This document shows, piece after piece, positions 1-64,000 of a stretch of 64,000 nt of DNA. The position numbers were made by a program, and so were the translations under genes. The DNA is from Thermoplasmata archaeon (GTDB lineage: Archaea > Thermoplasmatota > Thermoplasmata > RBG-16-68-12), in contig DASPZJ010000021.1 of assembly GCA_035636315.1 (NCBI GenBank), positions 1,667 to 65,666 of the forward strand. Direction: 5' to 3'. A model generated the notes under the pieces. That model was not told where the DNA came from. It saw only the letters and a list, made by a program, of their open reading frames with translations, and made no database searches. The first letter of the stretch is position 1, and every line of letters begins with the position of its first letter.

Positions 1-145
1 CGGTGGTGGCAACACCATCAATGAAGGCGACCAGTTCCGCGTGGCGGGCAACAACGTAGCCCTCTCGCCATCGGGCTCGTATGTGTTCTATCTGCTTTGG
101 AGCGACGGCGGCCAGATCCAGACCCGAAACTGGAACGTCGCTTAG
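1..145 (+). CDS. C-terminal fragment of an archaeal pilin-like (class III signal peptide family) protein, paralog of 418..921
   Basis: Frame starting at nt 2 translates to GGGNTINEGDQFRVAGNNVALSPSGSYVFYLLWSDGGQIQTRNWNVA*. This is near-identical to the C-terminus of the 418..921 product, and the same hairpin follows. Confidence 0.5.
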   Translation, partial: GGGNTINEGDQFRVAGNNVALSPSGSYVFYLLWSDGGQIQTRNWNVA

Positions 146-156
146 TCGCGCAGCAC

Positions 157-196
157 GAGGGCCTCCGGGCCCTCCCCTTTCATCTTTCTGTTCTCC
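157..196 (+). terminator. Intrinsic terminator-like hairpin (GAGGGCC-tccg-GGCCCTC) followed by a T-rich tract
   Basis: Perfect 7-bp inverted repeat directly after the stop codon, then ccctttcatctttctgttctcc. A near-identical element follows the paralog at 933..972. Confidence 0.5.
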
Positions 197-417
197 ACGA
201 GGCTGGCCTCGCTCGCCGCTCGTGGGCCGACTCGCTCCGACCTCGGGACACCTTGCGGCCGTGCGCGCGGTTGCGGTCCACCTACTGGCCGATTGTGGGT
301 CCCTGTCCCAGGCTCGGGATTGGCCGACGGTTTCATGATTGATTTTCAAAACGACACCCTGATATGGTCCTCGGAGGCTGAGCACGATGCGGCGAATGCC
401 GCAGCGAGGACAAAACC

Positions 418-921
418 ATGAAGAGCATCATCCGCAAGGATGAGGCAGCCGTGTCCCCCGTCATTGCGACCATCCTGATGGTCGCGATCACGGTGGTGCT
501 AGCCGCCGTGCTATACGTGATGGTCTCCGGCCTGCTGGTCGGCCCTGGCGCCACGAGGCCCCAGATAACCTTCGGCTCGGTGGACCTCAGTACCAGCCCG
601 GGAAACGCGACGTTCGCGATCGCGGGCGTCACGCAGGCGGTCGGCCCGTCGAACTACAAGGTGAACTTGCAGCGAGGGACGAGCGCCGGAACAGCGATTG
701 CGATGGCCACGACGAGCGGTGGATACGCCAGCGTCACCATCAGTGGCACCGTCTACCGGATCTACTGGACCGACATCGGTGGTGGGAACACCATCAATGA
801 AGGCGACCAGTTCCGCGTGACGGGCAACGGCGTCGCGCTCACGACGGCCTCATCGTATGTGTTCTACCTGCTGTGGAGCGACGGCGGCCAGATCCAGACT
901 CGGAGTTGGACCGTCGCGTAG
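418..921 (+). CDS. Archaeal type IV pilin-like protein with class III signal peptide (Pilin_N/DUF1628-like N-terminus)
   Basis: The N-terminus MKSIIRKDEAAVSPVIATILMVAITVVLAAVLYVMVSG matches the archaeal pilin N-terminal consensus (R/K..AVSPVI..ILMVAITVVLAAV). One N-x-T sequon (NATF). Tandem paralog of the fragment at 1..145. Confidence 0.7.
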   Translation: MKSIIRKDEAAVSPVIATILMVAITVVLAAVLYVMVSGLLVGPGATRPQITFGSVDLSTSPGNATFAIAGVTQAVGPSNYKVNLQRGTSAGTAIAMATTSGGYASVTISGTVYRIYWTDIGGGNTINEGDQFRVTGNGVALTTASSYVFYLLWSDGGQIQTRSWTVA

Positions 922-932
922 TGACACGACAC

Positions 933-972
933 GAGGGCCTTCGGGCCCTCCCTTTCACCTTTCTCGCTTCGT
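933..972 (+). terminator. Intrinsic terminator-like hairpin (GAGGGCC-ttcg-GGCCCTC) followed by a T-rich tract
   Basis: Duplicate of the 157..196 element, with the same stem and ccctttcacctttctcgcttcgt downstream. Confidence 0.5.
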
Positions 973-1214
973 ATCTGGAACGCCGCCCTCGCCACTCCAG
1001 CATGGGAATTTCACGGGCGTACAATAAGCCCTTAATATCGTGGGGGGCTGGACGACGACCGAAGCGTTGCGAACCCGGTTCACGATGATGCGCCGGTGCC
1101 GCCACCCCTCTCCCTCCGCGGCGACCCCGGCGCTTTTCCCTCTCCGAGGGGCATTCCACCGGAACCGCTAAGGCCGCAGAACCCCCTCGGTAACCTGTGC
1201 GCGGAGGGAACTCG

Positions 1215-1367
1215 ATGGATGGCGGAAGGGCGAGCGACGGCCGAATCGGATTCGCGACGTACTTCGACCCGAAGCCCCGGAGGGCGCTCGCAGGCCTCGA
1301 GTGGTGGGAGGTCGCGGCCGTCGTGATCGTGGCCGTGGCCCTGATTTGGCAGTGGTTCTTCCTGTGA
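1215..1367 (+). CDS. Candidate 50-aa single-TM small membrane protein (below the ORF-track length cutoff)
   Basis: GGAGGG lies 6 nt upstream of the ATG. Translation MDGGRASDGRIGFATYFDPKPRRALAGLEWWEVAAVVIVAVALIWQWFFL* has a C-terminal hydrophobic helix. It sits in an otherwise gene-free 430-bp gap. Confidence 0.3.
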   Translation: MDGGRASDGRIGFATYFDPKPRRALAGLEWWEVAAVVIVAVALIWQWFFL

Positions 1368-1394
1368 CGCCCGGGACCGGCCCGGCCGGACGGC

Positions 1395-1649
1395 TCACCA
1401 CGTCCACTTGAACTCTTCGATCGGCAGGGCGAGGGAGGTCGTCGCGTCGGTGACGCGGCTGAACTGCACCATGAAGTCCGCCGCCGTCGAGGCGTCGGGC
1501 GCCTCGAAGATCACGATGGCATCCGGCTTTCCGAGGAGCCCGAGGAACTCGTGCACCATCACGTTGTTCGGGAGTTTCGGGTGCTTGAAGAGCCGCGTCG
1601 CATCCTCCCACTGGCCGGGGAGGACCCGGAGCTGGGTCACGAAGAGCAT
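1395..1649 (-). CDS. Hypothetical small protein (84 aa), possibly an alpha/beta-barrel-like fold
   Basis: The ORF has non-R-rich, protein-like composition (MLFVTQLRVLPGQWEDATRLFKHPKLPNNVMVHEF...). No confident family assignment. Confidence 0.45.
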   Translation of the reverse strand: MLFVTQLRVLPGQWEDATRLFKHPKLPNNVMVHEFLGLLGKPDAIVIFEAPDASTAADFMVQFSRVTDATTSLALPIEEFKWTW

Positions 1650-1705
1650 GGCCTCACGCGGCCGCCATCATCCGGAGGACGCTATATAACCGTGCCGCGC
1701 GGCCT

Positions 1706-2263
1706 CTAGGGGGCGTCCGTGTCGGCCCCGTCGAGGCGGTGGACGCGGACGTCGATCAGGTGCGACTGGGCGACGGTCGTGCCGAGGATCTTGTCGGACC
1801 ACCGCTGCCGCGGGTCTCCGTCGACGACGAGGCCGGCGAGCGTGTCGAGGAGGGGAAACGCGAACCAGAACAGCTTGGGGAAGTTCCGGACCGCGGCTTT
1901 CCTGAGGGTCATCGGCCCGCGGAGCGATCGGACCTCGAGGCCGAGGATGAACTTCCCGAGCGTGCACCGCGCGACCGCCTCCATGGCCGTCGAGTAAGCA
2001 TAGAGAAGGAATCCGCCGAGGACGCCGTAAATCCAGGACTGCCGGACCCCCGCGAGATAGAGGAACGACCAGAGGGGCGCGAAGATGATCGCGAGGTCGA
2101 GGAAGAACGCGACGACGCGTTTCGCCCAATGGATCTGGAACGTCCGGTTGTGTCCGATCAGGTCGAAACCGCTCACCATGCGTGCCTCCCGCGAATCGAA
2201 CGGCGTCTTGCTAGAAAAAGAATCCGTCCCCGCGAGGCGTCCGCGTTGACAAACCGAAGCCAC
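1706..2263 (-). CDS. RDD-family membrane protein (start may be the internal Met at 2182)
   Basis: Several hydrophobic helices and an R..D..D arrangement (RDRDEPP-like). Trimmed length 159-185 aa. The N-terminal 27 aa are R/S-rich and may be non-coding. Confidence 0.55.
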   Translation of the reverse strand: MASVCQRGRLAGTDSFSSKTPFDSREARMVSGFDLIGHNRTFQIHWAKRVVAFFLDLAIIFAPLWSFLYLAGVRQSWIYGVLGGFLLYAYSTAMEAVARCTLGKFILGLEVRSLRGPMTLRKAAVRNFPKLFWFAFPLLDTLAGLVVDGDPRQRWSDKILGTTVAQSHLIDVRVHRLDGADTDAP

Positions 2264-2389
2264 TCAGATTTCCCCTCTCAAAACTGAGAGGAGCAAATCC
2301 TGAACACCATTGCCTATCCCGCTTCCCTCACAGACCGTTGGCGCCGATGACCGAAGCCTTATAGTCGGTCTTGACTCTGATATCTGCTC

Positions 2390-2770
2390 GTGGGCGCGAC
2401 AAGCAAGAAAGCCCGGGACCGACAGCATGCCGGCCGCTACTCCCAGAGCGAGTTCAGCAGAGAGGGACGTGCTTTCCCATCTCTGGAAAATCCGGTCCAG
2501 TTACTGGCTGAGCCAGAATATGTCGTCAGGTTCCGCGGGAAAGATTGGGGCCTGAGTGAGCCACGGGAGGTTGCAATGACTAACCAGTATCTCACTCGCT
2601 TGCTAGAGAAACAGGTAAGCGCTTCGCCTGACCCGCTCAGTCGGAAGGCGAGCCTAAGAGCCTTGGCCGATGAACCCGTTGAGGTCGTTGTTTTGGGGTA
2701 TGACGTGTTCATCCGCTTCACGGTGAAAGAACTCATAGATGGCCAACAAGACTTCTTCAATATCGAGTGA
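2390..2770 (+). CDS. Hypothetical protein inside the low-GC island; coding status uncertain
   Basis: GTG-initiated ORF with a protein-like C-terminal half (VVVLGYDVFIRFTVKELIDGQQDFFNIE). It overlaps the next ORF by GTGA. The local GC (~50%) is far below the flanks. Confidence 0.3.
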   Translation: MGATSKKARDRQHAGRYSQSEFSREGRAFPSLENPVQLLAEPEYVVRFRGKDWGLSEPREVAMTNQYLTRLLEKQVSASPDPLSRKASLRALADEPVEVVVLGYDVFIRFTVKELIDGQQDFFNIE

Positions 2771-3088
2771 AACTCGCAAATCGCCTCAAACCCGAAAATT
2801 CCAACCTGAGTCATTTTCGACGAAACAGGCTCTTTGCACAAAGTATCGGGACGGGCTGCAATCCCTCGAAAATCAAGGAATATGCAGAACGGTTCGAGCG
2901 ATCCATGTTCAGTTTGTCCAAGATGTCGATTCGGGAATTTGTCGCAAGCATCCAAACGGCCCAGAGAAACCTAGTCGCCCATCACTTTTGGGATTTGCCA
3001 CTCAGATCGCCCATCATTCATCACAGGTCAGCGTCGGTTCAATCATCACGGTGGCGGCCGAACAAGGGCCCCCTCGCTGAAAGGTTTT

Positions 3089-3961
3089 GTGTCGGAGCCC
3101 GAGCCGACGACACCTATATCTCCGGCCCTCCGCTTGGGCCGTTCGGTGGAGCCTTCGGCGGTGGTGGTTCGCATCGAAGGGGTCCTCGCGGACCTCGTGC
3201 AGCCGGCCGACTACGTCCGCTGGGAGTACCTGTCCCGCCAGCGTCTCCTGGCGACCCAGATTACGAGCTTCCGCGATCACGCCTCGCCGCGGGTCCTCGA
3301 CATCGGATGCGGCAATGGCGCCCTCTCCCTGGCCCTCTCGGAGGCCGCGGGGTTCGACCTCGTCGCGATGGACATCCTCCCCCTCCGCACCTCCGTGGTC
3401 CAGGCCCGGAAACGAGGCCGCGCGAGGGCGGCCACCCTCCACGTCCTCCTCGCGAACGCGGAGAGAGGCTTGCCTTTCCGGGACGAGACGTTCGACGCGG
3501 TCGTCGCGACGGAGGTCCTCGAACACCTCGACAAGCCGGTCCGGTTGCTCGGTGAAGTCCACCGGGTCCTGCGACCTGGAGGCCGTTTCTTCATGACGAC
3601 ACCCAACGCCGACGCCCTCCCGTACCGACTGTTGAGGTTCCTTCCGGACTCCGTCGTGCGCAACCTGGCAGGACCGCTGACGCACGGGGCCCTCCATCCA
3701 GAGCTCCTCCACGACGCCTCGCACGCGACGACGCCGAACCATCCCGACGAGCATCGAAGGGAGGGATTCACGCTATCGGAACTCGAGTCGCTCGGGGCCA
3801 TGACCGGCTTGCGGGTCATCCGGCGCTTCACATACCGCATCCCGCTCCCCGACCGACTGATGAACGCGGTCCCCCGGCGCCTCTCGCGACGGCTCGCGGT
3901 CCTCGGGACCCGACCCCTGCCGATGGGCCTCCAACTGTACGCGGAGTTCGAGAGAGCGTGA
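3089..3961 (+). CDS. Class I SAM-dependent methyltransferase
   Basis: Motif I VLDIGCGNGALS, an acidic post-motif (DLVAMD), and a DAVVATEVLEHL motif. GTG start. Confidence 0.8.
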   Translation: MSEPEPTTPISPALRLGRSVEPSAVVVRIEGVLADLVQPADYVRWEYLSRQRLLATQITSFRDHASPRVLDIGCGNGALSLALSEAAGFDLVAMDILPLRTSVVQARKRGRARAATLHVLLANAERGLPFRDETFDAVVATEVLEHLDKPVRLLGEVHRVLRPGGRFFMTTPNADALPYRLLRFLPDSVVRNLAGPLTHGALHPELLHDASHATTPNHPDEHRREGFTLSELESLGAMTGLRVIRRFTYRIPLPDRLMNAVPRRLSRRLAVLGTRPLPMGLQLYAEFERA

Positions 3962-4473
3962 CGACGGGAATGCCCGCAATCCGACTCGTTGCGTACCATG
4001 CCGGCCAGTGCGATCCGAAGAAGTGCACATCGCGCCGCCTCGAACGGCTCGGCCTCATGACGTTCGTCCCGCGGCCTCGCTCGTTGCCCCGAAGTGCCGT
4101 GCTGCTCACGCCGAACGCCGAACGCGCCCTGTCCCCCGCGGACGCGCCGCGCGCGGAGCGGCACGGCCTGGCGGTGATCGACGTCTCGTGGAAGCGGGGG
4201 ACGTTCCCGAGCGTCCCGCACGCCGCCGCGCGGGCGCTCCCGTACCTCCTCGCGGCGAATCCGGTGAACTACGGCAAGCCCTTCGTCCTGTCGTCCGTCG
4301 AAGCACTGGCCGCGGCGCTCGTGATCTTCGGCCGAGAGCTGGAAGCGCGCGCCATCCTCGCAAAGTTCGCTTGGGGCGATCAATTCCTCATCCTGAATCG
4401 TGAGCCCCTCGAAGCGTACGCGGGGGCGCGAGACAGCGCGCAGATTGTCGCTGCACAGGCCGAATTCATCTAG
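3958..4473 (+). CDS. tsr3: 16S/18S rRNA aminocarboxypropyltransferase Tsr3 (DUF367)
   Basis: VAYHAGQCDPKKCTSRRLERLGL and AANPVNYGKPFVLSSVEALAAALVIFG match the Tsr3 family. 4-nt overlap with the upstream methyltransferase. Confidence 0.75.
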   Translation: MTTGMPAIRLVAYHAGQCDPKKCTSRRLERLGLMTFVPRPRSLPRSAVLLTPNAERALSPADAPRAERHGLAVIDVSWKRGTFPSVPHAAARALPYLLAANPVNYGKPFVLSSVEALAAALVIFGRELEARAILAKFAWGDQFLILNREPLEAYAGARDSAQIVAAQAEFI

Positions 4474-4525
4474 CCCGGATTTCGGAGGGCTCCGTCGCCG
4501 ACCGAGGCTAGGCCAAAATTAGGAC

Positions 4526-5014
4526 ATGCCCGAACGACCAGCAAGGGTTCATTTCCTCGTGTTGCGGTTTGACCGCTTCGAAATGAAGGCCGAGAACCGA
4601 GCCCTCGCGGTGGCTGTGCTGACATTCGTCCTGGTTGTCGCCGGAGCCGCAGCCTACGTCCTCTCGGTCCCCACCGTGCTCGTCGTCCCCGCCGGAAGGG
4701 TTTTCTCGGAGAGCGAGGCCCAGACGTGGGCTCGCCACTTTACGGTCTCCGGGGCGGGCGCACACGTGGTTGGAGCTTGGACCGCGTTCGACGGGTACGG
4801 ATGGCCCGGCCTCGTGGTGTTGAACGGGACCGTGGAGAAGCCTTGGCCGCCTCCCGTTATGTTCTGCCCCCTCGAACATTCGTGGACCCGGTTCAATGGG
4901 AGCATCGACGTGCCCGTCACCACAGGTCCCCATACGGTGTACTGGACCACGGGCTACTGTTCGGACGCCTCGAAAATCGTCGTGACCGAACCGATCCTGA
5001 TCGTGTACCGCTGA
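4526..5014 (+). CDS. Hypothetical N-terminally anchored exported protein
   Basis: TM helix ALAVAVLTFVLVVAGAAAYVLSV, probably starting at MKAENR (4583). Contains an NGT sequon. No family recognised. Confidence 0.45.
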   Translation: MPERPARVHFLVLRFDRFEMKAENRALAVAVLTFVLVVAGAAAYVLSVPTVLVVPAGRVFSESEAQTWARHFTVSGAGAHVVGAWTAFDGYGWPGLVVLNGTVEKPWPPPVMFCPLEHSWTRFNGSIDVPVTTGPHTVYWTTGYCSDASKIVVTEPILIVYR

Positions 5015-5041
5015 CGGACGAATCGACCGGGAAAGCAGACG

Positions 5042-5218
5042 TCACTTGAAGTCCGGCGGCAAGAGATCCGGAATTCCGTCCGTGATCTCGTAGCGATGGT
5101 TGCAGTTCTTGCAGAACAAGGACCCTTCGAGGATCTCGTCCTTCTCGGCCTTCACGGTCAGCTCGAGGTCGCCCTTGCAGACCGGGCAGCAGAGGATCTC
5201 CATGAGGTCCCGCTTCAT
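5042..5218 (-). CDS. trm112: Trm112-like small zinc-ribbon protein (methyltransferase activator family)
   Basis: 58-aa product MKRDLMEILCCPVCKGDLELTVKAEKDEILEGSLFCKNCNHRYEITDGIPDLLPPDFK. It has the CPxC...CxxC pattern of Trm112/YcaR. The upstream part of the 129-aa ORF is rejected. Confidence 0.7.
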   Translation of the reverse strand: MKRDLMEILCCPVCKGDLELTVKAEKDEILEGSLFCKNCNHRYEITDGIPDLLPPDFK

Positions 5219-5348
5219 CGCGCGCGGGAAGTGCGGGCCCGGGCTTAAGCCCATCGCGGTCTGCGCCGTTCGAGCGCTGCGCCAAAAGCCTCTTGCGATG
5301 CCCTCGCTTGTGGAGGCCTTCGCGCCCTCCGCGGATTCCCGAGAACGG

Positions 5349-5356
5349 ATATATAG
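5349..5356 (+). promoter_or_regulatory. TATA-box-like element (atatatag) upstream of aglB; GGAGG at 5383..5387
   Basis: AT-rich octamer ~45 nt upstream of the TTG start. A Shine-Dalgarno-like GGAGG lies 12 nt before the start. Confidence 0.35.
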
Positions 5357-5398
5357 GGGCTCCCTCATGGGCGCAATCTCCCGGAGGTTTGCCGCGTC

Positions 5399-8300
5399 TT
5401 GCAGGAAGAGAAAGGCTGGCTCCATGCCCATTGGCGGACGGGCCTCATCCTCGTGCTGATCTTCGGCGTGGCCCTCTTCGTCCGTGTGTATTTCGTCTAC
5501 GGCCTCTCGTTGGCGACCGCGGCGCCCTCGCAGTGTGACGCGAACTACGTTCCGACATACTCCGGCGGGTCCGACTCGTACTACTGGGACCGCGCCTTAT
5601 GTTATTCCTTCCAGACCGGCAAGGACCTCGGGACCGACCGGATGCTGAACTACCCGGTGAGCTTCCCGAATCCGAGGCCCCCCCTCTTCCCGTGGTTCTC
5701 CCTACTCGTCGGCCGAGTCCTTGCCCCGCTCTTCAACAATGCCTGGGACGCCGTCTACTTCGTGTTCCTCCTCTCGTCGGGCTTGTTCGGGGCGCTCATC
5801 GTGTTCCCGACGTATGCCATGGGCAAGGAGGCGTTCGGCCGGAAGGCCGGGTTGATCGGCGCGCTCCTGATCGCGATCAGCGTCGGCAATCTTCAGAGGA
5901 GCAACTCGACGGACGCGGACCATGACGCGTTCACCCTCTTCTTCGTCGTATCGACGTTCTACTTCTTCCTCCGCGCTCTCAAGACGATGAAGGGCCGGCG
6001 CTGGGTCGAGAACTGGTTCCAGCGGGAGTCGATTTCCGCCGGGTTCGGCGGGTTCTTCCGAGAGAACCGGACGAGCGTCCTCTACGCCTTGCTGGCGGGC
6101 CTCTGCGTCACCGTGATCGCGCTGGCATGGCAAGGCTGGGCGTATGTCAGCGTGATCCTGCTCGTCTGGTTCGCCGCGGAGATGTTCGTCGATCGCTTCC
6201 GCAACGAAGACCCGATGGGCGCGTGGATCCTGTTCACGATCGCCCTCGCGACGCCGATCCTCCTCGCGTTCCAGTGGTACTACGTGCGGAACAACATACG
6301 CGTCTGGTTCGACGTCCCGGCGTACCTCTTCCTCGCGTCGATCGTCGTCGGCTTCGCCTTCACCGTCACGCGCGACTACCCGTGGACCCTCGTGATCCCG
6401 AGCACGCTCATCGCCGGCGCCGTCGGCCTGGCGGTCGGCGTCGCCGTGAACCCGACCCTCGCGAGCGCCTTCGTCACCGGCGCGGGCTACTTCATCCAAT
6501 CCAAGCTCGTCACGACAATCGCAGAGGACCAGGCGCCCGGGATGTCCCAGCTGATCCTGAGCTTCGGCCTCTTCACGTTCGGCATGAGCCTCCTCGCGAT
6601 CGCGTACATGCTGTGGCAGATCCCGCGGCGGCGCGAGCCCGCGTACCGGATCGCAGTGATCTGGACGTTCGTCGCCGTCTTCATGGCGATCACCGCGGCG
6701 CGGTTCATCTTCAACGCTTCCCCCGCGTTCGCGATCGCCGCCGGGTATGCGATCGACCTGGTCCTCGTCCGGGCGGACTTCGCGGGCATGCGGCGCACGT
6801 ACCGCTCGCTCGCGGAGGGCAACTGGCGCAACGCCGTTCGGAAGTCCCTGAAGGTGCGGCACGTCCTCGCCGCCCTCGGCGTGGTCTTTCTCGTCCTCGT
6901 GCCGAACGTCTGGTTCGGGCTCGACGCGGCGATTCCGTTCGAGCTGAAGGCGCAGTACGACCGACAGGTCGCCTCGACCCTGCCGTCGTTCCTCCGCGCC
7001 CCGAGCTACAACCCGAGCAGCAACAGCCCATTCTACTTCGGGGCGTTCGGGTACGCACTGCCGAAGCCGACCGACTACTATCCCGCCGCCTGGACGTGGT
7101 TCCGCACGCAGGACGCGGACGAACCGCCGGAGCTACGGCCCGCGTACCTCTCGTGGTGGGACTACGGCTTCGAGGCGGTCGACCGGGGCGCCCATCCGAC
7201 CGTCGCGGACAACTTCCAGAACGGCTACGCGCTCGCCGGCCAGTTCATCACCGCGCAGAACGAGACGCAAGGCATCGCGCTGCTCGCGGTCCGCCTCATC
7301 GAGGGCGACTTCCGGGCGCACAGCCTCACGATCGGACCGGAGGTCCGGGACATCCTGACGGCGTACGGCATCTCGGCGGACACCTTCGCCGCGGTCCTCG
7401 GCCATCCGAACGTCTACGTGGCCGTCGTACTCGCGGACCCGGTGACGTACGGCGTCTGGGACTCGAACATGCATCCGCTCAACGCGCAATACATCCTGCT
7501 GTCGCACCTCCTCACCGCCCGCTTCGGCGAGGAGCGGATGGTCGACCTGTACCACGCCCTCCGGGACGCGACGGGCACGGACATCGGCTACTTCGCGGTC
7601 GACTCGCGCTTGTTCCCGATCAACGCGCAGAACACGGGCATCTTCTACGCGCCCGTGAAGCTCTCGGATCACCGGGTCATCCAGCTGGCGGACGGCCGCG
7701 TCCTCGCGCCCGACTTCTTCCAGATCTTCGTGAACACGACCCGGGCGACGAACATCCAGATCCAGTTCCTGCAGCCCGGGGACCAGGTTCGGTCCTCGCG
7801 GATCGCGTACCAGCCGGCCTTCTACAATTCGATGTTCTACCGCGCGTACGTCGGGTACTCTCCGACGGAGCTCGGCTTCCCGAACAACCCCGCCATCCCG
7901 GGACTCGATCCGGGGATGCAGTCGTTCCCACCGGTGCCCGCGTGGAACCTGACCCACTGGCGGGTCGTCTATCGTACGTCGTACTACAACCCGTACCTGG
8001 ACGTGTCGAACCACACGGACGCGTGGCAGGCGATGAACTACCTCGACGCGCAGAAGAAGCAGGCGGACATCCAGGCGGGGAAGATCAAGGGGACCGCCGA
8101 CCTTAGCACAATCAGCAGCATCGCGAGCGGCGTCGTCTTCTTGCGGTACTACGACGGCGCTTGGGTCAACGGGACCGTGTCGGCGGACTCCGTGCCCCTC
8201 GCGGGCGTGAACATTACCGTGACGGACGAACTCGGCACGCCGCACTACCGGACCGCGACGGATGCGAGCGGGCACTACAGCGTCCTCGTGCCCTTCGGCA

Positions 8301-11300
8301 ACATCACGATCACGGCGTCCGTCGGGAGACCGTCGACGAACATGGTCGGGACTCGCACCCTCGCGACGGCCACCCTCGCGGTGTCCGAGGACCAGGCGAT
8401 GCGCGTGCCCGCCGACTCCGACGGCGACGGCGTCCCGGACTGGATCATGACCCGGGACCTGCACGTCCCCGCGCACTCGGAGAGCGGCACGCTCTACTTC
8501 GACCTGGACCGGAACAGCGCCTTCCAAGGGGGCGACGTGGTCCTCCCGGGCGCCGTCCTCACGTTCACGGACAAGGAGTTCCCGTATCAGCGGACCGTCA
8601 CGAGCCGGCCGGACGGCTCCTTCACGGTCTCGACCTTGCCGCCCGGGACGTACGCCCTCACCGTGCAGGCGAACGGACGGACGGTCCGTGCCGCCGACGG
8701 CACGATCGGGACGGCGGACGTGACGGCGAACGTCGCGGTTCCTTATGCGGGCATAAAGGGCCTCGCGACCTCAAGCCTCGGCGGATCGGTCGCGGGCGCG
8801 ACGATCGACGCGGTCGATGAGACGAACGGGACGACGTTGCGCTTCACGGCGGGCAGCGACGGATCGTACGCGCTGCGACCCTTGATGGCGGGGAACTACA
8901 CCCTCACGGCAGCGTCCGGCAATCTCGCATCGAATCCCACCCTCGTGCGCGCGGCGAACGTCGACGTCTGGCTCAACCTGACGCTCCGGCCATCGGGCAC
9001 CGTGGCGGGCACGACGACCGTCTTCGGGACGGCCCGGCCGTTCGCCAGCCTCGAATTCCAGTCCGCGATGGATCCGTCGATGGTCCGCACGGTCACGTCG
9101 GACGCGTCCGCCCGATACGCGATCCGCCTTCCGGCGGGAGAGTGGTTCGTCAGCGGACGCTCGTACGACGGCACGACGCTCTACGCGACGTTGGGGCGAG
9201 TCCTCGTTGCCGCAGGTGCCACGAGCTCCCTCGACATCATGTTCGTCCAAGGCGTCCGGGTCACGGGCACCGTCTTCGATCCGAATCCGGCGGTCCGGAA
9301 TCCGCAAGCCGCCGTGGCCTTCGCGAACGGCGCAGGCCAGCGGTGGCTCACCACGAGCGGGACCGGTGGCTACCTCGCGCTCCTGCCCGTAGGCACGTAC
9401 GACCTCCAGGCGTTCAACGCCGTCGCGGCCTCGTTCGGGTCCATCGCCCTGCTTACGAGCCAGACGGTCGACATCCGGCTGGTCAACGCCTCGGAGGCGG
9501 TCGGGGGTTCCGTGTACCGCGACATCGACGGAAACGGGGCGCTCAATCCGGGCGAAGCGATCGCCGGCGCGCGCATCGCCCTGACGGACGACACGGGGGC
9601 GCACGTCTCGCTGACGACGAACGCGACGGGCGGGTTCTCCGTCCCCCTCTTCGGGAACCACACCTACGCAGGCTCCGTGTCCGCCGCAGGGTTCGAGACC
9701 CGCGCGATCCCGGCGTCGTCGCCGGCGAGCCTCCGAACGCTCTTGCCGATCGCCCTCGTCCCGACTCCGGTCGCCGTCCAAGGGAGCGTGGTCCTGAACG
9801 GCGCCCCGCTCCTGAACCGACCCGTCACGGTCCGCGCGGTCGCGATCGGCGAAGGCGCGGTCACGCAGACGACCCTCACGGACTCGAACGGCGGCTACGG
9901 CTTCCGCCTCGTCCCGGGGACGTACGATCTCCTCGTCGACGAGAACGTCTCGACGACTCGGGACTGGCGTTACCAGAACGCGGGATCGGACGGCATCGAG
10001 GTGTCCGTCGCCCAGGCGTCCCTCGGCTACGACATCGCGATCGTCACCCGCACCCGAGTGACGGGGAGCGTCACCTTGTCCGGGGTCCCGCAGTCCGCAT
10101 CGCTGTCCTTCGACGGCCCGGAGCACCGCACCGCGGAAGCGACGACGGCCGGGTTCGAGGTCTACCTCGTGCCCGGATCCTACGCCGTCTCCGGGAGCAA
10201 ACAGATCGTCCCGGACCGGTACTCGTTCATCTCGACCGCCACGGTGCCTGCGGCGAACCTCACGTACGCGCTCGTGAAGGCGACTCGCGTGGCCGGACAC
10301 GCGCTGTTCAACGGCGCGGGCGTCGTCGGGCCCATGCCCGTCTCGTTCGCGCGCGCGGAAGGCGGCCGGGTGAACGTCTCGACGGATTCGGCCGGCGCAT
10401 TCGCCGCGTACCTCGTCCCGGGCAACTACACCGTCACGTTGACGGGGACCAACACGGCGACGGAGTCGGGCGCGCCGCGCTTCTACACGTACGCCTTCAC
10501 GGGCGGCCTCACGGTGGCACCGGGGGCGGCCGATATCGCGTTCAACCTGTCCGTCTCGAGAGACCTTGACAACACGACGGTCTCCGGAATCGTGAGCTTC
10601 GGCGGGTTCGGCGTCGACACGACCGTGACGTTCACCGCTCGGGGAGGCGGCGCGGTCGCCGCGACAACGTCGTCCGCGTCGAACGGCTCGTACTCGGTGG
10701 GCCTCGCGCCGGGCACGTACGACGTGTACGCAGCGCGCTCCCTCGGAAGCGCCGTCTCGTTGCTCCGGATCACCGTTCCGCACGCGGCCCAGGACACCCG
10801 GAACATTCCCCTGACGAGCGGGTTCATCCTCTCCGGCGTCACGACGAACGCGCAGGGCGCGCGGACGTCCGCCTCGATCGCGATCCAGTCCGCCGCCGTC
10901 CTCGACCTGACGTCGGACGGGAGCGGGTCGTACTCGACCGTCCTGCCGGCGGGCGTCTACGCCGTCTCGGCGACGAAGACGGGCACGGAGAACGGGATCT
11001 CCGTGACGTACCAGACGGCGACCTCGGTCGCGCTGCAGTCGGACACGGTCGCGAACCTCGCCCTCGAGAAGGTCGTCTCGCGCTCCGTGGTCCTGTCGTG
11101 GGACGGGTCCCAGCGGCAGACGATCTCCGCCGGCTCGTCGGTCACCTACACGATCGTCGTGCGCAACACGGGCAACGTCGCCGACACCTGGTCGCTCTCG
11201 GGCCGTCCGGCCGACTGGGAGGTCTCCTTCGTCCCGTCCACGGTCTCGCTGAACTTCGGGACCTCCGGCACGAGCGCGGCGGTGGTCGTCACGCTCACGA

Positions 11301-11902
11301 GCCCCGCGGACGCCCTCGTGGACCACGGCACGATCACCCTCGTCGCAACGTCGACGACGGACGGCACGACCCAGGGCAGCGTCGACCTCCAAGTCGACAT
11401 CGTCCGAACCCGGGGCCTCTCCCTGTCCCTCGACCCCACCTCGGGCGTGTTCGACGGCCGCTTCCTGAACTATACGCTCACGATCACGAACTCCGGAAAC
11501 GCCGCCGAGACGGTCAACGTGGAGATCACGAACCCCGATGACCTCGCGGCGAACGGCTGGATCGCCCGGCTCGGCACCACGGGCGGGGCGGCGACCGACA
11601 TCCGCCTTTCGGGCGTCTCGGTCCCGGCGAACTCGACGACGAAGGTGCGCCTCCAGTCGCAATCGTCCGGCGGCGCGAGCGGCGCGACCGTGATCGTCCG
11701 AGCGTCCGCGCAAGACTCGATGGCGGTCTCCTCGACGGGTTTCTTCACGCTCCAGATGCCGGTCCTCGCCACCGGCCCCATCACGGTTGGCGGGCCGAAC
11801 ATCGCCCGCGAAGCGCCGCTCAACCTGCAGCTCCTCGCGGCCGTCGTCGCCGCCGTGGCGGCGGTCGGAGCGGGGCTCTTCCTGACCCGCCGGAGGCGGT
11901 GA
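5399..11902 (+). CDS. aglB: Archaeal oligosaccharyltransferase AglB (STT3 family) fused to ~10 CarboxypepD_reg-like beta-sandwich repeats and a C-terminal TM anchor (2167 aa)
   Basis: Multi-TM N-terminal region, GGSDSYYWDRA loop motif, WWDYG catalytic motif (LSWWDYGFEAV). The C-terminal ~1250 aa contain repeated G.V.D..G.P..GA.V...T.T...G.Y units with many N-x-S/T sequons. Ends with LLAAVVAAVAAVGAGLFLTRRRR*. TTG start. Confidence 0.9.
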   Translation: MQEEKGWLHAHWRTGLILVLIFGVALFVRVYFVYGLSLATAAPSQCDANYVPTYSGGSDSYYWDRALCYSFQTGKDLGTDRMLNYPVSFPNPRPPLFPWFSLLVGRVLAPLFNNAWDAVYFVFLLSSGLFGALIVFPTYAMGKEAFGRKAGLIGALLIAISVGNLQRSNSTDADHDAFTLFFVVSTFYFFLRALKTMKGRRWVENWFQRESISAGFGGFFRENRTSVLYALLAGLCVTVIALAWQGWAYVSVILLVWFAAEMFVDRFRNEDPMGAWILFTIALATPILLAFQWYYVRNNIRVWFDVPAYLFLASIVVGFAFTVTRDYPWTLVIPSTLIAGAVGLAVGVAVNPTLASAFVTGAGYFIQSKLVTTIAEDQAPGMSQLILSFGLFTFGMSLLAIAYMLWQIPRRREPAYRIAVIWTFVAVFMAITAARFIFNASPAFAIAAGYAIDLVLVRADFAGMRRTYRSLAEGNWRNAVRKSLKVRHVLAALGVVFLVLVPNVWFGLDAAIPFELKAQYDRQVASTLPSFLRAPSYNPSSNSPFYFGAFGYALPKPTDYYPAAWTWFRTQDADEPPELRPAYLSWWDYGFEAVDRGAHPTVADNFQNGYALAGQFITAQNETQGIALLAVRLIEGDFRAHSLTIGPEVRDILTAYGISADTFAAVLGHPNVYVAVVLADPVTYGVWDSNMHPLNAQYILLSHLLTARFGEERMVDLYHALRDATGTDIGYFAVDSRLFPINAQNTGIFYAPVKLSDHRVIQLADGRVLAPDFFQIFVNTTRATNIQIQFLQPGDQVRSSRIAYQPAFYNSMFYRAYVGYSPTELGFPNNPAIPGLDPGMQSFPPVPAWNLTHWRVVYRTSYYNPYLDVSNHTDAWQAMNYLDAQKKQADIQAGKIKGTADLSTISSIASGVVFLRYYDGAWVNGTVSADSVPLAGVNITVTDELGTPHYRTATDASGHYSVLVPFGNITITASVGRPSTNMVGTRTLATATLAVSEDQAMRVPADSDGDGVPDWIMTRDLHVPAHSESGTLYFDLDRNSAFQGGDVVLPGAVLTFTDKEFPYQRTVTSRPDGSFTVSTLPPGTYALTVQANGRTVRAADGTIGTADVTANVAVPYAGIKGLATSSLGGSVAGATIDAVDETNGTTLRFTAGSDGSYALRPLMAGNYTLTAASGNLASNPTLVRAANVDVWLNLTLRPSGTVAGTTTVFGTARPFASLEFQSAMDPSMVRTVTSDASARYAIRLPAGEWFVSGRSYDGTTLYATLGRVLVAAGATSSLDIMFVQGVRVTGTVFDPNPAVRNPQAAVAFANGAGQRWLTTSGTGGYLALLPVGTYDLQAFNAVAASFGSIALLTSQTVDIRLVNASEAVGGSVYRDIDGNGALNPGEAIAGARIALTDDTGAHVSLTTNATGGFSVPLFGNHTYAGSVSAAGFETRAIPASSPASLRTLLPIALVPTPVAVQGSVVLNGAPLLNRPVTVRAVAIGEGAVTQTTLTDSNGGYGFRLVPGTYDLLVDENVSTTRDWRYQNAGSDGIEVSVAQASLGYDIAIVTRTRVTGSVTLSGVPQSASLSFDGPEHRTAEATTAGFEVYLVPGSYAVSGSKQIVPDRYSFISTATVPAANLTYALVKATRVAGHALFNGAGVVGPMPVSFARAEGGRVNVSTDSAGAFAAYLVPGNYTVTLTGTNTATESGAPRFYTYAFTGGLTVAPGAADIAFNLSVSRDLDNTTVSGIVSFGGFGVDTTVTFTARGGGAVAATTSSASNGSYSVGLAPGTYDVYAARSLGSAVSLLRITVPHAAQDTRNIPLTSGFILSGVTTNAQGARTSASIAIQSAAVLDLTSDGSGSYSTVLPAGVYAVSATKTGTENGISVTYQTATSVALQSDTVANLALEKVVSRSVVLSWDGSQRQTISAGSSVTYTIVVRNTGNVADTWSLSGRPADWEVSFVPSTVSLNFGTSGTSAAVVVTLTSPADALVDHGTITLVATSTTDGTTQGSVDLQVDIVRTRGLSLSLDPTSGVFDGRFLNYTLTITNSGNAAETVNVEITNPDDLAANGWIARLGTTGGAATDIRLSGVSVPANSTTKVRLQSQSSGGASGATVIVRASAQDSMAVSSTGFFTLQMPVLATGPITVGGPNIAREAPLNLQLLAAVVAAVAAVGAGLFLTRRRR

Positions 11903-11903
11903 G

Positions 11904-12674
11904 GTGTCGCCGCGCACGGTGCTCCTCGGGGCGGCGGTCCTCCTGGTGGCCCTCGCGATGGCGACCCCGCCCGCGGCCGGTCAGGTGCCGCTCGTCCTCG
12001 CCCTCACGGGCCCTGCGTCCCTCGCGCCGGGCCAGACCGCCGCGTACAACCTCACGCTGTCCGGCGGGCCGACGGGCGCGGTGACATACACGGTGCGGTG
12101 GCATGTCGAGGGCCCGGACGCGGCGGGTGCGCTCCCGCCCGCTTCGAACCCGACGAGCGAGACGCACAACGCGACCGCATTCCAGCTGAACATCACCGCA
12201 CCGCCGCGGGATACCGACGTCACCCTGGTCGTGAGTGTGAGCGCCCAAGTCGGGACGACGTCCGAGAACGCGAGCGTCGAGAAGTCGATCGTCGTCATCA
12301 CGCCCATCCTCCTGTCCGCGACGTTTCGCAACGACGGGACGACGGCGGCCGTCAACGTCACGGTGCGGTTCTACGTGGACGACGGGCTCGTAGGCTCTCA
12401 GAAGATCGCGAGGATCGACTCGCACGCGCAGGCGACCGCGTCGTTCAACTACCTCCCGATCGGGATGCAGCCCGGCACCCACCGCGTGCGGATTGAGGCC
12501 GACCTCGACGGGAACGGCATCATCGACTCGTCCCGCGGCGAGGCCTTCGCTTCGGATCTGTTCTATCGGACGACGCCGGGCCTCGGCACCGGGTGGACGG
12601 TCGCCATCGGGATCGCGGTGTTCCTGCCCGTCCTCATCGCGACGGTCGCGGTGCGCCGGCGGGAGCGCGCCTGA
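11904..12674 (+). CDS. Secreted sequon-rich protein with signal peptide and C-terminal TM anchor plus basic tail (candidate N-glycoprotein)
   Basis: GTG start overlaps the aglB stop (GTGA). Signal-like N-terminus LLGAAVLLVALAMATPPAAG. Nine or more N-x-S/T sequons. C-terminus WTVAIGIAVFLPVLIATVAVRRRERA*. Confidence 0.6.
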   Translation: MSPRTVLLGAAVLLVALAMATPPAAGQVPLVLALTGPASLAPGQTAAYNLTLSGGPTGAVTYTVRWHVEGPDAAGALPPASNPTSETHNATAFQLNITAPPRDTDVTLVVSVSAQVGTTSENASVEKSIVVITPILLSATFRNDGTTAAVNVTVRFYVDDGLVGSQKIARIDSHAQATASFNYLPIGMQPGTHRVRIEADLDGNGIIDSSRGEAFASDLFYRTTPGLGTGWTVAIGIAVFLPVLIATVAVRRRERA

Positions 12675-13283
12675 TCACGCGGACTCGATGAGCCAGACGT
12701 CCGAATGGTTACGGAGCAACATCCCGAGCTTCGTGCGCGAGATGCCCGCCCGCTTCAGGAGCGGTTCGAGCTTTGCATCCTCCGGAAGCTGCACCTCGCC
12801 GTCGACCCATGTGGTCGCGACCGGCTCGTACCGGACGACGCGATCGCCGACGCGGACGCGAGCCGCGGCCGCTTCCCGGAAGGTGTGAAGCACGACGTGG
12901 ACCGACGTGACGGCCGTCGGCCGGACCTTGTGATTGTAGTACTGGGCGACTTCCCGGTGGACCGGAGCGAAGGCGCCGACCCGCTTCGCGTACTCGTGCC
13001 AACCGCGTTCGAACGGCGAGCGCAAGGTCGACATGCAGTGCTCCGTGACGGGCCGGACCTCCTCGAAGGTCGAGAGGATCGACTGGCCCGTCGTCAGGGC
13101 GGACAGGAACTCGGGCCACGTTCCGTATTCCTCCTTCGGCATCGAGTTCGCGAGGTTCCTCGCGAGCGAGACGAGGTAGTTGTTCAGCCCGCTCACGCCG
13201 ACCTTCGCGGCGATGTCCTCCAGGAACAGGTGCGTCGCGATCTCGACGAACGGGTTGCTCTCCGGGATCCGGGATTCCGCCAT
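12675..13283 (-). CDS. Hypothetical protein, paralog of 13285..13905 (V4R/COG1719-like, tentative; Cys residues lost)
   Basis: Similar throughout to the upstream neighbour (L..D..K.G..G...NLA..M.KE.Y..W..F; V..YN..V..AV...V.H.FRE). Last gene of the KaiC-like operon. Confidence 0.5.
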   Translation of the reverse strand: MAESRIPESNPFVEIATHLFLEDIAAKVGVSGLNNYLVSLARNLANSMPKEEYGTWPEFLSALTTGQSILSTFEEVRPVTEHCMSTLRSPFERGWHEYAKRVGAFAPVHREVAQYYNHKVRPTAVTSVHVVLHTFREAAAARVRVGDRVVRYEPVATTWVDGEVQLPEDAKLEPLLKRAGISRTKLGMLLRNHSDVWLIESA

Positions 13284-13284
13284 G

Positions 13285-13905
13285 CTACCGGTCTCCCTTG
13301 ATCCGCGCGCCGCGCATCACGAGGGCGTAGACGCACTCGTAGTTCCGGAGCAAGGCCCGGACGTGGTCCTCGTTGATGTTGACCTGCGCGACGTTCTTCG
13401 GGGAGATCTTCGCCTCTCCGCTCCAACCGCGGGTGGCGAGGAGGTAGCATGCGAGGGAGTTCCCCGAGACGGTCACGTTCTTCGCAATCTCCTCCCGGAA
13501 CCGCTCGTGGAAGACGCAGAAGTTGCACACCGCGATGTTGTGGACGTTCTCGTTGTACTCGCTCGTCACCGCGCGGTCCGCGGGGCTCATCCGGCCGACC
13601 GCGAAGCGCGTGCGGAAAATCGTTGGGACGTAGCAGCACTGCCGCATCGCGTACAGATAGCCGACGACGTCCCCGTCGACGTCCGTGACGGCCATGTCCG
13701 TGAGCGGCGTGACCTCGCCCTCGATGCTGAAGGCCGTGCGGCCCTCGCGCACCGCGACGTTGAACGACGTCCACCCGAGGTACGCCTCCTTGCCCATCCG
13801 GCTCGCGAGGTTGTCCCCGACCCGCTGCCAGAACTCGACCACCCCATCGGCGCCCGCCTTCTCGATCATGTCCTCGATGAGGGAGGCGAGGGCGACGTCG
13901 ATCAT
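13285..13905 (-). CDS. V4R-domain-like protein (COG1719-like, tentative)
   Basis: ~200 aa with a Cys-rich C-terminal half (CCYVP, CNFCVFHERF, ACYLL, YECVY), consistent with 4-vinyl-reductase-type small-molecule-binding domains. Family call by eye only. Confidence 0.45.
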   Translation of the reverse strand: MIDVALASLIEDMIEKAGADGVVEFWQRVGDNLASRMGKEAYLGWTSFNVAVREGRTAFSIEGEVTPLTDMAVTDVDGDVVGYLYAMRQCCYVPTIFRTRFAVGRMSPADRAVTSEYNENVHNIAVCNFCVFHERFREEIAKNVTVSGNSLACYLLATRGWSGEAKISPKNVAQVNINEDHVRALLRNYECVYALVMRGARIKGDR

Positions 13906-13926
13906 GCGGGATCTCCGATCATGGGA

Positions 13927-14715
13927 TCACACGAACGAGCTGAGGACCTGTTTCAGGTAGGCGCGCCATTCCTTCTCCGCCTTCACCGCGACGGTGTCGC
14001 CGCGCAAGTCCCGCAGCTTCTCGACCAGAATCGTCACGAAGCGGTCCCAGTGCCCGGCAGTCATGTACGACGCGGTCGTGCCGACCTCGTTGTACGCCAT
14101 CGGGACGATTTCCTGGAGCGGACCGGGGCCCACGAGGGCCCCGAGCCGGGACTGGAGGAACTGCGCGATCTCCTTGTTCTTCTTGAACTCCTTCGTCTCG
14201 CCGAATTTCTCGACGAACAGGATGCGGGTGAGCCGCTTCAGCTCGCCCGCGACCGCCTCGTCGTACGTGGCGAGGACCTCGGGCGTGATCGGCTTCGACT
14301 CGAAAAGATGCCGCACCACGATTGATGTCTTCACGATGTTCGCGAGGACGCCCTGCATCTTCGTGATCTCCACGGGCTTCGTCGTCAAGAAGACGAGGAA
14401 CGCCCGGTCGCCTACGCCCGAGATGATGATCGTCCCCGCCTCGAACTGCTGGACGGACATCATCATGTTCTGGCCGCCGAGCTGGTTGCAGATGTGGGCG
14501 AGGTTCCCCTTCAGCAGATTCAGGAGCCGGTACTGTCGCGGATCGAGCCGGTTCGGGATCGAGGACGAGAAGATCCTGCCGTCGACGCCGAGGAACATCG
14601 CGATGTTGAGGTCGTTCTCCTCGCGCGCCCGCTTGAGTTCGGTCTCCAGGAGATGCTTCAGGTGGCCGACCGTCTCGGCCCCCATCGTCTTGTCGACCGT
14701 GCCGGCGTAGGGCAT
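13927..14715 (-). CDS. Roadblock/LC7 (MglB-like) domain protein with a ~130-aa C-terminal extension
   Basis: NIAMFLGVDGRIFSSSIP ... MMMSVQQFEAGTIIISGVGDRAFLVFLTTKP matches the roadblock fold pattern. Immediately downstream of the KaiC-like ATPase. Confidence 0.55.
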   Translation of the reverse strand: MPYAGTVDKTMGAETVGHLKHLLETELKRAREENDLNIAMFLGVDGRIFSSSIPNRLDPRQYRLLNLLKGNLAHICNQLGGQNMMMSVQQFEAGTIIISGVGDRAFLVFLTTKPVEITKMQGVLANIVKTSIVVRHLFESKPITPEVLATYDEAVAGELKRLTRILFVEKFGETKEFKKNKEIAQFLQSRLGALVGPGPLQEIVPMAYNEVGTTASYMTAGHWDRFVTILVEKLRDLRGDTVAVKAEKEWRAYLKQVLSSFV

Positions 14716-15606
14716 CTAGCCGCCCCGCTTGAGCCCGTACGAGTTGAACAGGATCTGGAGGGCTTCCTCGGGGGAGTAGTCGTAATCCCAGCTCCGTTGC
14801 ATCTTCTTGATGCGTTCGACGACGCGCGCGGGCGCCTTCATCGCCTCCGCGGTCTTGATCGCCTCGTCGAAGGTCTTCGCGTGGCTCCGCGTCTGTTCCT
14901 CGGGAATCGGACTCGGGCTGGCGCGGACGACGATGCCGACCCCGCGGGCGAAGAGATACGGATAGACGCCTTCGCCGTGGTGGGAGCCCCGCATCTTCAG
15001 GAGCTTGAGCGTGCGGTTGAACGCGCCGCCCACCGGGTAGTACTCGAGGTGGATCGCGCCGTCGGACAGGTAGATTGGCAGGAGGACATCCTCCCCGATC
15101 GTCTCGCCGGGCTTCGCGTGCTCCTCGACGGTGCACAGCACGACGCCGAGCTCTTTGAGCGTGTAGAAGAGCTTTCCAATCAGCTCGCGCTGCTCGAGCT
15201 TCTCCGCCGTCGCCCAGATGACCGGCGTCATCGGGTCGATCACGACGCGCGTGGCAATGTTGTAGTCCGCGCGGGCCTTCACGAGCTGCGGCAGCTGCTC
15301 CTCGATCATCTTCTTGAAATTGCGGCCTTTGAGGTGGATGAAGAAGAGCGATTTCTCGTAGTACTTGCGCATGTCGAAGCCCATCAGGTCCGCCTCGCGC
15401 ATGATCTGCTCCGGCGGCTCTTCGAGGGTCACGTACAGGGCCTGCTCGCCCTGCTCGATACCTTCCATCAGGAACTGGATCGCGAACGTGGACTTGCCCG
15501 TCCCGCTCGACCCCAAGATGACGACCGTCGACTTGGGCCAGAATCCGCCTTCGATCAAATCGTCGAGTCCCGGGATCCCGCTCGCCACTTTCTGTACGTC
15601 GGCCAT
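14716..15606 (-). CDS. KaiC-like/RecA-superfamily single-domain ATPase (COG0467)
   Basis: GIPGLDDLIEGGFWPKSTVVILGSSGTGKSTFAIQFL (Walker A), then LYVTLEEPPEQI and a Walker B region. ~60-aa C-terminal extension. Confidence 0.8.
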   Translation of the reverse strand: MADVQKVASGIPGLDDLIEGGFWPKSTVVILGSSGTGKSTFAIQFLMEGIEQGEQALYVTLEEPPEQIMREADLMGFDMRKYYEKSLFFIHLKGRNFKKMIEEQLPQLVKARADYNIATRVVIDPMTPVIWATAEKLEQRELIGKLFYTLKELGVVLCTVEEHAKPGETIGEDVLLPIYLSDGAIHLEYYPVGGAFNRTLKLLKMRGSHHGEGVYPYLFARGVGIVVRASPSPIPEEQTRSHAKTFDEAIKTAEAMKAPARVVERIKKMQRSWDYDYSPEEALQILFNSYGLKRGG

Positions 15607-15731
15607 GGTGGTCTCCCCCTCGAGGCTCTCCTCCGGAGGAGGCGAAGCCTCGCTAGGTGGAATGCGCGATTCGATGCCCGCGGCCTTTTAAGTGAATTCC
15701 GACTCCGAAATCGACCCTGATAACAAACGGG

Positions 15732-16367
15732 TCAGAGCTTCTCGCGGACCGCGTCGAGTTTCTCCGCGAGATCCTGGCTCCGTGCGGCGACCGCGACTTC
15801 GCCGCGGGTCTTCTCGATCAGGCTGCGCGCGACGTCCTGTTTCCGCTTCAGGGCGACGAGCGCGGTCGGGTAGTCGAACCGCATCAGAGCGTCGAGGATC
15901 CGCTCCATCATCTCGAGGAACGAGGACGCGAGCTTGACGTCGCCGCGCCGCAAGTGCTCGAGAGCGAACCGCCGCAGCTCGCCTACGACGTCGCCGAGGC
16001 CGAGGAGGTACGCGGTGTCCGTCACGCCGAGCTCCTTGGGACTCGGTAACGGCTCCGCGTCCAGGATCGAGTGGACGAGGAACGCCTCGCACGCCTCCTG
16101 CATCGCGTTCTCGACGATGCCCGTGTGGTAGAGGTCCGGATGGTCTTGCAGGAGGCTCTTGAGCTTGAGGACCTCCTCTCGCGTCTCCTGGAGGGCCGCC
16201 GCGACATCGTGGCCGCGATGCATCCCTTGGATGACGCTACCGCTGAGTCGCGCGATCGTTCGGGATGACTTGATCGTGAGTTCACGGACCTCGTCTTTCT
16301 CGTCGAGACGGGACTCGATATGCGAGATCACGTCGTCGAGGTTCTTCACGCCGCGCGCATGGCCCAT
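15732..16367 (-). CDS. Translin-family protein
   Basis: EKDEVRELTIKSSRTIARLSGSVIQGMHRG and YLLGLGDVVGELRRFALEHLRRGD parallel the human translin motifs (EQDIREEIRK...LQGVHQG; YLLGVADLTGELMRL...GD). Confidence 0.7.
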   Translation of the reverse strand: MGHARGVKNLDDVISHIESRLDEKDEVRELTIKSSRTIARLSGSVIQGMHRGHDVAAALQETREEVLKLKSLLQDHPDLYHTGIVENAMQEACEAFLVHSILDAEPLPSPKELGVTDTAYLLGLGDVVGELRRFALEHLRRGDVKLASSFLEMMERILDALMRFDYPTALVALKRKQDVARSLIEKTRGEVAVAARSQDLAEKLDAVREKL

Positions 16368-16407
16368 CCCGTTATATGAGCGTTGGCCCGGGGACGAGCG
16401 CTCCGAG

Positions 16408-17727
16408 TCATCCGCGGATCTTCTGCATCCGCTCGACCTTCCGTCTCACGATTTCGGGCTTCCCGATATCCCGGCGCGCATAGAAGTTCCCGGCGACGAA
16501 CGCGAGCGCTTCCTCGGAAATCGATTCGGCCGCGCCGAGGTCCGACGCGATGCCGACGACCGCGAGCGCCCGGGACGTCGTCGTGTACAGGTGACCGCCC
16601 CGCTGGTCGACGCTGGCGTAGTAGAGCCTCGACCCGGTGCGGCGGATGCTCTCCTCGTCGACCTTGAGCTGCTCGCCGGCCTTCGGATGGGAGCCGTAGC
16701 CCATCGGCACGACGTACTTGCACACGGTCGCCTTGCGGGAGAACTTCACGTTCGACGGAAGGTTGCCGCCGGTGAGGCGCACGCAGACATCGAGGAAGTC
16801 GCCCTCGAGGATCGGGAGGACGTTCATCGATTCGGGATCGGCGAAACGCACGTTGTACTCGAGGAGCTTGGGCCCGTCCCGCGTGGCCATGAAGCCGCCG
16901 TACAAGATCCCTTTGAACGGCGTGTCGCGGGCGAACATCGCATCGACGGTCTTCGTCATCGTCTCCAGCGCGTGCTCGTACTCGTCCCGCGTGACGAACG
17001 GAAGCAGGTGGTCCACATCGCTGTACGAGCCCATCCCGCCCGTGTTGGGGCCCTTGTCCCCTTCGTACGCGCGCTTGTGATCCTGAGCAATCGGCATCGG
17101 GACCAGCGAGCGGCCGTCGCAGAACGCTTGGAGGGAGAACTCTTCGCCGAGGAGTTTCTCCTCCACGAGGAACCGTGCCGTCCCACCGATGTTCTTCTCG
17201 AGGATCTCCCGACCGTACGCGAGGGCCTCGGGCTTCGTGGAGAAATGTTCGCCCCAGACCCGCACGCCCTTGCCGCCCGTGAGCCCGAGCGGCTTGATCA
17301 CGAACTCGAAATCGGAGTCGTTCACAAACTCCTCGAAGCGCGCGAGGTCGTCGAAGGCCCAGAACTGCGGGGCGCCTCGGATACGGTGCTCTCGCATCAG
17401 CGTCCGCGTGAATTCCTTGTTCGTCTCAAGCCGAGCCGCTTCCCGCGACGGGCCGACCGTCGAAATCGCGGCGGCCTCAAGGGCATCCGTGATGCCCCTC
17501 TCGAGCGGCGCCTCCGGTCCGACCACCGCGAGTTCGATCCCGTGGCCTTTCGCCCAGGAGACGATGCGCTCGATGTCGGTCACATCGCCGAGGAGGATTT
17601 CCTTCGAGCGACGACGGATGCCCGGATTCTGATTCGCCATCGCCGCGTAGATCTCCGCTTGGCTTCGGTGGAGCGCTTCGACGATGGCGTGCTCGCGACC
17701 TCCGCCGCCCACCACCAAGACCTTCAT
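16408..17727 (-). CDS. purD: Phosphoribosylamine--glycine ligase PurD
   Basis: MKVLVVGGGGREHAIVEAL..., ATP-grasp core, C-terminal PurD domain. The 38-aa R/S-rich N-terminal extension of the ORF is rejected. ATG at 17727. Confidence 0.9.
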   Translation of the reverse strand: MKVLVVGGGGREHAIVEALHRSQAEIYAAMANQNPGIRRRSKEILLGDVTDIERIVSWAKGHGIELAVVGPEAPLERGITDALEAAAISTVGPSREAARLETNKEFTRTLMREHRIRGAPQFWAFDDLARFEEFVNDSDFEFVIKPLGLTGGKGVRVWGEHFSTKPEALAYGREILEKNIGGTARFLVEEKLLGEEFSLQAFCDGRSLVPMPIAQDHKRAYEGDKGPNTGGMGSYSDVDHLLPFVTRDEYEHALETMTKTVDAMFARDTPFKGILYGGFMATRDGPKLLEYNVRFADPESMNVLPILEGDFLDVCVRLTGGNLPSNVKFSRKATVCKYVVPMGYGSHPKAGEQLKVDEESIRRTGSRLYYASVDQRGGHLYTTTSRALAVVGIASDLGAAESISEEALAFVAGNFYARRDIGKPEIVRRKVERMQKIRG

Positions 17728-17920
17728 GGTTGCAATGCGGAGAAGGCGGAGGCCGGGATTTCTAGTTTCGCGCACGCCGCTGAATCCCGAATCACTTCCG
17801 CGTTTGCATGAGCTTGAGGAAGTTCCCCTCCGAGTCTCCAAATGTCACAACGCTCCCCCAAGGATAATCGCCGATTCACACTCCGAGGGGGCGCGCGCTG
17901 GTGGTCTCGAGGGCTGGTCA

Positions 17921-18823
17921 TCATGGTGCGGCGGGGCTGGCGGCTTTCGAGACGAGCTCGGCCGCGGAGACCGTGTTCGAGAGGAGCATCGCGATCGTCA
18001 TCGGACCGACGCCTCCGGGGACCGGAGAAATGGCTTTCGCTTTCTGCTTCACTGCCTCGAAGTCGACATCGCCGACCGTGCGGTAACCGCCCTTCGCCGT
18101 CGGATCGGGAACGCGGTTGATGCCCACGTCGATCACGACAGCCCCGTCGCGGACCATGTCCGCCTTGACGAACCGGGGAGAACCCATCGCCGCCGCCAAG
18201 ATGTCGGCGCGCCGTGTGTGCGCCGCGATCTCCTTCGTCGCGGTATGGGCGATCGTCACGGTCGCGTTGGCGCCGGGCGCCTTCTGCATCAAGAGCGCGG
18301 CGAGCGGCTTCCCGACGATGTTGCTCCGGCCCAGGATGACGACGTCCTTGCCGCTGGGATCGTTCCCGCTCCGCATCAACAGTTCGACGACGCCGGACGG
18401 TGTGGCGGGCGCGAACCGCGGACGTCCGATCAACACGAGTCCGACGTTCACGGGATGGAAGCAGTCCACGTCTTTCAGCGGACTGACCGCCGCGACGGCG
18501 GCCTCGACGCGAATCTGCGACGGGAGCGGTTGCTGGACGAGGATCCCATGGACCTTCGGGTCGGAGTTGAGGCGGCCGATCTCCTGCAGGAGACGCGCTT
18601 CCAAGACGTCCTCGGGCAATTGGATGGTCCAGTGACCCATCCCCATCTCTTCGGAGGCCTTGCTCTTCATCTTGACGTAGAGTTGCGACGCGGCGTTCTC
18701 GCCGACGAGGACCGCCGCGAGACCGGGCACATTCCCGGCGTCGGCCAGCTTCGCGAGGCGCGGCTTGAGGCCTGTACGGATTTCACCGGCGATCTTCTTC
18801 CCATCGATGATCTCGGCCACCAC
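17921..18823 (-). CDS. folD: Bifunctional methylenetetrahydrofolate dehydrogenase/methenyl-THF cyclohydrolase FolD
   Basis: IIDGKKIAGEIR, YVKMKSKASEEMGM, GILVQQPLP, GKDVVILGRSNIVGKPLAALL. GTG start. Confidence 0.9.
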   Translation of the reverse strand: MVAEIIDGKKIAGEIRTGLKPRLAKLADAGNVPGLAAVLVGENAASQLYVKMKSKASEEMGMGHWTIQLPEDVLEARLLQEIGRLNSDPKVHGILVQQPLPSQIRVEAAVAAVSPLKDVDCFHPVNVGLVLIGRPRFAPATPSGVVELLMRSGNDPSGKDVVILGRSNIVGKPLAALLMQKAPGANATVTIAHTATKEIAAHTRRADILAAAMGSPRFVKADMVRDGAVVIDVGINRVPDPTAKGGYRTVGDVDFEAVKQKAKAISPVPGGVGPMTIAMLLSNTVSAAELVSKAASPAAP

Positions 18824-19000
18824 GTCGACACCGCCCGTCGGAATCCGTCTGCCGGTTAAAGTCTTTCAGCGTCGCCGCACCGCGGTGCCGACCGTTGCCC
18901 GTGGCGCCACAGAATCGTACCTCCGGAAGCGTCAGACAACGACCCCGACATTCTCGCGGACGAAAACACTTAAGACCGGTCGCTGCCATCGGGACCGCGG

Positions 19001-19567
19001 ATGCACTCCAACGACTGGTCTCGACTCCTGACGGAACGTCAGCGCGAGGTCCTCTCCATCGTCGTGGAGAACAAGGTCTACCGCAATCGCGACTCGAAGA
19101 TCCCGGAGTTGGCCGCCCAGATGGGGATCGCTCCGGCCGCGGTTGCGAAGCATCTCCTCGAGATCGAGAAGACCGCCCTCCTGAATGTGGTCGTGAGCCC
19201 GTCGGAGCAGGGCAAGCGGGTGTACGAGCGGCTCGAGTTGGAGCCGCGGCCCGAGAACAAGCAGACGGCCGAAGCCCTGGACCGCCAGACGATCACGATC
19301 CTCCGGTTCCTCCGGGACCACCCGGATGCGAGTTCCAACGAGATTGCGGAGGAACTCGGCCTCTCCGATTACACGACGGGGAACGGCCTCCGCGTCCTGA
19401 TCGCGATCCAGCTCGTCACGAAACAGCGGGGAGCCGCGGTGCGACGGGGCGTCCCTCCGTTCGTGTTCCGGCCGACACCCCACGGGCGGGACCTGATCGA
19501 CCGACTGCCCATCGGCGCGGTGTCGGAAGACAAAAGTAGCGTGGACGGTCTCTTGGGCACCGCGTGA
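19001..19567 (+). CDS. Winged-helix transcriptional regulator (two wHTH modules)
   Basis: Two repeats of helix-turn-helix-like segments (REVLSIVVEN...IPELAAQMGIAPAAVAKHLLEIE; ITILRFLRDHPDASSNEIAEELGLSDYTTGNGLRVL). Confidence 0.55.
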   Translation: MHSNDWSRLLTERQREVLSIVVENKVYRNRDSKIPELAAQMGIAPAAVAKHLLEIEKTALLNVVVSPSEQGKRVYERLELEPRPENKQTAEALDRQTITILRFLRDHPDASSNEIAEELGLSDYTTGNGLRVLIAIQLVTKQRGAAVRRGVPPFVFRPTPHGRDLIDRLPIGAVSEDKSSVDGLLGTA

Positions 19568-20715
19568 TCGACGCGGTCGTCGTGGGTGCGGGACCCGCCG
19601 GCGGAATGGCGGCGCGCCAGCTCGCCGCGGCCGGCTACGAGACGGCCATCCTCGAGAAGCGCAAGGTCGTCGGCGAGCCGGTGCAATGCGCCGAAGGCGT
19701 GAGCGAGTTCGGCCTGCTGTCGAACGGCCTCGCTCCGCACGAGGAGTGGATCGCGCAACGCGTGGCGGGGGCGAAGTGCGTCGCGCCAAACGGGAAATGG
19801 TTCTACATCACTCGCCTCCCCGGGTATGCGATCGACCGCGCCGTCTTCGACCGCTGGATCGTCAACGGCGCGGTGGACGACGGAGCCGAGTTGCGGACCG
19901 CGACGAGGGTCACGCGACTCGCGGCCCACGACGGCGGATGGCGGATCGAGGCGAACGGCGAGACGATCGACGCTCGCGCGGTCATCGGCGCCGACGGCCC
20001 CGCCAGCCTCGTCGCCCGGGAGGCGGGCTTGGTCCGGAGCCTCGAGAAGATCCTCGCATACGAGTACCGGTTCCGAAACGAGGACGTCGCCGCAAGGGAC
20101 CCCGACTATTTTCTCCTGTTCCTCGACGAGCAGTACAAAGGAGGCTACGCCTGGATCTTCCCGAAAGGCGACGCCGTCAACGTGGGCGCGGGCGGACCGA
20201 TCGACGCGCATGCGGCGACGGTCGCGTTCTGCCGCGAACATGGAATCGATGTCGATCGGAGGACGCAGACGATCGCCGGCACGATTCCGTATCGATACGA
20301 TCTCACATCGCTCGCGGCGCCGGGACTCGCGGTCGTCGGCGATGCGGCCGGGATCACGAATCCGATGAACGGCGCGGGAATCCACCCGGGGCTCTTCAGC
20401 GGGCGCCTCGCGGGCGAGTTCGCCATCGCGTCCCTGGAGAAAGAGGATCCCGCCGCCATGTTGGAGTACGACCGCGTCGTCCGGTCATCGCCGTTCCTCG
20501 ATCCGGTCCTGTGGTGGATGATCGACCGGGCGCGCCGGTGGAACAACCGTTTGATGAATTCCGTCGTCGCAGAGCTCGAGGGGATCGATTGGCGTGCGCT
20601 CACCTGGAAACGGATGCTCGGGACGGGCGTGCGAAAGCCCGCGCTCATCTTGCACGCGCGCGAGTTCTACCGCATGATCCGCATGCTCGAGTTATGCGAC
20701 CGCTACGGATGGTGA
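19564..20715 (+). CDS. Geranylgeranyl reductase family flavoprotein (digeranylgeranylglycerophospholipid reductase-like)
   Basis: FAD fingerprint VVVGAGPAGGMAARQLAAAGYETAILEK, plus AVIGADGPASLVAR and GDAAGITNPMNGAGI. GTG start overlaps the upstream stop. Confidence 0.85.
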   Translation: MIDAVVVGAGPAGGMAARQLAAAGYETAILEKRKVVGEPVQCAEGVSEFGLLSNGLAPHEEWIAQRVAGAKCVAPNGKWFYITRLPGYAIDRAVFDRWIVNGAVDDGAELRTATRVTRLAAHDGGWRIEANGETIDARAVIGADGPASLVAREAGLVRSLEKILAYEYRFRNEDVAARDPDYFLLFLDEQYKGGYAWIFPKGDAVNVGAGGPIDAHAATVAFCREHGIDVDRRTQTIAGTIPYRYDLTSLAAPGLAVVGDAAGITNPMNGAGIHPGLFSGRLAGEFAIASLEKEDPAAMLEYDRVVRSSPFLDPVLWWMIDRARRWNNRLMNSVVAELEGIDWRALTWKRMLGTGVRKPALILHAREFYRMIRMLELCDRYGW

Positions 20716-20772
20716 ATCGAGCTCGATCGCGTCGGGACCGAAGGCTACATAAATTCTGTCGACTTCCCACGG

Positions 20773-21732
20773 ATGATGGCGGTCGACGCGGGGTCGCGCG
20801 TCATGCGCGCGGGCAGCCACCTGGAGAAAGTGCTCGCGTCCGGAGGCTTCGCCGTCACCGCGGAGATCCACCCGCCGGCGTCCGCCGATCCTTCGAGCAT
20901 CGAACGCCAGGCCGCGATGTACCGCGGCCTCGTCGACGCATGCAACGTGACGGATGGCCAGCGCGCCCTCGTGCGGATCTCCTCCCTCGCCGCCGCGACG
21001 CTCGTCCTCCAATCCGGCATCGAGCCGATCATGCAGATGGTCCTCAGGGACCGCAACCGCATCGGAATTCAGAGCGACCTCCTCGGCGCGTCCGCGCTCG
21101 GCATCCGCAACGTGCTCTGCCTCTGGGGCGACCCTCCGACCGCCGGGAACGAAAAGGACGCGAAGGCCGTTTACGACCTCACGACGGAGGAAATGATCGC
21201 GACGTTCCGGGTACTGCGGGACGCGGGCACGTTGCGAGGGGGCGATGCGGTCCAAGTCCCTCCGAAAGTCTTCATCGGGGCCGCCGCCGATCCGTTCCGC
21301 GGCTCCAAAGAGGAATCGTTCGCGAAGCTTAGGGCGAAGGTCACCGCCGGAGCCGACTTCGTGCAGACGCAGGGCGTCTACGACGTGGACCGGTTCGAGG
21401 AATGGATGCGACTCGTCCGCAAGGAGTGGCTGCATGAGAAAGCCTACATCCTCGCGGGCGTAATCCCGCTCAAGTCCCCCAAGATGGCGCGGTTCATGGC
21501 CGAGAAGCTCGGGGCAGTGATCCCGAGACAGATCATGGACCGCATGGAGAAGGCCCCCAATCCGAAAGCGGAAGGGCTAAGCATCGCCGTGCGGACCGTC
21601 AAGGCGCTGAAGCGAATCGACGGAGTCAGCGGGGTGCACATCATGCCCGTGGGATGGGAGGACATCGTGACGCAACTCGTGAAGGAAGCAGGTCTCTTTC
21701 CGCGACCCGAAGCCGCCGCAGCCCTTGTCTGA
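20773..21732 (+). CDS. metF: Methylenetetrahydrofolate reductase (MetF/MTHFR family); start may be 20803
   Basis: SGGFAVTAEIHPP, LCLWGDPP, AAADPF, GADFVQTQGVYD match MetF-family motifs. Confidence 0.8.
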   Translation: MMAVDAGSRVMRAGSHLEKVLASGGFAVTAEIHPPASADPSSIERQAAMYRGLVDACNVTDGQRALVRISSLAAATLVLQSGIEPIMQMVLRDRNRIGIQSDLLGASALGIRNVLCLWGDPPTAGNEKDAKAVYDLTTEEMIATFRVLRDAGTLRGGDAVQVPPKVFIGAAADPFRGSKEESFAKLRAKVTAGADFVQTQGVYDVDRFEEWMRLVRKEWLHEKAYILAGVIPLKSPKMARFMAEKLGAVIPRQIMDRMEKAPNPKAEGLSIAVRTVKALKRIDGVSGVHIMPVGWEDIVTQLVKEAGLFPRPEAAAALV

Positions 21733-21800
21733 ACGAGCGGCCTGGTCCACGGCCTCCGAAGGTTTAATCCGACCCTCCCCATTGTGACTCGGTAATCAGG

Positions 21801-23336
21801 ATGGTTTCCGCCCGCCGGGCCCTCCTCAGCGTGTCCGAAAAGGAGGGTCTCATCGAGTTCGCGCGCGGATTGCGGGACCTCGGTTTCGAGTTCATCGCGA
21901 CGGAGGGCACGACCAAGGCCCTGAAGGAGGCCGGCATCGCCGCGGTGACGGTCGCGGAGTACACGGGGCTGCGCGAGGGTCTCGGCGGCCGTGTGAAGAC
22001 CTTGCATCCTCGAATCTTCGCCGGCATCCTCGCACCGCGCGGGGACGAGCCGGATCTCGCGGACCTCGGCGCCGTGGCGATCGACCTCGTCGTTGCGAAC
22101 CTCTATCCGTTCGAGGCGACCGTCGCGAAGCCTCGCGTCGACCTGGCGGAGGCGATCGAGAACATCGACATCGGCGGCGTGACCCTGATCCGCGCGGCGG
22201 CGAAGAACGCCGCTCGGGTCGCCGTCGTCGTGCACCCCGCTCGGTATCCGCAGGTGCTCCGCGCAATCCAGGAACAGAAGGCCGTGCCCCCGCGGCTCCG
22301 CGACGAGCTCGCCCTGGAGGCGTTCGAGTACACGTCGCGATACGACGCCGCGATCTTCAACTACCTCGCGAAGCGGCAAGGCCAGGTCCTCCCGCCGGCT
22401 CTCCGCCTGGCGTACGATAAGATCGCGGACCTCCGGTACGGTGAGAATCCGTACCAGAAGGCGGCGCTGTACCGGGAGTCGTTCCCGTACGCAGCGACCG
22501 CGACGGCAGAGAGGCTCCAGGGCAAGGAACTCTCCTACAACAACCTCATCGACCTCGACGCCGCGCTCCGGATCGTCACGGAATTCGATCGGCCGGCGGC
22601 CGTCGTGATCAAGCACACGAACCCGGCCGGTGTCGCCGTTTCCTCAGACCTCGAGCGGGCGTATGCGGCGGCGCACGCGTGCGATCCCATCTCCGCGTAC
22701 GGAGGTGTCGTGGGGCTGAACCGGACCGTCGACGTCCCGACCGCCAAGGCGATGCGCGGAGACGTCCTCGACGCCGTCATCGCGCCAGGGTACGAACCGC
22801 AGGCGCTCGCAATCTTGCGGCAGAAGAAGAAGGGAGACTTCCTGATCCTGCGGACGCACGGAGAGCTCCGAAGGGCGCACGGCATCGACATGGTCCGAGT
22901 CCTAGGAGGCGTCCTCCTTCAGACGACGGACTTCCCGGAGCCGAGGCCGGAGGCATTCAAGGTGGTCACGAAGACCTCTCCGACCGCAGACCAGATGCGG
23001 GACATCTTGTTCGGGATCACGGTGAGCCGGTACGTCAAGTCGAACTCGATCGTCCTCGTGAAAGGCGACCGCACGGTCGGCATCGGAGCGGGACAGATGA
23101 GCCGCGTGGACGCGTGCATGGTCGCGCGGATCAAGGCGGGGGACGCCGCCCGAGGGAGCGTCGCCGTGAGCGACGCGTACTTCCCCTTCCGGGATGGCCT
23201 CGACGAGCTCGCGAAGGGGGCCGTCGCGACCGTCGCGCAGCCGGGCGGCTCGATCCGCGATGCCGAGGTGATCGCCGCGGCGGAGGAACACGGGATCGCC
23301 ATGGTCTTCACGGGAATCCGGCTGTTCAAGCACTGA
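21801..23336 (+). CDS. purH: Bifunctional AICAR transformylase/IMP cyclohydrolase PurH
   Basis: MGS-like N-terminal domain (ALLSVSEKEGLIEFARGL..., GGRVKTLHPRIFAGILA) plus the AICARFT domain. Confidence 0.9.
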   Translation: MVSARRALLSVSEKEGLIEFARGLRDLGFEFIATEGTTKALKEAGIAAVTVAEYTGLREGLGGRVKTLHPRIFAGILAPRGDEPDLADLGAVAIDLVVANLYPFEATVAKPRVDLAEAIENIDIGGVTLIRAAAKNAARVAVVVHPARYPQVLRAIQEQKAVPPRLRDELALEAFEYTSRYDAAIFNYLAKRQGQVLPPALRLAYDKIADLRYGENPYQKAALYRESFPYAATATAERLQGKELSYNNLIDLDAALRIVTEFDRPAAVVIKHTNPAGVAVSSDLERAYAAAHACDPISAYGGVVGLNRTVDVPTAKAMRGDVLDAVIAPGYEPQALAILRQKKKGDFLILRTHGELRRAHGIDMVRVLGGVLLQTTDFPEPRPEAFKVVTKTSPTADQMRDILFGITVSRYVKSNSIVLVKGDRTVGIGAGQMSRVDACMVARIKAGDAARGSVAVSDAYFPFRDGLDELAKGAVATVAQPGGSIRDAEVIAAAEEHGIAMVFTGIRLFKH

Positions 23337-23344
23337 GGGATTCG

Positions 23345-23986
23345 ATGCCGAACGTCCGAGTCGGCGTCCTCGCATCGGGGCGGGGCACGGATTTCCAGAG
23401 CCTCGTCGAGGCGCGCGACCGGAAGGAGCTGTCCGCCGACCTCGCGATCCTGATCTGCAATGTGCCAGGCGCGCCCGTCCTGGAGCGTGCGAAGAAGGCG
23501 GGCATCCGCACGGTCGTCGTCGATCACCGTCCCTTCGGCAAGGACCGGGGGGCGTTCGAGCGCGCGGTCGTGAAGCTCCTCCGGGAGGACCGCGTCGACC
23601 TGGTCGTCTTCGCGGGCTTCATGCGACTCGTTTCCCCCTATTTCCTCGGCGAGTTCCCGATGCGCGTCATGAACATCCACCCGTCCCTCCTGCCCGCGTT
23701 CCCGGGTGCCCACCCCCATCGCGACGCGCTCGCTGCGGGCGTGAAGGTGTCCGGCTGCACGATCCACTTCGTCGACACTTCCGTGGACGGCGGCCCAATC
23801 ATCCTCCAGAAGGCCGTGCCCGTTATGGATGACGACACGGAGGAGACGTTGGCGGCGAGGATCCTCGAGCAGGAACACATCTTCCTGCCGCTCGCCGTCC
23901 GCCTCTTCGCCGAAGGCCGTTTGAAAGTCGAAGGCGGGCGGGTTCGGATACGCACGGCCGGGCTGCGACTGCCACCGACGGCCTAG
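23345..23986 (+). CDS. purN: Phosphoribosylglycinamide formyltransferase PurN
   Basis: MPNVRVGVLASGRGTDFQSL..., VVFAGFMRLV, NIHPSLLPAFPG match the formyl-transferase fold. The upstream part of the 435-aa ORF is rejected as R-rich read-through. Confidence 0.85.
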   Translation: MPNVRVGVLASGRGTDFQSLVEARDRKELSADLAILICNVPGAPVLERAKKAGIRTVVVDHRPFGKDRGAFERAVVKLLREDRVDLVVFAGFMRLVSPYFLGEFPMRVMNIHPSLLPAFPGAHPHRDALAAGVKVSGCTIHFVDTSVDGGPIILQKAVPVMDDDTEETLAARILEQEHIFLPLAVRLFAEGRLKVEGGRVRIRTAGLRLPPTA

Positions 23987-24020
23987 CACAACATTGCGTC
24001 GCCTGCCGAACACAGAAAAT

Positions 24021-24070
24021 AAAGGGCCGTCCAGGAATCCTGAACGGCCTCGTTGTGGAGGGATGCTTGT
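24021..24070 (+). terminator. Copy A of a duplicated hairpin element (A-tract, GGCCGT...ACGGCC stem, T-rich tail, then GGAGGGATGCTTGT)
   Basis: aaagggccgtcc aggaatcctga acggcc tcgttgtgg agggatgcttgt. Located 35 nt after the purN stop. Confidence 0.45.
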
Positions 24071-24178
24071 CTAAGCAATCCCGAAACGACGGGATTCTAT
24101 AAAACGCTTTTCGACCGTCGCAAGTTGACGGCCGCGCAACGGGCCCGGCAAGCGCACTCGGACGACGATCGACGTCCG

Positions 24179-24250
24179 AAAAAAAAGGGCGGGGCCGTCC
24201 CCGTTTTCATGGAGAATCGAGGGAACGGCCCGTTTTGGAGGGATGCTTGT
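24179..24250 (+). terminator. Copy B of the duplicated hairpin element; A8 tract + GGGGCCGTCCCC hairpin + GTTTT (bidirectional-terminator-like)
   Basis: aaaaaaaagggcggggccgtccccgttttcatggagaatcgagggaacggcccgttttggagggatgcttgt. Shares a ~28-nt core with copy A (AACGGCC[TC]CGTT[GT]TGGAGGGATGCTTGT). Confidence 0.45.
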
Positions 24251-24430
24251 ATGAATGCCACATCGCGCGGGTATTTCAAGCTGTGGCCAAACATGTTCGG
24301 ACGTGGCTCGGAGCTACGCGTTGCGCGATGGAAACGCCGTCCGTCGCGCGTCCGCGGAGCCTCGTCGACGGACCGAACCGGGGTCCGCAAGGCTTATGCA
24401 CGCCGCGTTCCTTCGACGACGCGTATTGGG

Positions 24431-24928
24431 ATGAAGGGCGTCGGGAAATTCGGCGAGGTCATGGCGGGCGAGAAGGGGAAGGTCAGCTACGACGACGTCG
24501 CGGCTCGTCTCATGAAGATCATCCATTCGGGAAGCCAACGGAAGGCGATCACCGACTTCGTCTGCCGTGAGCTCCGCAAGATCCCTCACTACACCTGGGT
24601 CGGATTCTACGTCGTCGACGGTTCCGAGCTGGTGCTCGCGTCATGGTCCGGGCCGAGCGCGACCCTGCACATCCGGATCCCGATGGGCGAGGGCCTCTGC
24701 GGAGCGGCGGTGTCGGAGAAGAAGACGGTCGTCGTCCAGGATGTGACGACCGATCCGAGATACCTGCAGTGTTTCATCAACACGCGCGCAGAGATCGTCG
24801 TCCCGATCCTGAAAGGCGACGCCCCGATCGCCGAGATCGACATCGACTCCGACCAGCAGAATGCGTTCACGGACACGGACCGGGAATTCGTTGAGTGGGC
24901 GGCCGAGGAACTTCGGACGATCCTGTAG
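24431..24928 (+). CDS. GAF-domain protein of the free methionine-(R)-sulfoxide reductase (fRMsr/MsrC) family
   Basis: WVGFYVV, GEGLCGAAV, AEIVVPI, IAEIDIDSDQQNAFTDTDREFVE align with the E. coli YebR/fRMsr motifs. Alternative start at 24461. The upstream part of the 291-aa ORF is rejected. Confidence 0.75.
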   Translation: MKGVGKFGEVMAGEKGKVSYDDVAARLMKIIHSGSQRKAITDFVCRELRKIPHYTWVGFYVVDGSELVLASWSGPSATLHIRIPMGEGLCGAAVSEKKTVVVQDVTTDPRYLQCFINTRAEIVVPILKGDAPIAEIDIDSDQQNAFTDTDREFVEWAAEELRTIL

Positions 24929-24951
24929 CTCGACCCGGTGTGCGAACGCAA

Positions 24952-25509
24952 TCAGAGCCGGAACTCGCCCCACACCCGCAGGAACGTGTCGATCTGATCC
25001 GGCGTCGCGAGTTCGTACGTCGCCATGAGCCGCGCGACGGCCTTGGGATTGGTGACTTGGTATCCCCGTTCCTCCGGAGCCGCACGATCGATGAGGCCCG
25101 CCACCTGCATCTTCTTGAGGTGATGCGACAGCGTGGACGGCGACACCGGCACCTGCTCCAGGATCTCTTTGTGCGTGCCGGCCTCGTGCTCCATCAAGTA
25201 CGCGATCACGCGGAACGGGACCCGCTGGCGGAGGAACGCGAGGACCTGCTTCTCGGCGTCTGTGAGGGCGGGCCGCGCATCCGGCTGTCCGGGCTGGGAG
25301 CGCGGGTAGAACCGCTTGTACTCCCCGTCCATCACCGAGGTGATGAGCTCGTGCTTCTCCAGGAACCGGAGGTGGTAATCGACGAGCGTGATCGACAAGT
25401 CGAGGGCGCGGGACACTTCGCGCAGGTGGAAACCCGGGTTCTTCCGGACGAACTCGTACAGGTCCCTCCGGGTCTTGACCGCCAGGATCTCCTCGTCCAT
25501 CGAGGCCAA
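24952..25509 (-). CDS. ArsR/wHTH-type transcriptional regulator with two HTH modules
   Basis: RRDLYEFVRKNPGFHLREVSRALDLSITLVDYHLRFLEKHELI and QVPVSPSTLSHHLKKMQVAGLIDR. Confidence 0.6.
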   Translation of the reverse strand: MASMDEEILAVKTRRDLYEFVRKNPGFHLREVSRALDLSITLVDYHLRFLEKHELITSVMDGEYKRFYPRSQPGQPDARPALTDAEKQVLAFLRQRVPFRVIAYLMEHEAGTHKEILEQVPVSPSTLSHHLKKMQVAGLIDRAAPEERGYQVTNPKAVARLMATYELATPDQIDTFLRVWGEFRL

Positions 25510-25516
25510 ACGGCGC

Positions 25517-25792
25517 TCACCGCCGCAACGTGAACCCGTAGAACAAACCGAGGATCACGAGGTCGAGCGCGCCGGAGAGCACGAAGATCCGCCCGTATTG
25601 CTCGAGGGTGAGCGGGGCGGAGAAGAGGGCGATTGTCAGGACGATACCCTTGACGAAGAACACGCCGAACGCCGCCGCCAAGAAGAGGAGGTGCGCGTCC
25701 CGCGTCCGACGGAACGCGAAGACCGAGATGACCGTCAGTGCGAGCGCGAAGACGGACACGGCGGCGAGGACTACATTCTCGATGGCCACCAT
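25517..25792 (-). CDS. Small hydrophobic membrane protein (91 aa, 3 predicted helices)
   Basis: MVAIENVVLAAVSVFALALTVISVFAF...FGVFFVKGIVLTIALF...LVILGLFYGF. Follows the regulator by 7 nt. Confidence 0.45.
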   Translation of the reverse strand: MVAIENVVLAAVSVFALALTVISVFAFRRTRDAHLLFLAAAFGVFFVKGIVLTIALFSAPLTLEQYGRIFVLSGALDLVILGLFYGFTLRR

Positions 25793-25840
25793 GGGACCAC
25801 CGGGAAGGCGTAAGGAACCGGAATGTTAAGGCTTCCGGCC

Positions 25841-26929
25841 CTAATCTTCGCCTTTCTTGCGGCGCCGATTCACGGCGACGATCGTGAGCCCGACGAGAAG
25901 GCCCACCGCGGCGAAGGACCCCGCATACAGGACGAGGTCCGCTTGCAGCTCGGGAGGCGTCCCCAGGATGTGCTCGTACACCGCGCTCTCGACGCCGAGC
26001 GTCGGATCGTGTTCGATTCCCGCGCGCACCGCAGAGGGGACCTGCTCCGGATAGGCGAGGTACATGTCGTACTGGGCGGGCGCCGGTTCGGAAGTCACGA
26101 CCGTCGCATTCACCGGGACGCCATCCGCCATGGCCCTCTTGGACCACGAGAAGAACACGGTCGCCGGGTGGTCGGATGGTCCGTCGGTCACATTCACCGC
26201 GCCATCGCCCTGCGCGAAGGCGTGGACGTCATCCCAGCTGCGCTCGCTGTACGTGAATTCGCCTTCCGTGTCCAACTGCATCTCGATCCCCACGCTCGCG
26301 CCGGGGTTCACGAGGTTGTGATTGATCGCGATTCCCATCTTCATCTCCATCGGAGTGAGGACGCGGCTGCTGGCGATGCGCATGAAGCGCTGGGCAATCG
26401 TCAGATTCAACGTCACCTCGTCTCCGAGGCTTCGGACGATGAAGTTGAACACCCGGCCCCCGTCCGGGTCGGTGCGGTTGAATCGAACGACGGGGACGCC
26501 GCCGAACGCCGCGTCCCCCAGGGTGAAGTTGCGCAGGACCTCGCCGGTGTCGATTCGCTCGTTTCGGTTCGAATCAGCCCATTCGACGAGATTGCGAAGT
26601 TCGAGCTGGTACTCGCTCGACGCCCCCTCCGTGCTCGCGTACCACACGTCGAACGTGCCCGACTTGTACGAGACCCCGAACTGGTCTTGAAGGCCCGGGC
26701 TCGCGAGCACGCTCGTGACGAGGAATTCGCTGCCCGATTCCCTCGGCGAGGAGACGAGACGCTGGGTCGCCAGCTCGATCGCATCGGGGACCCCGTCTCC
26801 GTCGGAATCCGTGTCGGTCGGAACCAACCGCGCATCGGACGCGGCCCGAACCACGATCGCCGTTGCGAATACGAGCGCGAATACGGACGTCGCCGCGAAC
26901 GCACGGACCAGCCTGCGGGAAGCCGCCAC
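25841..26929 (-). CDS. Secreted sequon-rich protein with signal peptide and C-terminal TM anchor plus basic tail
   Basis: GTG start. Signal-like N-terminus AATSVFALVFATAIVVRAAS. N-x-S/T sequons (NFT, NRT, NLT, NVT, NAT). C-terminus FAAVGLLVGLTIVAVNRRRKKGED*. Confidence 0.6.
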   Translation of the reverse strand: MAASRRLVRAFAATSVFALVFATAIVVRAASDARLVPTDTDSDGDGVPDAIELATQRLVSSPRESGSEFLVTSVLASPGLQDQFGVSYKSGTFDVWYASTEGASSEYQLELRNLVEWADSNRNERIDTGEVLRNFTLGDAAFGGVPVVRFNRTDPDGGRVFNFIVRSLGDEVTLNLTIAQRFMRIASSRVLTPMEMKMGIAINHNLVNPGASVGIEMQLDTEGEFTYSERSWDDVHAFAQGDGAVNVTDGPSDHPATVFFSWSKRAMADGVPVNATVVTSEPAPAQYDMYLAYPEQVPSAVRAGIEHDPTLGVESAVYEHILGTPPELQADLVLYAGSFAAVGLLVGLTIVAVNRRRKKGED

Positions 26930-27059
26930 GGACCGTCCTCCCGAGTCGATGGGGGGAGGCGAATATAAGGAGCTTATTATACGGTTTTCGAAGCTCCCCG
27001 GGCGCCCCTATCGGGCTTGCGCTACGCCCCCTCTCTTCGCTCCCCGCCCTGACGCGACA

Positions 27060-27293
27060 TCATTCGCGGATGACTTCTCCGAACGCCATCCGGCGATGGA
27101 CCTTCGTGATGCGGATCTTGACTTGATCCCCAATCTTCGTCCCCGGGACGAAGACCACGAAGTTCTGGATTCGCGCCAGTCCATCGCCTTCCCGACCGAT
27201 GTCCTCGATCTTCGCCTCATAGACCTTCCCCTCCTCCACCGGAAGGTTCGAAGGTCGGAGGCCAGAGCCCGAATACGACATCCGATACTCCAT
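27060..27293 (-). CDS. TRAM-domain protein
   Basis: EGKVYEAKIEDIGREGDGLARIQNFVVFVPGTKIGDQVKIRITKVHRRMAFGEVI matches stand-alone archaeal TRAM domains. Confidence 0.8.
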   Translation of the reverse strand: MEYRMSYSGSGLRPSNLPVEEGKVYEAKIEDIGREGDGLARIQNFVVFVPGTKIGDQVKIRITKVHRRMAFGEVIRE

Positions 27294-27380
27294 GCGGCGA
27301 GGCTCCCCCGCCGTGCGTTCGCATCACGTTGTGCGGTATTTAATGATATAGGGGTGCGGTCGCGCCGGAAGAAGGAACCG

Positions 27381-27848
27381 TCACGGCCCGCGCAGCGCGT
27401 TCAGGTCCTTCTCGACGTCGGAGGGGCGAGAGAACCGCAGCGAAAGGATGAGGAACACGATGCCGACGATCAGGACGATCAGGCCGATCGCGGTCACGAG
27501 TCGGTTCCATGAACCGAACGCATCGAAGGCGTTGAACTCACCGAAGCCGATCCGGAGGACGTCGTGAAGCCAGGAGCCGAGCGCAATCCCGGGACCGCCG
27601 AGGAGGATTAGGAAAATCCCCGTGTAGAACAAGAACTTCTCGCGGAACCCCGATTTCGATTCGCCGGTCTCCTCGTCGGCCTCCTCCGCCGCGGGTTCGG
27701 CGACGTCGAAGGTCTCCTCCCGGACGGGCTCCGATGCGACCGTCTCCATCTCAAAGAGCTCGCCGCATTGCGGGCACTCGGTCGCGTCCATCGGGACGAC
27801 GGCCTTGCACGTCGGGCACTCGGCGACGAGCGATTGGGGCTGCGCCAT
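27381..27848 (-). CDS. Zinc-ribbon membrane protein
   Basis: CPTCKAVVPMDATECPQCG zinc ribbon, an acidic linker, then two TM helices. GGAGG lies 5 nt upstream of the ATG. Confidence 0.55.
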   Translation of the reverse strand: MAQPQSLVAECPTCKAVVPMDATECPQCGELFEMETVASEPVREETFDVAEPAAEEADEETGESKSGFREKFLFYTGIFLILLGGPGIALGSWLHDVLRIGFGEFNAFDAFGSWNRLVTAIGLIVLIVGIVFLILSLRFSRPSDVEKDLNALRGP

Positions 27849-27896
27849 AGCCTCCTCCGGCTCCCGCGTTCTGAGGCTATAGTCGTTTGGTCCCGC

Positions 27897-27914
27897 CTAT
27901 CCGAATTGATAGGA
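27897..27914. promoter_or_regulatory. Perfect inverted repeat CCTATC-cgaatt-GATAGG in the promoter region of 27381..27848
   Basis: 6-bp half-sites with a 6-bp spacer, ~50 bp upstream of the start codon and next to a tatag element. Confidence 0.35.
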
Positions 27915-28015
27915 AAGACCTCGGCTCCGTGGAGTGACGGGCGGAAGGCATTCGGAGACCGACCCGGAGGGGAAGGCCCGTGCTTCCTCGGCGCGGTTCC
28001 GGCATGCTGCGGAGA

Positions 28016-28309
28016 TCAAAGGGCGAGCTTGGGCTTGGCGAGCCACGGGACGTGGATCTGCCCGACGAGATCGCGCCACTCCGCGGGCATCGGTCGCCCG
28101 GAGTCGTCTCGCCGGTACCAGTCCAAGACCTGATCGACCTTGATGTCTCGGCCCGAGATCGCGACCATGAGGGCGTTGCGGACGTTCGCCGCGGCCTCCG
28201 CCGCCACCTCGTTCTCGAAAATCGCTGCGTACGGCGTCTGGGACATCCACCAGAGGACGAGGTAGTACGTCTTCTTCGTCGCGATGCGCGGGCGTCTCGG
28301 CTTCATCAT
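28016..28309 (-). CDS. Hypothetical protein (97 aa)
   Basis: Protein-like composition (…YYLVLWWMSQTPYAAIFENEVAAEAAANVRNALMVAISGRDIKVDQVLDWY…). TATA-like gatttatc upstream. No family recognised. Confidence 0.4.
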   Translation of the reverse strand: MMKPRRPRIATKKTYYLVLWWMSQTPYAAIFENEVAAEAAANVRNALMVAISGRDIKVDQVLDWYRRDDSGRPMPAEWRDLVGQIHVPWLAKPKLAL

Positions 28310-28413
28310 GGGTTCGGTTCCCCTCGACGGGAGCGAATCCGTCGACGGAACAAATCACGCAGTCGGGTGATAAATCGCTTATTGGACGGTTCTCAAATCT
28401 GAGACTTGTTGCG

Positions 28414-29079
28414 TCACTCGGCGAACCACACGCCGCAGGAGCAGCGGGCTTGGTCGGAGGCTACGCGCGACCCGCAACGGGGGCACGAATACACGAGTAG
28501 GTCGAGGTCTCCGGCAGGACCGAACGTCACGCCACACACGGGACACCCGCCCGAACCCGAGGGAACCGTCGCTCCACACTCGGGGCAAGCGAACGAGAGC
28601 GTGGTCGATTCTCCGAATCGCACACCGCACTCGCAATCCGTCGCTTCCTCAGACACGATGCGTCCGCACGAAGGGCACTGGTACAGCTCGACGTATGCCT
28701 CCTTGCCCCGGGGCCGAGCCTTCCGTTGTCCCCGTGAGGGTCCGTCGATCTCGCGGACGCGCTGGAGATCTTCGAAGACTTGTGTCAGGTTTCGTCCTCG
28801 CGCCTTCGGCGATCCTCGTGTGACGGGACCGATCCGGGAGTTGACCGATCGACCGGAGCCGTAGGCGCCTCCCGTCCCTCCGGCGAACGCCGATCCGCAG
28901 TGCTGACAGTGATCGAGTTCGAACGGCGTCAGCTTGCGGCACTTCCAGCAGAGAATCCGCGGCATGGGGCCGAGCTTGGCCATGACCCTGTCCATCTCCG
29001 TGTCCCGTCGGCCGACGACGCCGACGTGCTTTGTGCGTTGCGCCACCGTCATTTGACCTCCCAGCGGACAGTCGTACAT
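28414..29079 (-). CDS. Multi-zinc-ribbon protein (5 CxxC...CxxC pairs)
   Basis: Repeated CWKCRK...CQHCG, CPSCG...CECG, CPECG...CPVCG, CPRCG...CSCG units. The start may be internal (MAKLGPMPRIL). Confidence 0.5.
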   Translation of the reverse strand: MYDCPLGGQMTVAQRTKHVGVVGRRDTEMDRVMAKLGPMPRILCWKCRKLTPFELDHCQHCGSAFAGGTGGAYGSGRSVNSRIGPVTRGSPKARGRNLTQVFEDLQRVREIDGPSRGQRKARPRGKEAYVELYQCPSCGRIVSEEATDCECGVRFGESTTLSFACPECGATVPSGSGGCPVCGVTFGPAGDLDLLVYSCPRCGSRVASDQARCSCGVWFAE

Positions 29080-29225
29080 CGCGGTTTTCGAGCATCACAC
29101 ATTCGCCAAAACTGGCGGGGACTGAGAATCAGGTTCGAGTCTCGTTTCCGATATCTCCATGACGGAGGCCGGGACAGAGACCGCCGCGAATGCTTTAAGG
29201 GCGCCTCCCCGCTTGGCCCTCGCGA

Positions 29226-31361
29226 ATGGCGAAGATCCTCGTCTGCGTCGCCTGGCCGTACGCGTCGGGACCCCGGCATCTGGGCCACGCCGTCTCCACG
29301 TTCATCCCGGCGGACGTCGTCGCCCGCTTCCACCGGATGAAAGGGGACGAGGTGCTCATGGTGGGCGGGACGGACATGCACGGCACGCCCACGATGGTCC
29401 GCGCGGATCAGGAAGGGGTGTCGCCCGCCGTCATCGCGGAGCGATATCACGCGCTCGATGCGAAGAACATCGAGCAGCTCGGCGTGCGATACGATCTCTA
29501 TTGGAACACCGCGGCCGCGAACCACAAGAAGTGGGTGCAGGAGATCTTCCTCCGGCTCCGAGACCGAGGCCACGTCTACGAGGCGATGATGACCTCGCCG
29601 TTCTGCCCGACGGGAAACCACTTCCTCCCGGATCGCTACGTCGAGGGCACCTGCCCGATCTGCGGGTTCCCGAAAGCCCGGGGGGACCAATGCGACAACT
29701 GCACGAACCTGATGGATCCGTTCCAGCTCATCGACCCGAAGTGCAAGATCCACGGCACGACGCCGGTCCCGCGGGAAACGAAGCATTTCTTCTTTCGGCT
29801 CACCGCGTTCCAGGAACGCCTGGCGAGGTGGGCCTCCGAGGACAAGGAGCACTGGAGGCACCACGTCCTCACCTTCACCCGGTCGTGGCTCCAGGAAGGA
29901 TTGAAAGATCGGCCGATCACCCGCGATCTCGACTGGGGCATCGAGGTCCCGGTCCCCGGGTACGAGACGAAACGGATCTACGTTTGGTTCGAGGCCGTGA
30001 TGGGCTATCTGACCGCGACGAGGGAGTGGTACCGCCGCCGCGGGGCGCCGGATGGGTGGAAAGACTTCTGGTACGATCCCGAGGCCCGTCATTACTACTT
30101 CATCGGCAAGGACAACATCGTATTCCATACGATCTTCTGGTCGGCGATCCTCCTCGGGTACGACGAGCGGCTCGTCCTGCCGTACGACGTGCCCGCGACG
30201 CAATACCTGAACTTCTCGGGCGAGAAGATGAGCGCGGGGAGGGGGAAAGGCGTCTGGCTCCCGGACCTCCTGGAACGGTTTGACCCGGACCAACTCCGGT
30301 ACTACGGCATCGCGACGATGCCCGAGACGAAGGACACGGACTTCGAATGGGCGGACTTCGCGCAGCGGAACAACAGCGAGCTGCTCGCGGTCTACGGGAA
30401 CTTCGTCCACCGCGCCCTCACATTCGCGGACAAGAACTTCAATCACGAGGTGCCTCCGGCCGGCTTCCTCGACGCGGTCGACAAGGCGATGGTCCGCGCG
30501 ATCGAGCAGCAGTGGAAGCACGTCGGCCAGAATCTCGAATACGTGCACCTGAAGGACGCGATGAAGGACGCGATCCAGCTCGCCCGGCTCGGGAACCAGT
30601 ACATCGACCAGAAGGCTCCGTGGGACCTGATCAAGAAGGATCGGGCGGCGTGCGGCACGGCGATCCACATCGCGCTGAGGGTCACGCGCTCCCTCGCGAT
30701 CGTCATGGCACCGTTCCTGCCGTTCAGTTCCTCTCGCCTTTGGCACGCCGTCGGATACGACTCGGAGGTGCACGAGCGACGGTGGGAGGACGCGCTCGAC
30801 GACGTACCAGCCGGGCAACGGCTTCGCGTCGGGAAGCCCCTTTTCACGAAGATCGAACTCGCGGACGCGAAGGACGACCTCTCGAGTCGGTTCGACATCC
30901 GGGTCGCGAAGGTCGTCGACGTCCAGCCGCACCCGAACGCCGATAACCTGTACGTGCTGCAGGTCGACCTGGGGGACGAGCGTCGACAGATCGTCGCCGG
31001 GATTCGGAAGGATTACTCGATTGATCAGCTCCGCGGTCGGAAGATCGTCCTGCTCGCGAACCTCGAGCCCGCGAAGCTCCGTGGAGTCGAGAGCCGAGGC
31101 ATGCTCCTCGCGGGGGAAACTAAAGCCGACGTCGGACTGGCCCTACCTCCCGAGGACGCGCCGGTGGGTTCGCAGGTGTTCGGCGAGAAGGGCGCGGACG
31201 TCCTCCCGTTTTCGGAGTTCCAGAAGTTGAAGCTCGAGGTGGGCCCTGGGGGCACCGTCCTCTTCCTCGGCCACGACGGAGAAGTCCGTGTGACCTTCGC
31301 CGTGGACGGGATCCCGCTCACCGTCGACAAGCGGCTGCCCGAGGGGACCTGGATCCACTAG
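29226..31361 (+). CDS. metG: Methionyl-tRNA synthetase with C-terminal tRNA-binding (EMAP-like) domain
   Basis: WPYASGPRHLGHAVS (HIGH-class motif), zinc-knuckle CPICG...CDNC, KMSAGRGKG (KMSKS variant), C-terminal OB-fold. Confidence 0.95.
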   Translation: MAKILVCVAWPYASGPRHLGHAVSTFIPADVVARFHRMKGDEVLMVGGTDMHGTPTMVRADQEGVSPAVIAERYHALDAKNIEQLGVRYDLYWNTAAANHKKWVQEIFLRLRDRGHVYEAMMTSPFCPTGNHFLPDRYVEGTCPICGFPKARGDQCDNCTNLMDPFQLIDPKCKIHGTTPVPRETKHFFFRLTAFQERLARWASEDKEHWRHHVLTFTRSWLQEGLKDRPITRDLDWGIEVPVPGYETKRIYVWFEAVMGYLTATREWYRRRGAPDGWKDFWYDPEARHYYFIGKDNIVFHTIFWSAILLGYDERLVLPYDVPATQYLNFSGEKMSAGRGKGVWLPDLLERFDPDQLRYYGIATMPETKDTDFEWADFAQRNNSELLAVYGNFVHRALTFADKNFNHEVPPAGFLDAVDKAMVRAIEQQWKHVGQNLEYVHLKDAMKDAIQLARLGNQYIDQKAPWDLIKKDRAACGTAIHIALRVTRSLAIVMAPFLPFSSSRLWHAVGYDSEVHERRWEDALDDVPAGQRLRVGKPLFTKIELADAKDDLSSRFDIRVAKVVDVQPHPNADNLYVLQVDLGDERRQIVAGIRKDYSIDQLRGRKIVLLANLEPAKLRGVESRGMLLAGETKADVGLALPPEDAPVGSQVFGEKGADVLPFSEFQKLKLEVGPGGTVLFLGHDGEVRVTFAVDGIPLTVDKRLPEGTWIH

Positions 31362-31412
31362 GAGCCAAGCCCGGAAGTCTTAAGGAAAAGCCCTCGTTGT
31401 GCGGCGTCTTCC

Positions 31413-32075
31413 GTGCGCTTGGACCTCCACAACCACACCCGCCACTCCCCCGATTCTCGCGTGGCGCCGGCGGACCTCGTCACGGTGGCACAGCGGGCCG
31501 GCCTTGCGGGCGTTGCGATTACGGATCACAATTCGATGGGAGGAGTGCGCGGTGCGCAGGAAGCCGCACGGGGATCCTTCCTCGTCATCCCGGCCATCGA
31601 AGTCTCGACCCGATCGGGCCACGTGCTCGGCTACGGCCTCCACGACGTCGTCCCCCGCGGGCTGTCGGTTCGGGAAACCGTCGAGCGGATCGTCGCCGCC
31701 GGAGGCGTCCCGGTCGCCGCCCATCCGTACCGCTTCTGGTCTGGGCTGGGAGACGAGGGGCTCGCCGAGACCTCATTTCCGGCCCACGAGACCCGCAACG
31801 GACGGACGCTGCGGCGCGGGAACGAGCGCGCACACGAGCGGGCGAGCGCCCTCCACGTCGGCGAGACAGGCGGGAGCGACAGTCATTTCCTTGACGAGGT
31901 CGCGAAGGCCGTCACCGCCATCGACGCGGGGAATCTACCGCTCGACGACATCCTCCAGCAACTCGGCCAGGGCAAGACGACCGCCGAAGGGACGGACCGC
32001 GGCGCGGGCGCGACCGCCCGGTACGTGACGAAGGCCGTTTCCGAGTGGATCGGCCGAGGGATGCGGCGGATCTAG
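31413..32075 (+). CDS. PHP-domain metal-dependent phosphoesterase
   Basis: RLDLHNHTRHSPDS, AITDHNS, PAIEVS, AAHPYR, GGSDSHF match PHP-family motifs. GTG start. Confidence 0.8.
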   Translation: MRLDLHNHTRHSPDSRVAPADLVTVAQRAGLAGVAITDHNSMGGVRGAQEAARGSFLVIPAIEVSTRSGHVLGYGLHDVVPRGLSVRETVERIVAAGGVPVAAHPYRFWSGLGDEGLAETSFPAHETRNGRTLRRGNERAHERASALHVGETGGSDSHFLDEVAKAVTAIDAGNLPLDDILQQLGQGKTTAEGTDRGAGATARYVTKAVSEWIGRGMRRI

Positions 32076-32431
32076 AGGTGTTCTTCGATCCGCGGGACGT
32101 ACTTCTCGACGGCCTGTTTCGTCCGCGCCGGATCGGCGGACAGCGGGAGGCGCAGCACGAGGAGCGCTTTCCGGCCCCCGTGGATGATGAGATAGCGGGT
32201 TCCTTTCGCGTTGATGATGACGCTCTCGAGGGCGTCCTTCGCCTCGGAGGTCACGGTCTCCGCGGAGCCCACGAGCACCGCGAACATCGATCCGAACGTA
32301 TCCACGTGGACGCCTTTCGGGAAGCTGCCGGCGAGGTAGGTCCCCGCGAGGGAGACGAGCATCGCCTCCTGCACGCCGTCGTTCTGCTCGATGTCTCGGA
32401 GAATCGACTCGAGGGCGGTGGTGTCGACCAT
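32072..32431 (-). CDS. Roadblock/LC7-domain protein (start may be the GTG at 32512, overlapping the ribH stop)
   Basis: EAMLVSLAGTYLAGSFPKGVHVDTFGSMFAVLVGSAETV...GTRYLIIHGGRKALLVLRL matches the roadblock pattern. Confidence 0.65.
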   Translation of the reverse strand: MVDTTALESILRDIEQNDGVQEAMLVSLAGTYLAGSFPKGVHVDTFGSMFAVLVGSAETVTSEAKDALESVIINAKGTRYLIIHGGRKALLVLRLPLSADPARTKQAVEKYVPRIEEHL

Positions 32432-32508
32432 GCGGTGGTCCCAGACCGGCCCCGATGGAAGCCTCGCGGGATTAAACCTTTCCGACCTAAATCTCAGGGG
32501 GAAAACGG

Positions 32509-32916
32509 TCACAGACCCCGGAGCAATGCGTGCATCGAGACCACGGCGTCGACGGCGTCCGCGCCCTTCCCGGCGCGGGCCATCGCCTGCTCGTCCGTCA
32601 TCCCGGGACCCGTGATCCCGAATCCGACCGGCTTGCCGGTCCGCAGCCCGATGTCGAGCAAGGCCTTCGGCACCGCGGCCATGAGGGCCTCATCGTGGAG
32701 CGTCTCCCCTTTGATGACCGCACCGATCGCGACCGCCGCGTCGACGTCGCCGCGCTCCAAGAGGCGCTGCACGGCCAACGGAATCTCGAACGCCCCCGGG
32801 ACCCGGACGACGGACGTCACGCGGATCCCTCGCTCTTCCGCCCGGGCCAACGCCTTCCGGACCATGACGTCGGTCACCTCGCGGTTGAACTCGGCCGCGA
32901 CGATCGCGAGGTTCAT
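32509..32916 (-). CDS. ribH: 6,7-dimethyl-8-ribityllumazine synthase (RibH)
   Basis: NLAIVAAEFNREVTDVMVRKALARAEERG...VRVPGAFEIPLAV...GAVIKGETLHDE. Confidence 0.8.
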   Translation of the reverse strand: MNLAIVAAEFNREVTDVMVRKALARAEERGIRVTSVVRVPGAFEIPLAVQRLLERGDVDAAVAIGAVIKGETLHDEALMAAVPKALLDIGLRTGKPVGFGITGPGMTDEQAMARAGKGADAVDAVVSMHALLRGL

Positions 32917-33479
32917 CGACCCGTCCCCTTGAGGGGCCCCGCGTCCTCGAACCCCTCGCGCTGCCCCGTGCCCGCTCGGGATCGCATCGCCTCCGGACGG
33001 AAGAGCAGATCGTACGCGTTGACGGCGTGCTCCCGGGTGCGGCGGTCAAAGAGCCACGCGAGCCCGGCCTCGTCCGCCGCCTCGTCCTCGTGGACCATCA
33101 CGCCCAGGATGTGCCGACCGGCGTTCGCCTGGACGACCTGCAGGCCGAAATCCGCCGCGAGCGCGCAGTCTTTGTCGACCGGTTGACGGCCGACCATGCC
33201 GAGGGCGAGGACGATGTCGCATCCTCGGTCGAAGAGAATCTTCGCGCCGGCCGCGAGGTCCTTGATCCCGGGGACCGTGTACCGCTCGATCGAGAAGCCG
33301 CCGCCCTGCTTCCGGAGCTCGTCGACAGCGGCCGCGGCCATATCGTATCGCGCGAAGGACGTATCGACGATGCCGATCCGTCTCAGGCCTTTCCCCGGCG
33401 ACGCCGGGGCGGGGCGGCGCCGTCCCCCCGGACCCCCGCCTTTTCGACGTGACCGAGCCGCTCTTGGAGCGCCAGCCAT
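32913..33479 (-). CDS. ribC: Archaeal-type riboflavin synthase (RibC); true start uncertain
   Basis: RRIGIVDTSFARYDMAAAAVDELRK matches the archaeal riboflavin synthase N-terminus (KVGIVDTTFARVDM...). Upstream candidate starts overlap the ribL 3' end by ~97 nt. No ATG/GTG/TTG lies near the expected start. Confidence 0.6.
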   Translation of the reverse strand: MAGAPRAARSRRKGGGPGGRRRPAPASPGKGLRRIGIVDTSFARYDMAAAAVDELRKQGGGFSIERYTVPGIKDLAAGAKILFDRGCDIVLALGMVGRQPVDKDCALAADFGLQVVQANAGRHILGVMVHEDEAADEAGLAWLFDRRTREHAVNAYDLLFRPEAMRSRAGTGQREGFEDAGPLKGTGR

Positions 33480-33895
33480 TCCGCCACCTTCCTCACGATC
33501 TTGCGGGAGCCATCGAGGTCGCCCTCGAACCTCGCGAGGCGTACGACCCGCGTCGCCAGACCTCGCTGGCGGCACTCCTCGAGGATCCGCTCCTCTTGGT
33601 GCGCCTGGTCGAACCCCAAGGCGACGATATCCGGTCGGATGTCCCCGAGGATCTCGTAGATGTTGCCTTCGTTCCCCAGGACCGCCCGGTCCACGGGCTT
33701 GAGGGCCTCGACCATCTCCAGCCGGGATTTCTCCGGCATGATCGGCTCGTGCTTGAACCGCCGCGCCGTGCTATCCCGCGCGACGACGACCCACAGCTCG
33801 TCGCCGAGTTTTCGCGCCTCGCGGAGGAAATACAGATGACCGGGATGGAGGAGATCGAAGACCCCCGTCGCCATTACACGGACCACAAACGCCAC
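33383..33895 (-). CDS. ribL: Archaeal FAD synthetase RibL (cytidylyltransferase-like FMN adenylyltransferase)
   Basis: VMATGVFDLLHPGHLYFLREARKLGDELWVVVARD is an HxGH nucleotidyltransferase motif. Size and context are typical of RibL. Confidence 0.75.
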   Translation of the reverse strand: MAFVVRVMATGVFDLLHPGHLYFLREARKLGDELWVVVARDSTARRFKHEPIMPEKSRLEMVEALKPVDRAVLGNEGNIYEILGDIRPDIVALGFDQAHQEERILEECRQRGLATRVVRLARFEGDLDGSRKIVRKVAEWLALQERLGHVEKAGVRGDGAAPPRRRRGKA

Positions 33896-34572
33896 GCCCG
33901 GACGATGTCCTGCCCTTCCAGGAAGACGAGATTCCTCTCCCGAGCATATGCCTTTGCATGTTCCTTCGGGAGGGCCCGTCCATCGTCCCCCATCATCTCG
34001 CAGATGGTCGCGCTCGGCGAGAGTCCGGCCATGATCGTGAGGGCCGTCGTGAGCTCCGTGTGGCCGCGGCGTTCCGCGAGCAAGGGCTCCGCGGCGTTGA
34101 GCAGGGGAACGTGTCCCGGGGAGCGGAACTCGTCTGCGAAGGCGTGCGCCGCCCAGCCGTTCTCCCGCCGCAGCGCATCCTTCGCGATCTCCGCCAATCG
34201 GGCGATCGTCTTCGCCCGGTCTGTGTCCGTCACGCCCGTGTACGTGTCTCGATGGTTGACCGCGATTGAGAACGCGCTGTGCCGATCGTACTTCATGTCC
34301 TCCGTCGAGACGGCATTCAGGATCGGGTACACCCCGCTGGCGCGGCGCAGGACGTCCGTCATGTACGGCAGCCCGAGCCTCGCTCGGACCTCGCCGGAAA
34401 GGGTCGCGCAGATGAGCCCGCCCGCCTCCTTTCGCAGCGTGCGAATGGCGACCGGGGTGACGAACTCACTGGCGATCGCGAGATCCGTCTCCTCTTCGCG
34501 GCCGTCGGCGTCGTAGACCAGGACGAACGCCCCGCGTCGCAGGGAGTCGAGCGCCCGTTCGACGTCTCCCAC
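33874..34572 (-). CDS. ribB: 3,4-dihydroxy-2-butanone 4-phosphate synthase (RibB)
   Basis: FVLVYDADGREEETDLAIASEF, plus conserved RibB C-terminal motifs. Confidence 0.85.
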   Translation of the reverse strand: MGDVERALDSLRRGAFVLVYDADGREEETDLAIASEFVTPVAIRTLRKEAGGLICATLSGEVRARLGLPYMTDVLRRASGVYPILNAVSTEDMKYDRHSAFSIAVNHRDTYTGVTDTDRAKTIARLAEIAKDALRRENGWAAHAFADEFRSPGHVPLLNAAEPLLAERRGHTELTTALTIMAGLSPSATICEMMGDDGRALPKEHAKAYARERNLVFLEGQDIVRAWRLWSV

Positions 34573-34665
34573 GTCTCCATCGAGCGGACGCGGAATATAT
34601 CAAGATTATTGTAGGAACCAGCTTCTTGGTTCGATGGCGAGCGGACGCAGGACTTATCCGGATCA

Positions 34666-34677
34666 CCCCCATGGGGG
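34666..34677. promoter_or_regulatory. Perfect 12-nt palindrome CCCCCATGGGGG (followed by GGGCCCGGG) 7 nt upstream of the PGI/PMI start codon
   Basis: Seen directly in the 5' leader. The ribB/PGI bidirectional AT-rich promoter (ggaatatatcaagattattgtagg, 34591..34614) lies upstream. Confidence 0.3.
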
Positions 34678-34683
34678 CCCGGG

Positions 34684-35733
34684 ATGCTCGAACCCGGGGA
34701 GGTCGCCCGGATCGATCCCGACGGGATGCGGGACATCATCGCCTCATTGCCGGAGCAGCTCGAGGCGTCCCTGCGGCTCTCCCCCCAGGCCGGCTTCGAC
34801 GCGGGGGACGCGCAGCGGGTCTTCGTCGTCGGCATGGGCGGGTCCGCGATCGCGGGAGATGTGTTCGCGGCGTGGGTCGCGGACCGGGCGAAGGTACCGA
34901 TCCAGGTGGTGCGCGATTACCGCCTGCCGTCGTACGCGCGGCCCGAGGACGTCTTGGTCGCCGTGAGCTACTCCGGGAATACGGAGGAGACGATGAGCGC
35001 GGCGATGCAGGGGATGAAACTCGGCTGTCGGATGGTCGCGGTCACATCCGGAGGCTCGCTACGGGACCTCGCCCGGAAGAACCGCGTGCCGATCGTCGAC
35101 GTTCCGACCGGACTCCCTCCCCGCGGCGCGTTCGGCCATCTGTTCGGGGTCCTGCCCGCGATCGGCGAGTCGTGGGTCGTCGGGCCGCTCCGTGCCGAGC
35201 TCGAGGATTCGATCGACCACCTGCGCAGACTCCGGAAGCGGTTGCGCCCGGAGACCGCCGCTCGTTCGAACCGAGCGAAGAGCCTCGCGATCCGCTTGCG
35301 CAGCACGGTTCCGGTCCTCTATGCGACCGCGCCCTTCACCCCGATTGCGAAACGCTGGCAGACGCAAATGAACGAAAACGCGAAGATGCTCGCGTTTTCC
35401 TCCGCCTTGCCCGAGGCCGACCACAACGAAATCGTGGGATGGTCCGAAGACGCGCGGGCCCGCCGCCACACGCCGATCGTGCTCCGCGATCGGGACGAAC
35501 CCCCGGAGATCCGTCGGCAGCTCGACATCACGGTCGAACTCATGTCCCGCCGCGCCGCCGCGATCGAAATCAAAGCGGAAGGCGAAAGTCTCCTCAGCCG
35601 CCTCCTCGGCACGTTGTACCTCGGGGACTACGTGAGCTTGTATCTCGCGGCGCTGCGGCGCGTCAACCCGATGCCGCTCCCTCCGATCCTGGAGCTCAAG
35701 AAACGCCTCGCGCGGGGACGCCGAAAAAACTGA
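34684..35733 (+). CDS. Bifunctional phosphoglucose/phosphomannose isomerase (SIS-domain archaeal PGI/PMI family)
   Basis: SIS motifs VFVVGMGGSAIAGDVF and LVAVSYSGNTEET, plus a C-terminal PGI/PMI-type domain. Confidence 0.7.
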   Translation: MLEPGEVARIDPDGMRDIIASLPEQLEASLRLSPQAGFDAGDAQRVFVVGMGGSAIAGDVFAAWVADRAKVPIQVVRDYRLPSYARPEDVLVAVSYSGNTEETMSAAMQGMKLGCRMVAVTSGGSLRDLARKNRVPIVDVPTGLPPRGAFGHLFGVLPAIGESWVVGPLRAELEDSIDHLRRLRKRLRPETAARSNRAKSLAIRLRSTVPVLYATAPFTPIAKRWQTQMNENAKMLAFSSALPEADHNEIVGWSEDARARRHTPIVLRDRDEPPEIRRQLDITVELMSRRAAAIEIKAEGESLLSRLLGTLYLGDYVSLYLAALRRVNPMPLPPILELKKRLARGRRKN

Positions 35734-35734
35734 A

Positions 35735-35853
35735 CGCCGAGGGGGAGACTTTCAGGCAGCCGTCACATGAGCGGCGGGAGCCATTTGAACTCCCGAGGAC
35801 TTGCGCCCACCAGCTCTCCAAGCTGGCGCCCTACCGGACTAGGCGACCTCGGC
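35735..35853 (-). tRNA. tRNA-Ser (anticodon GGA) with a long variable arm and an apparent 35-nt intron within the T-loop (position 59/60 or 60/61)
   Basis: Manual cloverleaf on the minus strand: acceptor GCCGAGG/CCTCGGC; D-arm GCCT-AGTCCGGTA-GGGC; anticodon arm CCAGC-TTGGAGA-GCTGG (U33, GGA, purine 37); V-arm GGGC-GCAA-GTCC; T-stem GGGAG + TTCAAAT. The matching CTCCC-CCTCGGC-G resumes 35 nt later (35748..35782 is the putative intron). Discriminator G73, then an oligo-T tail. TATA-like tttatta sits ~30 nt upstream (35883..35889). Confidence 0.6.
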
Positions 35854-35903
35854 ACCCAGCGTCGCGCCCATCCTATCCGTCGTAATAAAGGATTCTCCGA
35901 AGC

Positions 35904-37037
35904 TCACACGCGCGCCGCCGCGAACGCCCGCGCCGACTCGACCCGCTCACGTCCCGGGGGATGGCTGTAAAACAGCCACTTCTCCCAGCGCCTCGGATCC
36001 GCGACGCCGAGGTTCCGGTCGTGCAGCCGGACCATCGCGGCCGCGAATGCGGCGGAATCCCCAGTCAGCTCGAGCGCGAACCGATCGGCCCGCGACTCCC
36101 GTCCACGAGACCACCGCAGCTGCAGGGGGCCGAACGGAAGGGCCACAAGGCTGAAGAGGACTGCGAGCCACGGCAGTCCCGCGATATCGCCGGCCGACGG
36201 AATCCCGAAAGAGGCGCGCGTCGCATCGTAGAGCCACGCCGTGACCGCGACGATCGCCAGGGATGCGAGCGAGCCCTGGAGCAACCCCCAGAGCGGATCG
36301 AGGCGGCGTTGATGAGCGAGCTCGTGCCCGAGGACCGCATCGACCTCCTCGACCGAAAATTCCGCCAGGAGGGTGTCGGTGACGACGATCCGGCGCGTCC
36401 GACCGAACCCCATCACGGCGGCGTTCGACCGCCTCGTCTTCGGCGATGCCTCGAGCACGAAGGCGCCCATCACAGGCACGCCGGCGCGCGCCGCGAGCGA
36501 GGCGAACCGATTCCGGACGCTCACGTCCTGAATCGGCCGGACACGGTAGAACAGCGGCACGAGCACGATCGGCGCGAGGAATCCGATTCCAAGCGAGGCC
36601 GCGACGCCGAGGATCCACGCGACGAGCCACCACCAATGGGTGGCCGCGAGCAACCACAGCAGCCCCCCGCCGACGACGAGGGTCGAGGCGAGCCCGAGAG
36701 CGAAGGACTTCGCGAGGTCCTTGAGCCAACCGCTCAGGCGCTGGCGGGACAACCCGAAGGCACGCTCCCACCGGAATCCGCCGACGTAGGCGAACGGGAG
36801 TTCCGCCGCGGCGAAGGCGCCGAAGAGGATGGACAGGGATGCCCCCGCGGAGGCCCAGCCCGGCCATCCGAGTCGGAGGACGGAATCCCGCAAGGACGCT
36901 GCGCCTCCCGCCACGAGGGCGGTCGCGAGGAGACCGATCGCGGCCCCGTGGATAGCGCGCAGGACGAGCCGCTTCGACCGAAGGCGGCGGGCGACGACCT
37001 GCCGGTCCACGTCGAAGCCCCATGCGTCGACGCCCAT
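35904..37037 (-). CDS. M48-family zinc metalloprotease (HtpX/Ste24-like) with N-terminal TM region
   Basis: HELAHQ (HExxH) motif, downstream E/H motifs, several N-terminal TM helices. Confidence 0.8.
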   Translation of the reverse strand: MGVDAWGFDVDRQVVARRLRSKRLVLRAIHGAAIGLLATALVAGGAASLRDSVLRLGWPGWASAGASLSILFGAFAAAELPFAYVGGFRWERAFGLSRQRLSGWLKDLAKSFALGLASTLVVGGGLLWLLAATHWWWLVAWILGVAASLGIGFLAPIVLVPLFYRVRPIQDVSVRNRFASLAARAGVPVMGAFVLEASPKTRRSNAAVMGFGRTRRIVVTDTLLAEFSVEEVDAVLGHELAHQRRLDPLWGLLQGSLASLAIVAVTAWLYDATRASFGIPSAGDIAGLPWLAVLFSLVALPFGPLQLRWSRGRESRADRFALELTGDSAAFAAAMVRLHDRNLGVADPRRWEKWLFYSHPPGRERVESARAFAAARV

Positions 37038-37040
37038 CGC

Positions 37041-37994
37041 TCACTTCCAGAGCTTCGGGTACGTCCCCGGGTCCATGAGCACGCGGGCCGTGTCCGCCGC
37101 CGCCCCCGATTTCGCGACGACGATTTCGTCCGTCGTCATGAGCGCCTTCGATACCGCGACCGCCTCGCCCTTCCCCGTGAAGAGGCCCAGCAGGTCGCCG
37201 CGGCGGATGTGCGGCGAGAGCTTCGCGACGCCTGGCACCATGAGGTTCGCACCGTGGCAGATCGCGTCGACCGCGGTGTCTTTGATGACGATTCGCGGCA
37301 GGTGCCGCAGGAGGTCTTCCATGGGTCGCACGATCGCCCGGATCGCGGTCTCGTCCCCCTCCCGCCAATAGGCGATGGCGTCGCGGAAGGCGTTCAACGG
37401 ATGCGCGTCGGCCTCCGAGAACGACGCCGTGCGCGTCCGCCGCAGGTCGACCATGTTCGCGCCGATGCCGAGCGCCTCGCCCACGTCGGAGCACAGCGTC
37501 CGGATGTATGTCCCGGATTCGCACCGTACACGGAAGAGGACGTTGCGGCCTTCGATCTCGAGCGGCTCGAACCCGTACACATGGCGGGTCCGTTGCTCCC
37601 GCTTGACGGCCGAGCGCACCGGAGGGGTTTGATAGATCTCGCCGACGAAGCGGCCCATCATCGCGCGCACCTTCCGCTCCTCGACGTCCTGGTGGAGCTG
37701 CAACACGCCGACGTATTCCTTGTCCCCGGCCAGCAGCGCCTCGAGCGCACGCGTTGCGTCGGCGAGGCCGACGGGGAGCACGCCGGTGACGCGCGGATCC
37801 AGGGTGCCCGCATGGCCCGCCTTCGGGACTCCGAACATGTCCCGTACCCAAGCGCTCACCTGGTGGGACGTCGGTCCGGCCGGCTTGTCGACGACCGCCA
37901 GGCCCCGGCGGATCTGCTCCTCGATCGAACGATCCTCCGGCCGCTTCCCATGCTTCGAATCGGGTGTCTCGTGGAGGACGACGAGGTCGCTCAT
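37041..37994 (-). CDS. cbf5: H/ACA RNP pseudouridine synthase Cbf5 (TruB family) with PUA domain
   Basis: GLAVVDKPAGPTSHQV, GHAGTLDPRVTGVLPVGL (catalytic Asp), C-terminal PUA domain. ATG at 37994. The 160-aa R/G-rich N-terminal ORF extension is rejected. Confidence 0.85.
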   Translation of the reverse strand: MSDLVVLHETPDSKHGKRPEDRSIEEQIRRGLAVVDKPAGPTSHQVSAWVRDMFGVPKAGHAGTLDPRVTGVLPVGLADATRALEALLAGDKEYVGVLQLHQDVEERKVRAMMGRFVGEIYQTPPVRSAVKREQRTRHVYGFEPLEIEGRNVLFRVRCESGTYIRTLCSDVGEALGIGANMVDLRRTRTASFSEADAHPLNAFRDAIAYWREGDETAIRAIVRPMEDLLRHLPRIVIKDTAVDAICHGANLMVPGVAKLSPHIRRGDLLGLFTGKGEAVAVSKALMTTDEIVVAKSGAAADTARVLMDPGTYPKLWK

Positions 37995-38530
37995 CCCCCC
38001 ACCCGCGCCGCGATCGCCGCGACGATCTCGTCCGGCGTCTTGCGCCCGGAATCCAGAACCAGGTCGAAGATTCGGGTGTCGCGCAGGTCGATCCCGTAGA
38101 TCTGACGGTACCGGACGCGCTCCGAGCGCTCTCGCGCGACAATCTCCCGCTCCGCGTCCTGGACGCTCTTCCCCTCGCGCGTCGCAATCCGTTGGGCCCG
38201 CACTGCTAGGGGGGCGTCGATCAGGACCTTGGTGCAGGGGATGCCCTGCTTCGCGAGGAGATACGCTTGGATGCGGCCGTCCACGACGACGCTCGCTCCG
38301 GACGCCTCCTTCGAGAGGATCTCCTCCAGGACCGCGGCGTCGAGCGCGTTGTCGATCGCCGGATCCGCCTCGGCCGCCTTGCCGAACGCCTCGAGGCTCA
38401 TCCCGCGCTCCTTCGCCATCGCGCGGAACCGCATGCCCGCCGACACGAGGACGTAGCCTCGGGCCGCGGCCCACCGCTCGGCGACCGTCGTCTTGCCGCT
38501 GCCGGGCGGGCCACCGACCGCGAGGATCAT
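37991..38530 (-). CDS. cmk: Archaeal cytidylate kinase
   Basis: MILAVGGPPGSGKTTVAERWAAARGYVLVSAG P-loop. Size ~180 aa. ATGA overlap with the cbf5 start. Confidence 0.85.
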   Translation of the reverse strand: MILAVGGPPGSGKTTVAERWAAARGYVLVSAGMRFRAMAKERGMSLEAFGKAAEADPAIDNALDAAVLEEILSKEASGASVVVDGRIQAYLLAKQGIPCTKVLIDAPLAVRAQRIATREGKSVQDAEREIVARERSERVRYRQIYGIDLRDTRIFDLVLDSGRKTPDEIVAAIAARVGG

Positions 38531-38540
38531 CGGCGACCCC

Positions 38541-39191
38541 TCAGGCTTCGCCCTGGGGCTGGAGCGGGACCCCCATCGTGTCGAGTCGTCGCTTGAAACG
38601 GACGTACTTCAACAGGCGGATGACGATCTGTCCGAAGGGAATCGCGAGGAGCGAGTAGAGCAGGACCCAGTTCGGGAAGACGTTGGCGTCCTCCAGGAAC
38701 ACGTGGGTCGACCAGGGCACGGCGATCCACTGGTTCCCGAGGTGCCCGAGCGTGATGTCGACGAACAGGCGGAGCCACGTAAAGACGACGATGAACATGA
38801 ACATCGTCCAGGCGGTCGACTTCATCGGCGCCATCTGCACTTCCATGGAGTCCTTGAGGAACCCTTGCTGCGCTTCCTTCAGCCTTTCGAGCTTCGTCTG
38901 TTGGCCCTTCCGGATCGCTTCCATCTGCTCCTTCCGCCACGCCGCCATGATCTTCTGCGTGCGGGCCATCTTCACCCAGTTCGTGTAGTGGTCTCGGATG
39001 ATGGACGAGATCGACGTCGTGAGCATGCCCGCCAAGAGGATCGTCAGCACGGGCAAGGCGCCGCCGAACCCGATGAGGGGCGCGAAGGCGAAGTTCGCGA
39101 TCCCCGCGAAGCCGAGGCCGACCTGCGGGTCGATGAGGGCGTAGAGGGCGAGGAGGAACAGGAAGATCATCAGGAACCGGGAGAAACTCAT
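38541..39191 (-). CDS. DUF106 membrane protein (archaeal YidC/Oxa1/EMC3-like insertase homolog)
   Basis: Hydrophobic N-terminal helix, coiled-coil segment (WRKEQMEAIRKGQQTKLERLKEAQQ), further TM helices. Conserved position next to cmk. The acidic/R-rich upstream part of the ORF is excluded, and an N-terminal extension cannot be ruled out. Confidence 0.7.
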   Translation of the reverse strand: MSFSRFLMIFLFLLALYALIDPQVGLGFAGIANFAFAPLIGFGGALPVLTILLAGMLTTSISSIIRDHYTNWVKMARTQKIMAAWRKEQMEAIRKGQQTKLERLKEAQQGFLKDSMEVQMAPMKSTAWTMFMFIVVFTWLRLFVDITLGHLGNQWIAVPWSTHVFLEDANVFPNWVLLYSLLAIPFGQIVIRLLKYVRFKRRLDTMGVPLQPQGEA

Positions 39192-39370
39192 CCGATTCAG
39201 GACCGGACCGGGCGGCGTCGTCCCGGCAGGTCCGGTGGTCGATTCGGCGGGCGATTCATCGGGCGATTCGCCGGGTTCGGGGCTGTCTTCCGATCCGGAA
39301 TCCTCGTCCACGGATTCGCCAACGGACCTCGCGATATAAGGATTTGCCACTTCTCCGTAAGGAGAAAAGT

Positions 39371-39739
39371 TCAGCCGCCTTCGGGTGCGGCGGCGGCCCC
39401 GCCCAGGGCCGTCTGGATCTTGCCCGCGAGGTCGTTGTACCGTTCGGAGAGGGACTTCTCCTGCTTCTGGAGCGACTTCACGCGGATCGTGAGGGTTTCC
39501 TTGTGCTCCTCGAGCTCCTTCTTCAGGCCGTCCCGGTCGTCCTGTCGCACGAGGAGCATGCCGATGCTCTTGTACACCGGCGTATCCGTCGAGACCTTGC
39601 CGAGCTCCTCTAGGGTCGATTCGATCTCGCGAAGCTTCGCCTCGAGCTGCACGCGCTGGCTCCCGAGCACCTGAAGCTGTTGCTGCAGATTCTGGTATTG
39701 CGCGATCTGATTCTGCAGCTGCGGGGAGATCTCCTTCAC
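39371..39739 (-). CDS. pfdB: Prefoldin beta subunit
   Basis: Coiled-coil MKEISPQLQNQIAQYQNLQQQLQVLGSQRVQLEAKLREIESTLEEL..., ~120 aa. Confidence 0.85.
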   Translation of the reverse strand: MKEISPQLQNQIAQYQNLQQQLQVLGSQRVQLEAKLREIESTLEELGKVSTDTPVYKSIGMLLVRQDDRDGLKKELEEHKETLTIRVKSLQKQEKSLSERYNDLAGKIQTALGGAAAAPEGG

Positions 39740-39972
39740 GCGGCCACCTCATGCACGCGTGCGGCCAGATCGGCCCAGCGCAGATACGAGTTGACCGCGG
39801 CGCGCAGGGCGCTCGTGTCCTTGGCGTCGATCGTCAGCGTGAGGCGACCGCGTCCGATCTGCATTGAGACGCGAGCTTTCGGCACGTCCCGGCCCATTTC
39901 CGGTCGCAGGGCCTCGGCCACGACGCGGGCCTCGGGGCCGACCAGCGTGATCCTCGCGCGCCGCATGGTCAT
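39736..39972 (-). CDS. Small Pcc1-like protein (KEOPS subunit family), tentative
   Basis: 78 aa (MTMRRARITLVGPEARVVAEALRPE...RLTLTIDAKDTSALRAAVNSYLRWADLA). Position between rpoP and pfdB is typical for Pcc1. ATGA overlap at both ends. Confidence 0.5.
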   Translation of the reverse strand: MTMRRARITLVGPEARVVAEALRPEMGRDVPKARVSMQIGRGRLTLTIDAKDTSALRAAVNSYLRWADLAARVHEVAA

Positions 39973-40103
39973 AGCGCCTTGACGACCTTCTTGACGTTCG
40001 GCCGCTCCTTATAGAAGATCTTCGAGCCGCAGCGCTCGCACTGGATCCCGACCGTGTTGATGTTCGTCCGGATCGGCTCGAGACATTTCGCGCACTTGTA
40101 CAA
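39969..40103 (-). CDS. rpoP: DNA-directed RNA polymerase subunit P (Rpo12)
   Basis: Not in the ORF track (44 aa). TTG start, 8 nt after GAGGAGA. Translation (M)YKCAKCLEPIRTNINTVGIQCERCGSKIFYKERPNVKKVVKAL* has the CxxC...CxxC zinc ribbon of RpoP. Confidence 0.7.
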   Translation of the reverse strand: MYKCAKCLEPIRTNINTVGIQCERCGSKIFYKERPNVKKVVKAL

Positions 40104-40105
40104 GG

Positions 40106-40393
40106 TCAGGTCTCCTCGGCCTTCGCCTCAGGCTCTTTGGCGACCTCCACGAGTTCCCGCTTGAAGGACGTCGTCACGACGGGGCGGTACGCGCCCCCCG
40201 CGAAGACGTTCCCGCATCGACGGCACTCCCAGACGCCGCTCGACTTCCGGTGGACGGACACGGCCTGACAGCGCGGACAGGTGTGCTTCGCTCGGCGGCC
40301 TTCCTCGATCTCCTGGACGCGCCGGCGGATTCGCACGCCGTAGCGGGGGCCGAACCGGCCGACGACACCAGCCTTTCGCGTGCGACGCGCCAT
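40106..40393 (-). CDS. rpl37ae: Ribosomal protein L37Ae (eL43)
   Basis: GVVGRFGPRYGVRIRRR...HTCPRCQAVSVHRKSSGVWECRRCGNVFAGGAYRP. Confidence 0.9.
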   Translation of the reverse strand: MARRTRKAGVVGRFGPRYGVRIRRRVQEIEEGRRAKHTCPRCQAVSVHRKSSGVWECRRCGNVFAGGAYRPVVTTSFKRELVEVAKEPEAKAEET

Positions 40394-40401
40394 CGTGGAC
40401 C

Positions 40402-41178
40402 TCAGGGTTTCAGCAAAGGACGGATCTCGCGGCCCACGCGCTGGGCCGTCTCAATGATCCGCTTGATTTCTTCGTAAGTAAAGCTTCCACTTAAGCCTTT
40501 TTGCATCGCGCGGATGTCGCCCTTCTCGTCCGTCGTCACGGTGAGCCGCGCGTCCGCCATGCGCTGCTCGTCGAGGCTCGGATCGACCAGGACGATGTCT
40601 TTGATCTTCACGCTCGTCACGCTGACCGGCCAGTGTTCAACGGGAAGGGCGAAGTCCTCGCCCACCCCCATCGCCTTCGCCGGGACCTTGGTCGAGGCGA
40701 GCGCGGCGACCCCGCCGTAGGAGCAGGCGTCGAACAGGTTCCCGTCGTAGTCGAGGACGTGGATGTCGATGAACATGACCCAGACCTTCTCCTTCGGAGT
40801 GATGCAGAGCCGATCCATGTTCACCATCTTCGATTCCCGGATCCCGCGGTCCACGACCCGGGCGAGCTCAATCGCGTCGGGCCGGGGCGGACCCGCCTCG
40901 AAGGTCGGGCTGGCCATCGGGATGAGCTCGACGCTCGTCGACAGCACGCCGGAGTTCGGGGTGTCGGGGTACGGCTCGCCGACGGACATCTTGATGCCGA
41001 CGAGGACGTCCGTGTTGCCGAGCTTGACGCGGGCGCTGCCCTCCGCGGTCGACACGAACGATCGCTCGATCGTCACCTTCCGGGGTTCGTCGAGCGCCCG
41101 GCCGTCGACGCGCTGCCCCGTCGACGCCAGCCTGTAGACGTGGGCGCGCATCAGCTCGGAGACGATCTCCTCGCTCAT
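40402..41178 (-). CDS. rrp42: Exosome complex component Rrp42 (inactive RNase PH-like subunit)
   Basis: RNase PH fold (RVDGRALDEPRKVTIE...GSARVKLGNTDVLVGIK...). ATG at 41178 overlaps the rrp41 stop (ATGA). The 140-aa R-rich ORF extension is rejected. Confidence 0.8.
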   Translation of the reverse strand: MSEEIVSELMRAHVYRLASTGQRVDGRALDEPRKVTIERSFVSTAEGSARVKLGNTDVLVGIKMSVGEPYPDTPNSGVLSTSVELIPMASPTFEAGPPRPDAIELARVVDRGIRESKMVNMDRLCITPKEKVWVMFIDIHVLDYDGNLFDACSYGGVAALASTKVPAKAMGVGEDFALPVEHWPVSVTSVKIKDIVLVDPSLDEQRMADARLTVTTDEKGDIRAMQKGLSGSFTYEEIKRIIETAQRVGREIRPLLKP

Positions 41179-42017
41179 CAGATCCCCTCCGGTCCGAAAT
41201 CGTCCTCCGGTGGGAGCGGCGGGAGCGGCTCCTCCGAAGGGGGCGGGGGCGGCAGGGGCGGCGACTCCTTGAGGATGTCCTCGAGGGTGACGGAGTATCG
41301 GCGGCGGAGCGCGTCGCGCTGCAGCTCGTAGATCCGGTGGGTGGCGCCGATCGACAGGTCCATCGCCTTCTGGAACTCGTCGTACGTCAGGTGGCCGTCC
41401 ATCTGCAGGAGCACAATCTCCCCCGTCCGGGGCACGATCGCCATCGGGCAGTCCGCGTCTCCGAAGTTGTCCTCGTCCTTGTTCAGATCGAGGCACACGA
41501 CCCCTTCGATCTTCCCGGACGCGCACGAGGCCACGAGGTCCCGCATCGGGACGCCGGCGTCGGCGAGCGCGACGCTCGCGGCGCTGAGTCCCGCGCACCG
41601 GGTTCCGGCGTCCGCCTGGAGGACCTCGATGAAGATGTCGACGGAGGTCCGCGGGAACTGCTCCGCGAAGACGACGGACGCGAAGGCCTCCGAGATGACC
41701 TTCGAGATCTCGACGGAGCGACGATCCGGCCCGGGCCGTTTCCGGTCCGAGACGCTAAACGGCGCCATATTGTACCGGCACTGGACGAGCGCCCGCGCGG
41801 GATCCTGAAGGTGCCGCGGGTGCGCCTCGCGCGGCCCGTAGACCGCTGCGAGGACTTTGTTCCCGCCCCATTCCATGTAGGCGGAGCCGTCGGCGCGTCC
41901 CAGGACCCCCGCTTCGATCCGGATCGGCCGCAGCTCGTCGGCCTTCCGACCGTCGAGCCGGCGGCCCGACGCGTCCATCAGTTTGACTTCCTTCTCGATG
42001 TGTTCGATGTCTTCCAT
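41178..42017 (-). CDS. rrp41: Exosome complex exonuclease Rrp41 (RNase PH-like) with Pro-rich C-terminal tail
   Basis: [20 protein letters not shown]...[19 protein letters not shown]...[23 protein letters not shown], then a [21 protein letters not shown] tail. Confidence 0.85.
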
Positions 42018-42031
42018 GGAAAACCCGTCCC

Positions 42032-42730
42032 TCAGGAGGGCAACCGCCCTCGCGTCTCGCGTTTCGCTCGCTCAATCAGTTCCCGCACGGCCTCCGTCAG
42101 CCCGAGGGCCTGCGCCCGCTCCTCGATCAGCCGGATCGCCATCGCGGCGACTGCCGTGTCGCGGTCCTCTCCGTCGAGCCAGATCCGACCGTTCTGCCCG
42201 ACGTAGATGCGACAGTTCGTGAGATCCTTGATCAGGGAGACCATGCTCCCCTCCTTCCCGATGACGCGCGCCACCTTCGTAGGAGAGACCTCCATCAGGA
42301 TGCCGCCGTTCAACTTGCGGGCCTCGCGGTCCTGCATCGTCAGCTGGACCCGCTTGATCTCGTCGACGCTCAGGACGTGGCACATGATGACGTCCCCGAC
42401 CTTCAGGTACCGTGCGGTGTCGCCGAACTCGACGCGCCACGCCGACTCCGTGGCGTGGAGCGGTGCCGGATACGGTGAGTTGATGTCGACGAGCCAGTGG
42501 GACGGGCCCTGGTCGATCACCTCGCCGATGACCGCGTCGCCTCGCTGGGGGAGGTAGCGCCCGTTCAGCGGGATGACGCTGACGCGGCCCTCGCGCTCGT
42601 TCCGGATGCCCATCTGCGACGCGAAAATCTGTCCGCCCTCGCTGTAGGTACCGGGGCCGGGCTTCAGCCCGGGGCCGCCGACGGCTTCGCCGGGGATGAC
42701 AAGCTGGCGAAGCGAACCACTGCCCTGCAT
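42032..42730 (-). CDS. rrp4: Exosome complex RNA-binding subunit Rrp4 (S1 + KH domains)
   Basis: N-terminal domain, S1 domain ([28 protein letters not shown]), KH domain ([33 protein letters not shown]). Confidence 0.85.
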
Positions 42731-42834
42731 TGGTGTCTCTCTCTCACGCGACGCGTCGAAACGGAGGCGGCTACTTGAGGCTTTGGGTGCGCTGCCGGCG
42801 TTTCATGAAGCACCGCCACAGAAACAGCGGGCGG

Positions 42835-43575
42835 TCAGACCCGTTGGTCCGCCTTCAGGATCCGGGTCTCCACGTTCCCTTTCGTTTTCGCGTTGAGCTT
42901 CTCGAGGAAGTCCGTCTGCATCCCTGCGGGCATCTCGACCACGCCGATCCACGCGCCGCTTGGAGACCACTCCTCCTTCACGATCGTCCCGAACGACTTG
43001 ATGTCCCCGTAGCTCTTCGCGCTGTCCTCCGCGCTGAGCTTGACGGCGATCCGGACTTTCTCGAATCGGATCGGGATGAGCGGCCGCAACGCGTCGAGGA
43101 CCTCCTTGACCTGCTCCTCGATCCCCTTGAAGGGGTCCACGTGGACCTTGGCCTCCTCCATCGCGTTCTCAATGCGCTGGGGCGGGTGGGGCGCGCCGGT
43201 CTGCGGGTTGATCGCGTTCGCCGCAATGTACTGGACAATCTGCTTGCGCTTCGCCTCGAGCATCTGGCGGCGCTGCTCCGTGGTCAGCTGGATCTCGCCG
43301 CGCTCGATGATCTGCTTCGCGACCGCGAGGGGCTCGGTCGTCCCGAAGAACTCCGTCATCTTCTCCTCGGACGCTTTCGACCCCTTGTGCGCGTCCCGGA
43401 AAATTTCATCGATCGCGAGCTGCCCGAGGAGGTCGACCTCCGCCCCATCCCGGATCCGCTGGACGGCATCCGGCTTGACAAGGACCTCGAACTTCTCGCC
43501 CGCCTTTTCGAACCGGGCGATCACGTACTCCTTGAAGATGTCGTCGCGACGGTCCGATCGAAGCTCCTTGGGCAT
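42835..43575 (-). CDS. sdo1: Ribosome maturation protein Sdo1 (SBDS family)
   Basis: [16 protein letters not shown]...DEIFRDA N-terminal FYSH domain, and three-domain length (246 aa). Confidence 0.85.
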
Positions 43576-43583
43576 GACCTCGC

Positions 43584-44309
43584 CTAGGACGCGGTCGGCA
43601 TCCGCGAAAGGTACTGTCCGACCTCGGTCTCGGAGAGACGCCGGAACCGCTCGCCCTCGACGATGATTCCGACCTCGATCGCGCGGGCATCGAGTTTCTC
43701 GCCTTCCGACGCCTTCTGCAAGGCCTGGAGTCCCAGGACCATCGCGTCGTCCTGGTTCATCCCTTCCTTGTACTTCTCCTCGAGTAGCTCCATGACCGCC
43801 TGGCGGCCTTGGCCGATGCTGCCCGCCTTGTACGACACGAGCGCCCCGCTCGGGTCCGTCTCGAAGAGGTGGGTGCCGAGGTCGTCGACGCCGGCGACGA
43901 GGAGCGCGGTCCCGAACGGCCGAACGCCTCCGTATTGCGTGTAGTTCTGCTTGTAGTCGCAGATCCGCTTGACGAGCAGGTCCACGCCGATCCGCTCGCT
44001 GTACGTGACCTTGTTAATCTGGGCGACGAGCCGTGCGTAGTCCACGAGCACGCGGGCATCCGCCACGAGGCCCGAGGTCGCCGCGCCGACATGCTCGTCG
44101 ATCTGGAAGATCTTCTCGATCGACGAGGTCTCGACGAGCCGCGAACCGATCTTCTTGTCGGCCATGAGGACGATCCCGTTCTTGAACTTCAGGCCGACCG
44201 TCGTGTTGCCGCGGGTGACCGCGACGCGAGCGTATTCTACCTGGAACAGGCGGCCGTCGGGGCTGAAGACCGTGATCGCGCGGTCGTACGCCATCTGGCC
44301 CGGCTGCAT
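43584..44309 (-). CDS. psmA: Proteasome alpha subunit
   Basis: [31 protein letters not shown]... closely matches the Thermoplasma acidophilum alpha subunit N-terminus as I recall it. Confidence 0.95.
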
Positions 44310-44343
44310 ATGATAAACCTCGGGCCGCTAATAAAGCGGTCAC

Positions 44344-44658
44344 TTATAAGGGTTCTTTTCCGACTCCGCCGGCATGGACCAAGTACTTGCGGGTCGCGGC
44401 GCGAATCGTGCCGGACGTGCCCACCGTCGTCACGCGGACCCGCTCCCCCGCCATCGTGCCGATGCCAACCAAGGCGCGAATCGCCGCGTCCTTCGTCAGG
44501 TGCGTCGTCCGCACGAGGCCGAGCGGGTGCCGGAACTCGACGAGCCAGAGACGTTCGGGCGCGCTGCGAATCGCCTCGAAGACCTCCTCTCTTCGAAACG
44601 CGCGCGGACCCTCGACGCGGAACGCAATGTAGCGGTACCGCGGACGTCGGGTGCTCAC
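44344..44658 (-). CDS. rnp2: RNase P protein subunit Pop5 (Rnp2), tentative
   Basis: GTG start gives (M)STRRPRYRYIAFRVEGPRAF... (RYRYIAF is the Pop5 hallmark), ~104 aa. Position upstream of psmA is the conserved superoperon location. The 64-aa R-rich ORF extension is rejected. Confidence 0.55.
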   Translation of the reverse strand: MSTRRPRYRYIAFRVEGPRAFRREEVFEAIRSAPERLWLVEFRHPLGLVRTTHLTKDAAIRALVGIGTMAGERVRVTTVGTSGTIRAATRKYLVHAGGVGKEPL

Positions 44659-44711
44659 GCTCGCGCGATGGGAGATAAATGGAAAAAGGTTCGGGTAAAA
44701 AGAGGAGGAGG

Positions 44712-45851
44712 TCAGCGTACCTCGTCCACTTCGGCGGAGGTCCGCACGGGTCCCGTGTAGACCTCCTTGCCGAGGAGGGACTTCGACTTGACGCCGGTGA
44801 TCACGAGGAGCACGCGGACCGTGTGGTCCAAATCGTCCTCGACGGAGCAACCCCAGATGATCCGCGCCTGCGGGTTGATCTTCTGCCCGACGACCTCCGC
44901 CGCCTTCTCGGCCTCGGAGACGGTCAGATCCGGCCCGCCAACGACGCGCACGAGCGCGCCACGAGCGTGGGTCAGGTCGACCTCGCCGAGAAGGGGAGAC
45001 TCCAGCGCCTCGTTGATCGCGTATTCGATTCGATCGCGCTCTTCCTCGCTCTCGCCGATGCCGATCATCGCGACGCCGCCGCCCTTCATGATCGTCATCA
45101 GGTCCGCGTAGTCGAGGTTCACGAGGCCGGGCTTCGTGATGATCTCCGTCATGCCCTTGATCGACTGCATGAGGATCTCGTCCGCCACCTTGAACGCCGC
45201 GTTGATCGGCAGGCGAGGCACGAGCTCGAGGAGCTTGTCGTTGTAGATCACGATCGTCGTGTCGCAGAACTTTCGGAGCTTGTCCAGCCCCGCCTCCGCG
45301 TTCTCCATCCGGATGCGGCCTTCCGACTTGAAGGGCATCGTGACGACGCCCATCGTGAGCGCGCCTTCTTCCTTACCGACTCGCGCGACGTACTGCGCGG
45401 AGCCGGTGCCGGTCCCGCCGCCCATCCCGGCCGTGATGAACACGACGTGGGCGCCGCGGATGAAGTCGCGGATATCCTCTTCGCTCTCGTGCGCGGCCTG
45501 CTCCCCTACCTCCGGGAGCGCTCCGGCGCCGAGGCCCTTCGTCAGGCGCTTGCCGATGAGGATCTTCTTCGGGGCCCGGACGGAGAGCAAGTGCTTCGCG
45601 TCCGTGTTGACGGCGCACAGCTGCGCGCCGCTGATGCCGGCCTCGCTGCACCGGTTGATCGTGTTCGAGCCGCCGCCGCCGCAACCGACGATCTTGATCG
45701 AGACGTTGATCGATTCGACAATCTTCTCAATCTCCTCGTCGTCGCCGGACTTGGATTTGTCCTGCGGCTTCGTGGCTTTCGCGGCTTCGCGCTCTTCCTT
45801 TTCCTCGGCTTCCTGGTGTCGGGCCAAGGCCTCGTTCAGAAGCGATTTCAT
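44712..45851 (-). CDS. ftsZ: Cell division GTPase FtsZ
   Basis: [12 protein letters not shown], the GGGTGTG tubulin signature, T7 loop region. Strong TATA-like ttttaaata element at 45903..45911 upstream. Confidence 0.95.
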
Positions 45852-45979
45852 CGTGCCATCCCATCCCGAATGGAGTCTGACGGCGGCGAATCCAAGTAGG
45901 GCTATTTAAAACTAGTCATACGTTCGTCAGACAAAACAGGCATTGACATCCGCCGCGGAGCCGCCGCGCGAGGTGCCGG

Positions 45980-46759
45980 CTAGATCGCCATCGCGGGCTT
46001 CGACACGGTGTTGACGACGATCCCGGAGTTCGTGATATCGAACGGGAAGACGGCCTCTTCGTGGGACGAACCTTTGTACTTCTCGACGGAGACGAACCGC
46101 TTGATGCCGGTCTCGTCCCGGAGCTTGTGCAAGCGGAACTCGCCCCGGGCCAGGAACGCCTCCGGAGGGACCTCGCCCTCCTCGGGAAGCTCGAGGGTCA
46201 GGAGCGAGGTGACCTTCGACTCCGAGAGGTACCGCATGAAGGACTGCGTCGTGAGGGCCGTCTCGAACTCCCGCATGCAGAAGTACTTGAGGGCGGTGAT
46301 CGAGTCAATCACGACGCGCTCGTACGTCTTCTTCACCAAGAGGTTCTTGAGGAGCTGCTGGAGCGAGTGGACGGTAACCTCCTTGCTCTCGAAATCCGGC
46401 GTCTTCCGGATGCGCTCGCCGATCGCACGCATCTTGATTGGCTCCTCTTCCGTGCTGATTTCGAGCAACGGCGTCGGCTCGAAGCGCCGGATGTCCGAGT
46501 TCGCGTCGAGCACATCGAGGTCGTCGAGGTTCCAACGGAACGCTCGCATGTTGATCTTCAGTTCGTTCGGCGGCTCCTCGAGGGCGACGAACAGGCATCG
46601 TTCTCCGCCTTCGAGGCCCTCGCGCAGGAACTGCACCGAGAGAATCGTCTTTCCGGACCCGGGAGCGCCGGACAAGATGTAGGGCCGGCCGGGGACGAGG
46701 CCCCCGTGGAGCATCTTATCGAGCCCCGCGACGCCCGTGCGGATCTTCGCGGCGGCGGT
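45980..46759 (-). CDS. KaiC-like/RecA-superfamily single-domain ATPase (second of a tandem pair)
   Basis: GVAGLDKMLHGGLVPGRPYILSGAPGSGKTILSVQFL, LFVALEEPPNEL. GTG start overlaps the upstream stop (GTGA). The 146-aa R-rich extension is rejected. Confidence 0.75.
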   Translation of the reverse strand, partial: TAAAKIRTGVAGLDKMLHGGLVPGRPYILSGAPGSGKTILSVQFLREGLEGGERCLFVALEEPPNELKINMRAFRWNLDDLDVLDANSDIRRFEPTPLLEISTEEEPIKMRAIGERIRKTPDFESKEVTVHSLQQLLKNLLVKKTYERVVIDSITALKYFCMREFETALTTQSFMRYLSESKVTSLLTLELPEEGEVPPEAFLARGEFRLHKLRDETGIKRFVSVEKYKGSSHEEAVFPFDITNSGIVVNTVSKPAMAI

Positions 46760-47844
46760 CACCGGATCCCCCCGGGTGGCCGCGGCGGCACCGTGGGGGT
46801 CGGCGGGGGCGGCGCGGAGCCGATACGCTCTTTCAGGGCGGAATCGCAGGACAGGACGAGCTTCATCGCCTTCTGGTAGTTGCGCCGCTGGAAGGCGAGC
46901 ATCGCACGCGAGAGGGCGACCTCGATATCCCGAATCGCGACCTGTCGGCGGTGCGCTTCCTCGATTCCTCGCATGACGGATTCGATGGCGTTCGAGACTT
47001 CCTCGATGATGCGCGTCTCGAGCAACGATTCGCCAGGTTTCGGACCGGACGACGGCTCGCGGGACTGAGGCGTCGGATCGAGGGAGACGACCATCCCCTT
47101 GTCGGTGATCGAGACCGGCCGCATCCGGTCGTCGAACGACGAGCCCCGGAACTTCTCGACCGAGACGGCGCGGCGAATGAAACTGCCGTCGAGCCACTTG
47201 TGCAGGCGGATCTCACCCCGCGAGAGGAAGAACTCGGTCTCCAGGACCGTCCGGTCGAGGTGCTCGGACACAATGAGGGTGGTCGCCTCGAGCTCCGAAA
47301 GAAACCGGAGGAACGACTGAATCAGGATGCGGCTGTCCTCGCCGTGCATCGAGAACATCTTGAGGGCGGTCATCGAGTCGATGACGATTCGCTTGTACCG
47401 CTGTTTCGTCCGCTCCAGGTGCTGGGAGAACTCCTGCTTGATCATTTTCTGGACGCTGTGGACCGTCACTTCGAGGGCGCGCACCTGGGACGACTGGCGG
47501 ATGTCGGTGACCTGTTCCATGTCGCGGACGTCGAGGGACGTGCCGACGTCGATCACGGAGCGGGTGCGCTTGTGTGCCCGGACGTCTGGGGTCGCGTCGA
47601 GGATCTTGAGGCGATCCATGCTCCAGCCGAACACGGCCATGTTCGACTTGACCTCGATCGGGGGCTCGTCGAGGGTGACGAGCAGGCACGGCTCCTGGGC
47701 ATGGAGACCCTCGAGAAGGAAATGGGCCGACAGGATCGTCTTGCCGCCGCCGGTCGGACCCGACACGACGTACGGCCGGGCGGGCAGCAGTCCCCCGCTC
47801 AGCATCGTGTCGAGGCCGGCTACGCCTGTCTTGACGCGATCCAT
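46759..47844 (-). CDS. KaiC-like/RecA-superfamily single-domain ATPase with ~100-aa C-terminal extension (first of the tandem pair)
   Basis: GVAGLDTMLSGGLLPARPYVVSGPTGGGKTILSAHFL, LLVTLDEPPIEV. C-terminal alpha-helical plus Pro-rich tail. Confidence 0.75.
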   Translation of the reverse strand: MDRVKTGVAGLDTMLSGGLLPARPYVVSGPTGGGKTILSAHFLLEGLHAQEPCLLVTLDEPPIEVKSNMAVFGWSMDRLKILDATPDVRAHKRTRSVIDVGTSLDVRDMEQVTDIRQSSQVRALEVTVHSVQKMIKQEFSQHLERTKQRYKRIVIDSMTALKMFSMHGEDSRILIQSFLRFLSELEATTLIVSEHLDRTVLETEFFLSRGEIRLHKWLDGSFIRRAVSVEKFRGSSFDDRMRPVSITDKGMVVSLDPTPQSREPSSGPKPGESLLETRIIEEVSNAIESVMRGIEEAHRRQVAIRDIEVALSRAMLAFQRRNYQKAMKLVLSCDSALKERIGSAPPPPTPTVPPRPPGGIR

Positions 47845-48237
47845 TGAAAGCCTGCCGAGAATCGACCCACCCGGCCCATTTAGGATAAACGTTCCGTCGT
47901 GAGAATCAGCGCGCGATGGAACGGCGGGTGTCGACCCGGAGCGGAGGCGGAGGAGGGGGACGGGCCGTCCTCCCCGGAGATGCTCCGGAAAAGGCCGCTC
48001 CGCGTGCCGCGCGTCCCCATAGCGGGGGATGGACGTCCCGGGCCGGAGGTCCGTCCTCGCGGCCCTTTTGAACCATCGATCTCCGGGTGTCTCACCGGGG
48101 ACCTGGGAGTCCCGGGGTATGAGCCCGACGGGATATCCTGGCTACCCCACCCCGCTTCGTGTTCGGATCGATATGCGGCCCGCGGAGGCGGTTGAGCGTC
48201 CGCATTGGGACGTGTCGGATAAACCTATCGCGCTCGA

Positions 48238-48567
48238 TCAGAAGAACTTCCGGAAACGCGCGAGGTCCTCGAGGCTTCCCTTCAATTTGATCTTTCCCGT
48301 CGCATACGCCTTGAATGGGCCAATCTCCCGCAGGATCAGCGCGCGGAGCGTGCCGGCGTCCGTGACGATCGTGATGTCCGCGTGGTCGACGCCGCCGTCG
48401 AGCAACGCGGCGACCTTCGCATCCTTCACGATGAAATGATACTTCGTCCCATCCTTGAGCTCAATCATCACGGTCTTCGAGAGATCGGAGAGCTCTGCGC
48501 GGAACGCGGGGTCCGATTCGACCTTCGCGTTGAACTTCTGGATCAGGTCCTCGAGCATCTCCCTCAT
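48238..48567 (-). CDS. SCP2 sterol-carrier-like domain protein
   Basis: MREMLEDLIQKFNAKVESDPAFRAELSDLSKTVMIELKDGTKYHFIVKDAKV...ATGKIKLKGSLEDLARFRKFF. The 24-aa upstream extension is rejected. Confidence 0.65.
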   Translation of the reverse strand: MREMLEDLIQKFNAKVESDPAFRAELSDLSKTVMIELKDGTKYHFIVKDAKVAALLDGGVDHADITIVTDAGTLRALILREIGPFKAYATGKIKLKGSLEDLARFRKFF

Positions 48568-49220
48568 GACTTGCCCCCGCCGAACTCGTCGAGTTTCCGG
48601 ATGCGCGATTCCGCAATCAGGCGGCGAGCCGTGTCCCACGAGGCCCGCGTGTGCGGCGGAAGAGAGCCATGGTCCCTAATCCATGTTTCCAGGAACGCGA
48701 TCGTCACGGCGTCGTGCGAGTAACCCGACCCGATCGGCACGCCGAACTCCTGTTCGATTGACCGCATCTCGCGATCGCGGCGGACCTTCGCGAGGATCGA
48801 TGCCGCGCTGACGACGGGGAAGAGCTCGTCCGCGTTGTGCTGCGAGACGATCTCGACGGCGAACGGCAGCTCGCGCTGCACCGCGCGCTTGAACTCGATC
48901 TCGTCGACGTCCGCCGCGTCGACGTACGCGGTCTCGGGCCGGAGCTTGTCGATGAGCTCCGCGAAGAGCTTCGCCTCGAAGTCGTTCAGGGACATCTCGG
49001 CCCGCATGACGTCGATCCGTTCCGCCGGGATGACGAGGACCTCGTGACGCGCCACCTTCTCGATCTCCGGGGCCAGGAGCTCCCGCCGTTCCGGGGTGAG
49101 TTTCTTCGAGTCGCGGACGTTCATCTGCCGCAGCGGCACGTCCGACTCGATCGCGACGCACGCGACGACGAGAGGCCCGAGGACCGGGCCGCGGCCCGCC
49201 TCATCGACACCCGCGATCAC
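48564..49220 (-). CDS. rnhB: Ribonuclease HII
   Basis: MIAGVDEAGRGPVLGPLVVACV, DSKKLTPERRE, the AYVDAADVD region, ASILAK. Confidence 0.9.
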   Translation of the reverse strand: MIAGVDEAGRGPVLGPLVVACVAIESDVPLRQMNVRDSKKLTPERRELLAPEIEKVARHEVLVIPAERIDVMRAEMSLNDFEAKLFAELIDKLRPETAYVDAADVDEIEFKRAVQRELPFAVEIVSQHNADELFPVVSAASILAKVRRDREMRSIEQEFGVPIGSGYSHDAVTIAFLETWIRDHGSLPPHTRASWDTARRLIAESRIRKLDEFGGGKS

Positions 49221-49223
49221 GGA

Positions 49224-50501
49224 TCAGGCCTCGAACAGCTCCCGAGCCGTCTCCTGAGCTCGGGTGACGACCTCCGATTCGTCAACGGTCCGGAGGACGC
49301 CATCCAACATGAGGACATGACCATCGACGATCGTCGCCCGCACATCGCTCCCCCGGCAACTGTAGACGAGGTGACTGATGACGTTAGCGGGATAAAAAGG
49401 CGTAGTGTGCGCTCCCTTGAGCGACACGACCGCGAGGTCTCCGCGTTTCCCCACTTCGATCGATCCGATCTCGGCGTCAGCACGAAGCGCTCGGGCTCCG
49501 TCGATCGTCGCGAGATCGAGGACCGTCTGTGCCGGCAGCAGCGCCGCATCCCACCGCGTCGCCTTGTGAAGCAGGCCGGTGATCTTCATCGTCTCGAACA
49601 TGTCCATCCCGTTGTTCGAGATCGGCGAGTCCGTGCCGAGTCCTGTCGGAACGCCCTCGCGAATCATCTCGGGGACAGGCGCGACTCCTCCCGAGGCGAG
49701 CTTCATGTTCGAGACCGGGCAGTGGGCGACGCTCACCCCGTGGTGGGCGAGCGTCCGCACCTCGTTGATCGTCACCCAGACGCAATGCGCGGCCGTTAGC
49801 CCTCCATCGAGGAAGCCGATCTTCTCGAGCCACTCGACGGGACGCAGGCCGGTCCTCGCCCGATGGCCTTCGACCTCGCCGCGCGTCTCCGACAGATGCG
49901 TGTGCATCCGGACCCGATGACGCGAAGCAACCTCCTTCGCCTTCGCGTACGTCTCCTCGGAGGCGGCGTAGACTCCCTGGACTCCGACGGACGGGGTGAC
50001 GAGTGGGTCGCCTGCGTGCTTCGCGACGAACTGTTCCGCGTTCTTCACGGGATCCCCGTGCTGCGTCGTCGCGGCCTCGTCGAGCGTCACCCACGACAGG
50101 AAGCCCCGCACGCCGGACTCCCGCACGGCCCGCGCGACCTCGTCCTCCCAGTAGAAGAGGTCGTGGAAGCTCGTCGTCCCGGAGCGGATCATCTCGACGC
50201 ATCCCAGGAGTGCGCCGACCTGCACATCTCGCCGCGTGAGTTTCGCGTCGATCGCCGAGGCCCTGGAGATCATCTCCTCGAGTGGGACGTCGTCCGCGAT
50301 GCCACGGAGAAGCGTGTTCGCGACGTGTTGATGAAGGTTGACGAAGCCGGGCAGGACCGCGCAACCCGAGCAATCGATCACCTCGTCCGCGGTTGCGGCG
50401 ACGGCGCCCACCGCCGCGATCCGATCGCGTTCCACGAGGACGTCGCCCGTCATGATCCGCCGCCGGGCGTCCTGGGTGACGATGAGTCCGCCGCGGAGCA
50501 T
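49224..50501 (-). CDS. mtaD: Amidohydrolase of the MtaD/DadD family (5'-methylthioadenosine/S-adenosylhomocysteine/5'-deoxyadenosine deaminase-like)
   Basis: LPGFVNLHQHV, HTHLSET, AHCVW, LGTDSPISNNGMDMFETM match metal-dependent deaminase motifs. ATG at 50501. The 60-aa R-rich extension is rejected. Confidence 0.75.
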   Translation of the reverse strand: MLRGGLIVTQDARRRIMTGDVLVERDRIAAVGAVAATADEVIDCSGCAVLPGFVNLHQHVANTLLRGIADDVPLEEMISRASAIDAKLTRRDVQVGALLGCVEMIRSGTTSFHDLFYWEDEVARAVRESGVRGFLSWVTLDEAATTQHGDPVKNAEQFVAKHAGDPLVTPSVGVQGVYAASEETYAKAKEVASRHRVRMHTHLSETRGEVEGHRARTGLRPVEWLEKIGFLDGGLTAAHCVWVTINEVRTLAHHGVSVAHCPVSNMKLASGGVAPVPEMIREGVPTGLGTDSPISNNGMDMFETMKITGLLHKATRWDAALLPAQTVLDLATIDGARALRADAEIGSIEVGKRGDLAVVSLKGAHTTPFYPANVISHLVYSCRGSDVRATIVDGHVLMLDGVLRTVDESEVVTRAQETARELFEA

Positions 50502-50572
50502 GAGTGACAAGGCAGCCGCGTCGATGCAACGTTGTGTAGAAAGGTTTTGCGGGCGCGCATCGATACGCCGGC

Positions 50573-51517
50573 GTGGACGAGTTCCCGGACGCTCTGGATC
50601 GATGCCTGCGCCAAATTCCTCGCGGTCGTGTTGCGACGTGCGGCGCCATCGCACGCGCCCTCGGTGACGTCCGCGCGGCACGAGCGGTCGCCTCCTGGTT
50701 GACCGAGCACCCGGCGATCCCGGCCGCCCACCGAGTCGTCCGGGCCGACGGACGACCCGTGCTGCCGGACGCGAGCCACGAGCTCGCGAGTGAACGTGTC
50801 CCGGTTCGGTCGGGCCACGTGCCGGCGAATCGATTCGTGACGATCCGGACGGCCGTGCCGCTCCTCGACCGGCTACGGCGGGAGCAACGGCACCTCGCGT
50901 CCCTGGTGACCGAGGAAGACGCGGGCGGCGCCGCGGAGCGAATCGCGGGCGTCGATGTGTCGTACGACACGGATCGCATGTATGCGGCGGCGGTCTGCGT
51001 CGACGCGATCACGCTCGCCGTGGTCGAAGTCGCAACGGCCACGAGCGCCGTTTCGTTCCCGTACATCCCCACGTACCTTGCGCGGCGCGAGTTTTCGGGA
51101 ATCGAGGCGGTGGTCCGTAGCTTTTCAAGGATGCCGGACGTCCTGATGGTGGACGGCCACGGACGCTTGCATCCCGCGCTGTTCGGTGTCGCGTGCGACG
51201 TCGGCGTGCGCCTCGACATCCCGACAATCGGAGTGGCGAAACATCTCCTCGCCGGAAGGGCGATGAAGCCGTCCGGAGGCGACAAGGCCGCGATTCCGAT
51301 CGCACTCGGCGGCGACATACGCGGCTATGCGTGGGTCCCTCCGGGCGCGGCCAGGCCCATTTTCATCTCCGTGGGTCATCGGATCTCCCTCGTGACGGCG
51401 CTGGACCTCGTGAGGAGGACCACACGATCCCGGTATCCGGAACCACTCGCGCTGGCCGATCGAGCATCCAAAGAAATGAAAAGGAATGAAAAACGGGAAA
51501 AGGGTGCGAAGCGGTGA
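50573..51517 (+). CDS. nfi: Fusion protein: N-terminal MGMT-like DNA-binding domain lacking the active-site Cys (alkyltransferase-like, ATL) + C-terminal endonuclease V (Nfi)
   Basis: N-terminal IPRGRVATCGAIARALG...HPAIPAAHRVVRADG resembles the Ogt C-terminal domain, but IPCHRV is replaced by IPAAHRVV. C-terminal GVDVSYDTDRMYAAAVCVD...FPYIPTYLARREF...MVDGHGRLHPALFGVACDVGVRLDIPTIGVAK matches EndoV. Confidence 0.75.
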   Translation: MDEFPDALDRCLRQIPRGRVATCGAIARALGDVRAARAVASWLTEHPAIPAAHRVVRADGRPVLPDASHELASERVPVRSGHVPANRFVTIRTAVPLLDRLRREQRHLASLVTEEDAGGAAERIAGVDVSYDTDRMYAAAVCVDAITLAVVEVATATSAVSFPYIPTYLARREFSGIEAVVRSFSRMPDVLMVDGHGRLHPALFGVACDVGVRLDIPTIGVAKHLLAGRAMKPSGGDKAAIPIALGGDIRGYAWVPPGAARPIFISVGHRISLVTALDLVRRTTRSRYPEPLALADRASKEMKRNEKREKGAKR

Positions 51518-51563
51518 GGCGCTACCATCGCGGGTCACCGCGAAGGTTGTGCGGGCAAGCGGC

Positions 51564-51620
51564 CTATCTCTTCTTTTTCTTGCCCTTCTTCTTCTTGGCC
51601 ACTCGTTTCCTCCCTGTCAT
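51564..51620 (-). CDS. Candidate leaderless 18-aa Lys/Arg-rich micropeptide (MTGRKRVAKKKKGKKKKR), speculative
   Basis: ATG preceded by ttttaaaa ~17-25 nt upstream (leaderless geometry) inside the AT-rich bidirectional promoter region 51621..51735. Composition is reminiscent of eL41-type ribosomal micropeptides. It could instead be a non-coding polypurine tract. Confidence 0.2.
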   Translation of the reverse strand: MTGRKRVAKKKKGKKKKR

Positions 51621-51735
51621 CTATATCGTCTAGGGGGTTTTAAAAGTAGCGAAGCCTGGATAAATGGGTTATTTTGCGAATTTTATAAAAAAGACGGGAT
51701 GCGAGAGGCGAATCGAAACCGTTTTTTCTGCGCGA

Positions 51736-52677
51736 ATGCATGCGAGAGCGGTGCGAATCGTCGTCTTCGGAGCGGGCGCCATGGGGAGTTTCTTCGGCGG
51801 TCTCCTGTCGCGACGTTATGACGTGACGCTCATCGGGAGAGCCGAGCACATGGCGGCGATTCGCGCGCGCGGCCTCCGGATCACCGGGAAGACGGCGATG
51901 ATCGCGAGGCCCCGCACGGCGACGCGCATTCCGCACGGAGTGAAGCCCGAGCTGATTCTCGTCACGACGAAGTCGTACGACATCGACAAGGCGATGATCG
52001 CGCTGCGTCCCTTCGCGGACGAGGCGTTGTTCGTGACGTTTCAGAACGGCCTCGGGAACGCCGAGGCGATCGCGAAGGTCGCGAAACGTGTCGTCGCGGG
52101 CACGACGACGCACGGAGTGACGTCTCTCGGGCCGGGCGAGATTCGCCACGCGGGCGTCGGCGAAACCGTCCTCGGTGCGTGGGTCGGCATCCGTGAAGCG
52201 GACCTCGTTCGCCTGCGAGACCTGCTCGCGGATGCGGGCGTCGTCGTGCGGATCACCGACGATGTCAAGACGGAGCTCTGGTCGAAGCTCGTCGTGAACG
52301 CGTCGATCAATCCACTGGCCGCCCTCGCGGGGGTCCCGAACGGACGGCTCGTCCGTGACAAGGGTCTCCTGGCGAGCCTCGAGGCCGTGTGCCGCGAGGC
52401 CGCGACCGTCGCGAAGGCAGAGGGTGCGGCGGTCGATCCGGACGAACTCTACCACCGCACCGTCCTTGTCGCACGGCGGACCGCCGCGAACCGCGGCAGC
52501 ATGCTCCAAGACCTCGACCGTCACCGACGTACGGAAATCGATTCGATCACCGGGGCCGTCGTCCGGGCCGCTGCACGACACGGAATCCCCGTGCCGCTCA
52601 ACCGGGCTCTGCTGGCGCTCGTCCGCGCGAGGGAATCGACGGGACGGGAGGCATCCGACGGGAACGTCACCGACTAA
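51736..52677 (+). CDS. panE: 2-dehydropantoate 2-reductase (PanE/ApbA family)
   Basis: Rossmann N-terminus VRIVVFGAGAMGSFFGGLL, KSYD, TFQNGLGN, and a C-terminal ApbA domain. Alternative upstream start at 51664. ttttataaaaaa TATA element at ~51683..51694. Confidence 0.75.
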   Translation: MHARAVRIVVFGAGAMGSFFGGLLSRRYDVTLIGRAEHMAAIRARGLRITGKTAMIARPRTATRIPHGVKPELILVTTKSYDIDKAMIALRPFADEALFVTFQNGLGNAEAIAKVAKRVVAGTTTHGVTSLGPGEIRHAGVGETVLGAWVGIREADLVRLRDLLADAGVVVRITDDVKTELWSKLVVNASINPLAALAGVPNGRLVRDKGLLASLEAVCREAATVAKAEGAAVDPDELYHRTVLVARRTAANRGSMLQDLDRHRRTEIDSITGAVVRAAARHGIPVPLNRALLALVRARESTGREASDGNVTD

Positions 52678-52757
52678 GCTTTATAACGGACTATTTAACT
52701 CCCCTCCCCGCCGGCCCCCGTCTGCGCCCCTCGATCAGAGCGGAGAGGGTTGGAGGC

Positions 52758-53312
52758 ATGACCTTGGCGAAAATCAAGATCGAGAACGTGGTCGCGTCGA
52801 CCTCCCTCGGGGAGCAACTCGACCTTCAGGCAATCGCCCTCGCCCTCGGCGGCGCCGAGTACGAGCCGGAGCAGTTCCCCGGACTCATCTACCGCCTGAA
52901 GGAGCCGAAGACGGCGACCCTCCTGTTCCGAAGCGGCAAGGTCGTCTGCACCGGCGCGAAGAGCCTCGAGCACGTCAAGACCGCGATCGACATGGTCGCG
53001 AAGCAGATCGAGGCCGCCGGCATCCCGATCAAGAAGAACCCGGAAATCGAGGTCCAGAACATCGTCGCCTCATCGGACCTCGGGACGGAGATCAACCTGA
53101 ACGCGATCGCGATCTCCCTCGGCCTGGAGAAGGTCGAATACGAGCCGGAGCAGTTCCCCGGACTCGTGTACCGGATCGACGAGCCGAAGGTCGTCGTGCT
53201 GCTGTTCGGCAGCGGCAAGCTCGTCTGCACGGGCGCCCGGAAACCGCAGGACGTCGAGCAGGCCGTCGAGAAGATCACCCAGGAGCTCAAGGCCGCCGGA
53301 CTCCTCCGCTGA
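52758..53312 (+). CDS. tbp: TATA-box binding protein
   Basis: Two direct repeats (IENVVASTSLGEQLDLQAIAL...EYEPEQFPGLIYRL...LLFRSGKVVCTGAKS and the second copy VQNIVASSDLGTEINLNAIAI...EYEPEQFPGLVYRI...LLFGSGKLVCTGARK). Confidence 0.95.
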   Translation: MTLAKIKIENVVASTSLGEQLDLQAIALALGGAEYEPEQFPGLIYRLKEPKTATLLFRSGKVVCTGAKSLEHVKTAIDMVAKQIEAAGIPIKKNPEIEVQNIVASSDLGTEINLNAIAISLGLEKVEYEPEQFPGLVYRIDEPKVVVLLFGSGKLVCTGARKPQDVEQAVEKITQELKAAGLLR

Positions 53313-53337
53313 GCTCGGGCCGTCCGCCGGAGGTCCG

Positions 53338-53781
53338 ATGAAGGAGATCCGGACGGAGATCGACATCGAGGCCTCGGCGGGCCGCGTCTGGGATTCCCTC
53401 ACGGACTTTCCCGCGTTCCCGGAATGGAATCCGTTCATCCGCCGAATCTCCGGCGAACCGAAAGTCGGCACGAAGCTCGAGGTGTTCATGCAGTCCTCGG
53501 GCACTCGGGGGATGAAGTTCCGACCGACCGTCATGAAGGTGGAGCGGGACCGCGAACTCCGGTGGCTCGGCCACCTCGCCGTTCCCGGATTGTTTGACGG
53601 CGAGCACATCTTCGAGATCGAGGAACTCGGGGCGAAGCACGTGCACTTCGTCCATCGCGAGCGGTTCCGGGGCATCCTCGTGCCGCTTCTAGCACGGACC
53701 CTGGATCGCGACGCGAAGCGAGGGTTCGAGGAGATGAATCGGGCGCTTCGCACCCGGGCGGAGTCGATCCCGCCAATCTGA
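53338..53781 (+). CDS. SRPBCC (START/Bet v1/polyketide-cyclase-like) family protein
   Basis: EIDIEASAGRVWDSLTDFPAFPEWNPF...GTKLEVFMQSSG... pattern and size. Confidence 0.7.
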   Translation: MKEIRTEIDIEASAGRVWDSLTDFPAFPEWNPFIRRISGEPKVGTKLEVFMQSSGTRGMKFRPTVMKVERDRELRWLGHLAVPGLFDGEHIFEIEELGAKHVHFVHRERFRGILVPLLARTLDRDAKRGFEEMNRALRTRAESIPPI

Positions 53782-53844
53782 TCCGGTGGGAAGTCGGCGG
53801 GCGAGAAGGCTTATCCGGAGGGCGGGCTACGTCTCGCCGCGCGG

Positions 53845-54699
53845 GTGTGGACGACGGCGCGGACACCGATTTTCGATAACCACATCCACCTTCGGCCTGA
53901 GTTCCAAGGCGTCGCAGCCGCGAAGGCGTTCGAGCAAGCCGGCGGGACTGCGATGCTGCTGACCCATATGCCATACGACGACGTCCCGATCCGGGACGGC
54001 GAGGATTTCGGGGTGGCGTACAAGAAGACTCTCGCGATGGCGGATGCGGTGCGCGCGGCGACCTCCCTTCAAGTGTTCGTCGCCCTCGGTCCGTACCCCG
54101 TCGACTTCCTCGCCCTCCGAGAGGCGATTGGACCGCAGCCGGCGATGGAGGCGATGCGGGAGGGGATCGACGAAGCCGCGCGATGGATCGCGGAGGGCCG
54201 CGCGATCGCGTTCGGAGAGATCGGACGGCCGCACTTCCCGGTCGCCGCCGCGGTGGTTTCGGCGTGCAACGAAGCCCTCGAGTATGCGATGCGACGCGCG
54301 AAGGAGCTCGGATGCGCGGTCGTCCTTCATACGGAGGATCCAACGCCGGAGACGTTCGCGGAATTCGTCGAGATCGCGTCGAGGGCGGGCCTCTCGGCCG
54401 ACCGGGTCGTGAAACATCACTCGACGCCGATCACGCGACCGGAAGATACGCACGGCGTTGTGCCCTCGATTCTCGCGAAGGAGGATCTCGTGAAGACGGC
54501 CCTCCGAGGCGGACCGCGATTCCTGCTCGAGACGGACTACATCGACGACCCCCGAAGGCCGGGTGCGGTGCTCGGCCCCGCGACCGTCCCGCGGAAGACA
54601 CGGGCGTGGCTCGACAGCGGCGTCCTCAAGGAAGACGAGGCGTGGCGGATCCACAAGGACCTCCCGGAGCGGACGTACCGCATCGAATTTCGCGAGTGA
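53845..54699 (+). CDS. TatD-family metal-dependent hydrolase
   Basis: PIFDNHIHL start motif, downstream His/Glu/Asp ligand positions (FGEIGRPHF, VLHTED, LETDY). Confidence 0.7.
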   Translation: MWTTARTPIFDNHIHLRPEFQGVAAAKAFEQAGGTAMLLTHMPYDDVPIRDGEDFGVAYKKTLAMADAVRAATSLQVFVALGPYPVDFLALREAIGPQPAMEAMREGIDEAARWIAEGRAIAFGEIGRPHFPVAAAVVSACNEALEYAMRRAKELGCAVVLHTEDPTPETFAEFVEIASRAGLSADRVVKHHSTPITRPEDTHGVVPSILAKEDLVKTALRGGPRFLLETDYIDDPRRPGAVLGPATVPRKTRAWLDSGVLKEDEAWRIHKDLPERTYRIEFRE

Positions 54700-54722
54700 C
54701 GCCCTCGAACGGAGGTTCCGTG

Positions 54723-55001
54723 TCACGAGTTTCGTACGTGAAACCCTTTCGGGTCGCCTCGCGGTGACGTCCACGAGATCTCGACGTCCGTCACCTGGGC
54801 GTACGGCTGCGACCCTCGGTTCCACTCGATGCACGCCTCGATGACGGACCGGTCGCCCTCGAAGACCGCCTCGACGCTCCCGTCGGGGAGGTTCTGCACG
54901 TATCCGTCGAGGCCGAGCGACTCCGCCTTCTCCGCACAGTGCGCGCGGAAGTAGACGCCCTGCACGCGGCCGCGGAAGATCACGCGGGCCCGGCCCTTCA
55001 C
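54723..55001 (-). CDS. acyP: Acylphosphatase
   Basis: VIFRGRVQGVYFRAHCAEKAESLGLDGYVQNLPDGSVEAVFEG (VQGVxFR signature). Confidence 0.9.
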   Translation of the reverse strand: MKGRARVIFRGRVQGVYFRAHCAEKAESLGLDGYVQNLPDGSVEAVFEGDRSVIEACIEWNRGSQPYAQVTDVEISWTSPRGDPKGFHVRNS

Positions 55002-55069
55002 GGAAGCGGCACATCGAGGCCGACGGAAAGAACTTTACGAAACCGCTCGGTTCGCAATCGAGGGAGCCC

Positions 55070-55447
55070 ATGAGTCGCATCTTCGATCCGGACGAGCTGC
55101 ATCCGCTCGCCGACGGCGGGATCGACTGGGTCTTCTACTTCCGAAGATCCGAGGTCCCTCCCCGGGAACTCGAGGTCGTCGCGCGAGCCAAACGAGAGAA
55201 GTTCCTCCGCCTCGCCGTCACCTTCGGTTCGACCGACCTGCGCTCGCGGGAGTATCGGAGCACGACCGCCGTCCACCTCTGGCAGATGGACAATCTCCCG
55301 TCGAAGATCTCGTGGCGCAAGGTGTTCGTTCACGTCTTCACCCATGAGCCGCTGCATCACGCGATCGGCCGGGCCCTAGCCGAGATCGCCGACGGCGGAG
55401 ATCAGGAATGGGTCATCCGCAAGCTGGGCGACGGCCGGTGGTGGTAG
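55070..55447 (+). CDS. Hypothetical protein with an HEPLH (HExxH-like) motif
   Basis: 125 aa, protein-like composition, FTHEPLHHAIG. No family recognised. Confidence 0.4.
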   Translation: MSRIFDPDELHPLADGGIDWVFYFRRSEVPPRELEVVARAKREKFLRLAVTFGSTDLRSREYRSTTAVHLWQMDNLPSKISWRKVFVHVFTHEPLHHAIGRALAEIADGGDQEWVIRKLGDGRWW

Positions 55448-55559
55448 TCGGCCGTCGCGGGACCGCGTCGACCGATCGGGCGCATTCTCGGTGCGGACCT
55501 CTAAAGAACGTTATTATACGCGCCTCCGCTATCGCTGCATCCCCACGGCGGGTCCTTGA

Positions 55560-56714
55560 ATGAAGCGGATCAAGGCCCAAGACCTCCGCGTCTCGGACTA
55601 CATGTCCACGGACCTTGTGACCGCGGCGCCGGACGACACGATCGGGGACCTCCTCGGCAAGATGAAGACGAAGGACATCCACGAGATCCCCGTCCTGGAC
55701 CGGAAGAGGCTCGTCGGCATCGTCACGATGCGCGAGCTGATGCGCCGCCGGAATTCGCCGCCATCGACGAAGGCCTCGACGGTCCTGCAGGTCGGGCCCC
55801 AGGTCTCTCCCGAGGCGACGGTGCCCGAGGCCGCGGAGACGATGATCTCCGCCGGGTTCCGGGCGATCCCCGTCGTGAAGGGAAAGGCGCTCGTCGGCAT
55901 CCTCTCCCGATCGGATCTCGTGCGGGCCCTCGTGGAGACGCGCGCCCTCGAAGGGGTCGTCGCCCGGGAGTTCATGACGCCGAACCCGCAGTGCATCGCG
56001 GAGGACGATACGGTCGAGCACGCGGTCCAGATCATGCGGTCCCTCGGCGAGCGCTCCGTGCCCGTCGTCGACAAGAACCGTCACCTGCGGGGCGTCGTGG
56101 GGATGAAGGACGTCGTGGACCTGTTCGCCCGGCCGAAGCAGCGCGAGCAATACGGCGAGCGGGCCGGCCGCGAGGAGAAAGTTACCGTCGAGGTGAAGGG
56201 AGTCATGCAGTATCCGCCGCTGACGATCGGACCCGATGCGGACGTCCATCGCGCCGCGGAGCTCATGGCGAAGCATCACGTCTCCTCGATCATCGTGACG
56301 GAGGGGGACGAGCCGATCGGGATCATCACGACGCAGGACCTGATGCAGTTCCTGGCGAGCCTGCGGGAACGCGAGCAGCTGTTCGTCGAAATCGGCGGCC
56401 TCGAGGACGACCCGAAGGACACGTACGACGAGATCTACGCGGTCGTCCAGAAGGAGATGCGACGGATCGCCCAACTCGTGCAGCCGAGGACCCTCGCGAT
56501 CCACATCCAGAAGTACAAACCCGAGGGCGACCGCTGGAAGTATTCGCTCCGAGCCCGTTTCACCACATCCCACCGGATCTACTACGCCCACCACTTCGAC
56601 TGGGACCTGCACGTCGCCTTGGCCGACCTCCTCGACACGCTGTACAAGCGGATCGTGAAGGAAAAGGAGCGCAAGGTCACCGAGCGCAAGCGACATCACG
56701 TGTCGTCAACGTAG
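55560..56714 (+). CDS. CBS-domain protein (four CBS motifs plus C-terminal domain)
   Basis: Repeated CBS units (VSDYMSTDLVTAAPDDTIGDLLGKMKTKDIHEIPVL; EAAETMISAGFRAIPVV; EHAVQIMRSLGERSVPVVD; RAAELMAKHHVSSIIVTE). Confidence 0.8.
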   Translation: MKRIKAQDLRVSDYMSTDLVTAAPDDTIGDLLGKMKTKDIHEIPVLDRKRLVGIVTMRELMRRRNSPPSTKASTVLQVGPQVSPEATVPEAAETMISAGFRAIPVVKGKALVGILSRSDLVRALVETRALEGVVAREFMTPNPQCIAEDDTVEHAVQIMRSLGERSVPVVDKNRHLRGVVGMKDVVDLFARPKQREQYGERAGREEKVTVEVKGVMQYPPLTIGPDADVHRAAELMAKHHVSSIIVTEGDEPIGIITTQDLMQFLASLREREQLFVEIGGLEDDPKDTYDEIYAVVQKEMRRIAQLVQPRTLAIHIQKYKPEGDRWKYSLRARFTTSHRIYYAHHFDWDLHVALADLLDTLYKRIVKEKERKVTERKRHHVSST

Positions 56715-57812
56715 GTTCCAATAGGCGCCGTGGGCACGCTTCGTGGCCTCGATTGCGGCGCGGCCGCGGACGTTGTCGTCGAAGACCTCCGTGAGGGCGA
56801 GGTCGACCGTCCGCCCCTGGAGGCGGCCCACGACCCCCGCGAGGACCTCCGCGAGCGCGTCGAGGTGGTAGCCGCCCTCGAGGGCGATCGCGAGTCGGTT
56901 GCCGCAGAGGCGGGACGAGGCCTTCGCGGCACGGGAGACGAGCTCCACGTAGCCGGGCGACGAGAGGGTGAGCGACGTCAGGGGGTCGCGGTAGTGCGCG
57001 TCCACGCCCAGGCTCATGAGCACGACGTCGGGTCGGAATCCCTCGAGGATGGGCTCGATGATCACCTCGTCCGCGGTGAGGAAGGACGCGTCCCCGCATC
57101 CTGCGGACAGGGGGACGTTCACCGTGAAGCCGCGCCCATCGCCCTCGCCTACGTCCTCGGCGGGGCCGGTGCCCGGATAGATCCCGTACTCGTGCGTCGA
57201 CACGTAGAGCACGGACGCGCTGGCCGCGAAGATGTCCCTCGTCCCGTTCCCATGGTGGGCGTCGTAATCGAGGATGGCGACCCGATGACCCGAGGCCGTG
57301 CAGTCCGCTGCCGCGACCGCCACGTTGTTCAGGTAGCAAAACCCACCCCCGTAGTCGGGTCCCGCGTGGTGACCGGGCGGGCGCACGAGCGCGACTGTGG
57401 GCCGACCGTCGCGGACCGCCGCCCGCGCCGCTCCCAAGACTGCCCCGGCCGCCAGGGAGGCGATCTCGAACGTCTCCGGATGGACGACGGTCTCCGGATC
57501 GAGGAATCCGTCGCCCAGATTCCGGACGTACTCGACGTACGTCGACCGATGGACCGCCTCGACCTCCTCCCGCGTCGCGGGCGTCGCGGCTTCAACGCCG
57601 GCGTAGAGGTGCTCCTCCTTCAAGCGCTCGACAATCGCTCGCAGCCGATCCGGCCGTTCCACGTGGCTCGGAGACACGACGTGATCGAGGAAGCGGGAAT
57701 CGTAGACCAGCACGTCCGCCCGAACGTTGCGGCCGACTTCAAGGCATCGTCGAGGCCGCGTCCCACGCTGGAGTGACTCCGAAATCGCCTCGCTCTCACG
57801 ACTGATAGTCAC
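56706..57812 (-). CDS. Histone deacetylase-family protein (AcuC/HDAC-like)
   Basis: PPGHHAGPDYGGGFCYLNNVAVAA, ILDYDAHHGNGT, EGGY. The start may be an internal GTG (VLVYDSRF). Confidence 0.8.
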   Translation of the reverse strand: MTISRESEAISESLQRGTRPRRCLEVGRNVRADVLVYDSRFLDHVVSPSHVERPDRLRAIVERLKEEHLYAGVEAATPATREEVEAVHRSTYVEYVRNLGDGFLDPETVVHPETFEIASLAAGAVLGAARAAVRDGRPTVALVRPPGHHAGPDYGGGFCYLNNVAVAAADCTASGHRVAILDYDAHHGNGTRDIFAASASVLYVSTHEYGIYPGTGPAEDVGEGDGRGFTVNVPLSAGCGDASFLTADEVIIEPILEGFRPDVVLMSLGVDAHYRDPLTSLTLSSPGYVELVSRAAKASSRLCGNRLAIALEGGYHLDALAEVLAGVVGRLQGRTVDLALTEVFDDNVRGRAAIEATKRAHGAYWNLR

Positions 57813-57894
57813 GGAGCGGAACGAGTGAGAATTGAGTCGGCACTCTTAAGCGAACCCCTCCGCATATCTTTCGATTGTCGTCGTAAGGGGTCGG

Positions 57895-59871
57895 ATGCGA
57901 GACTTTTCCTCCATGAGCGGAGCGGTGCTTCTCCTCGTGGGGGCTGTCGTGGTCGCCGGCGTCGCCCCGATGTTTCGCGCACCGGTTCGATCCGACTCAC
58001 CCGAGTCCATGAGCTTCTGGGAGGCGGCCGGGCGCGGCCTCGTCACGGTGACGGTCGTCAACGAGACGTACGACCGGAACGGCGAGACGGTGACGCGGCC
58101 CGTGGGGATAGAAGTCCACAGCTCCGCGGAAGTCCCTGTAGAGGTGTCGGAGGACGCCCTCCTCATGAGCCCGCATCCGCTCGAGCCCCCGCCGGATCCC
58201 CTTCATACGACCCAAGACGCGATCCTCACCGTCCGGACGATCCCGGCGGGCGGGTCCGTCCTGTACTCGTACGGCGAGGAGGTCATCCAAGGCTTCCTCT
58301 CGGAGCCCGCTTGGTGGTGTTCGGAGGAGTTCCAGTTCGTCCAGGCCGAGATCCCATTCCGCATCGGCGGCGAGACGCTGCCTTTTGCGTTGCGGGATGT
58401 GGTCGCGAAGGAGCATTACAAGGACGGCGACAACAACACGCAGGTCGATGCGTGGACGTACTTGCGCACCCATCCGACCGTTGTCGTCGGAAAGGAGCCC
58501 CTCTGGACCCGACTCGACGGGAACGCGGGGCAGACCATCGATGTGACGATTGATGCGACGAACATCGCCGTGTTTACTTTCGAGGATGGCATCACGAATG
58601 ACGTGAACGTGACGCACGGAGCGATCGAGGACGTTGTGCCTGCGGGATGGAGCGTGAAGGAGGGGAGTTACTCCACCCCGCCGGACGAGATCGTCGAGAA
58701 CGGCGACCACTCGCACACGCTGCGGTGGTTCGTTGACCTGCCCGCCGCCCTCGAGAGCGATTCGAACGACCCGCTCGATCCGACGCCCTATGAGACCGTG
58801 ACCCGGTCGTATACGCTCGTCTCGCCCGCCCTCGACGCGGGCGTCATCGAGCTGCCGCGCGCCCGATCGGACATCGATTCCGACGGGTCCGCGGACGCCG
58901 CATCGGCGCCGCCCGTAGTCGAGGTCCCGTCGACCCGTGCGCCAATCGCGGACGCGGGCGGCCCGTATTCCGGACGCGAGGGCGGGACGGTCCACCTGGA
59001 CGCGAGCGGCTCGAGCGATCCGGAGGGCGATCCGCTCCAGTTCCGATGGGACTTCACCGGAGACGGCACGTTCGACACGGACTGGTCGTCCAGCCCGGCC
59101 GTCGACGCGGGCTACGCGGACGACTTCTCCGGTTCCGCGGTGGTCGAGGTCTCCGATGGCAGCCATGTGGCGTCCGCCTGGGCCCCGGTGACGATCGCGA
59201 ACGTCGACCCGGAGATCCGGCAGATCGACGCGGTCGCCCAAGCCAGCTTCCGGGTCGAGATGGCGGGGGAGAAGTGGCACGACCTCAACTTCACGCTCTC
59301 CTCCGATTCAGGCGTCGTAGCCCACATGGACCTGGTGCGGAGTCCCGGCGGGCCGCGGACCCACGCGGCTACAACGGGCATCGTTACGTTCGCTCTCACG
59401 GAGCACCCCGCTGCCACGCTGATCTACACGCCCCAGGATGATCCGGTGAACGGGCGGCCTTCCGGCGACAATCCTGCGTGGGTCGTCCTGATCCTGCCCG
59501 ACGGCCAGGAACGGCGCATGTCGCACAACTTCAACACGCAGCATCCGGCCACCTGGACGTGGAGCGCGGACGACCTCGTCGCAATGTTCCTGCGGACCGG
59601 AGTCACATTCCGAGCGGGCCTGCACGACGCGGGCAGCGACGATCTCCTCGCCACGTGGGACTTCGGGGACGGGACGTCGGCGATCCAGGCGTTCTACAAC
59701 GATGGTGTCGGACCGGACCCGGCGCAGAGCCAGGGAGGGAAGGCGCCGTTCGACATGGAGGCGGTCCTCGTGCACGGCTACGCGACCGAAGGCCCGTTCG
59801 TCGTCACCTTGACCCTCCACGACGACGACGGCGGCCTCGCCACCGCGACGGTATCCGTCGACAGCGGCTGA
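57895..59871 (+). CDS. Large exported protein with N-terminal signal/anchor and a PKD domain
   Basis: N-terminal hydrophobic segment AVLLLVGAVVVAGVA. PKD-like PIADAGGPYSGREGGTVHLDASGSSDPEGDPLQFRWDFTGDGTFDTDW. Sequons NET, NVT, NFT. Acidic composition. Confidence 0.65.
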   Translation: MRDFSSMSGAVLLLVGAVVVAGVAPMFRAPVRSDSPESMSFWEAAGRGLVTVTVVNETYDRNGETVTRPVGIEVHSSAEVPVEVSEDALLMSPHPLEPPPDPLHTTQDAILTVRTIPAGGSVLYSYGEEVIQGFLSEPAWWCSEEFQFVQAEIPFRIGGETLPFALRDVVAKEHYKDGDNNTQVDAWTYLRTHPTVVVGKEPLWTRLDGNAGQTIDVTIDATNIAVFTFEDGITNDVNVTHGAIEDVVPAGWSVKEGSYSTPPDEIVENGDHSHTLRWFVDLPAALESDSNDPLDPTPYETVTRSYTLVSPALDAGVIELPRARSDIDSDGSADAASAPPVVEVPSTRAPIADAGGPYSGREGGTVHLDASGSSDPEGDPLQFRWDFTGDGTFDTDWSSSPAVDAGYADDFSGSAVVEVSDGSHVASAWAPVTIANVDPEIRQIDAVAQASFRVEMAGEKWHDLNFTLSSDSGVVAHMDLVRSPGGPRTHAATTGIVTFALTEHPAATLIYTPQDDPVNGRPSGDNPAWVVLILPDGQERRMSHNFNTQHPATWTWSADDLVAMFLRTGVTFRAGLHDAGSDDLLATWDFGDGTSAIQAFYNDGVGPDPAQSQGGKAPFDMEAVLVHGYATEGPFVVTLTLHDDDGGLATATVSVDSG

Positions 59872-59910
59872 CGGAAAAAGTTCTTTACCGGACCGAGGGG
59901 TGCGGAATCC

Positions 59911-60456
59911 GTGCTCGAAGCCCGACGCGTACTCCGCGGGGACCGCGTGGTGTTGCGGCCCCTCGAAGCCGGAGACCTCCGCCGGTGCGTGAAGTGGTTC
60001 TCGGACCCGGAGGTCATCCACTTCCTCGGTCGGAGCACTCCCGTCACCCTTGCGGAGGAGGAACGATGGTTCCACGATTATGAGCGTCGGGGGGACGACC
60101 AGATCTTCGCGATCGAGGTCGGGGGTCGGCACATCGGGAACCTCGGGCTCCATCGGATCGACCGGACGCACCGCAAGGCGGAGATCGGGATCGTCATCGG
60201 CGAGCCGGAGTTCTGGTCGAAGGGGCTCGGCACGGAGGCGATGCGGGTCGCCCTCCGCTACGGGTTCGGCGCGCTCGGGATGAACAAGATTTCTCTCGAG
60301 GTGCTGGAGTACAATGCCCGCGCAATCCACGCGTACGAAAAGCTCGGGTTCGAGAAGGAAGGGGTGCACCGCGAGGATGTCTACAAGGACGGCCGCTTCG
60401 TGCACGTCGTGCGCATGAGCCTCCTCGCGCGCGAGATGCGCGACGATGCGGCGTGA
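59911..60456 (+). CDS. GNAT-family N-acetyltransferase (RimL/RimJ-like)
   Basis: VVLRPLEAGD..., IGNLGLHRIDRTHRKAEIGIVIGEPEFWSKGLGTEAMRVALRYGF, LEVLEYNARAIHAYEKLGF. Confidence 0.85.
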   Translation: MLEARRVLRGDRVVLRPLEAGDLRRCVKWFSDPEVIHFLGRSTPVTLAEEERWFHDYERRGDDQIFAIEVGGRHIGNLGLHRIDRTHRKAEIGIVIGEPEFWSKGLGTEAMRVALRYGFGALGMNKISLEVLEYNARAIHAYEKLGFEKEGVHREDVYKDGRFVHVVRMSLLAREMRDDAA

Positions 60457-60462
60457 GCGCCC

Positions 60463-61554
60463 TCAAAGCTCCAACAGCTCGCGGGCCGTCGTACTCAAGT
60501 ACTTGGGGCCCTGCCGCGTCACGAGGACGTCGTCCTCGATTCGGACGCCGCCGAATCCCGGCACATAGACACCCGGCTCGTCCGTGAAGACCATGTTCGG
60601 TTTGAGGATGACCTCGCTCGCCGGGTGCAGCCCGGCGCCGTCGTGAACCGCGAGTCCGACCGAGTGACCGAGGCCGTGGATGAACCGCCCCTTGTACTTC
60701 GTCCCGTCGATCAAGGTGCGGGCCGCCGCGTCGACGGACTTTCCCCGCGCGCCCGGTCTCATCCGGGCGAACGCGGCCGCATGCGCCCGGGCGACCGTGT
60801 CGTGCATGAGCTTCTGCTCCTCTGACGCCTTGCCGACGACGACGGTGCGCGTGACGTCGGAACAGTACATGCGGTACATCGCGCCGAAGTCGATCACGAT
60901 CATGTCGCCTCCCTGGATCTTCCGCGGGCCGGCGGTGTAGTGCGGCTCCGCGCCGTTCGGTCCCGAGCCGACGATCGTGCGGAACGACGGACCCGACGCG
61001 CCGTTCCTCTGCATCCGGTAGACGAGCTCCGCGGCGACCTCCGCCTCCGTCACACCTCCCGGGATGAACGGCAGGATCTCTTCGAACGAGCGAGAGGCGA
61101 TGCTGCAGGCGCGCTGGATCATCTCGACCTCCCGCGCATCCTTCACGAGCCGCGCCTCCATCACGGCGTCGGACACGTCAACGAACTTGGCGGACTTAGG
61201 AGCGATTGTCCGGAGCCGCTCGAAGGTCGCGTGGGTGAGCTCGGCGGCGTTGATCCCGATCTTCCGGTGGCCCTTGAGCCGTTCCCGCATGAGCTTCGTG
61301 GAATCGTCCCGAGAGCGGAAGACCTCGATCGGCAATTCGCTCTTCTTCGCGGCCTCCTCCTCCAGCGCGGACGTCGTGATCTCGCACGCGCCGTCCGGCG
61401 TGAGCCAGGCGCCGCACCCCTCGAAGAGGCCGTCCGTGAGGCCGGTCGCGTAGAAGAACGACATGTCGATGTGCGGGTCCGTCGCGTTGAGGAGGACGAT
61501 GAGGTCGACCCCGTCATCGAGATGGCGGAAAATCTGCTTCACGCGCTCGCGCAC
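60463..61554 (-). CDS. M24-family metallopeptidase (Xaa-Pro aminopeptidase/dipeptidase-like)
   Basis: Creatinase-like N-terminal domain plus pita-bread C-domain (DMIVIDFGAMY, HGLGHSVGLAVHD, VFTDEPGVY, RIEDDVLV). Confidence 0.85.
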   Translation of the reverse strand: MRERVKQIFRHLDDGVDLIVLLNATDPHIDMSFFYATGLTDGLFEGCGAWLTPDGACEITTSALEEEAAKKSELPIEVFRSRDDSTKLMRERLKGHRKIGINAAELTHATFERLRTIAPKSAKFVDVSDAVMEARLVKDAREVEMIQRACSIASRSFEEILPFIPGGVTEAEVAAELVYRMQRNGASGPSFRTIVGSGPNGAEPHYTAGPRKIQGGDMIVIDFGAMYRMYCSDVTRTVVVGKASEEQKLMHDTVARAHAAAFARMRPGARGKSVDAAARTLIDGTKYKGRFIHGLGHSVGLAVHDGAGLHPASEVILKPNMVFTDEPGVYVPGFGGVRIEDDVLVTRQGPKYLSTTARELLEL

Positions 61555-61613
61555 GAGGCTCCCCGCAGTTATTCGGACGCCGTAGTTAAAGGTTAGTCGG
61601 GTGCGAGGACTTA

Positions 61614-61991
61614 ATGCGCCACGAAGGGCTCCGCGGTCCGATGGTCAAGCGCCGCCATCGGGGCATGGAGCGGCGGATCGCGCTCGAGCGGATGACGTCC
61701 CTGTTCCGCCTGGCGGAAGAGGAGGCGCTCCAGCGCCACACGGACCGCGCACGGCGCTACGTCGAGCTCGCGCGGCGCATCGGCATGCGGTACAACGCCC
61801 GGGTGCCCGCGGCCTTCAAACGGTCGTTCTGCAAGAAGTGCCTCGCGTTCCTCCTGCCGTCGGTCAGCGCGCGGGTCCGCGTCGGCCGCGGGCGCGTCGT
61901 CGTCACGTGCACCGCGTGCGGAGCCGTCCAACGGTATCCCTACCGACGGGAGCAGACGGCGCGGCGTGCCGCCCGCGCCCGGCGTCAGTAG
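61614..61991 (+). CDS. rnp4: RNase P protein subunit Rpp21/Rpr2 (Rnp4)
   Basis: ERRIALERMTSLFRLAEE, RYVELARRIGMRYNARVPAAFKRSFCKKCLAFLLPSVSARVRV..GRVVVTCTACGAVQRYPY (zinc ribbon). Alternative start at 61641. Confidence 0.75.
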   Translation: MRHEGLRGPMVKRRHRGMERRIALERMTSLFRLAEEEALQRHTDRARRYVELARRIGMRYNARVPAAFKRSFCKKCLAFLLPSVSARVRVGRGRVVVTCTACGAVQRYPYRREQTARRAARARRQ

Positions 61992-62839
61992 GACGTCGTC
62001 ATGTCGATCTTGCCCGCCTTGCGGGCGAAGTACTCGCCGACCTTGTAGATGAGGACGCTCAGCCCGAAGAAGGCGACCGAGGAGATGACGAGGAAGAGCA
62101 GGATCGTCGGCTCGTCGTATCCTCCCAGGGTCGTGTTCACGCTGATCGTCGGCGCAAGGAGGCGGCGGGTGATGTCGAACCAATACGTCAGGGGGATCGC
62201 GCGGCCGACCGCCTGGCCCCAATCCGGGAGGACGGAGAGGGGGAACAAGACGCCGCAGAAGACGTAGAACAGCCCTGGAATGCCTTCCGCGAGACCATGC
62301 GTATGCTTCGCGGTGAGGAACGAAATCCCACCGAGGCAGATGCCGATCGCAAGGAGGACGCCGAGGCCCAGGATCGTGGTCACGAGGAACAGAGGCACGT
62401 CCGAGAGGGCCAAGTGCATCCGGACGCCGAGGAAGAAGACCCCGAACACGAGCGTGATCGCGACCGCGAACACCGAGACCGCGATCTTGGACGCCGCGCG
62501 GCCCAGGATGTACACGTAGTACGAGATCGGCGAGATGTACACGTACCGAATCGTCTGATACCATTCGCGATCCGACTGGATGACTTGGAAGGTGCCGAAG
62601 AGCACCGAGGCGACGAAGATGAAGAACGAGTTCCCGATGTACATGTACGAGAACGCGTCCGGGTCGCCCTGGGGCCGGCCGATTGCGACGAACACGACGT
62701 ACATGAGGACGAGGATGAAGGCGCCGGCGACCGGCTTGATCACGGAGTAAAGGACGAAGAGCCACGGCTCCGTCCAGTTCGAGTCCATCTCCCATCCGAG
62801 CCACGCGGCCACTTTGAAGGTCCGCCAGTACGTGTTCAT
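61985..62839 (-). CDS. ABC-2-type transporter permease
   Basis: Six predicted TM helices. ATG at 62839 overlaps the upstream stop (ATGA). The 292-aa R-rich N-terminal ORF extension is rejected. Confidence 0.7.
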   Translation of the reverse strand: MNTYWRTFKVAAWLGWEMDSNWTEPWLFVLYSVIKPVAGAFILVLMYVVFVAIGRPQGDPDAFSYMYIGNSFFIFVASVLFGTFQVIQSDREWYQTIRYVYISPISYYVYILGRAASKIAVSVFAVAITLVFGVFFLGVRMHLALSDVPLFLVTTILGLGVLLAIGICLGGISFLTAKHTHGLAEGIPGLFYVFCGVLFPLSVLPDWGQAVGRAIPLTYWFDITRRLLAPTISVNTTLGGYDEPTILLFLVISSVAFFGLSVLIYKVGEYFARKAGKIDMTTSY

Positions 62840-63828
62840 TGATGCCGTGAGGTCAGCTTCCCCTCGCGCTTCGCGAGCGTCTCTAAGTACGCCAGGGCGT
62901 ACCTTGCGAGGATCAAGAACAGGACGGCCATGACGACGAGGATCTCTAGTTCGGTCGTCACGTCGAAGATCCAAAGTTTTCCGCCGAACGCGGTGGAGCC
63001 AAGGGTGAGTTGCCGCAGCGCATCGAGACCGATCGAGGCGGGGATGAACGATCCCGCGATCGCGACGGCCGGACCCCAGCCAGGGATCCGGAAGAGCCCT
63101 CCGAGTGGGAAGTAGAAACCGCTCGAGAAGAAGATTGGCTCCTCCATCAGGGCGGACAGGTTCCACGCCTCCCGACCCCACAACAGGTAGAGGGAGGCAA
63201 ACATCATCCCGAGCCCGTATAGGGCGATCAGGGTCGCGAAGAAGACAGCCAGGAGCATCAGCGGATTTGCGACTTGGAAGATTACGCCGAAGACGAAGAC
63301 GCCGGCAATCAAGGTCGAGACGGCCCGCATCGACGTCATGACCATCCCGCCGACGGCCATGCCGCCGAGCAACGCCATGCGGTTCATCGGCGCCATCATG
63401 TAGAGCTGCAGGTTCCCGATTTCCTTCTCCCAATACAACTGGCTCGCCATGGACCAAAGGACGTTCAGCCAGAACGCGACCATCGTGCCGCCGAGCACGA
63501 CCGACGCGACAAGGGCATTGGTGTTCGAGTAGACGGCCGCCGCGTACTGGGCTTGCTGCGATGCGTCCGTGCACGGGTTGTTCCCGCACATCCCGAAAGG
63601 CGCGGTCGGCGTCGCCTGCATGATCACGGCGAGCGCTTGGTTCCCGAAGAACTGGTAGATAAAGACGTACGCCGCGATCCCGAGGAGCGGGAGGAGCGCC
63701 TCGAAGAAGATCCACGACGGTTCGCGGTTCGCGCCGACGATCCGGGGATAGGAACGGCCCACGACGGCTCGGAGGTTGAGCCCGATCCGGTAGCGCAGGT
63801 CCGTCCTCCGGACAGTCGCGACGCTCAA
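62836..63828 (-). CDS. ABC-2-type transporter permease
   Basis: Multi-TM membrane protein. TTG start overlaps the stop of the upstream ATPase gene (TTGA). Confidence 0.65.
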   Translation of the reverse strand: MSVATVRRTDLRYRIGLNLRAVVGRSYPRIVGANREPSWIFFEALLPLLGIAAYVFIYQFFGNQALAVIMQATPTAPFGMCGNNPCTDASQQAQYAAAVYSNTNALVASVVLGGTMVAFWLNVLWSMASQLYWEKEIGNLQLYMMAPMNRMALLGGMAVGGMVMTSMRAVSTLIAGVFVFGVIFQVANPLMLLAVFFATLIALYGLGMMFASLYLLWGREAWNLSALMEEPIFFSSGFYFPLGGLFRIPGWGPAVAIAGSFIPASIGLDALRQLTLGSTAFGGKLWIFDVTTELEILVVMAVLFLILARYALAYLETLAKREGKLTSRHQ

Positions 63829-64000
63829 TCGAGGCCCCTCCCGACCATGCTGATGAAGACGTCCTCCAGGGTCGGCTCGGACTTCTGCAGCGAGTGGACC
63901 TTCGCGCCCTGCGATGTGATCGAGCTCAGGATCTCCGCGACCGGCCCTTCGTCCTCGAGGATGAACGTGAGGTGGGAACGGTTCTTCGAGATGTCATCCT
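63825..64000 (-). CDS. ABC transporter ATP-binding protein, C-terminal fragment (runs off the window)
   Basis: Minus-strand translation ...DDISKNRSHLTFILEDEGPVAEILSSITSQGAKVHSLQKSEPTLEDVFISMVGRGLD* ends in the EDVF-type C-terminal motif typical of ABC-2 ATPases. Confidence 0.6.
   Translation of the reverse strand, partial: DDISKNRSHLTFILEDEGPVAEILSSITSQGAKVHSLQKSEPTLEDVFISMVGRGLD

Follow-up and report, generated by a model that had tools for sequence, protein, structure and literature searches.

A conserved KaiC-like ATPase operon of Thermoplasmatota, with a Roadblock fusion and a pair of paralogs of an unnamed domain family, as a putative regulatory module

A central role in archaeal signalling is ascribed to KaiC-like ATPases, but very few of their partners have been defined. 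Four tightly packed, co-directional open reading frames (A, B, C, and D) of a soil Thermoplasmata archaeon, one of which encodes such an ATPase, lie within the 64,000-nt stretch of DNA analyzed here (the window). The proposal that KaiC-like ATPases are signal-transduction hubs in archaea is attributed to Makarova, Galperin & Koonin (2017, mBio; as cited in PMC5847659). All four co-directional open reading frames of the original prediction are present on the minus strand, exactly where it had placed them:

14716..15606, minus strand: gene A, 296 aa, single-domain KaiC-like RecA-superfamily ATPase
13927..14715, minus strand: gene B, 262 aa, Roadblock/LC7-fold domain plus helical C-terminal domain
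13285..13905, minus strand: gene C, 206 aa, intact member of the family here called X
12675..13283, minus strand: gene D, 202 aa, degenerate paralog of gene C
15685..15692, minus strand: possible archaeal TATA-like box CTTAAAAG, ~82 nt 5' of the start of gene A (direct reading)

Read from the sequence, the A/B, B/C, and C/D spacers measure 0, 21, and 1 nt, with TAG abutting ATG at the A/B junction. GGAG occurs in the 21-nt spacer 5' of gene C, a G-rich Shine-Dalgarno-like GGGGGAG lies 5' of the gene A ATG, and the candidate TATA-like box falls within the 125-nt spacer after a translin-like gene. A sigma-70 promoter and terminator scan of the locus gave no match, the model being bacterial and not applicable to archaea, and no RNA element was found near the operon with Rfam. 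Each of the four products has hundreds of homologs; they are encoded by real genes rather than chance open reading frames.

Its profile match and motifs identify gene A as a P-loop ATPase of the KaiC family whose catalytic motifs are intact, in agreement with the single-domain KaiC/RecA-superfamily assignment made originally. The Pfam family PF06745 matches residues 7-229 over profile positions 1-228 of 231 (E 2.8e-45; 154.9 bits, gathering cut-off 26.6), and the translation reads a Walker A motif (G32-SSGTG-K38-S39), a tandem Glu pair (E62-E63), and a Walker B-like V121-V-I-D124, followed toward the C-terminus by a helical extension of ~65 aa. The Walker A, tandem Glu, and Walker B residues are kept across 72 orthologs. 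Scores for all named NCBIfam KaiC subfamilies were under their cut-offs, including KaiC_arch_3 (125 bits, under 249), while sequence matches in the PDB include the KaiC CI domain (5jwo, E 1e-23), PH0186 (2zts, E 1.5e-23), PH0284 (2dr3), and SSO2452 (2w0m), the last three of which are structurally known single-domain KaiC-like proteins.

The cyanobacterial KaiABC system, from which the idea of a small partner reading the state of the ATPase is taken, resembles this locus in that gene A is homologous to both KaiC CI and CII (E 1e-23 per domain). However, gene A has one domain rather than two, it scores 80.8-123 bits with the circadian KaiC models (TIGR02655 / NF006799), whose cut-offs are 408-546, and no KaiA or KaiB family member was found among the operon products. 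Nothing at this locus points to oscillation.

Gene B had been read as a Roadblock/LC7 domain fused to a C-terminal domain of no known family, and it divides as follows:

14299..14679, minus strand: N-terminal Roadblock/LC7-fold domain, residues ~13-139
13939..14283, minus strand: C-terminal all-helical domain, residues ~145-259, six helices (AF2 secondary structure)

Gene B has no Pfam match, Roadblock/LC7 PF03259 included, and no NCBIfam match at E<=1. Nevertheless, gene B carries a Roadblock/LC7 fold, as its N-terminal domain shows the alpha-beta-beta-alpha-beta-beta-beta-alpha order superposable on MglB, LC7, or LAMTOR, its best structural matches are MglC and MglB, and hhalign pairs the domain with two PF03259-positive proteins at 85% (E 6e-6). 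The C-terminal domain (~115 aa; AF2 pLDDT 78-92 over residues 181-260) has no sequence match in Pfam, NCBIfam, or the PDB and none by hhalign to the other operon families; searching the PDB with profiles built from the B, C, and X families likewise returned nothing credible. Small GTPases are the usual clients of Roadblock proteins, as in the MglB/MglC-MglA and Ragulator (LAMTOR)-Rag systems. The present operon differs from these in that the NTPase beside gene B is a RecA-type KaiC-like ATPase and not a Ras-superfamily GTPase, none of which is encoded within the operon at the 80 loci compared, and in that gene B has the extra helical domain.

The two ~200-aa products, claimed from the outset to be mutually homologous, with a Cys-rich upstream copy and a downstream copy that had lost its cysteines, proved to be just that. 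Genes C and D share 27% identity by BLASTP (E 2e-15), their family profiles align by hhalign at 99.7% (E 4e-26), and they contain six and one Cys, respectively. In the family alignment, the invariant features of gene C are C90, C127-N-F-C130-x-x-H133, R137, C191, and a DVDGD hairpin, with the central motif at the start of a helix:

13507..13527, minus strand: C127-N-F-C130-V-F-H133 motif of gene C, N-terminus of helix 128-141, invariant columns

Together with C90 and C191, this motif is the predicted metal-binding core of gene C, for which the AF2 model has pLDDT 80 and pTM 0.80 and no Pfam, NCBIfam, or PDB match was obtained. In the combined C/D alignment, gene D has C127 replaced by T, C130 by H, H133 by L, and C191 by D, and it has lost the DVDGD hairpin while keeping the N-terminal helices and the LLRN motif. 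Genes C and D are thus paralogs, and on the alignment only C retains the Cys/Cys-His/Cys constellation.

Both proteins belong to an unnamed domain family of ~190 aa with the signature C…C..H..R…C, here called X, which is covered by no Pfam or NCBIfam model and matches no sequence in the PDB. Its defining features are a conserved Cys following strand 2, (P)FC..H..R where a helix begins, and C.Y in the final strand. Gene C contains C90, C130, H133, R137, and C191, all kept in the distant X family too, and aligns with distant X at 99.9% by hhalign; gene D does so at 99.9% as well, yet all of its Cys/His ligands are missing. Elsewhere, X is fused to a KaiC domain in P0439 (KaiC at 5-226, X at 271-424) and to a wHTH of the DUF7347 type in P0454. 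Its genes are found directly after a short KaiC-like gene and before DUF7343, directly after Robl_LC7, after Robl_LC7 and V4R/MetOD1, or ahead of V4R, and one Roadblock-X pair has an Arf/Rag-like GTPase nearby. These KaiC+X and wHTH+X fusions, and the recurrence of X beside Roadblock, V4R, and KaiC-like genes, lend independent support to the link seen in the operon.

The further suggestion that C and D are V4R-like found no support from sequence. Neither product matches V4R (PF02830) in Pfam at E<=1, 42 distant X members scanned with Pfam at E<=10 yielded no V4R match and a single one to MetOD1 (E 0.042) as the only V4R-clan signal, and hhalign in local mode against the genuine V4R family (34 operon-linked proteins) assigned C, D, and X a probability of <=0.4%, the same as negative controls. 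The V4R/TRAPPC3 (Bet3) ligand-binding domains include those of PoxR, DmpR, and Thor-TRAPPC3 (PMC10933270). In Foldseek searches, TRAPPC3 and DmpR ranked at the top with weak, non-significant matches. It is doubtful, but conceivable, that C and D are small-molecule-binding domains of the V4R (4-vinyl reductase / Bet3-TRAPPC3) superfamily that have diverged past sequence recognition. The V4R/TRAPPC3 fold consists of four helices and a four-stranded sheet that is anchored to a helix by a Zn site; gene C is also Cys-rich, with a putative metal site joining sheet to helix and a compatible order of secondary-structure elements in its model, and a true V4R gene belongs to the ancestral form of the operon (see below). 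On the other side, comparisons of sequences, profiles, and structures gave no significant match for C and D, and the C…C..H…C pattern of gene C is unlike that of the operon's own V4R protein.

Gene order was compared at 80 species-level genome loci, counting as "with room" those with enough sequence for the test. C is preceded by KaiC and B in all 53 loci with room and followed by D in 75 of 75, while all four genes are co-directional at 70 of 70; the neighborhood conservation proposed as a check on the original prediction is borne out, as each Thermoplasmatota locus long enough for the comparison shows the KaiC-B-C-D order. Across the phylum, KaiC and C both average 74% pairwise identity, with minima of 59-63%. 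A second, seven-gene form (type 2) encodes V4R, KaiC, Roadblock, a coiled-coil/wHTH protein, X, X', and a GNAT-like protein. V4R (PF02830, E 3e-8) was found in 33/35 and p174 in 36/36 of these loci, and B and C stand 1078-3046 nt apart, most of these loci having a detected coiled-coil gene in that gap. The coiled-coil protein is long and variable with a weak MarR-type wHTH at its C-terminus, and its HMM matches a DUF7343 protein and a TrmB-GTPase fusion. The seven-gene operon would include a recognizable putative ligand sensor (V4R) and a putative DNA-binding output (wHTH). The four-gene form of the window's clade is probably the reduced core of an ancestral seven-gene operon; within the 64-kb window, a search for V4R, the coiled-coil protein, and p174 gave one marginal p174 fragment (E 0.003) and nothing else.

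The surroundings are also partly conserved. Genes for a CARDB protein and for a giant STT3/AglB protein adjoin the operon tail to tail in all type 1 and in 9/33 type 2 loci; the latter come from several lineages, and most type 2 loci have lost the adjacency. Synteny extends to the wider region, including folD, purD, translin, and the genes that follow.

Taken together, we favor, with a probability of roughly 55%, a co-transcribed, Thermoplasmatota-wide regulatory module built around the KaiC-like ATPase, whose mechanism we infer as follows. The KaiC-like protein, probably a hexamer, would act as a nucleotide-driven switch, on which B may dock via a Roadblock dimer to read or modulate its nucleotide or phosphorylation state, by analogy with MglB/Ragulator on small GTPases or KaiB on KaiC. 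C and D would form a heterodimer in which intact, metal-tethered C (Zn or Fe-S) may serve as sensor or effector, with D as a scaffold partner that does not itself sense, and in the four-gene form the output partner would be encoded outside the operon. The fusions of X to KaiC and wHTH domains, its genomic company, the conserved gene order, and the lack of an anti-phage defense signature argue for this reading. Like the archaeal KaiC hubs, gene A has a single KaiC/RecA-like domain with intact motifs in an operon with putative sensor/adaptor proteins; unlike theirs, its partners are a Roadblock fusion and two X paralogs instead of KaiB-like, DEATH-like, MEDS, PAS, or two-component proteins. Against a regulatory module, 74% mean identity of KaiC and C is unusually high for a signaling accessory and more typical of a housekeeping machine, the four-gene form has no recognizable DNA-binding or enzymatic output, with none found in the window, the operon has no small GTPase, and one sampled X gene (P0415) has no Roadblock, V4R, or KaiC-like neighbors.

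The high and uniform conservation, the presence of the core in every locus with room, the neighboring CARDB and STT3/AglB genes, and the many invariant polar residues that give C an enzyme-like look could instead point to housekeeping, such as ATP-driven assembly or quality control of a metal cofactor, the cell envelope, or the N-glycosylation apparatus, with C as a scaffold or enzyme that binds a metal or cluster. We consider this unlikely, as the CARDB-STT3 pair is convergent to the operon and therefore not co-transcribed with it, most type 2 loci no longer show the adjacency, which, with the whole region syntenic, may simply be inherited, and the X fusions and the pairing with Roadblock and V4R better fit a sensor or adaptor. 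A spatial or scaffolding system, in which an NTPase and Roadblock platform sets localization or polarity as in MglA/MglB/MglC or Ragulator, with C, D, and the coiled-coil protein as structural parts, is very improbable. Although the MglC and MglB matches of gene B, the long coiled-coil protein of the ancestral operon, and the Arf/Rag-like GTPase near one Roadblock-X pair are in its favor, the operon itself is without a small GTPase, the window's clade does without the coiled-coil gene, and the wHTH-like end of the coiled-coil protein suggests DNA binding. Anti-phage defense was rejected, since PADLOC-DB returned no defense system, gene A giving a weak P-loop match to mad8 (E 2.9e-6) and B, C, and D nothing.

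Read as a regulatory module, the locus supplies a conserved set of KaiC partners, namely a Roadblock fusion and an intact/degenerate X pair, and raises the questions of whether a Roadblock domain regulates a RecA-type ATPase rather than a GTPase and whether the Cys/His site of X is a metal or redox sensor. In eukaryotes, TRAPP- and Ragulator-type platforms combine Bet3-like and longin/Roadblock subunits that regulate an NTPase. It is a quite unlikely, speculative extension that X is a highly diverged V4R/TRAPPC3-like metal-tethered ligand-binding fold and that operons of an NTPase with Roadblock, V4R, and X are prokaryotic counterparts of TRAPP/Ragulator; if so, the platform NTPase would be KaiC-like here and a small GTPase elsewhere. 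X members also occur inside multidomain proteins of Hodarchaeales and Thorarchaeota (Asgard), and neither Roadblock nor KaiC could be assigned to the N-terminal ~300 aa of the Hodarchaeales fusions. As the Roadblock and V4R/TRAPPC3 folds are likewise present in Asgard archaea, the module bears on the pre-eukaryotic assembly of NTPase-regulating platforms.

The four genes A to D, which encode a KaiC-like ATPase (A), a Roadblock-domain protein (B), and two paralogous members of an unnamed Cys/His domain family defined in this analysis (X; genes C and D), form a conserved and tightly linked module in which an intact KaiC-like ATPase and a Roadblock-fold protein are accompanied by an intact/degenerate pair of X proteins. 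The four co-directional minus-strand ORFs of the original prediction are present with boundaries exactly as predicted, and the operon and its flanks are laid out as follows:

15692..15685, minus strand: AT-rich candidate element, CTTAAAAG, in the 125-nt spacer upstream of A
before the ATG of A, minus strand: G-rich Shine-Dalgarno-like candidate element, in the same spacer
14716..15606, minus strand: gene A, ORF of 296 aa
13927..14715, minus strand: gene B, ORF of 262 aa
13285..13905, minus strand: gene C, ORF of 206 aa
12675..13283, minus strand: gene D, ORF of 202 aa
11904..12674, plus strand: CARDB gene (small protein), convergent, its stop abutting that of D
5399-11902, plus strand: STT3/AglB-type gene of 2167 aa, upstream of the CARDB gene

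As read from the sequence, the stop of A and the start of B are contiguous (TAG ATG), the B-C spacer measures 21 nt and contains GGAG, and C and D are separated by 1 nt; this tight spacing suggests that A-B-C-D may be translationally coupled. The 125-nt spacer separates A from a translin-like gene (15732..16367). On the other side, the 2167-aa protein consists of an N-terminal STT3/AglB oligosaccharyltransferase domain fused to >1300 aa of beta-sandwich repeats (CarboxypepD_reg/SdrD_B/NOMO-like), with a hydrophobic C-terminal tail.

To assess conservation, loci were scanned in one genome per species, and relatives of C were found in 166 genomes, 80 of which are listed, with labels that are Thermoplasmatota-type or the generic "archaeon". 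The proposed operon held up in its gene order: among these 80 listed loci of 166, C has KaiC and B upstream wherever there is room (53/53), D follows C in all 75 loci with room, and all four genes are co-directional in 70/70. Mean pairwise identity across the phylum is 74% for both KaiC and C, 59% for D, and 52% for B. The closest relatives of the window among the loci listed are soil Thermoplasmata MAGs, with 98-100% protein identity.

Two forms of the operon were observed. Type 1 (33 listed loci, including the window) has four genes, with translin before and the convergent CARDB-STT3 pair after them. Type 2 (37 listed loci) is the extended operon of sister lineages (L003 1939-7801; also L004, L063, L074, L084, and ~30 more loci), with the order V4R, KaiC, B, coiled-coil protein, C, D, and p174, and occurs in DHVE2/Aciduliprofundum, SG8-5 Proteinoplasmatales, and MAGs labelled Methanomassiliicoccales. 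Its V4R protein is PF02830-positive (33/35 loci) and likely carries a C-terminal extension; its coiled-coil protein is long and highly variable (366-691 aa as extracted) and ends in a weak MarR-like wHTH; the weakly GNAT-like, 174-aa p174 is present at 36/36 loci; and the B-C gap spans 1.1 to 3.0 kb. In DHVE2 only, a gene termed p95 comes first. Every type 1 locus has the CARDB-STT3 pair arranged tail to tail with the operon, as do 9/33 type 2 loci, which come from distant lineages. The type 2 loci nearest the window's clade have the same flanking gene order (purD, translin … CARDB, STT3), which makes reduction of the seven-gene operon the simplest origin of the four-gene one. Elsewhere in the 64-kb window, no homologs of V4R, the coiled-coil protein, or p174 were found, save a marginal p174 fragment (E 0.003).

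Gene A, originally described as a single-domain KaiC/RecA-type ATPase, matches PF06745 (E 2.8e-45, residues 7-229), and its translation retains an intact Walker A (G32SSGTGKS39), tandem Glu62-Glu63, and Walker B-like VVID124. In a PDB sequence search, A comes closest to KaiC domains and to PH0186, PH0284, and SSO2452, which are single-domain proteins of archaea. On sequence grounds, A is thus confirmed as a single-domain KaiC-like ATPase, and, since it does not reach the cut-off of any named KaiC subfamily in NCBIfam, it is assigned to a distinct KaiC-like subfamily.

Genes C and D are mutually homologous, as predicted (BLASTP E 2e-15; hhalign 99.7%). In the family alignment, C90, C127-N-F-C130-x-x-H133, R137, and C191 of C are invariant, and a DVDGD hairpin is also present; the predicted loss of cysteines from D is borne out by the combined alignment, in which D lacks all of these Cys/His ligands as well as the hairpin and retains an LLRN motif and the helices of its N terminus. 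The suggested V4R-like character of the pair, however, was not upheld at the sequence level: neither protein matches PF02830 in Pfam, and profiles of C, D, C+D, and the wider family reached a probability of ≤0.4% in hhalign against a genuine V4R family built from 34 related loci, the same as unrelated controls. A V4R-like fold is nevertheless possible from structural modeling. Foldseek top matches are nearly all TRAPPC3/Bet3 and DmpR, and are weak (E 0.25-5, TM 0.22-0.28). In Thor-TRAPPC3 and PoxR, a Zn tether joins sheet to helix (PMC10933270), and both the secondary-structure order of C and the placement of its cysteines (following strand 2, where a helix begins, and in the last strand) are compatible with such a tether.

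A C+D profile searched against 1.84 billion representative proteins gave 108 matches, including the divergent ~190-aa set that constitutes X, which aligns with C and with D at 99.9% each (hhalign) and shares the pattern C(PF)…(PF)C..H..R…C.Y, corresponding to C90, C130, H133, R137, and C191 of C. X has no family or relative in Pfam, NCBIfam, or PDB sequences. It is fused to a KaiC domain in protein P0439, to a wHTH (DUF7347) in P0454, and forms the C terminus of 490-510-aa proteins in Asgard archaea (P0456, P0460, and cluster members; Hodarchaeales, Thorarchaeota). The ~300-aa region ahead of X in P0456/P0460 has no family match and starts with a degenerate P-loop-like GDFNDRKT; at the locus of one of these Asgard X fusions (L088 707-2185), the adjoining gene encodes a fusion of TrmB-HTH with a Ras/Arf-like GTPase. 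The gene contexts of X include:

short KaiC-like gene, X, DUF7343
Robl_LC7 and X with zero gap, with GNAT and Arf/Rag GTPase nearby
Robl_LC7, V4R/MetOD1, X
X, V4R
weak DUF2226, Robl_LC7, X

One examined X gene has no such neighbor. These fusions and neighborhoods make X a recurrent partner of wHTH domains, Roadblock, V4R, and NTPases of the KaiC-like type, and indicate that it works with them.

As a whole, we favor, with a probability of roughly 55%, a KaiC-centered switch with a Roadblock adaptor and a C-D sensory/effector pair. ATPase A would act as the nucleotide-driven switch, B as its Roadblock-type regulator or adaptor, and a C-D heterodimer would offer a sensory or effector surface that depends on a metal or on redox state; in type 2 operons, V4R may add small-molecule input and the coiled-coil/wHTH protein DNA-binding output. 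The main alternative, a housekeeping or assembly role, is consistent with the unusually high conservation and the repeated adjacency to the AglB locus, but it seems rather unlikely given that the operon runs convergently to that locus and that the adjacency is gone in most type 2 loci. A defence role is also unlikely (PADLOC negative).

The idea of KaiC-like ATPases as hubs is already established (Makarova et al. 2017, cited in PMC5847659), and archaeal Roadblock and V4R/TRAPPC3 proteins have been described (PMC10933270). No description of this module was found in the searchable literature, and the neighborhood may be listed in the supplements of Makarova et al. 2017. Three aspects appear to be new: (i) a defined partner set of a KaiC-like ATPase, (ii) the X family, including its fusions and occurrence in Asgard archaea, and (iii) the pairing of a Roadblock protein with an NTPase of RecA type instead of a small GTPase.

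Small genes flank some Roadblock-X pairs in other archaea and may be further module components, namely, downstream genes of 169 and 137 aa without family assignment (L091 8636-9579) and an upstream gene for a weak DUF2226 protein (L098 4134-4640). In the window (GC ~65%), the gene for the translin-family protein (15732-16367, minus strand; Pfam E 2.8e-11) shares synteny with the KaiC operon across type 1 loci and part of the type 2 loci. PRK14562 models of NCBIfam match this protein as well, and their title, "haloacid dehalogenase superfamily protein", seems misleading as a family name. The sole RNA gene detected in the 64 kb is a tRNA-Ser(GGA) (35768-35849, minus strand).

Follow-up and report, generated by a model that had tools for sequence, protein, structure and literature searches.

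A class II tRNA-Ser(GGA) gene with a predicted 35-nt intron in the T-loop from a soil Thermoplasmata archaeon

Does the 170-nt gap between two convergent protein genes of a soil Thermoplasmata archaeon hold a functional tRNA gene that is interrupted within its T-loop and, if so, at which position and by what kind of splice motif? Within a 64,000-nt stretch of DNA (the window), the gap is bordered by the 3' ends of two genes whose identity Pfam confirms, one for a PGI/PMI-type SIS protein (34684..35733, plus strand; stop at 35733) and one for an M48 protease (35904..37037, minus strand; stop at 35904). A first-pass annotation had described a type II tRNA on the minus strand of this gap, and each of the sequence elements that it listed was found. 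On sequence evidence, our analysis confirms that positions 35853..35735 (minus strand), which fill part of the gap, are best read as a class II tRNA-Ser(GGA) gene with a 35-nt T-loop intron. In the full account, to which we assign a probability of roughly 0.88, this is a functional tRNA-Ser(GGA) whose T-loop intron would fold into a strict bulge-helix-bulge (BHB) motif and be cut out by EndA, the exons then being joined by RtcB.

Read from 35853 to 35735 on the minus strand, the gene is composed of GCCGAGG UC GCCU AGUCCGGUA GGGC G CCAGC UUGGAGA GCUGG U GGGC GCAA GUCC UC GGGAG UUCAAA (UGGCUCCCGCCGCUCAUGUGACGGCUGCCUGAAAG) U CUCCC CCUCGGC G, with the intron given in parentheses. The acceptor strand GCCGAGG (35853..35847) is perfectly paired with CCTCGGC (35742..35736), G73 occupies 35735, the D-arm (GCCU/GGGC) contains A14 and G18G19, and the anticodon loop reads U32 U33 GGA G37 A38, with GGA at 35819..35817. 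The variable arm, GGGC-GCAA-GUCC, consists of a 4-bp stem and a tetraloop. All of the features expected of a class II tRNA-Ser are present, namely a long variable arm, G73, GGA, A14, G18G19 and U54U55C56. In the T-arm, GGGAG (35794..35790) and UUCAAA (positions 54-59) are followed by 35 nt and only then by U-CUCCC (35748..35743). Exon 1 (70 nt; 35784..35853, minus strand) comprises tRNA positions 1-59, as delimited by the sequence and by the ARAGORN cloverleaf of the spliced form; the intron (35749..35783, minus strand) lies between positions 59 and 60, at the same site as its homologues; and exon 2 (14 nt; 35735..35748, minus strand) consists of U60, CUCCC (35747..35743), CCUCGGC and G73. A permissive Rfam scan returned no other tRNA-like match in the 64-kb window. 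The PGI/PMI gene ends with TGA at 35731-35733 (plus strand), 1 nt from the discriminator base of the tRNA, and the two genes abut likewise in most related loci.

Relatives of the locus were gathered through the M48 protease, which yielded 5 loci in species-representative genomes (MAGs titled Thermoplasmata, Thermoplasmatota or 'Methanobacteriota' archaeon) and 80 in soil metagenomes. For the protease encoded in the window itself, at least four independent assemblies were found, two of which cover the tRNA and are identical there. A tRNA-Ser(GGA) lies just downstream of the M48 gene in 76 related loci (77 with the window), and it takes three forms. T-type genes, which carry the T-loop intron, number 30 complete and 3 contig-truncated copies with the window included (29 and 3 in 32 other contigs); their introns are 32-35 nt long and sit at the same site, and they follow M48 proteases that are only 55-92% identical. 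A-type genes lack the T-loop intron and instead have a canonical 37/38 intron of 20-26 nt; they occupy 42 loci (L001, L004-L006, L010, L012-L014, L022, L024-L031, L034-L037, L041-L046, L048, L049, L051, L052, L065-L069, L071, L073-L075, L080 and L084), with L081 a further, contig-truncated example. Finally, L070:2704-2787, from a distant lineage whose M48 protease is 52% identical, is an intronless tRNA-Ser(GGA) with a T-type body and the CCAGC/GCTGG anticodon stem; it may have lost the intron or may preserve the condition that preceded intron gain.

Alignment of the 20 distinct T-type sequences was unambiguous; averaged over all pairs, they are 96% identical in the exons and 85% identical in the intron. 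Exon 2 is invariant in all 20, and exon 1 is invariant except at D-loop positions 16/17, at position 32 and at variable-arm positions. Within the variable arm, pair 48:55 covaries through five pair types.

When the intron is removed in silico, ARAGORN returns a flawless 84-nt class II tRNA-Ser(gga) with a 7-bp acceptor stem and a 7-nt T-loop, and the predicted spliced junction reads ...GGGAGUUCAAA joined to UCUCCCCCUCGGCG; the 84-nt species that had been anticipated for the spliced tRNA is thereby recovered at the level of prediction. Applied to the unspliced DNA, the same program calls a tRNA-Ser(gga) of 82 nt at 35768..35849 that loses four 5' nucleotides and contains two acceptor mismatches and a 9-nt T-loop, whereas the Rfam tRNA model matches 35791..35853 with 31.3 bits, against a gathering score of 29. 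Both tools match the locus, each with a distorted, unspliced model. Unspliced genes score 31.3-31.8 bits with the Rfam model, as opposed to 54.3 for the intronless orthologue L070. If the ARAGORN call were taken at face value, the real tRNA would be the 82-nt reading (35849..35768), in which a CUCCC that does occur in the intron serves as the T-stem strand and GCCGCUC as the 3' strand of the acceptor stem. We consider this reading barely credible: in addition to its mismatches and enlarged T-loop, it contains two G-U pairs and a truncated 5' end, its pairing is destroyed by 3-nt deletions and substitutions in L015-L017, L019 and L023, and the acceptor strand used by the intron-bearing model, 35 nt downstream, is invariant in relatives. 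Nor do we give any appreciable weight to the proposal that there is no tRNA here and that the hairpins form a bidirectional terminator between convergent genes. The location between the 3' ends of the PGI/PMI and M48 genes and the T-run that follows would suit such a terminator; it would not account for the full class II architecture with its identity elements, anticodon loop and covariation, nor for the Rfam tRNA match and the conserved upstream TATA box.

With the interrupted tRNA as the preferred reading, the exact junction can be considered. The first-pass annotation had left the choice between 59/60 and 60/61, and the window sequence alone cannot separate the two, since a U flanks both junctions: an intron at 60/61 (exon 1 ending in UUCAAAU, intron GGC...AAAGU) would give the same mature sequence. 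The relatives differ at precisely this point. The nucleotide after A59 (alignment column 71) is T in 14, C in 2, G in 1 and A in 3 of the 20 distinct sequences, next to invariant columns 69-70, and the last intron nucleotide (column 105) is G in 15, T in 3 and C in 2, next to an invariant column 106 (U60). In other words, A58, A59 and U60 do not vary, and the bulge nucleotides adjoining both cuts are among the most variable positions of the intron, in keeping with a lack of constraint on the third position of one bulge and the second of the other. An intron at 60/61 is therefore very improbable: in L021, L023, L050, L060, L062 and L079, A59 is followed by C, G or A while the U before CUCCC is constant, the tRNAs of these relatives would receive an 8-nt or altered T-loop, and the cuts would fall off the symmetric bulge positions. 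Because the nucleotide after A59 varies among U, C, G and A while U60 is invariant, the comparison of sequences settles the predicted junction at 59/60, and the first of the two original options stands and the second falls. One T-type locus, L009, carries an 8-nt tandem duplication (TCTCCCCC TCTCCCCC; L009:2790-2811) at the junction of intron and exon 2, which may be a variant with an altered 3' splice context or may simply reflect misassembly.

A BHB at the junctions had been set as the test of the T-loop intron, and a strict hBHBh' motif can be formed exactly at both. The outer helix h is the T-stem itself, GGGAG/CUCCC (35794..35790 with 35747..35743). The central helix H comprises 4 bp, UUCA/UGAA, in which U54 U55 C56 A57 (35786..35789, minus strand) pair with the intronic UGAA (35754..35751), the latter strand being supported by pairing in homologues. 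The inner helix h' joins GGC (35780..35782) to GCC (35757..35755), as found independently by RNAfold and RNAalifold and by pairing in homologues. Two 3-nt bulges, AAU and AGU, lie on opposite strands of H: the 5' splice-site bulge (35783..35785) consists of A58, A59 and the first intron nucleotide U(i1), with the predicted cut after 35784, and the 3' bulge (35748..35750) consists of A, G and U60, with the predicted cut after 35749, both cuts being placed by BHB geometry and by column variation. In a BHB, EndA cleaves each bulge between its second and third nucleotides, and this geometry leads to the same 59/60 site. By direct energy evaluation, the BHB conformer has a free energy of -21.1 kcal/mol, 0.3 kcal/mol above the minimum (-21.4 kcal/mol); RNAfold and RNAalifold predict the acceptor stem, the T-stem that spans the intron and the inner helix, and leave the 4-bp H open. 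Relaxed variants of the motif (hBH, HBh' or BHL), which would need an EndA of broad specificity, are ruled out by the presence of both bulges and both flanking helices.

Across the 20 distinct sequences, the specified structure is paired in 98.9% of cells, compared with 37-54% when the partners are slid. Helix H is paired in 98.8% of cells, with U-A to U-G changes in six sequences and a single A-G mismatch (in L015), and h' is paired in 100%, the changes there being G-C to G-U and C-G to U-G. No two-sided compensatory change was seen in the BHB helices among these 20 modestly diverged sequences, as would be expected for H, because its exon strand is the invariant T-loop. The comparative support for the BHB lies in conservation and in changes compatible with wobble pairing. 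Chance and artefact are excluded as the source of the tRNA with its intron, because only 0.065% of 200,000 shuffled introns give H and h' in the same register, because the T-arm and intron are identical in two independent ENA assemblies, and because homologous introns occur in 32 other contigs.

The intron was also considered as a possible carrier of a box C/D sRNA, as in archaeal tRNA-Trp introns, or of a K-turn, and both were rejected since the boxes are not conserved: UGAUGA occurs in only a few homologues (L023, L053, L060 and L062), the window has AUGUGA, and CUGA alternates with CUGG. In addition, 35 nt are too few for box C/D guide regions. Elsewhere in the window, a candidate box C/D sRNA lies at 3000-3053 (minus strand), just upstream of a methyltransferase gene (3089-3961), with C, D', C' and D boxes in the order GUGAUGA...CUGA...GUGAUGA...CUGA; in Rfam it matches sR2 best, although its 36.4 bits fall short of the gathering score of 42.

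A TATA-like element and an oligo-T run flank the tRNA. Within the 50-nt spacer past the M48 stop codon there is a TATA-like box, TTTATTA (35883..35889, minus strand), which ends 30 nt before tRNA position 1; this box was correctly placed at about 30 nt in the first-pass annotation, is kept as the motif ggaatctttattacgacg across the tRNA loci of the clade, and would serve as a promoter. The oligo-T tail noted at the same time is a T6 run (35724..35729, minus strand), which lies 5 nt beyond the discriminator; it overlaps the end of the convergent PGI/PMI coding sequence and is the reverse complement of the final Lys-Asn codons there. Oligo-T runs are archaeal terminators, and this one is the likely transcription stop. 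The tRNA itself would be in demand: among the serine codons of 15 confident window genes, UCC ranks second in use, at 14 per 1000 codons, so that a G34 serine tRNA is needed.

What distinguishes the A-type genes from T-type ones is more than the position of the intron. As exemplified by L001, L004, L005 and L012, they share with the T-type gene the isoacceptor, the slot, the T-arm, the 3' end and a strict BHB geometry, and differ from it in intron position, anticodon stem (CGGCG/CGCCG versus CCAGC/GCUGG), variable arm and usually the acceptor stem, of which five variants occur among A-type genes; the introns show no significant similarity. The two are alternative genes and not one gene whose intron has slid. 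In a neighbour-joining tree of M48 proteases the two types are intermixed, and this holds even for the clade with 85-92% identity to the window, where the window's T-type locus groups with L001 and L006 (A-type) and with L007-L009 (T-type).

Traces of the T-type gene are found beside its counterpart. In 24 of the 42 A-type loci, the host promoter and leader are retained together with the opening 14-31 nt of a T-type gene (GCCGAGGTCGCCTAGTCCGGTAG, with 0-7 mismatches), 27-56 nt upstream of the complete A-type gene, as in L005:3665-3687, L069:2685-2707, L024:2685-2708, L025:2687-2717, L010:2684-2697 and L012:2763-2785. The break in these fragments falls nearly always near tRNA position 23/24, and the spacers that follow belong to a few partly homologous families. 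At the other end, L080:3041-3085 holds a decayed 3' remnant of a T-type gene (TCCCGCCGCTCGCGTGACGGCTGCCTGAAAATCTCACCCTCGGCG) about 250 nt downstream of the A-type gene and ahead of the PGI/PMI flank; since this remnant contains most of the T-loop intron, the gene that was replaced there already had it. Short remnants of the T-type 3' end are also present in L010, L031 and L041/L042. The reverse arrangement, A-type fragments flanking T-type genes, was sought as a test of the direction of replacement and was not found. Extra DNA of 57 to about 1,800 nt separates the tRNA from the PGI/PMI gene in several loci, with insertions of 57-1,155 nt in both T- and A-type loci (L017, L025, L034, L035, L047 and L079). 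The 1.8-kb insertion of L001 contains a 446-aa TnpB-like ORF (L001:5672-7012, minus strand; OrfB_IS605 and Cas12f1-like TNB domains by Pfam), and a stretch of about 250 nt in L010 shares the first ~90 nt of the L001 insertion (L010:2866-2955), without the ORF.

These remnants bear directly on the possibility that the T-type gene in the window is a pseudogene, killed in its T-arm by a 35-nt insertion while a working tRNA-Ser(GGA) is encoded elsewhere in the genome. Such a reading could draw on the different, complete tRNA-Ser(GGA) with a canonical intron in relatives and on the proneness of the locus to insertions and replacements. We nevertheless judge it improbable, given that the exons are invariant or covarying in 20 distinct sequences and across M48 lineages down to 55% identity, that the insertion always retains a strict BHB in register, and that the promoter is conserved. 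Moreover, neither the 30 complete T-type loci nor the 64-kb window contains a copy or fragment of the canonical-intron gene, and true remnants of the T-type gene decay visibly: the truncated copies beside A-type genes have 0-7 mismatches in 23 nt that are invariant, apart from D-loop positions 16/17, in full-length T-type genes. That remnants decay and full-length copies do not is a sign of selection on the gene with the intron. Taken with the covariation, this contrast argues for purifying selection on that gene, which would, for that reason, be expressed and spliced.

Taking the T-type gene as functional, how could two alternative genes come to share one slot? The decaying T-type fragments point to gene replacement rather than intron sliding, and the lack of significant similarity between T- and A-type introns gives no indication of sliding or transposition. 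Two specific origins of the T-loop intron were not supported by local alignment, in which 242-2423 of 3000 shuffles scored as well: derivation from a duplicated tRNA 3' end (suggested by the CUCCC-GCCGC within the intron) aligned no better than shuffles, and transposition from the sister canonical intron found no significant similarity between T- and A-type introns. For a viral or element origin, exact scans of IMG/VR with the 23-nt 5' fragment and with a degenerate pattern of T-arm plus intron returned nothing. The simplest reading would be that the T-type gene is the older resident, that an A-type cassette disrupted it, and that the haplotypes have since been exchanged by recombination. A broader version, in which the slot between the M48 and PGI/PMI genes is a site where an essential tRNA gene is recurrently replaced through a cassette of promoter-like spacer plus A-type gene, is one that we put forward as speculative and on balance doubtful.

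How, then, would the T-loop intron be removed? Transcription from the gene's own TATA promoter would yield a precursor that consists of a leader and about 119 nt, in which U54-A57 would pair with the UGAA near the 3' end of the intron to form the strict hBHBh'. EndA would cut 3' of A59 and 3' of the final intron G, each of which is the second nucleotide of its bulge, and an RtcB-type ligase would join A59 to U60, producing an 84-nt class II tRNA with a normal UUCAAAU T-loop that would decode UCC and UCU. As U54-A57 would be paired in the precursor, formation of the T-loop and of the D/T elbow and modification of the T-loop would have to await splicing. EndA and an RtcB-type ligase are, to our knowledge, universal in archaea; Pfam scans of the 58 ORFs of the 64-kb window found neither. 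Cleavage by the archaeal splicing endonuclease followed by RtcB ligation is the most likely mechanism, and agrees with what is known of the enzyme: archaeal EndA recognises the BHB regardless of the domain of the mature tRNA in which it lies (PMC8707768), a canonical BHB is cleaved by all EndA architectures (PMC8707768; PMC6379350), and within the Thermoplasmatales, the homodimeric EndA of Ferroplasma acidarmanus cleaves minimal BHB substrates (PMC8707768; PMC6379350).

Several other features of the window may be recorded here. Cbf5, a TruB/PUA pseudouridine synthase, is encoded directly upstream of the M48 protease (37041-38474, minus strand), and an RNase P subunit of the Rpr2/Rpp21 type lies at 61614-61991 (plus strand), 26 kb from the tRNA region. 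The remainder is a core archaeal segment with genes for exosome subunits, proteasome alpha, SBDS, MetRS, FtsZ and L37ae. At 5399-11902 (plus strand) there is a very long ORF (2,167 aa; strong GC3 bias, 0.93), which is followed by a CARDB-domain protein.

From a practical perspective, the gene is one that bacterial-style tRNA finders mis-call, as seen in the distorted 82-nt ARAGORN model and in the generic Rfam model that barely passes, and genomes of this clade would therefore seem to have a defective UCC/UCU tRNA or none; tRNAscan-SE 2.0 in its default archaeal mode would be expected to find it. From a biological perspective, the locus offers a well-supported example of a euryarchaeal intron that has a strict BHB and lies outside the anticodon loop, and since the strict motif is compatible with an endonuclease of narrow specificity, the site of an intron need not follow the type of enzyme. 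With the 76 related loci there is also a natural comparison of two intron positions and one intronless form of the same tRNA at the same site, which could inform the gain, loss and exchange of tRNA introns. If the reading of recurrent replacement is true, intron position would shift by replacement of whole genes and recombination instead of by sliding or transposition, and the T-loop intron might persist by altering the gene as a target of recombination or integration.

Marck and Grosjean in 2003 and Sugahara in 2008 are said to have described non-canonical BHB introns in archaeal tRNAs. Position 59/60 is on the list of non-canonical tRNA intron positions, and BHB introns at this position are known mostly from the Crenarchaeota/Thermoproteales, Thaumarchaeota and Nanoarchaeota (PMC4090602); T-loop BHBs are also mentioned in reviews (PMC6379350; PMC8707768). 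Reviews place the introns of Euryarchaeota essentially only at 37/38 (PMC4090602 among them). The first-pass annotation had likewise stated that introns of the present kind are reported mainly outside Euryarchaeota, which holds as a trend (PMC4090602) and overstates their rarity, for they have already been documented inside the group (PMC8450103, Table S7). The tRNAscan-SE 2.0 survey counted 25 non-canonical introns in 6,970 euryarchaeal tRNA genes from 144 genomes, of which seven fall in orders of the class Thermoplasmata: six in three genomes of Methanomassiliicoccales and one in five genomes of Thermoplasmatales (PMC8450103, Table S7). For a tRNA-Ser T-loop intron in Thermoplasmata we found no description among the papers searched, only counts at the level of clades.

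Set against the known 59/60 introns, the present example is similar in position, in a BHB that pairs exon with intron, in the shortness of the intron, and in the presumed use of EndA and a ligase. It differs in its Thermoplasmata host, in which such introns are rare, and in its strict hBHBh' motif as opposed to the relaxed hBH or HBh' forms that are common in Crenarchaeota, so that no broad-specificity (alpha-beta)2 or epsilon2 enzyme would be needed. The Thermoplasmata-class introns counted with tRNAscan-SE 2.0 share its class and feature, although that table gives counts only, without isotypes or positions, and the clade described here is an uncultured soil group represented only by MAGs. 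The BHB processing sites of archaeal rRNA precursors, and BHB introns engineered into mRNA hairpins, demonstrate that a strict BHB is cut by EndA in any RNA context, as a T-loop BHB requires (PMC8707768; PMC6379350). Those substrates are not tRNA bodies, whereas here the BHB would sequester U54-A57 and block the T-loop before splicing. Compared with these systems, the gene is rare for its lineage and mechanistically ordinary.

What the first reader, a model, noticed from the sequence alone, without database searches (positions are those of the whole stretch)
50573..51517. Alkyltransferase-like (Cys-less MGMT domain) fused to endonuclease V
The C-terminal two-thirds is an unambiguous endonuclease V. 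The N-terminal ~90 aa resemble the DNA-binding/active-site domain of O6-alkylguanine-DNA alkyltransferase, but the acceptor cysteine of the PCHR motif is replaced (IPAAHRVV). An active AGT-EndoV fusion has been reported in Ferroplasma. Here the AGT half looks like a catalytically dead alkyltransferase-like (ATL) damage sensor fused to a nuclease. That would couple alkyl-lesion recognition to incision rather than to suicide repair.
Basis: partly seen in the sequence, partly recalled or inferred. Interest (0 to 1): 0.6.

Follow-up and report, generated by a model that had tools for sequence, protein, structure and literature searches.

The report
Cysteine-less alkyltransferase-fold domain fused to endonuclease V
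This gene from an uncultured soil archaeon encodes the DNA-repair nuclease endonuclease V joined to a catalytically dead remnant of an alkyl-damage repair domain; such fusions have been reported before and turn out to be common, so the find is largely ordinary apart from an unexplained, strictly conserved cysteine.

Summary
ORF 50573-51517 (+, 314 aa, GTG start) has a PF01035 alkyltransferase (AGT) DNA-binding domain at aa 9-62 and an endonuclease V (EndoV) domain at aa 108-297. Ala52 sits where AGTs have the acceptor cysteine.

The "ATL damage sensor" reading is only partly supported. The arginine finger (R37) and helix-turn-helix are kept. The base-flipping tyrosine that defines both AGT and alkyltransferase-like (ATL) proteins is replaced by Cys23, which is invariant in more than 100 relatives. 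The active-site loop is about 6 residues shorter and the Asn hinge is changed.

The fusion is not rare. Of 111 diverse AGT-fold/EndoV fusions, 61 lack the acceptor cysteine. A 2023 review states that ATL-EndoV fusions were already reported in archaea.

Conserved gene order makes the window gene the positional ortholog of canonical Tyr+PCHRV fusions in Methanomassiliicoccales. The active site therefore decayed in place, while both domains stayed under purifying selection (dN/dS 0.19 and 0.26).

Best reading: an active EndoV carrying a non-catalytic AGT-fold DNA-binding or base-probing module. Specific O6-alkylguanine sensing is possible but unproven. It is a new variant of a known kind, of modest interest.

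The parts
50573..51517 (+). Whole gene: AGT-fold domain fused to endonuclease V. It is 314 aa with a GTG start, and the stop codon is included.
   Evidence: ORF list; Pfam PF01035 plus PF04493; 99%-identical 314-aa homologue P0001; GTG start conserved in L001-L030 orthologues.
50573..50848 (+). N-terminal AGT C-domain/ATL-fold domain, aa 1-92.
   Evidence: PF01035 at 46.5 bits. The AF2 model of aa 1-96 has pLDDT 90.8. Foldseek gives 2kif ATL TM 0.77, Atl1 3gva TM 0.65 and AGT C-domains TM 0.6-0.67. dN/dS is 0.19 against L001.
50639..50641 (+). Cys23 codon (TGC), at the position of the base-flipping Tyr (hAGT Y114, Atl1 Y25).
   Evidence: It aligns to Tyr of Ada, Atl1, vpAtl, Pk-MGMT and Mt-OGT and of the Ferroplasma Type II fusion. 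It is invariant in 52/52 aligned relatives and in all listed full-length homologues.
50639..50707 (+). Helix-turn-helix, aa 23-45, including the Arg finger R37 (50681-50683).
   Evidence: Helices 23-30 and 33-45 appear in both AF2 models. R37 aligns with the Arg finger in 'AARAV'. R37 is 95% conserved in the clade; A27, L30 and G31 are about 100% conserved.
50726..50728 (+). Ala52 codon (GCC), at the position of the alkyl-acceptor Cys of the PCHR motif. It is followed by H53, R54, V55 and V56.
   Evidence: Alignments to Ada/OGT (Cys), Atl1 (Trp) and the Ferroplasma Type II fusion (Cys of IPCYKVV). In the clade this position is a variable small residue, A, G or S.
50732..50794 (+). Shortened active-site loop region, from R54 to E74.
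   Evidence: This stretch is 21 residues here. The median is 27 in the 72 Cys-bearing fusions. It is 26 in human AGT (R147-E172, from the known sequence).
50894..51463 (+). Endonuclease V domain, aa 108-297. Its catalytic and wedge residues are D128 (50954-50956), the PYIP wedge at aa 163-166 (51059-51070), E173 (51089-51091), D194 (51152-51154), K223 (51239-51241) and H269 (51377-51379).
   Evidence: PF04493 at 174.7 bits. E. coli EndoV 4xpu matches at E 2.4e-32 with motifs GxDV, PYIPxxLxxRE, DGHGxxHP, GVAK and GHR aligned. Foldseek TM is 0.88 to 4xpu. D128, Y164, E173, D194 and K223 are invariant and H269 is at least 90% conserved in A1.
51470..51514 (+). Conserved basic C-terminal tail (KEMKRNEKREKGAKR).
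   Evidence: It is conserved as 'REMKRNEKREKGATR' in most of the clade and lies in a predicted long terminal helix, aa 290-313. Its function is not tested.
50539..50548 (+). GAAAGGTTTT motif 25-34 nt upstream of the GTG start; a candidate archaeal promoter element, implying a leaderless mRNA.
   Evidence: There are 5 matches (up to 1 mismatch) in the window against 0.81 expected. The same DNA is read as 'LERFCG'/'RKVLR' in over-extended gene calls of relatives. The promoter assignment is an inference.

Best explanation
The gene encodes a working endonuclease V. This is a Mg-dependent nuclease that nicks the second phosphodiester 3' of hypoxanthine and other deaminated bases. Its N-terminus carries an AGT-fold domain that can no longer carry out suicide alkyl transfer.

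That domain has lost the acceptor Cys (Ala52), the base-flipping Tyr (Cys23) and about 6 residues of the pocket-forming active-site loop. It keeps the minor-groove helix-turn-helix and the Arg finger, and it is under purifying selection. It descends in place from a canonical AGT-EndoV fusion.

The most likely role of the N-domain is as a non-catalytic DNA-binding or base-probing module that tethers or guides EndoV on DNA, rather than as a classical ATL O6-alkylguanine sensor.

Shown: the architecture, the residue states, the fold, the conservation, the selection and the orthology. Inferred: EndoV activity, DNA binding by the N-domain, and the absence of alkyl transfer.
For: Domain calls are above the curated cut-offs. 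Residue alignments give A52 = acceptor Cys, C23 = Tyr and R37 = Arg finger. The EndoV catalytic residues and wedge are invariant, and the fold matches E. coli EndoV at TM 0.88. The N-domain fold matches ATL/AGT at TM 0.77-0.6.

The loop from R54 to E74 is 21 aa against a median of 27 in Cys-bearing fusions, and the hinge is 15 aa against 17. The HTH and Arg finger are at least 90% conserved, and N-domain mean column identity (68%) is at least that of the whole protein (65%). dN/dS is 0.19 for the N-domain and 0.26 for EndoV against L001.

The order RNaseHII-amidohydrolase <-> fusion-ApbA-TBP is conserved through the clade. Fusion-ApbA adjacency extends to Methanomassiliicoccales loci that carry Tyr+PCHRV or intermediate forms (Tyr kept, Cys lost, loop 20 aa).

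Loss of the acceptor Cys is common: 61 of 111 representative fusions lack it. It has occurred in taxonomically separate lineages while the HTH persists.
Against: No biochemistry exists for any Cys-less fusion, according to a literature search. The strict invariance of Cys23 is not explained by a plain tethering role. The His53/Glu74 pair that activates the Cys in AGTs is still mostly conserved (92% and 80%). ATLs also lack the Cys and still bind lesions tightly, so lesion sensing cannot be excluded from sequence alone. I could not obtain model coordinates, so pocket geometry and the relative orientation of the two domains were not examined.
Confidence: 0.6

Rival explanations
1. The N-domain is a true ATL-type sensor that flips O6-alkylguanine into a pocket without transfer. 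It hands the site to the fused EndoV, which incises. The result would be a single-polypeptide alternative excision pathway for alkyl lesions.
For: The domain has the ATL/AGT fold, and the best structural hit is an ATL. The acceptor Cys is replaced and the Arg finger is kept. The domain is under purifying selection. The literature reports ATL-EndoV fusions and speculates that EndoV acts like the NER nuclease XPG.
Against: The Tyr that the review lists as conserved in all AGTs and ATLs and as needed for flipping is absent. The active-site loop, which in Atl1 carries R69 and closes on the lesion, is about 7 residues shorter than in Atl1 (my own count on the Atl1 sequence recalled from memory, not a tool result). 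It is about 6 shorter than in Cys-bearing fusions. The position equivalent to the pocket Trp/Cys is a variable small residue, and even H53 varies in some members. EndoV is not known to cut at O6-alkylG.
Confidence: 0.22
2. The nucleophile has been relocated. The invariant Cys23 at the pocket entrance, perhaps helped by His53/Glu74 or Cys11, accepts alkyl groups or another adduct. The protein would then still be a suicide repair enzyme, or a covalent or redox sensor that gates EndoV.
For: Cys23 is 100% conserved while the canonical acceptor position drifts. Clade-specific co-conserved residues are C11 (68%), W42 (78%), H46 (72%), R57 (92%) and D59 (95%). Tyr-to-Cys at this position recurs in unrelated fusions.
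Against: By alignment, Cys23 replaces a residue that contacts the N3/3'-phosphate side of the flipped base, not the O6-alkyl side (established hAGT structure knowledge; not measured here). Planctomycete fusions have this Cys together with an intact PCHRVV and a full loop, so Cys23 did not arise as a substitute acceptor. The pocket loop is truncated.
Confidence: 0.07
3. The N-domain is an evolutionary relic with no function of its own. It is kept only because it is needed for folding or stability of the fused EndoV.
For: Catalytic features are lost progressively in an orthologous series.
Against: dN/dS of 0.19 is as low as for the EndoV domain. The DNA-contacting HTH and Arg finger are the best-conserved parts. 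The domain has been retained across more than 30 species-level genomes.
Confidence: 0.08

Closest known systems
AGTendoV of Ferroplasma acidarmanus (Kanugula et al. 2005 PNAS, as cited in PMC10779285) and its Thermoplasmatales relatives (Ferroplasma sp. Type II P0282, Picrophilus oshimae P0304)
   Same: The two-domain architecture is the same: the AGT C-domain only, followed by EndoV. Collinear identity to P0282 is 31% over the full length. The HTH, Arg finger and EndoV catalytic motifs are shared.
   Different: The Thermoplasmatales proteins keep Tyr ('TTYG') and an acceptor Cys in an IPCYKVV motif, with a full-length loop. The window protein has Cys23, Ala52 and a short loop, so it cannot use the demonstrated alkyl-transfer mechanism.
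ATL-EndoV fusions noted in archaea (Tubbs et al. 2009 Nature; Pegg 2011; both cited in PMC10779285). The type is represented here by Thermoproteota/Nitrososphaerota loci L061, L064 and L065 with 'TTFG...GPWHRFV'.
   Same: A Cys-less AGT-fold domain is fused N-terminally to EndoV, and the Arg finger is retained. Neither type has been characterised biochemically.
   Different: Those proteins carry the classical ATL Trp and an aromatic residue (Phe) at the Tyr position, and their loop is longer, at 23 aa. The window clade has Ala/Gly/Ser and Cys at these positions. I could not read the primary papers, so I do not know which organisms they described.
Stand-alone ATL proteins (S. pombe Atl1 3gva; V. 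parahaemolyticus ATL 2kif; E. coli Atl/YbaZ)
   Same: They are the best structural matches for the N-domain, at TM 0.77 and 0.65. They are single-domain proteins without the AGT N-domain, lack the acceptor Cys, and have the Arg finger.
   Different: ATLs keep the Tyr and have a large pocket with a long closing loop and a C-terminal extension. They are not fused to a nuclease and act through NER.
Canonical endonuclease V (E. coli Nfi 4xpu; T. maritima 2w35)
   Same: The C-terminal domain matches E. coli EndoV at 38% identity and TM 0.88, and all catalytic and wedge motifs are present.
   Different: The canonical enzymes are single-domain proteins of about 220 aa.

Membership tests
Endonuclease V (PF04493) | Profile match above the curated threshold | tested here: met
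   174.7 bits against a cut-off of 23.4, covering model positions 3-198 of 198. The NCBIfam equivalog NF008629 scores 158.8 bits, below its full-length cut-off of 230.
Endonuclease V (PF04493) | Catalytic Asp/Glu/Asp (+Lys, His) and the PYIP wedge | tested here: met
   D128, P163-Y164-I165-P166, E173, D194, K223 and H269 align with E. coli EndoV motifs. All are invariant or at least 90% conserved in 52 relatives.
Endonuclease V (PF04493) | RNase H-like EndoV fold | tested here: met
   The AF2 model has pLDDT 93.5. Foldseek to 4xpu gives TM 0.88 and rmsd 2.6.
Endonuclease V (PF04493) | Cleavage of the second phosphodiester 3' to deoxyinosine | not testable with these tools
   This needs an enzyme assay.
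O6-alkylguanine-DNA alkyltransferase (AGT/Ogt; PF01035 domain) | PF01035 match and AGT C-domain fold | tested here: met
   46.5 bits against a cut-off of 27. Foldseek TM to AGT C-domains is 0.6-0.67.
O6-alkylguanine-DNA alkyltransferase (AGT/Ogt; PF01035 domain) | Nucleophilic Cys in the (I/V)PCHR(V/I) motif | tested here: not met
   Ala52 aligns with the Cys of Ada, Mt-OGT, Pk-MGMT and the Ferroplasma-type fusion.
O6-alkylguanine-DNA alkyltransferase (AGT/Ogt; PF01035 domain) | Conserved Tyr (or Phe) at the pocket entrance that supports base flipping | tested here: not met
   Cys23 aligns with this Tyr and is invariant in the clade.
O6-alkylguanine-DNA alkyltransferase (AGT/Ogt; PF01035 domain) | HTH with Arg finger | tested here: met
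   R37 lies in 'RAARAV' and is 95% conserved.
O6-alkylguanine-DNA alkyltransferase (AGT/Ogt; PF01035 domain) | Asn hinge and full-length active-site loop | tested here: not met
   His46 sits at the Asn position and the hinge is 15 aa against 17. R54 to E74 is 21 aa against a median of 27 in Cys-bearing fusions.
Alkyltransferase-like (ATL) proteins | AGT C-domain fold without the AGT N-domain, with the acceptor Cys replaced | tested here: met
   The best structural matches are ATLs 2kif and 3gva. Ala is at the Cys position.
Alkyltransferase-like (ATL) proteins | Arg finger AND Tyr conserved (the review calls both conserved between AGT and ATL) | tested here: not met
   The Arg is present, but the Tyr is replaced by Cys23.
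Alkyltransferase-like (ATL) proteins | Enlarged lesion pocket with a closing active-site loop (Atl1 R69) and a C-terminal extension loop | tested here: inconclusive
   The loop is clearly shorter. The pocket geometry could not be inspected because no model coordinates were available.
Alkyltransferase-like (ATL) proteins | Tight O6-alkylG binding without transfer; hand-off to NER | not testable with these tools
   This needs binding and competition assays, plus genome-wide NER gene content.
AGT-fold/EndoV fusion family (AGTendoV / ATLendoV) | N-terminal AGT C-domain directly followed by EndoV in one ORF | tested here: met
   Shown. The architecture is shared by 111 of the top 150 representatives and by more than 60 species genomes.
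AGT-fold/EndoV fusion family (AGTendoV / ATLendoV) | Common descent with canonical (Cys-bearing) fusions | tested here: met
   Conserved fusion-ApbA adjacency links the window clade to Methanomassiliicoccales loci with Tyr+PCHRV (states).

The most novel reading that the evidence does not exclude
The invariant Cys23 sits where every AGT and ATL has the base-flipping Tyr. It could be a functional thiol at the mouth of a remodelled pocket. It might act as a relocated acceptor for alkyl groups or other adducts, or as a covalent or redox switch that licenses EndoV incision. The clade would then be a mechanistically new branch of the alkyltransferase superfamily rather than a dead remnant.
Probability: 0.07. 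Interest if true: 0.7.

Novelty: new variant of a known kind. Interest (0 to 1): 0.3.

Why it matters
AGT-fold/EndoV fusions are one of the few cases where two DNA-repair chemistries are hard-wired into a single protein. Only the Cys-bearing Ferroplasma enzyme has been studied.

This survey shows that more than half of diverse fusions have lost the acceptor cysteine while keeping the DNA-binding helix-turn-helix and Arg finger. In one syntenic gene lineage the decay can be followed step by step. This argues that the domain's selected role in the fusion is DNA binding or base probing for EndoV, not alkyl transfer. That would reframe the published speculation about ATL-EndoV.

The window's clade, with Tyr changed to an invariant Cys and a truncated loop, is the extreme end of the series. 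It is a convenient test case. If it still recognises O6-alkylguanine, the accepted list of essential ATL residues is wrong. If it does not, the fusion is simply an EndoV with a borrowed DNA clamp.

Tried and rejected
**Cys23 as the acceptor by alignment.** I rejected this. All pairwise HMM alignments put Cys23 on the Tyr and Ala52 on the acceptor Cys.

**A second AGT or EndoV gene in the window.** There is none. The family HMMs hit only this ORF in the six-frame translation, and there is no P[CW]HR motif elsewhere.

**Exact-sequence look-up of the window protein in public assemblies.** It is not on record. I used the 80%-identical P0003/L001 instead.

**Primary papers.** Kanugula 2005, Tubbs 2009, Tubbs 2007 and Pegg 2011 are not held. 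Their content is cited only through the review PMC10779285. A search for 'ATLendoV/AGTendoV' found only that review.

**Foldseek against afdb50.** The library was unavailable.

**Foldseek of the full-length model.** It returned only EndoV and Argonaute-PIWI hits. A separate N-domain model was therefore built.

**Model coordinates.** They are not exposed, so distances around Cys23 and the orientation of the two domains could not be measured.

**Regex classification of motif states.** It misparsed a few sequences (L021, L023, L006), which I checked by eye.

**Fitch count of 34 state changes.** It comes from a rough NJ tree. It means only 'many independent changes' and is not an estimate.

**Whole-genome question.** I could not test whether genomes of this clade also carry a stand-alone ogt or NER genes, because only flanks are held.

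Full report
**Observation.** The window is 65.8% G+C. It has an ORF at 50573..51517 on the + strand, 314 aa with a GTG start.
- Pfam places PF01035 (the AGT DNA-binding/active-site domain) at aa 9-62 with 46.5 bits against a cut-off of 27.
- Pfam places PF04493 (endonuclease V) at aa 108-297 with 174.7 bits against a cut-off of 23.4.
- NCBIfam and PDB sequence searches agree. E. coli EndoV 4xpu matches at E 2.4e-32, with the GxDV, PYIPxxLxxRE, DGHGxxHP, GVAK and GHR motifs aligned.

**Active-site residues of the N-domain.** I ran phmmer alignments of aa 1-105 against solved structures.
- Ala52 of 'IPAAHRVV' aligns with the acceptor Cys of Ada-C, M. tuberculosis OGT and P. kodakaraensis MGMT, and with Trp of S. 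pombe Atl1.
- R37 of 'RAARAV' aligns with the Arg finger.
- Cys23 of 'VATCGAIA' aligns with the conserved Tyr (hAGT Y114, Atl1 Y25).
- A BLASTP alignment with the Ferroplasma sp. Type II 'O6-methylguanine-DNA methyltransferase/endonuclease V' gives the same equivalences, at 31% identity over the full length.

**Structure.**
- An AF2 model from a 52-sequence alignment is confident, with pLDDT 93.5 and pTM 0.88. Its C-terminal part superposes on E. coli EndoV at TM 0.88.
- A separate model of aa 1-96 has pLDDT 90.8. It matches V. parahaemolyticus ATL best (2kif, TM 0.77), then S. pombe Atl1 (0.65) and AGT C-domains (0.6-0.67).
- The fold is that of the AGT C-domain/ATL family.

**The family.**
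- The 5.8-billion-protein search gave 484 hits. The best 120 are almost all 300-350-aa fusions annotated, if at all, as 'endonuclease V [Thermoplasmata archaeon]'.
- In all full-length members Cys23 is present ('TCG'). The residue before 'HRV' is a drifting small residue (A, G or S, rarely others), and even the His varies.
- In the 52-sequence alignment the invariant N-domain residues are C23, A27, L30, G31, R34 and D59. R37 and the HRVV residues are at least 90% conserved. The EndoV residues D128, F162-P163-Y164, P166, E173, D194-G195-H196-G197 and K223 are invariant.

**How unusual is a Cys-less fusion?**
- A profile search of 1.84 billion 50%-identity representatives found 6428 hits.
- Of the best 150, 111 are AGT-fold/EndoV fusions. 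Fifty keep the acceptor Cys, 47 of them with Tyr or Phe. Sixty-one do not keep it: 12 have Trp there, 9 of them with Tyr/Phe (the classical ATL state), and 10 have Cys at the Tyr position like the window.
- In GTDB species genomes the window type occurs in about 30 uncultured Thermoplasmata, labelled 'Methanobacteriota archaeon EA_x', from soil and sediment. The closest are SMAG_U11571 (93%) and EA_23 (89%).
- Canonical Tyr+PCHRV fusions occur in Aciduliprofundum, Methanomassiliicoccus, Marsarchaeota and Micrarchaeota.
- Phe+PWHRF fusions occur in Thermoproteota and Nitrososphaerota.
- Thermoplasmatales (Ferroplasma, Picrophilus) have Tyr+IPCYKVV, with occasional Cys-less forms such as IPFHRV.
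- A rough NJ tree of the EndoV domain needs dozens of acceptor-Cys state changes. This number is only qualitative. Cys-less forms are nonetheless clearly present in taxonomically separate lineages.

**The domain is more degenerate than an ATL.**
- I split 179 aligned fusions into groups by residue state. In Cys-bearing proteins the stretch from the HR-Arg to the conserved Glu has a median of 27 residues; it is 26 in hAGT. It is 21 in the window clade and 20-23 in other Cys-less groups.
- The hinge between the recognition helix and HR is 15 residues instead of 17, with His46 at the Asn position.
- The missing residues correspond to the loop that in hAGT (N157-G160) and Atl1 (around R69) forms and closes the alkyl pocket. 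This mapping rests on established structures and on the description in PMC10779285.
- That review lists the HTH, the Arg finger and the Tyr as the features conserved between AGT and ATL. The window protein fails the Tyr criterion.

**It is not a decaying relic.**
- Mean column identity is 68% for the N-domain and 65% for the whole protein.
- Against the 80%-identical orthologue L001 (dS about 0.6), dN/dS is 0.19 for the N-domain and 0.26 for EndoV. More distant pairs give 0.12-0.45 and 0.18-0.30.
- The best-conserved N-domain positions are those of the DNA-contacting HTH and the Arg finger.

**Orthology.**
- The gene lies between a divergently transcribed Amidohydro_1 gene (preceded by RNase HII) and ApbA, TBP and an SRPBCC gene.
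- This order is conserved in essentially every locus of the clade. Fusion-ApbA adjacency extends to ten Methanomassiliicoccales loci. Some of these carry canonical Tyr+PCHRV with a 29-aa loop (L040, L041). Others are intermediates with Tyr kept, Cys lost ('PRHRVV', 'PTHRVV') and, in L044, a 20-aa loop.
- L042 and L046, sister Thermoplasmata with full synteny, have Phe or Tyr with Ser or Glu before HRVV; L042's loop is also 20 aa.
- The window gene is therefore the positional descendant of a canonical AGT-EndoV. The active site decayed in steps: first the Cys and the loop, then the Tyr.

**Mechanism.**
- Shown: an intact EndoV catalytic apparatus, and an AGT-fold domain without the canonical nucleophile, the Tyr or the full pocket loop. 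That domain has a conserved HTH and Arg finger and is under purifying selection.
- Inferred: the protein nicks DNA 3' of deaminated purines like other EndoVs. The N-domain binds the minor groove non-specifically and probes bases with the Arg finger, increasing EndoV's DNA affinity or search efficiency.
- I give this reading 0.6.
The loss of the Tyr and of the closing loop argues against it.
- A relocated-thiol model for the invariant Cys23 (0.07) is the most novel reading not excluded. Planctomycete fusions carry the same Cys together with an intact CPCHRVV and a full loop. Cys23 therefore did not arise as a replacement acceptor.
- A pure relic (0.08) is contradicted by the selection data.

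**Novelty.**
- The active AGT-EndoV fusion of Ferroplasma is established. According to the 2023 review, ATL-EndoV fusions in archaea have been reported and an XPG-like role has been speculated, without experiments.
- What is new here is modest. Cys-less fusions outnumber Cys-bearing ones among diverse representatives. There is a syntenic decay series. One soil Thermoplasmata clade has the Tyr replaced by an invariant Cys and a truncated loop.
- I rate it a new variant of a known kind, with interest 0.3.

Noticed in passing
window 5399-11902 (+): A giant ORF of 2167 aa. Its N-terminus matches the oligosaccharyltransferase STT3/AglB domain (PF02516, aa 46-450). This is followed by many CarboxypepD_reg/prealbumin-like beta-sandwich repeats (PF13620, 4 stretches, 140 bits). 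It is an unusually long AglB-type protein.
   Followed up: partly
window 50539-50548 (+); also 3079-3088 (+), 4695-4704 (+), 32473-32482 (-), 54741-54750 (-): The motif GAAAGGTTTT lies 25-34 nt upstream of the GTG start of the fusion gene. There are 5 matches (up to 1 mismatch) against 0.81 expected. It is probably an archaeal promoter element on a leaderless gene. In related MAGs, gene callers read through it, producing spurious N-terminal extensions ('...LERFCG...', for example P0077, P0115, P0116).
   Followed up: partly
L033, L051, L066 (Planctomycetes MAGs); representatives P0160-P0260: A subfamily of AGT-EndoV fusions carries a His/Cys-rich hinge, 'H-x-H-x(2-7)-C-x-C-H-R', for example HHPHDPACPCHRVV. 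It is found in 23 of 149 representatives. In named genomes it occurs only in Planctomycetes, where the Tyr position is also Cys. It looks like a possible metal site next to the acceptor Cys and is unexplained.
   Followed up: partly
L061, L064, L065 (Thermoproteota / Nitrososphaerota MAGs): These are EndoV fusions whose N-domain has the classical ATL signature: Phe at the Tyr position and 'GPWHRFV'. They are better candidates for a true ATL-EndoV than the window protein.
   Followed up: no
window 51470-51514 (+): A lysine/arginine-rich C-terminal tail (KEMKRNEKREKGAKR) is conserved almost verbatim across the clade. It lies in a predicted long terminal helix. It may be an extra DNA-binding element; this was not tested.
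   Followed up: no
window 48564-53781; L001-L039, L042, L046: The block RNase HII - Amidohydro_1 (divergent) | fusion - ApbA (ketopantoate reductase family) - TBP - SRPBCC is conserved across more than 30 species genomes. Only the fusion-ApbA pair persists in Methanomassiliicoccales.
   Followed up: yes
L028 (2440-3375) and L035 (2899-3177): In two syntenic loci the fusion gene appears broken. Only the N-domain is in frame, and the gap to ApbA is shorter in L035. These may be frameshifts, pseudogenes or assembly errors.
   Followed up: no
P0002, P0004-P0009, P0012 (database homologues, 232-272 aa): Several close homologues in public protein sets begin inside the N-domain, for example at '...PAIPAAHRVV' four residues from their start, and carry only the PF04493 label. 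This is probably because the true start is GTG. The fusion is therefore under-annotated in these lineages.
   Followed up: partly
window 35768-35849 (-): The single tRNA gene in the window is tRNA-Ser(GGA). Other housekeeping genes identified are MetRS (29226-31361), PurH (21801-23336), PurD (16408-17841), an M48 peptidase and an M24 peptidase.
   Followed up: no
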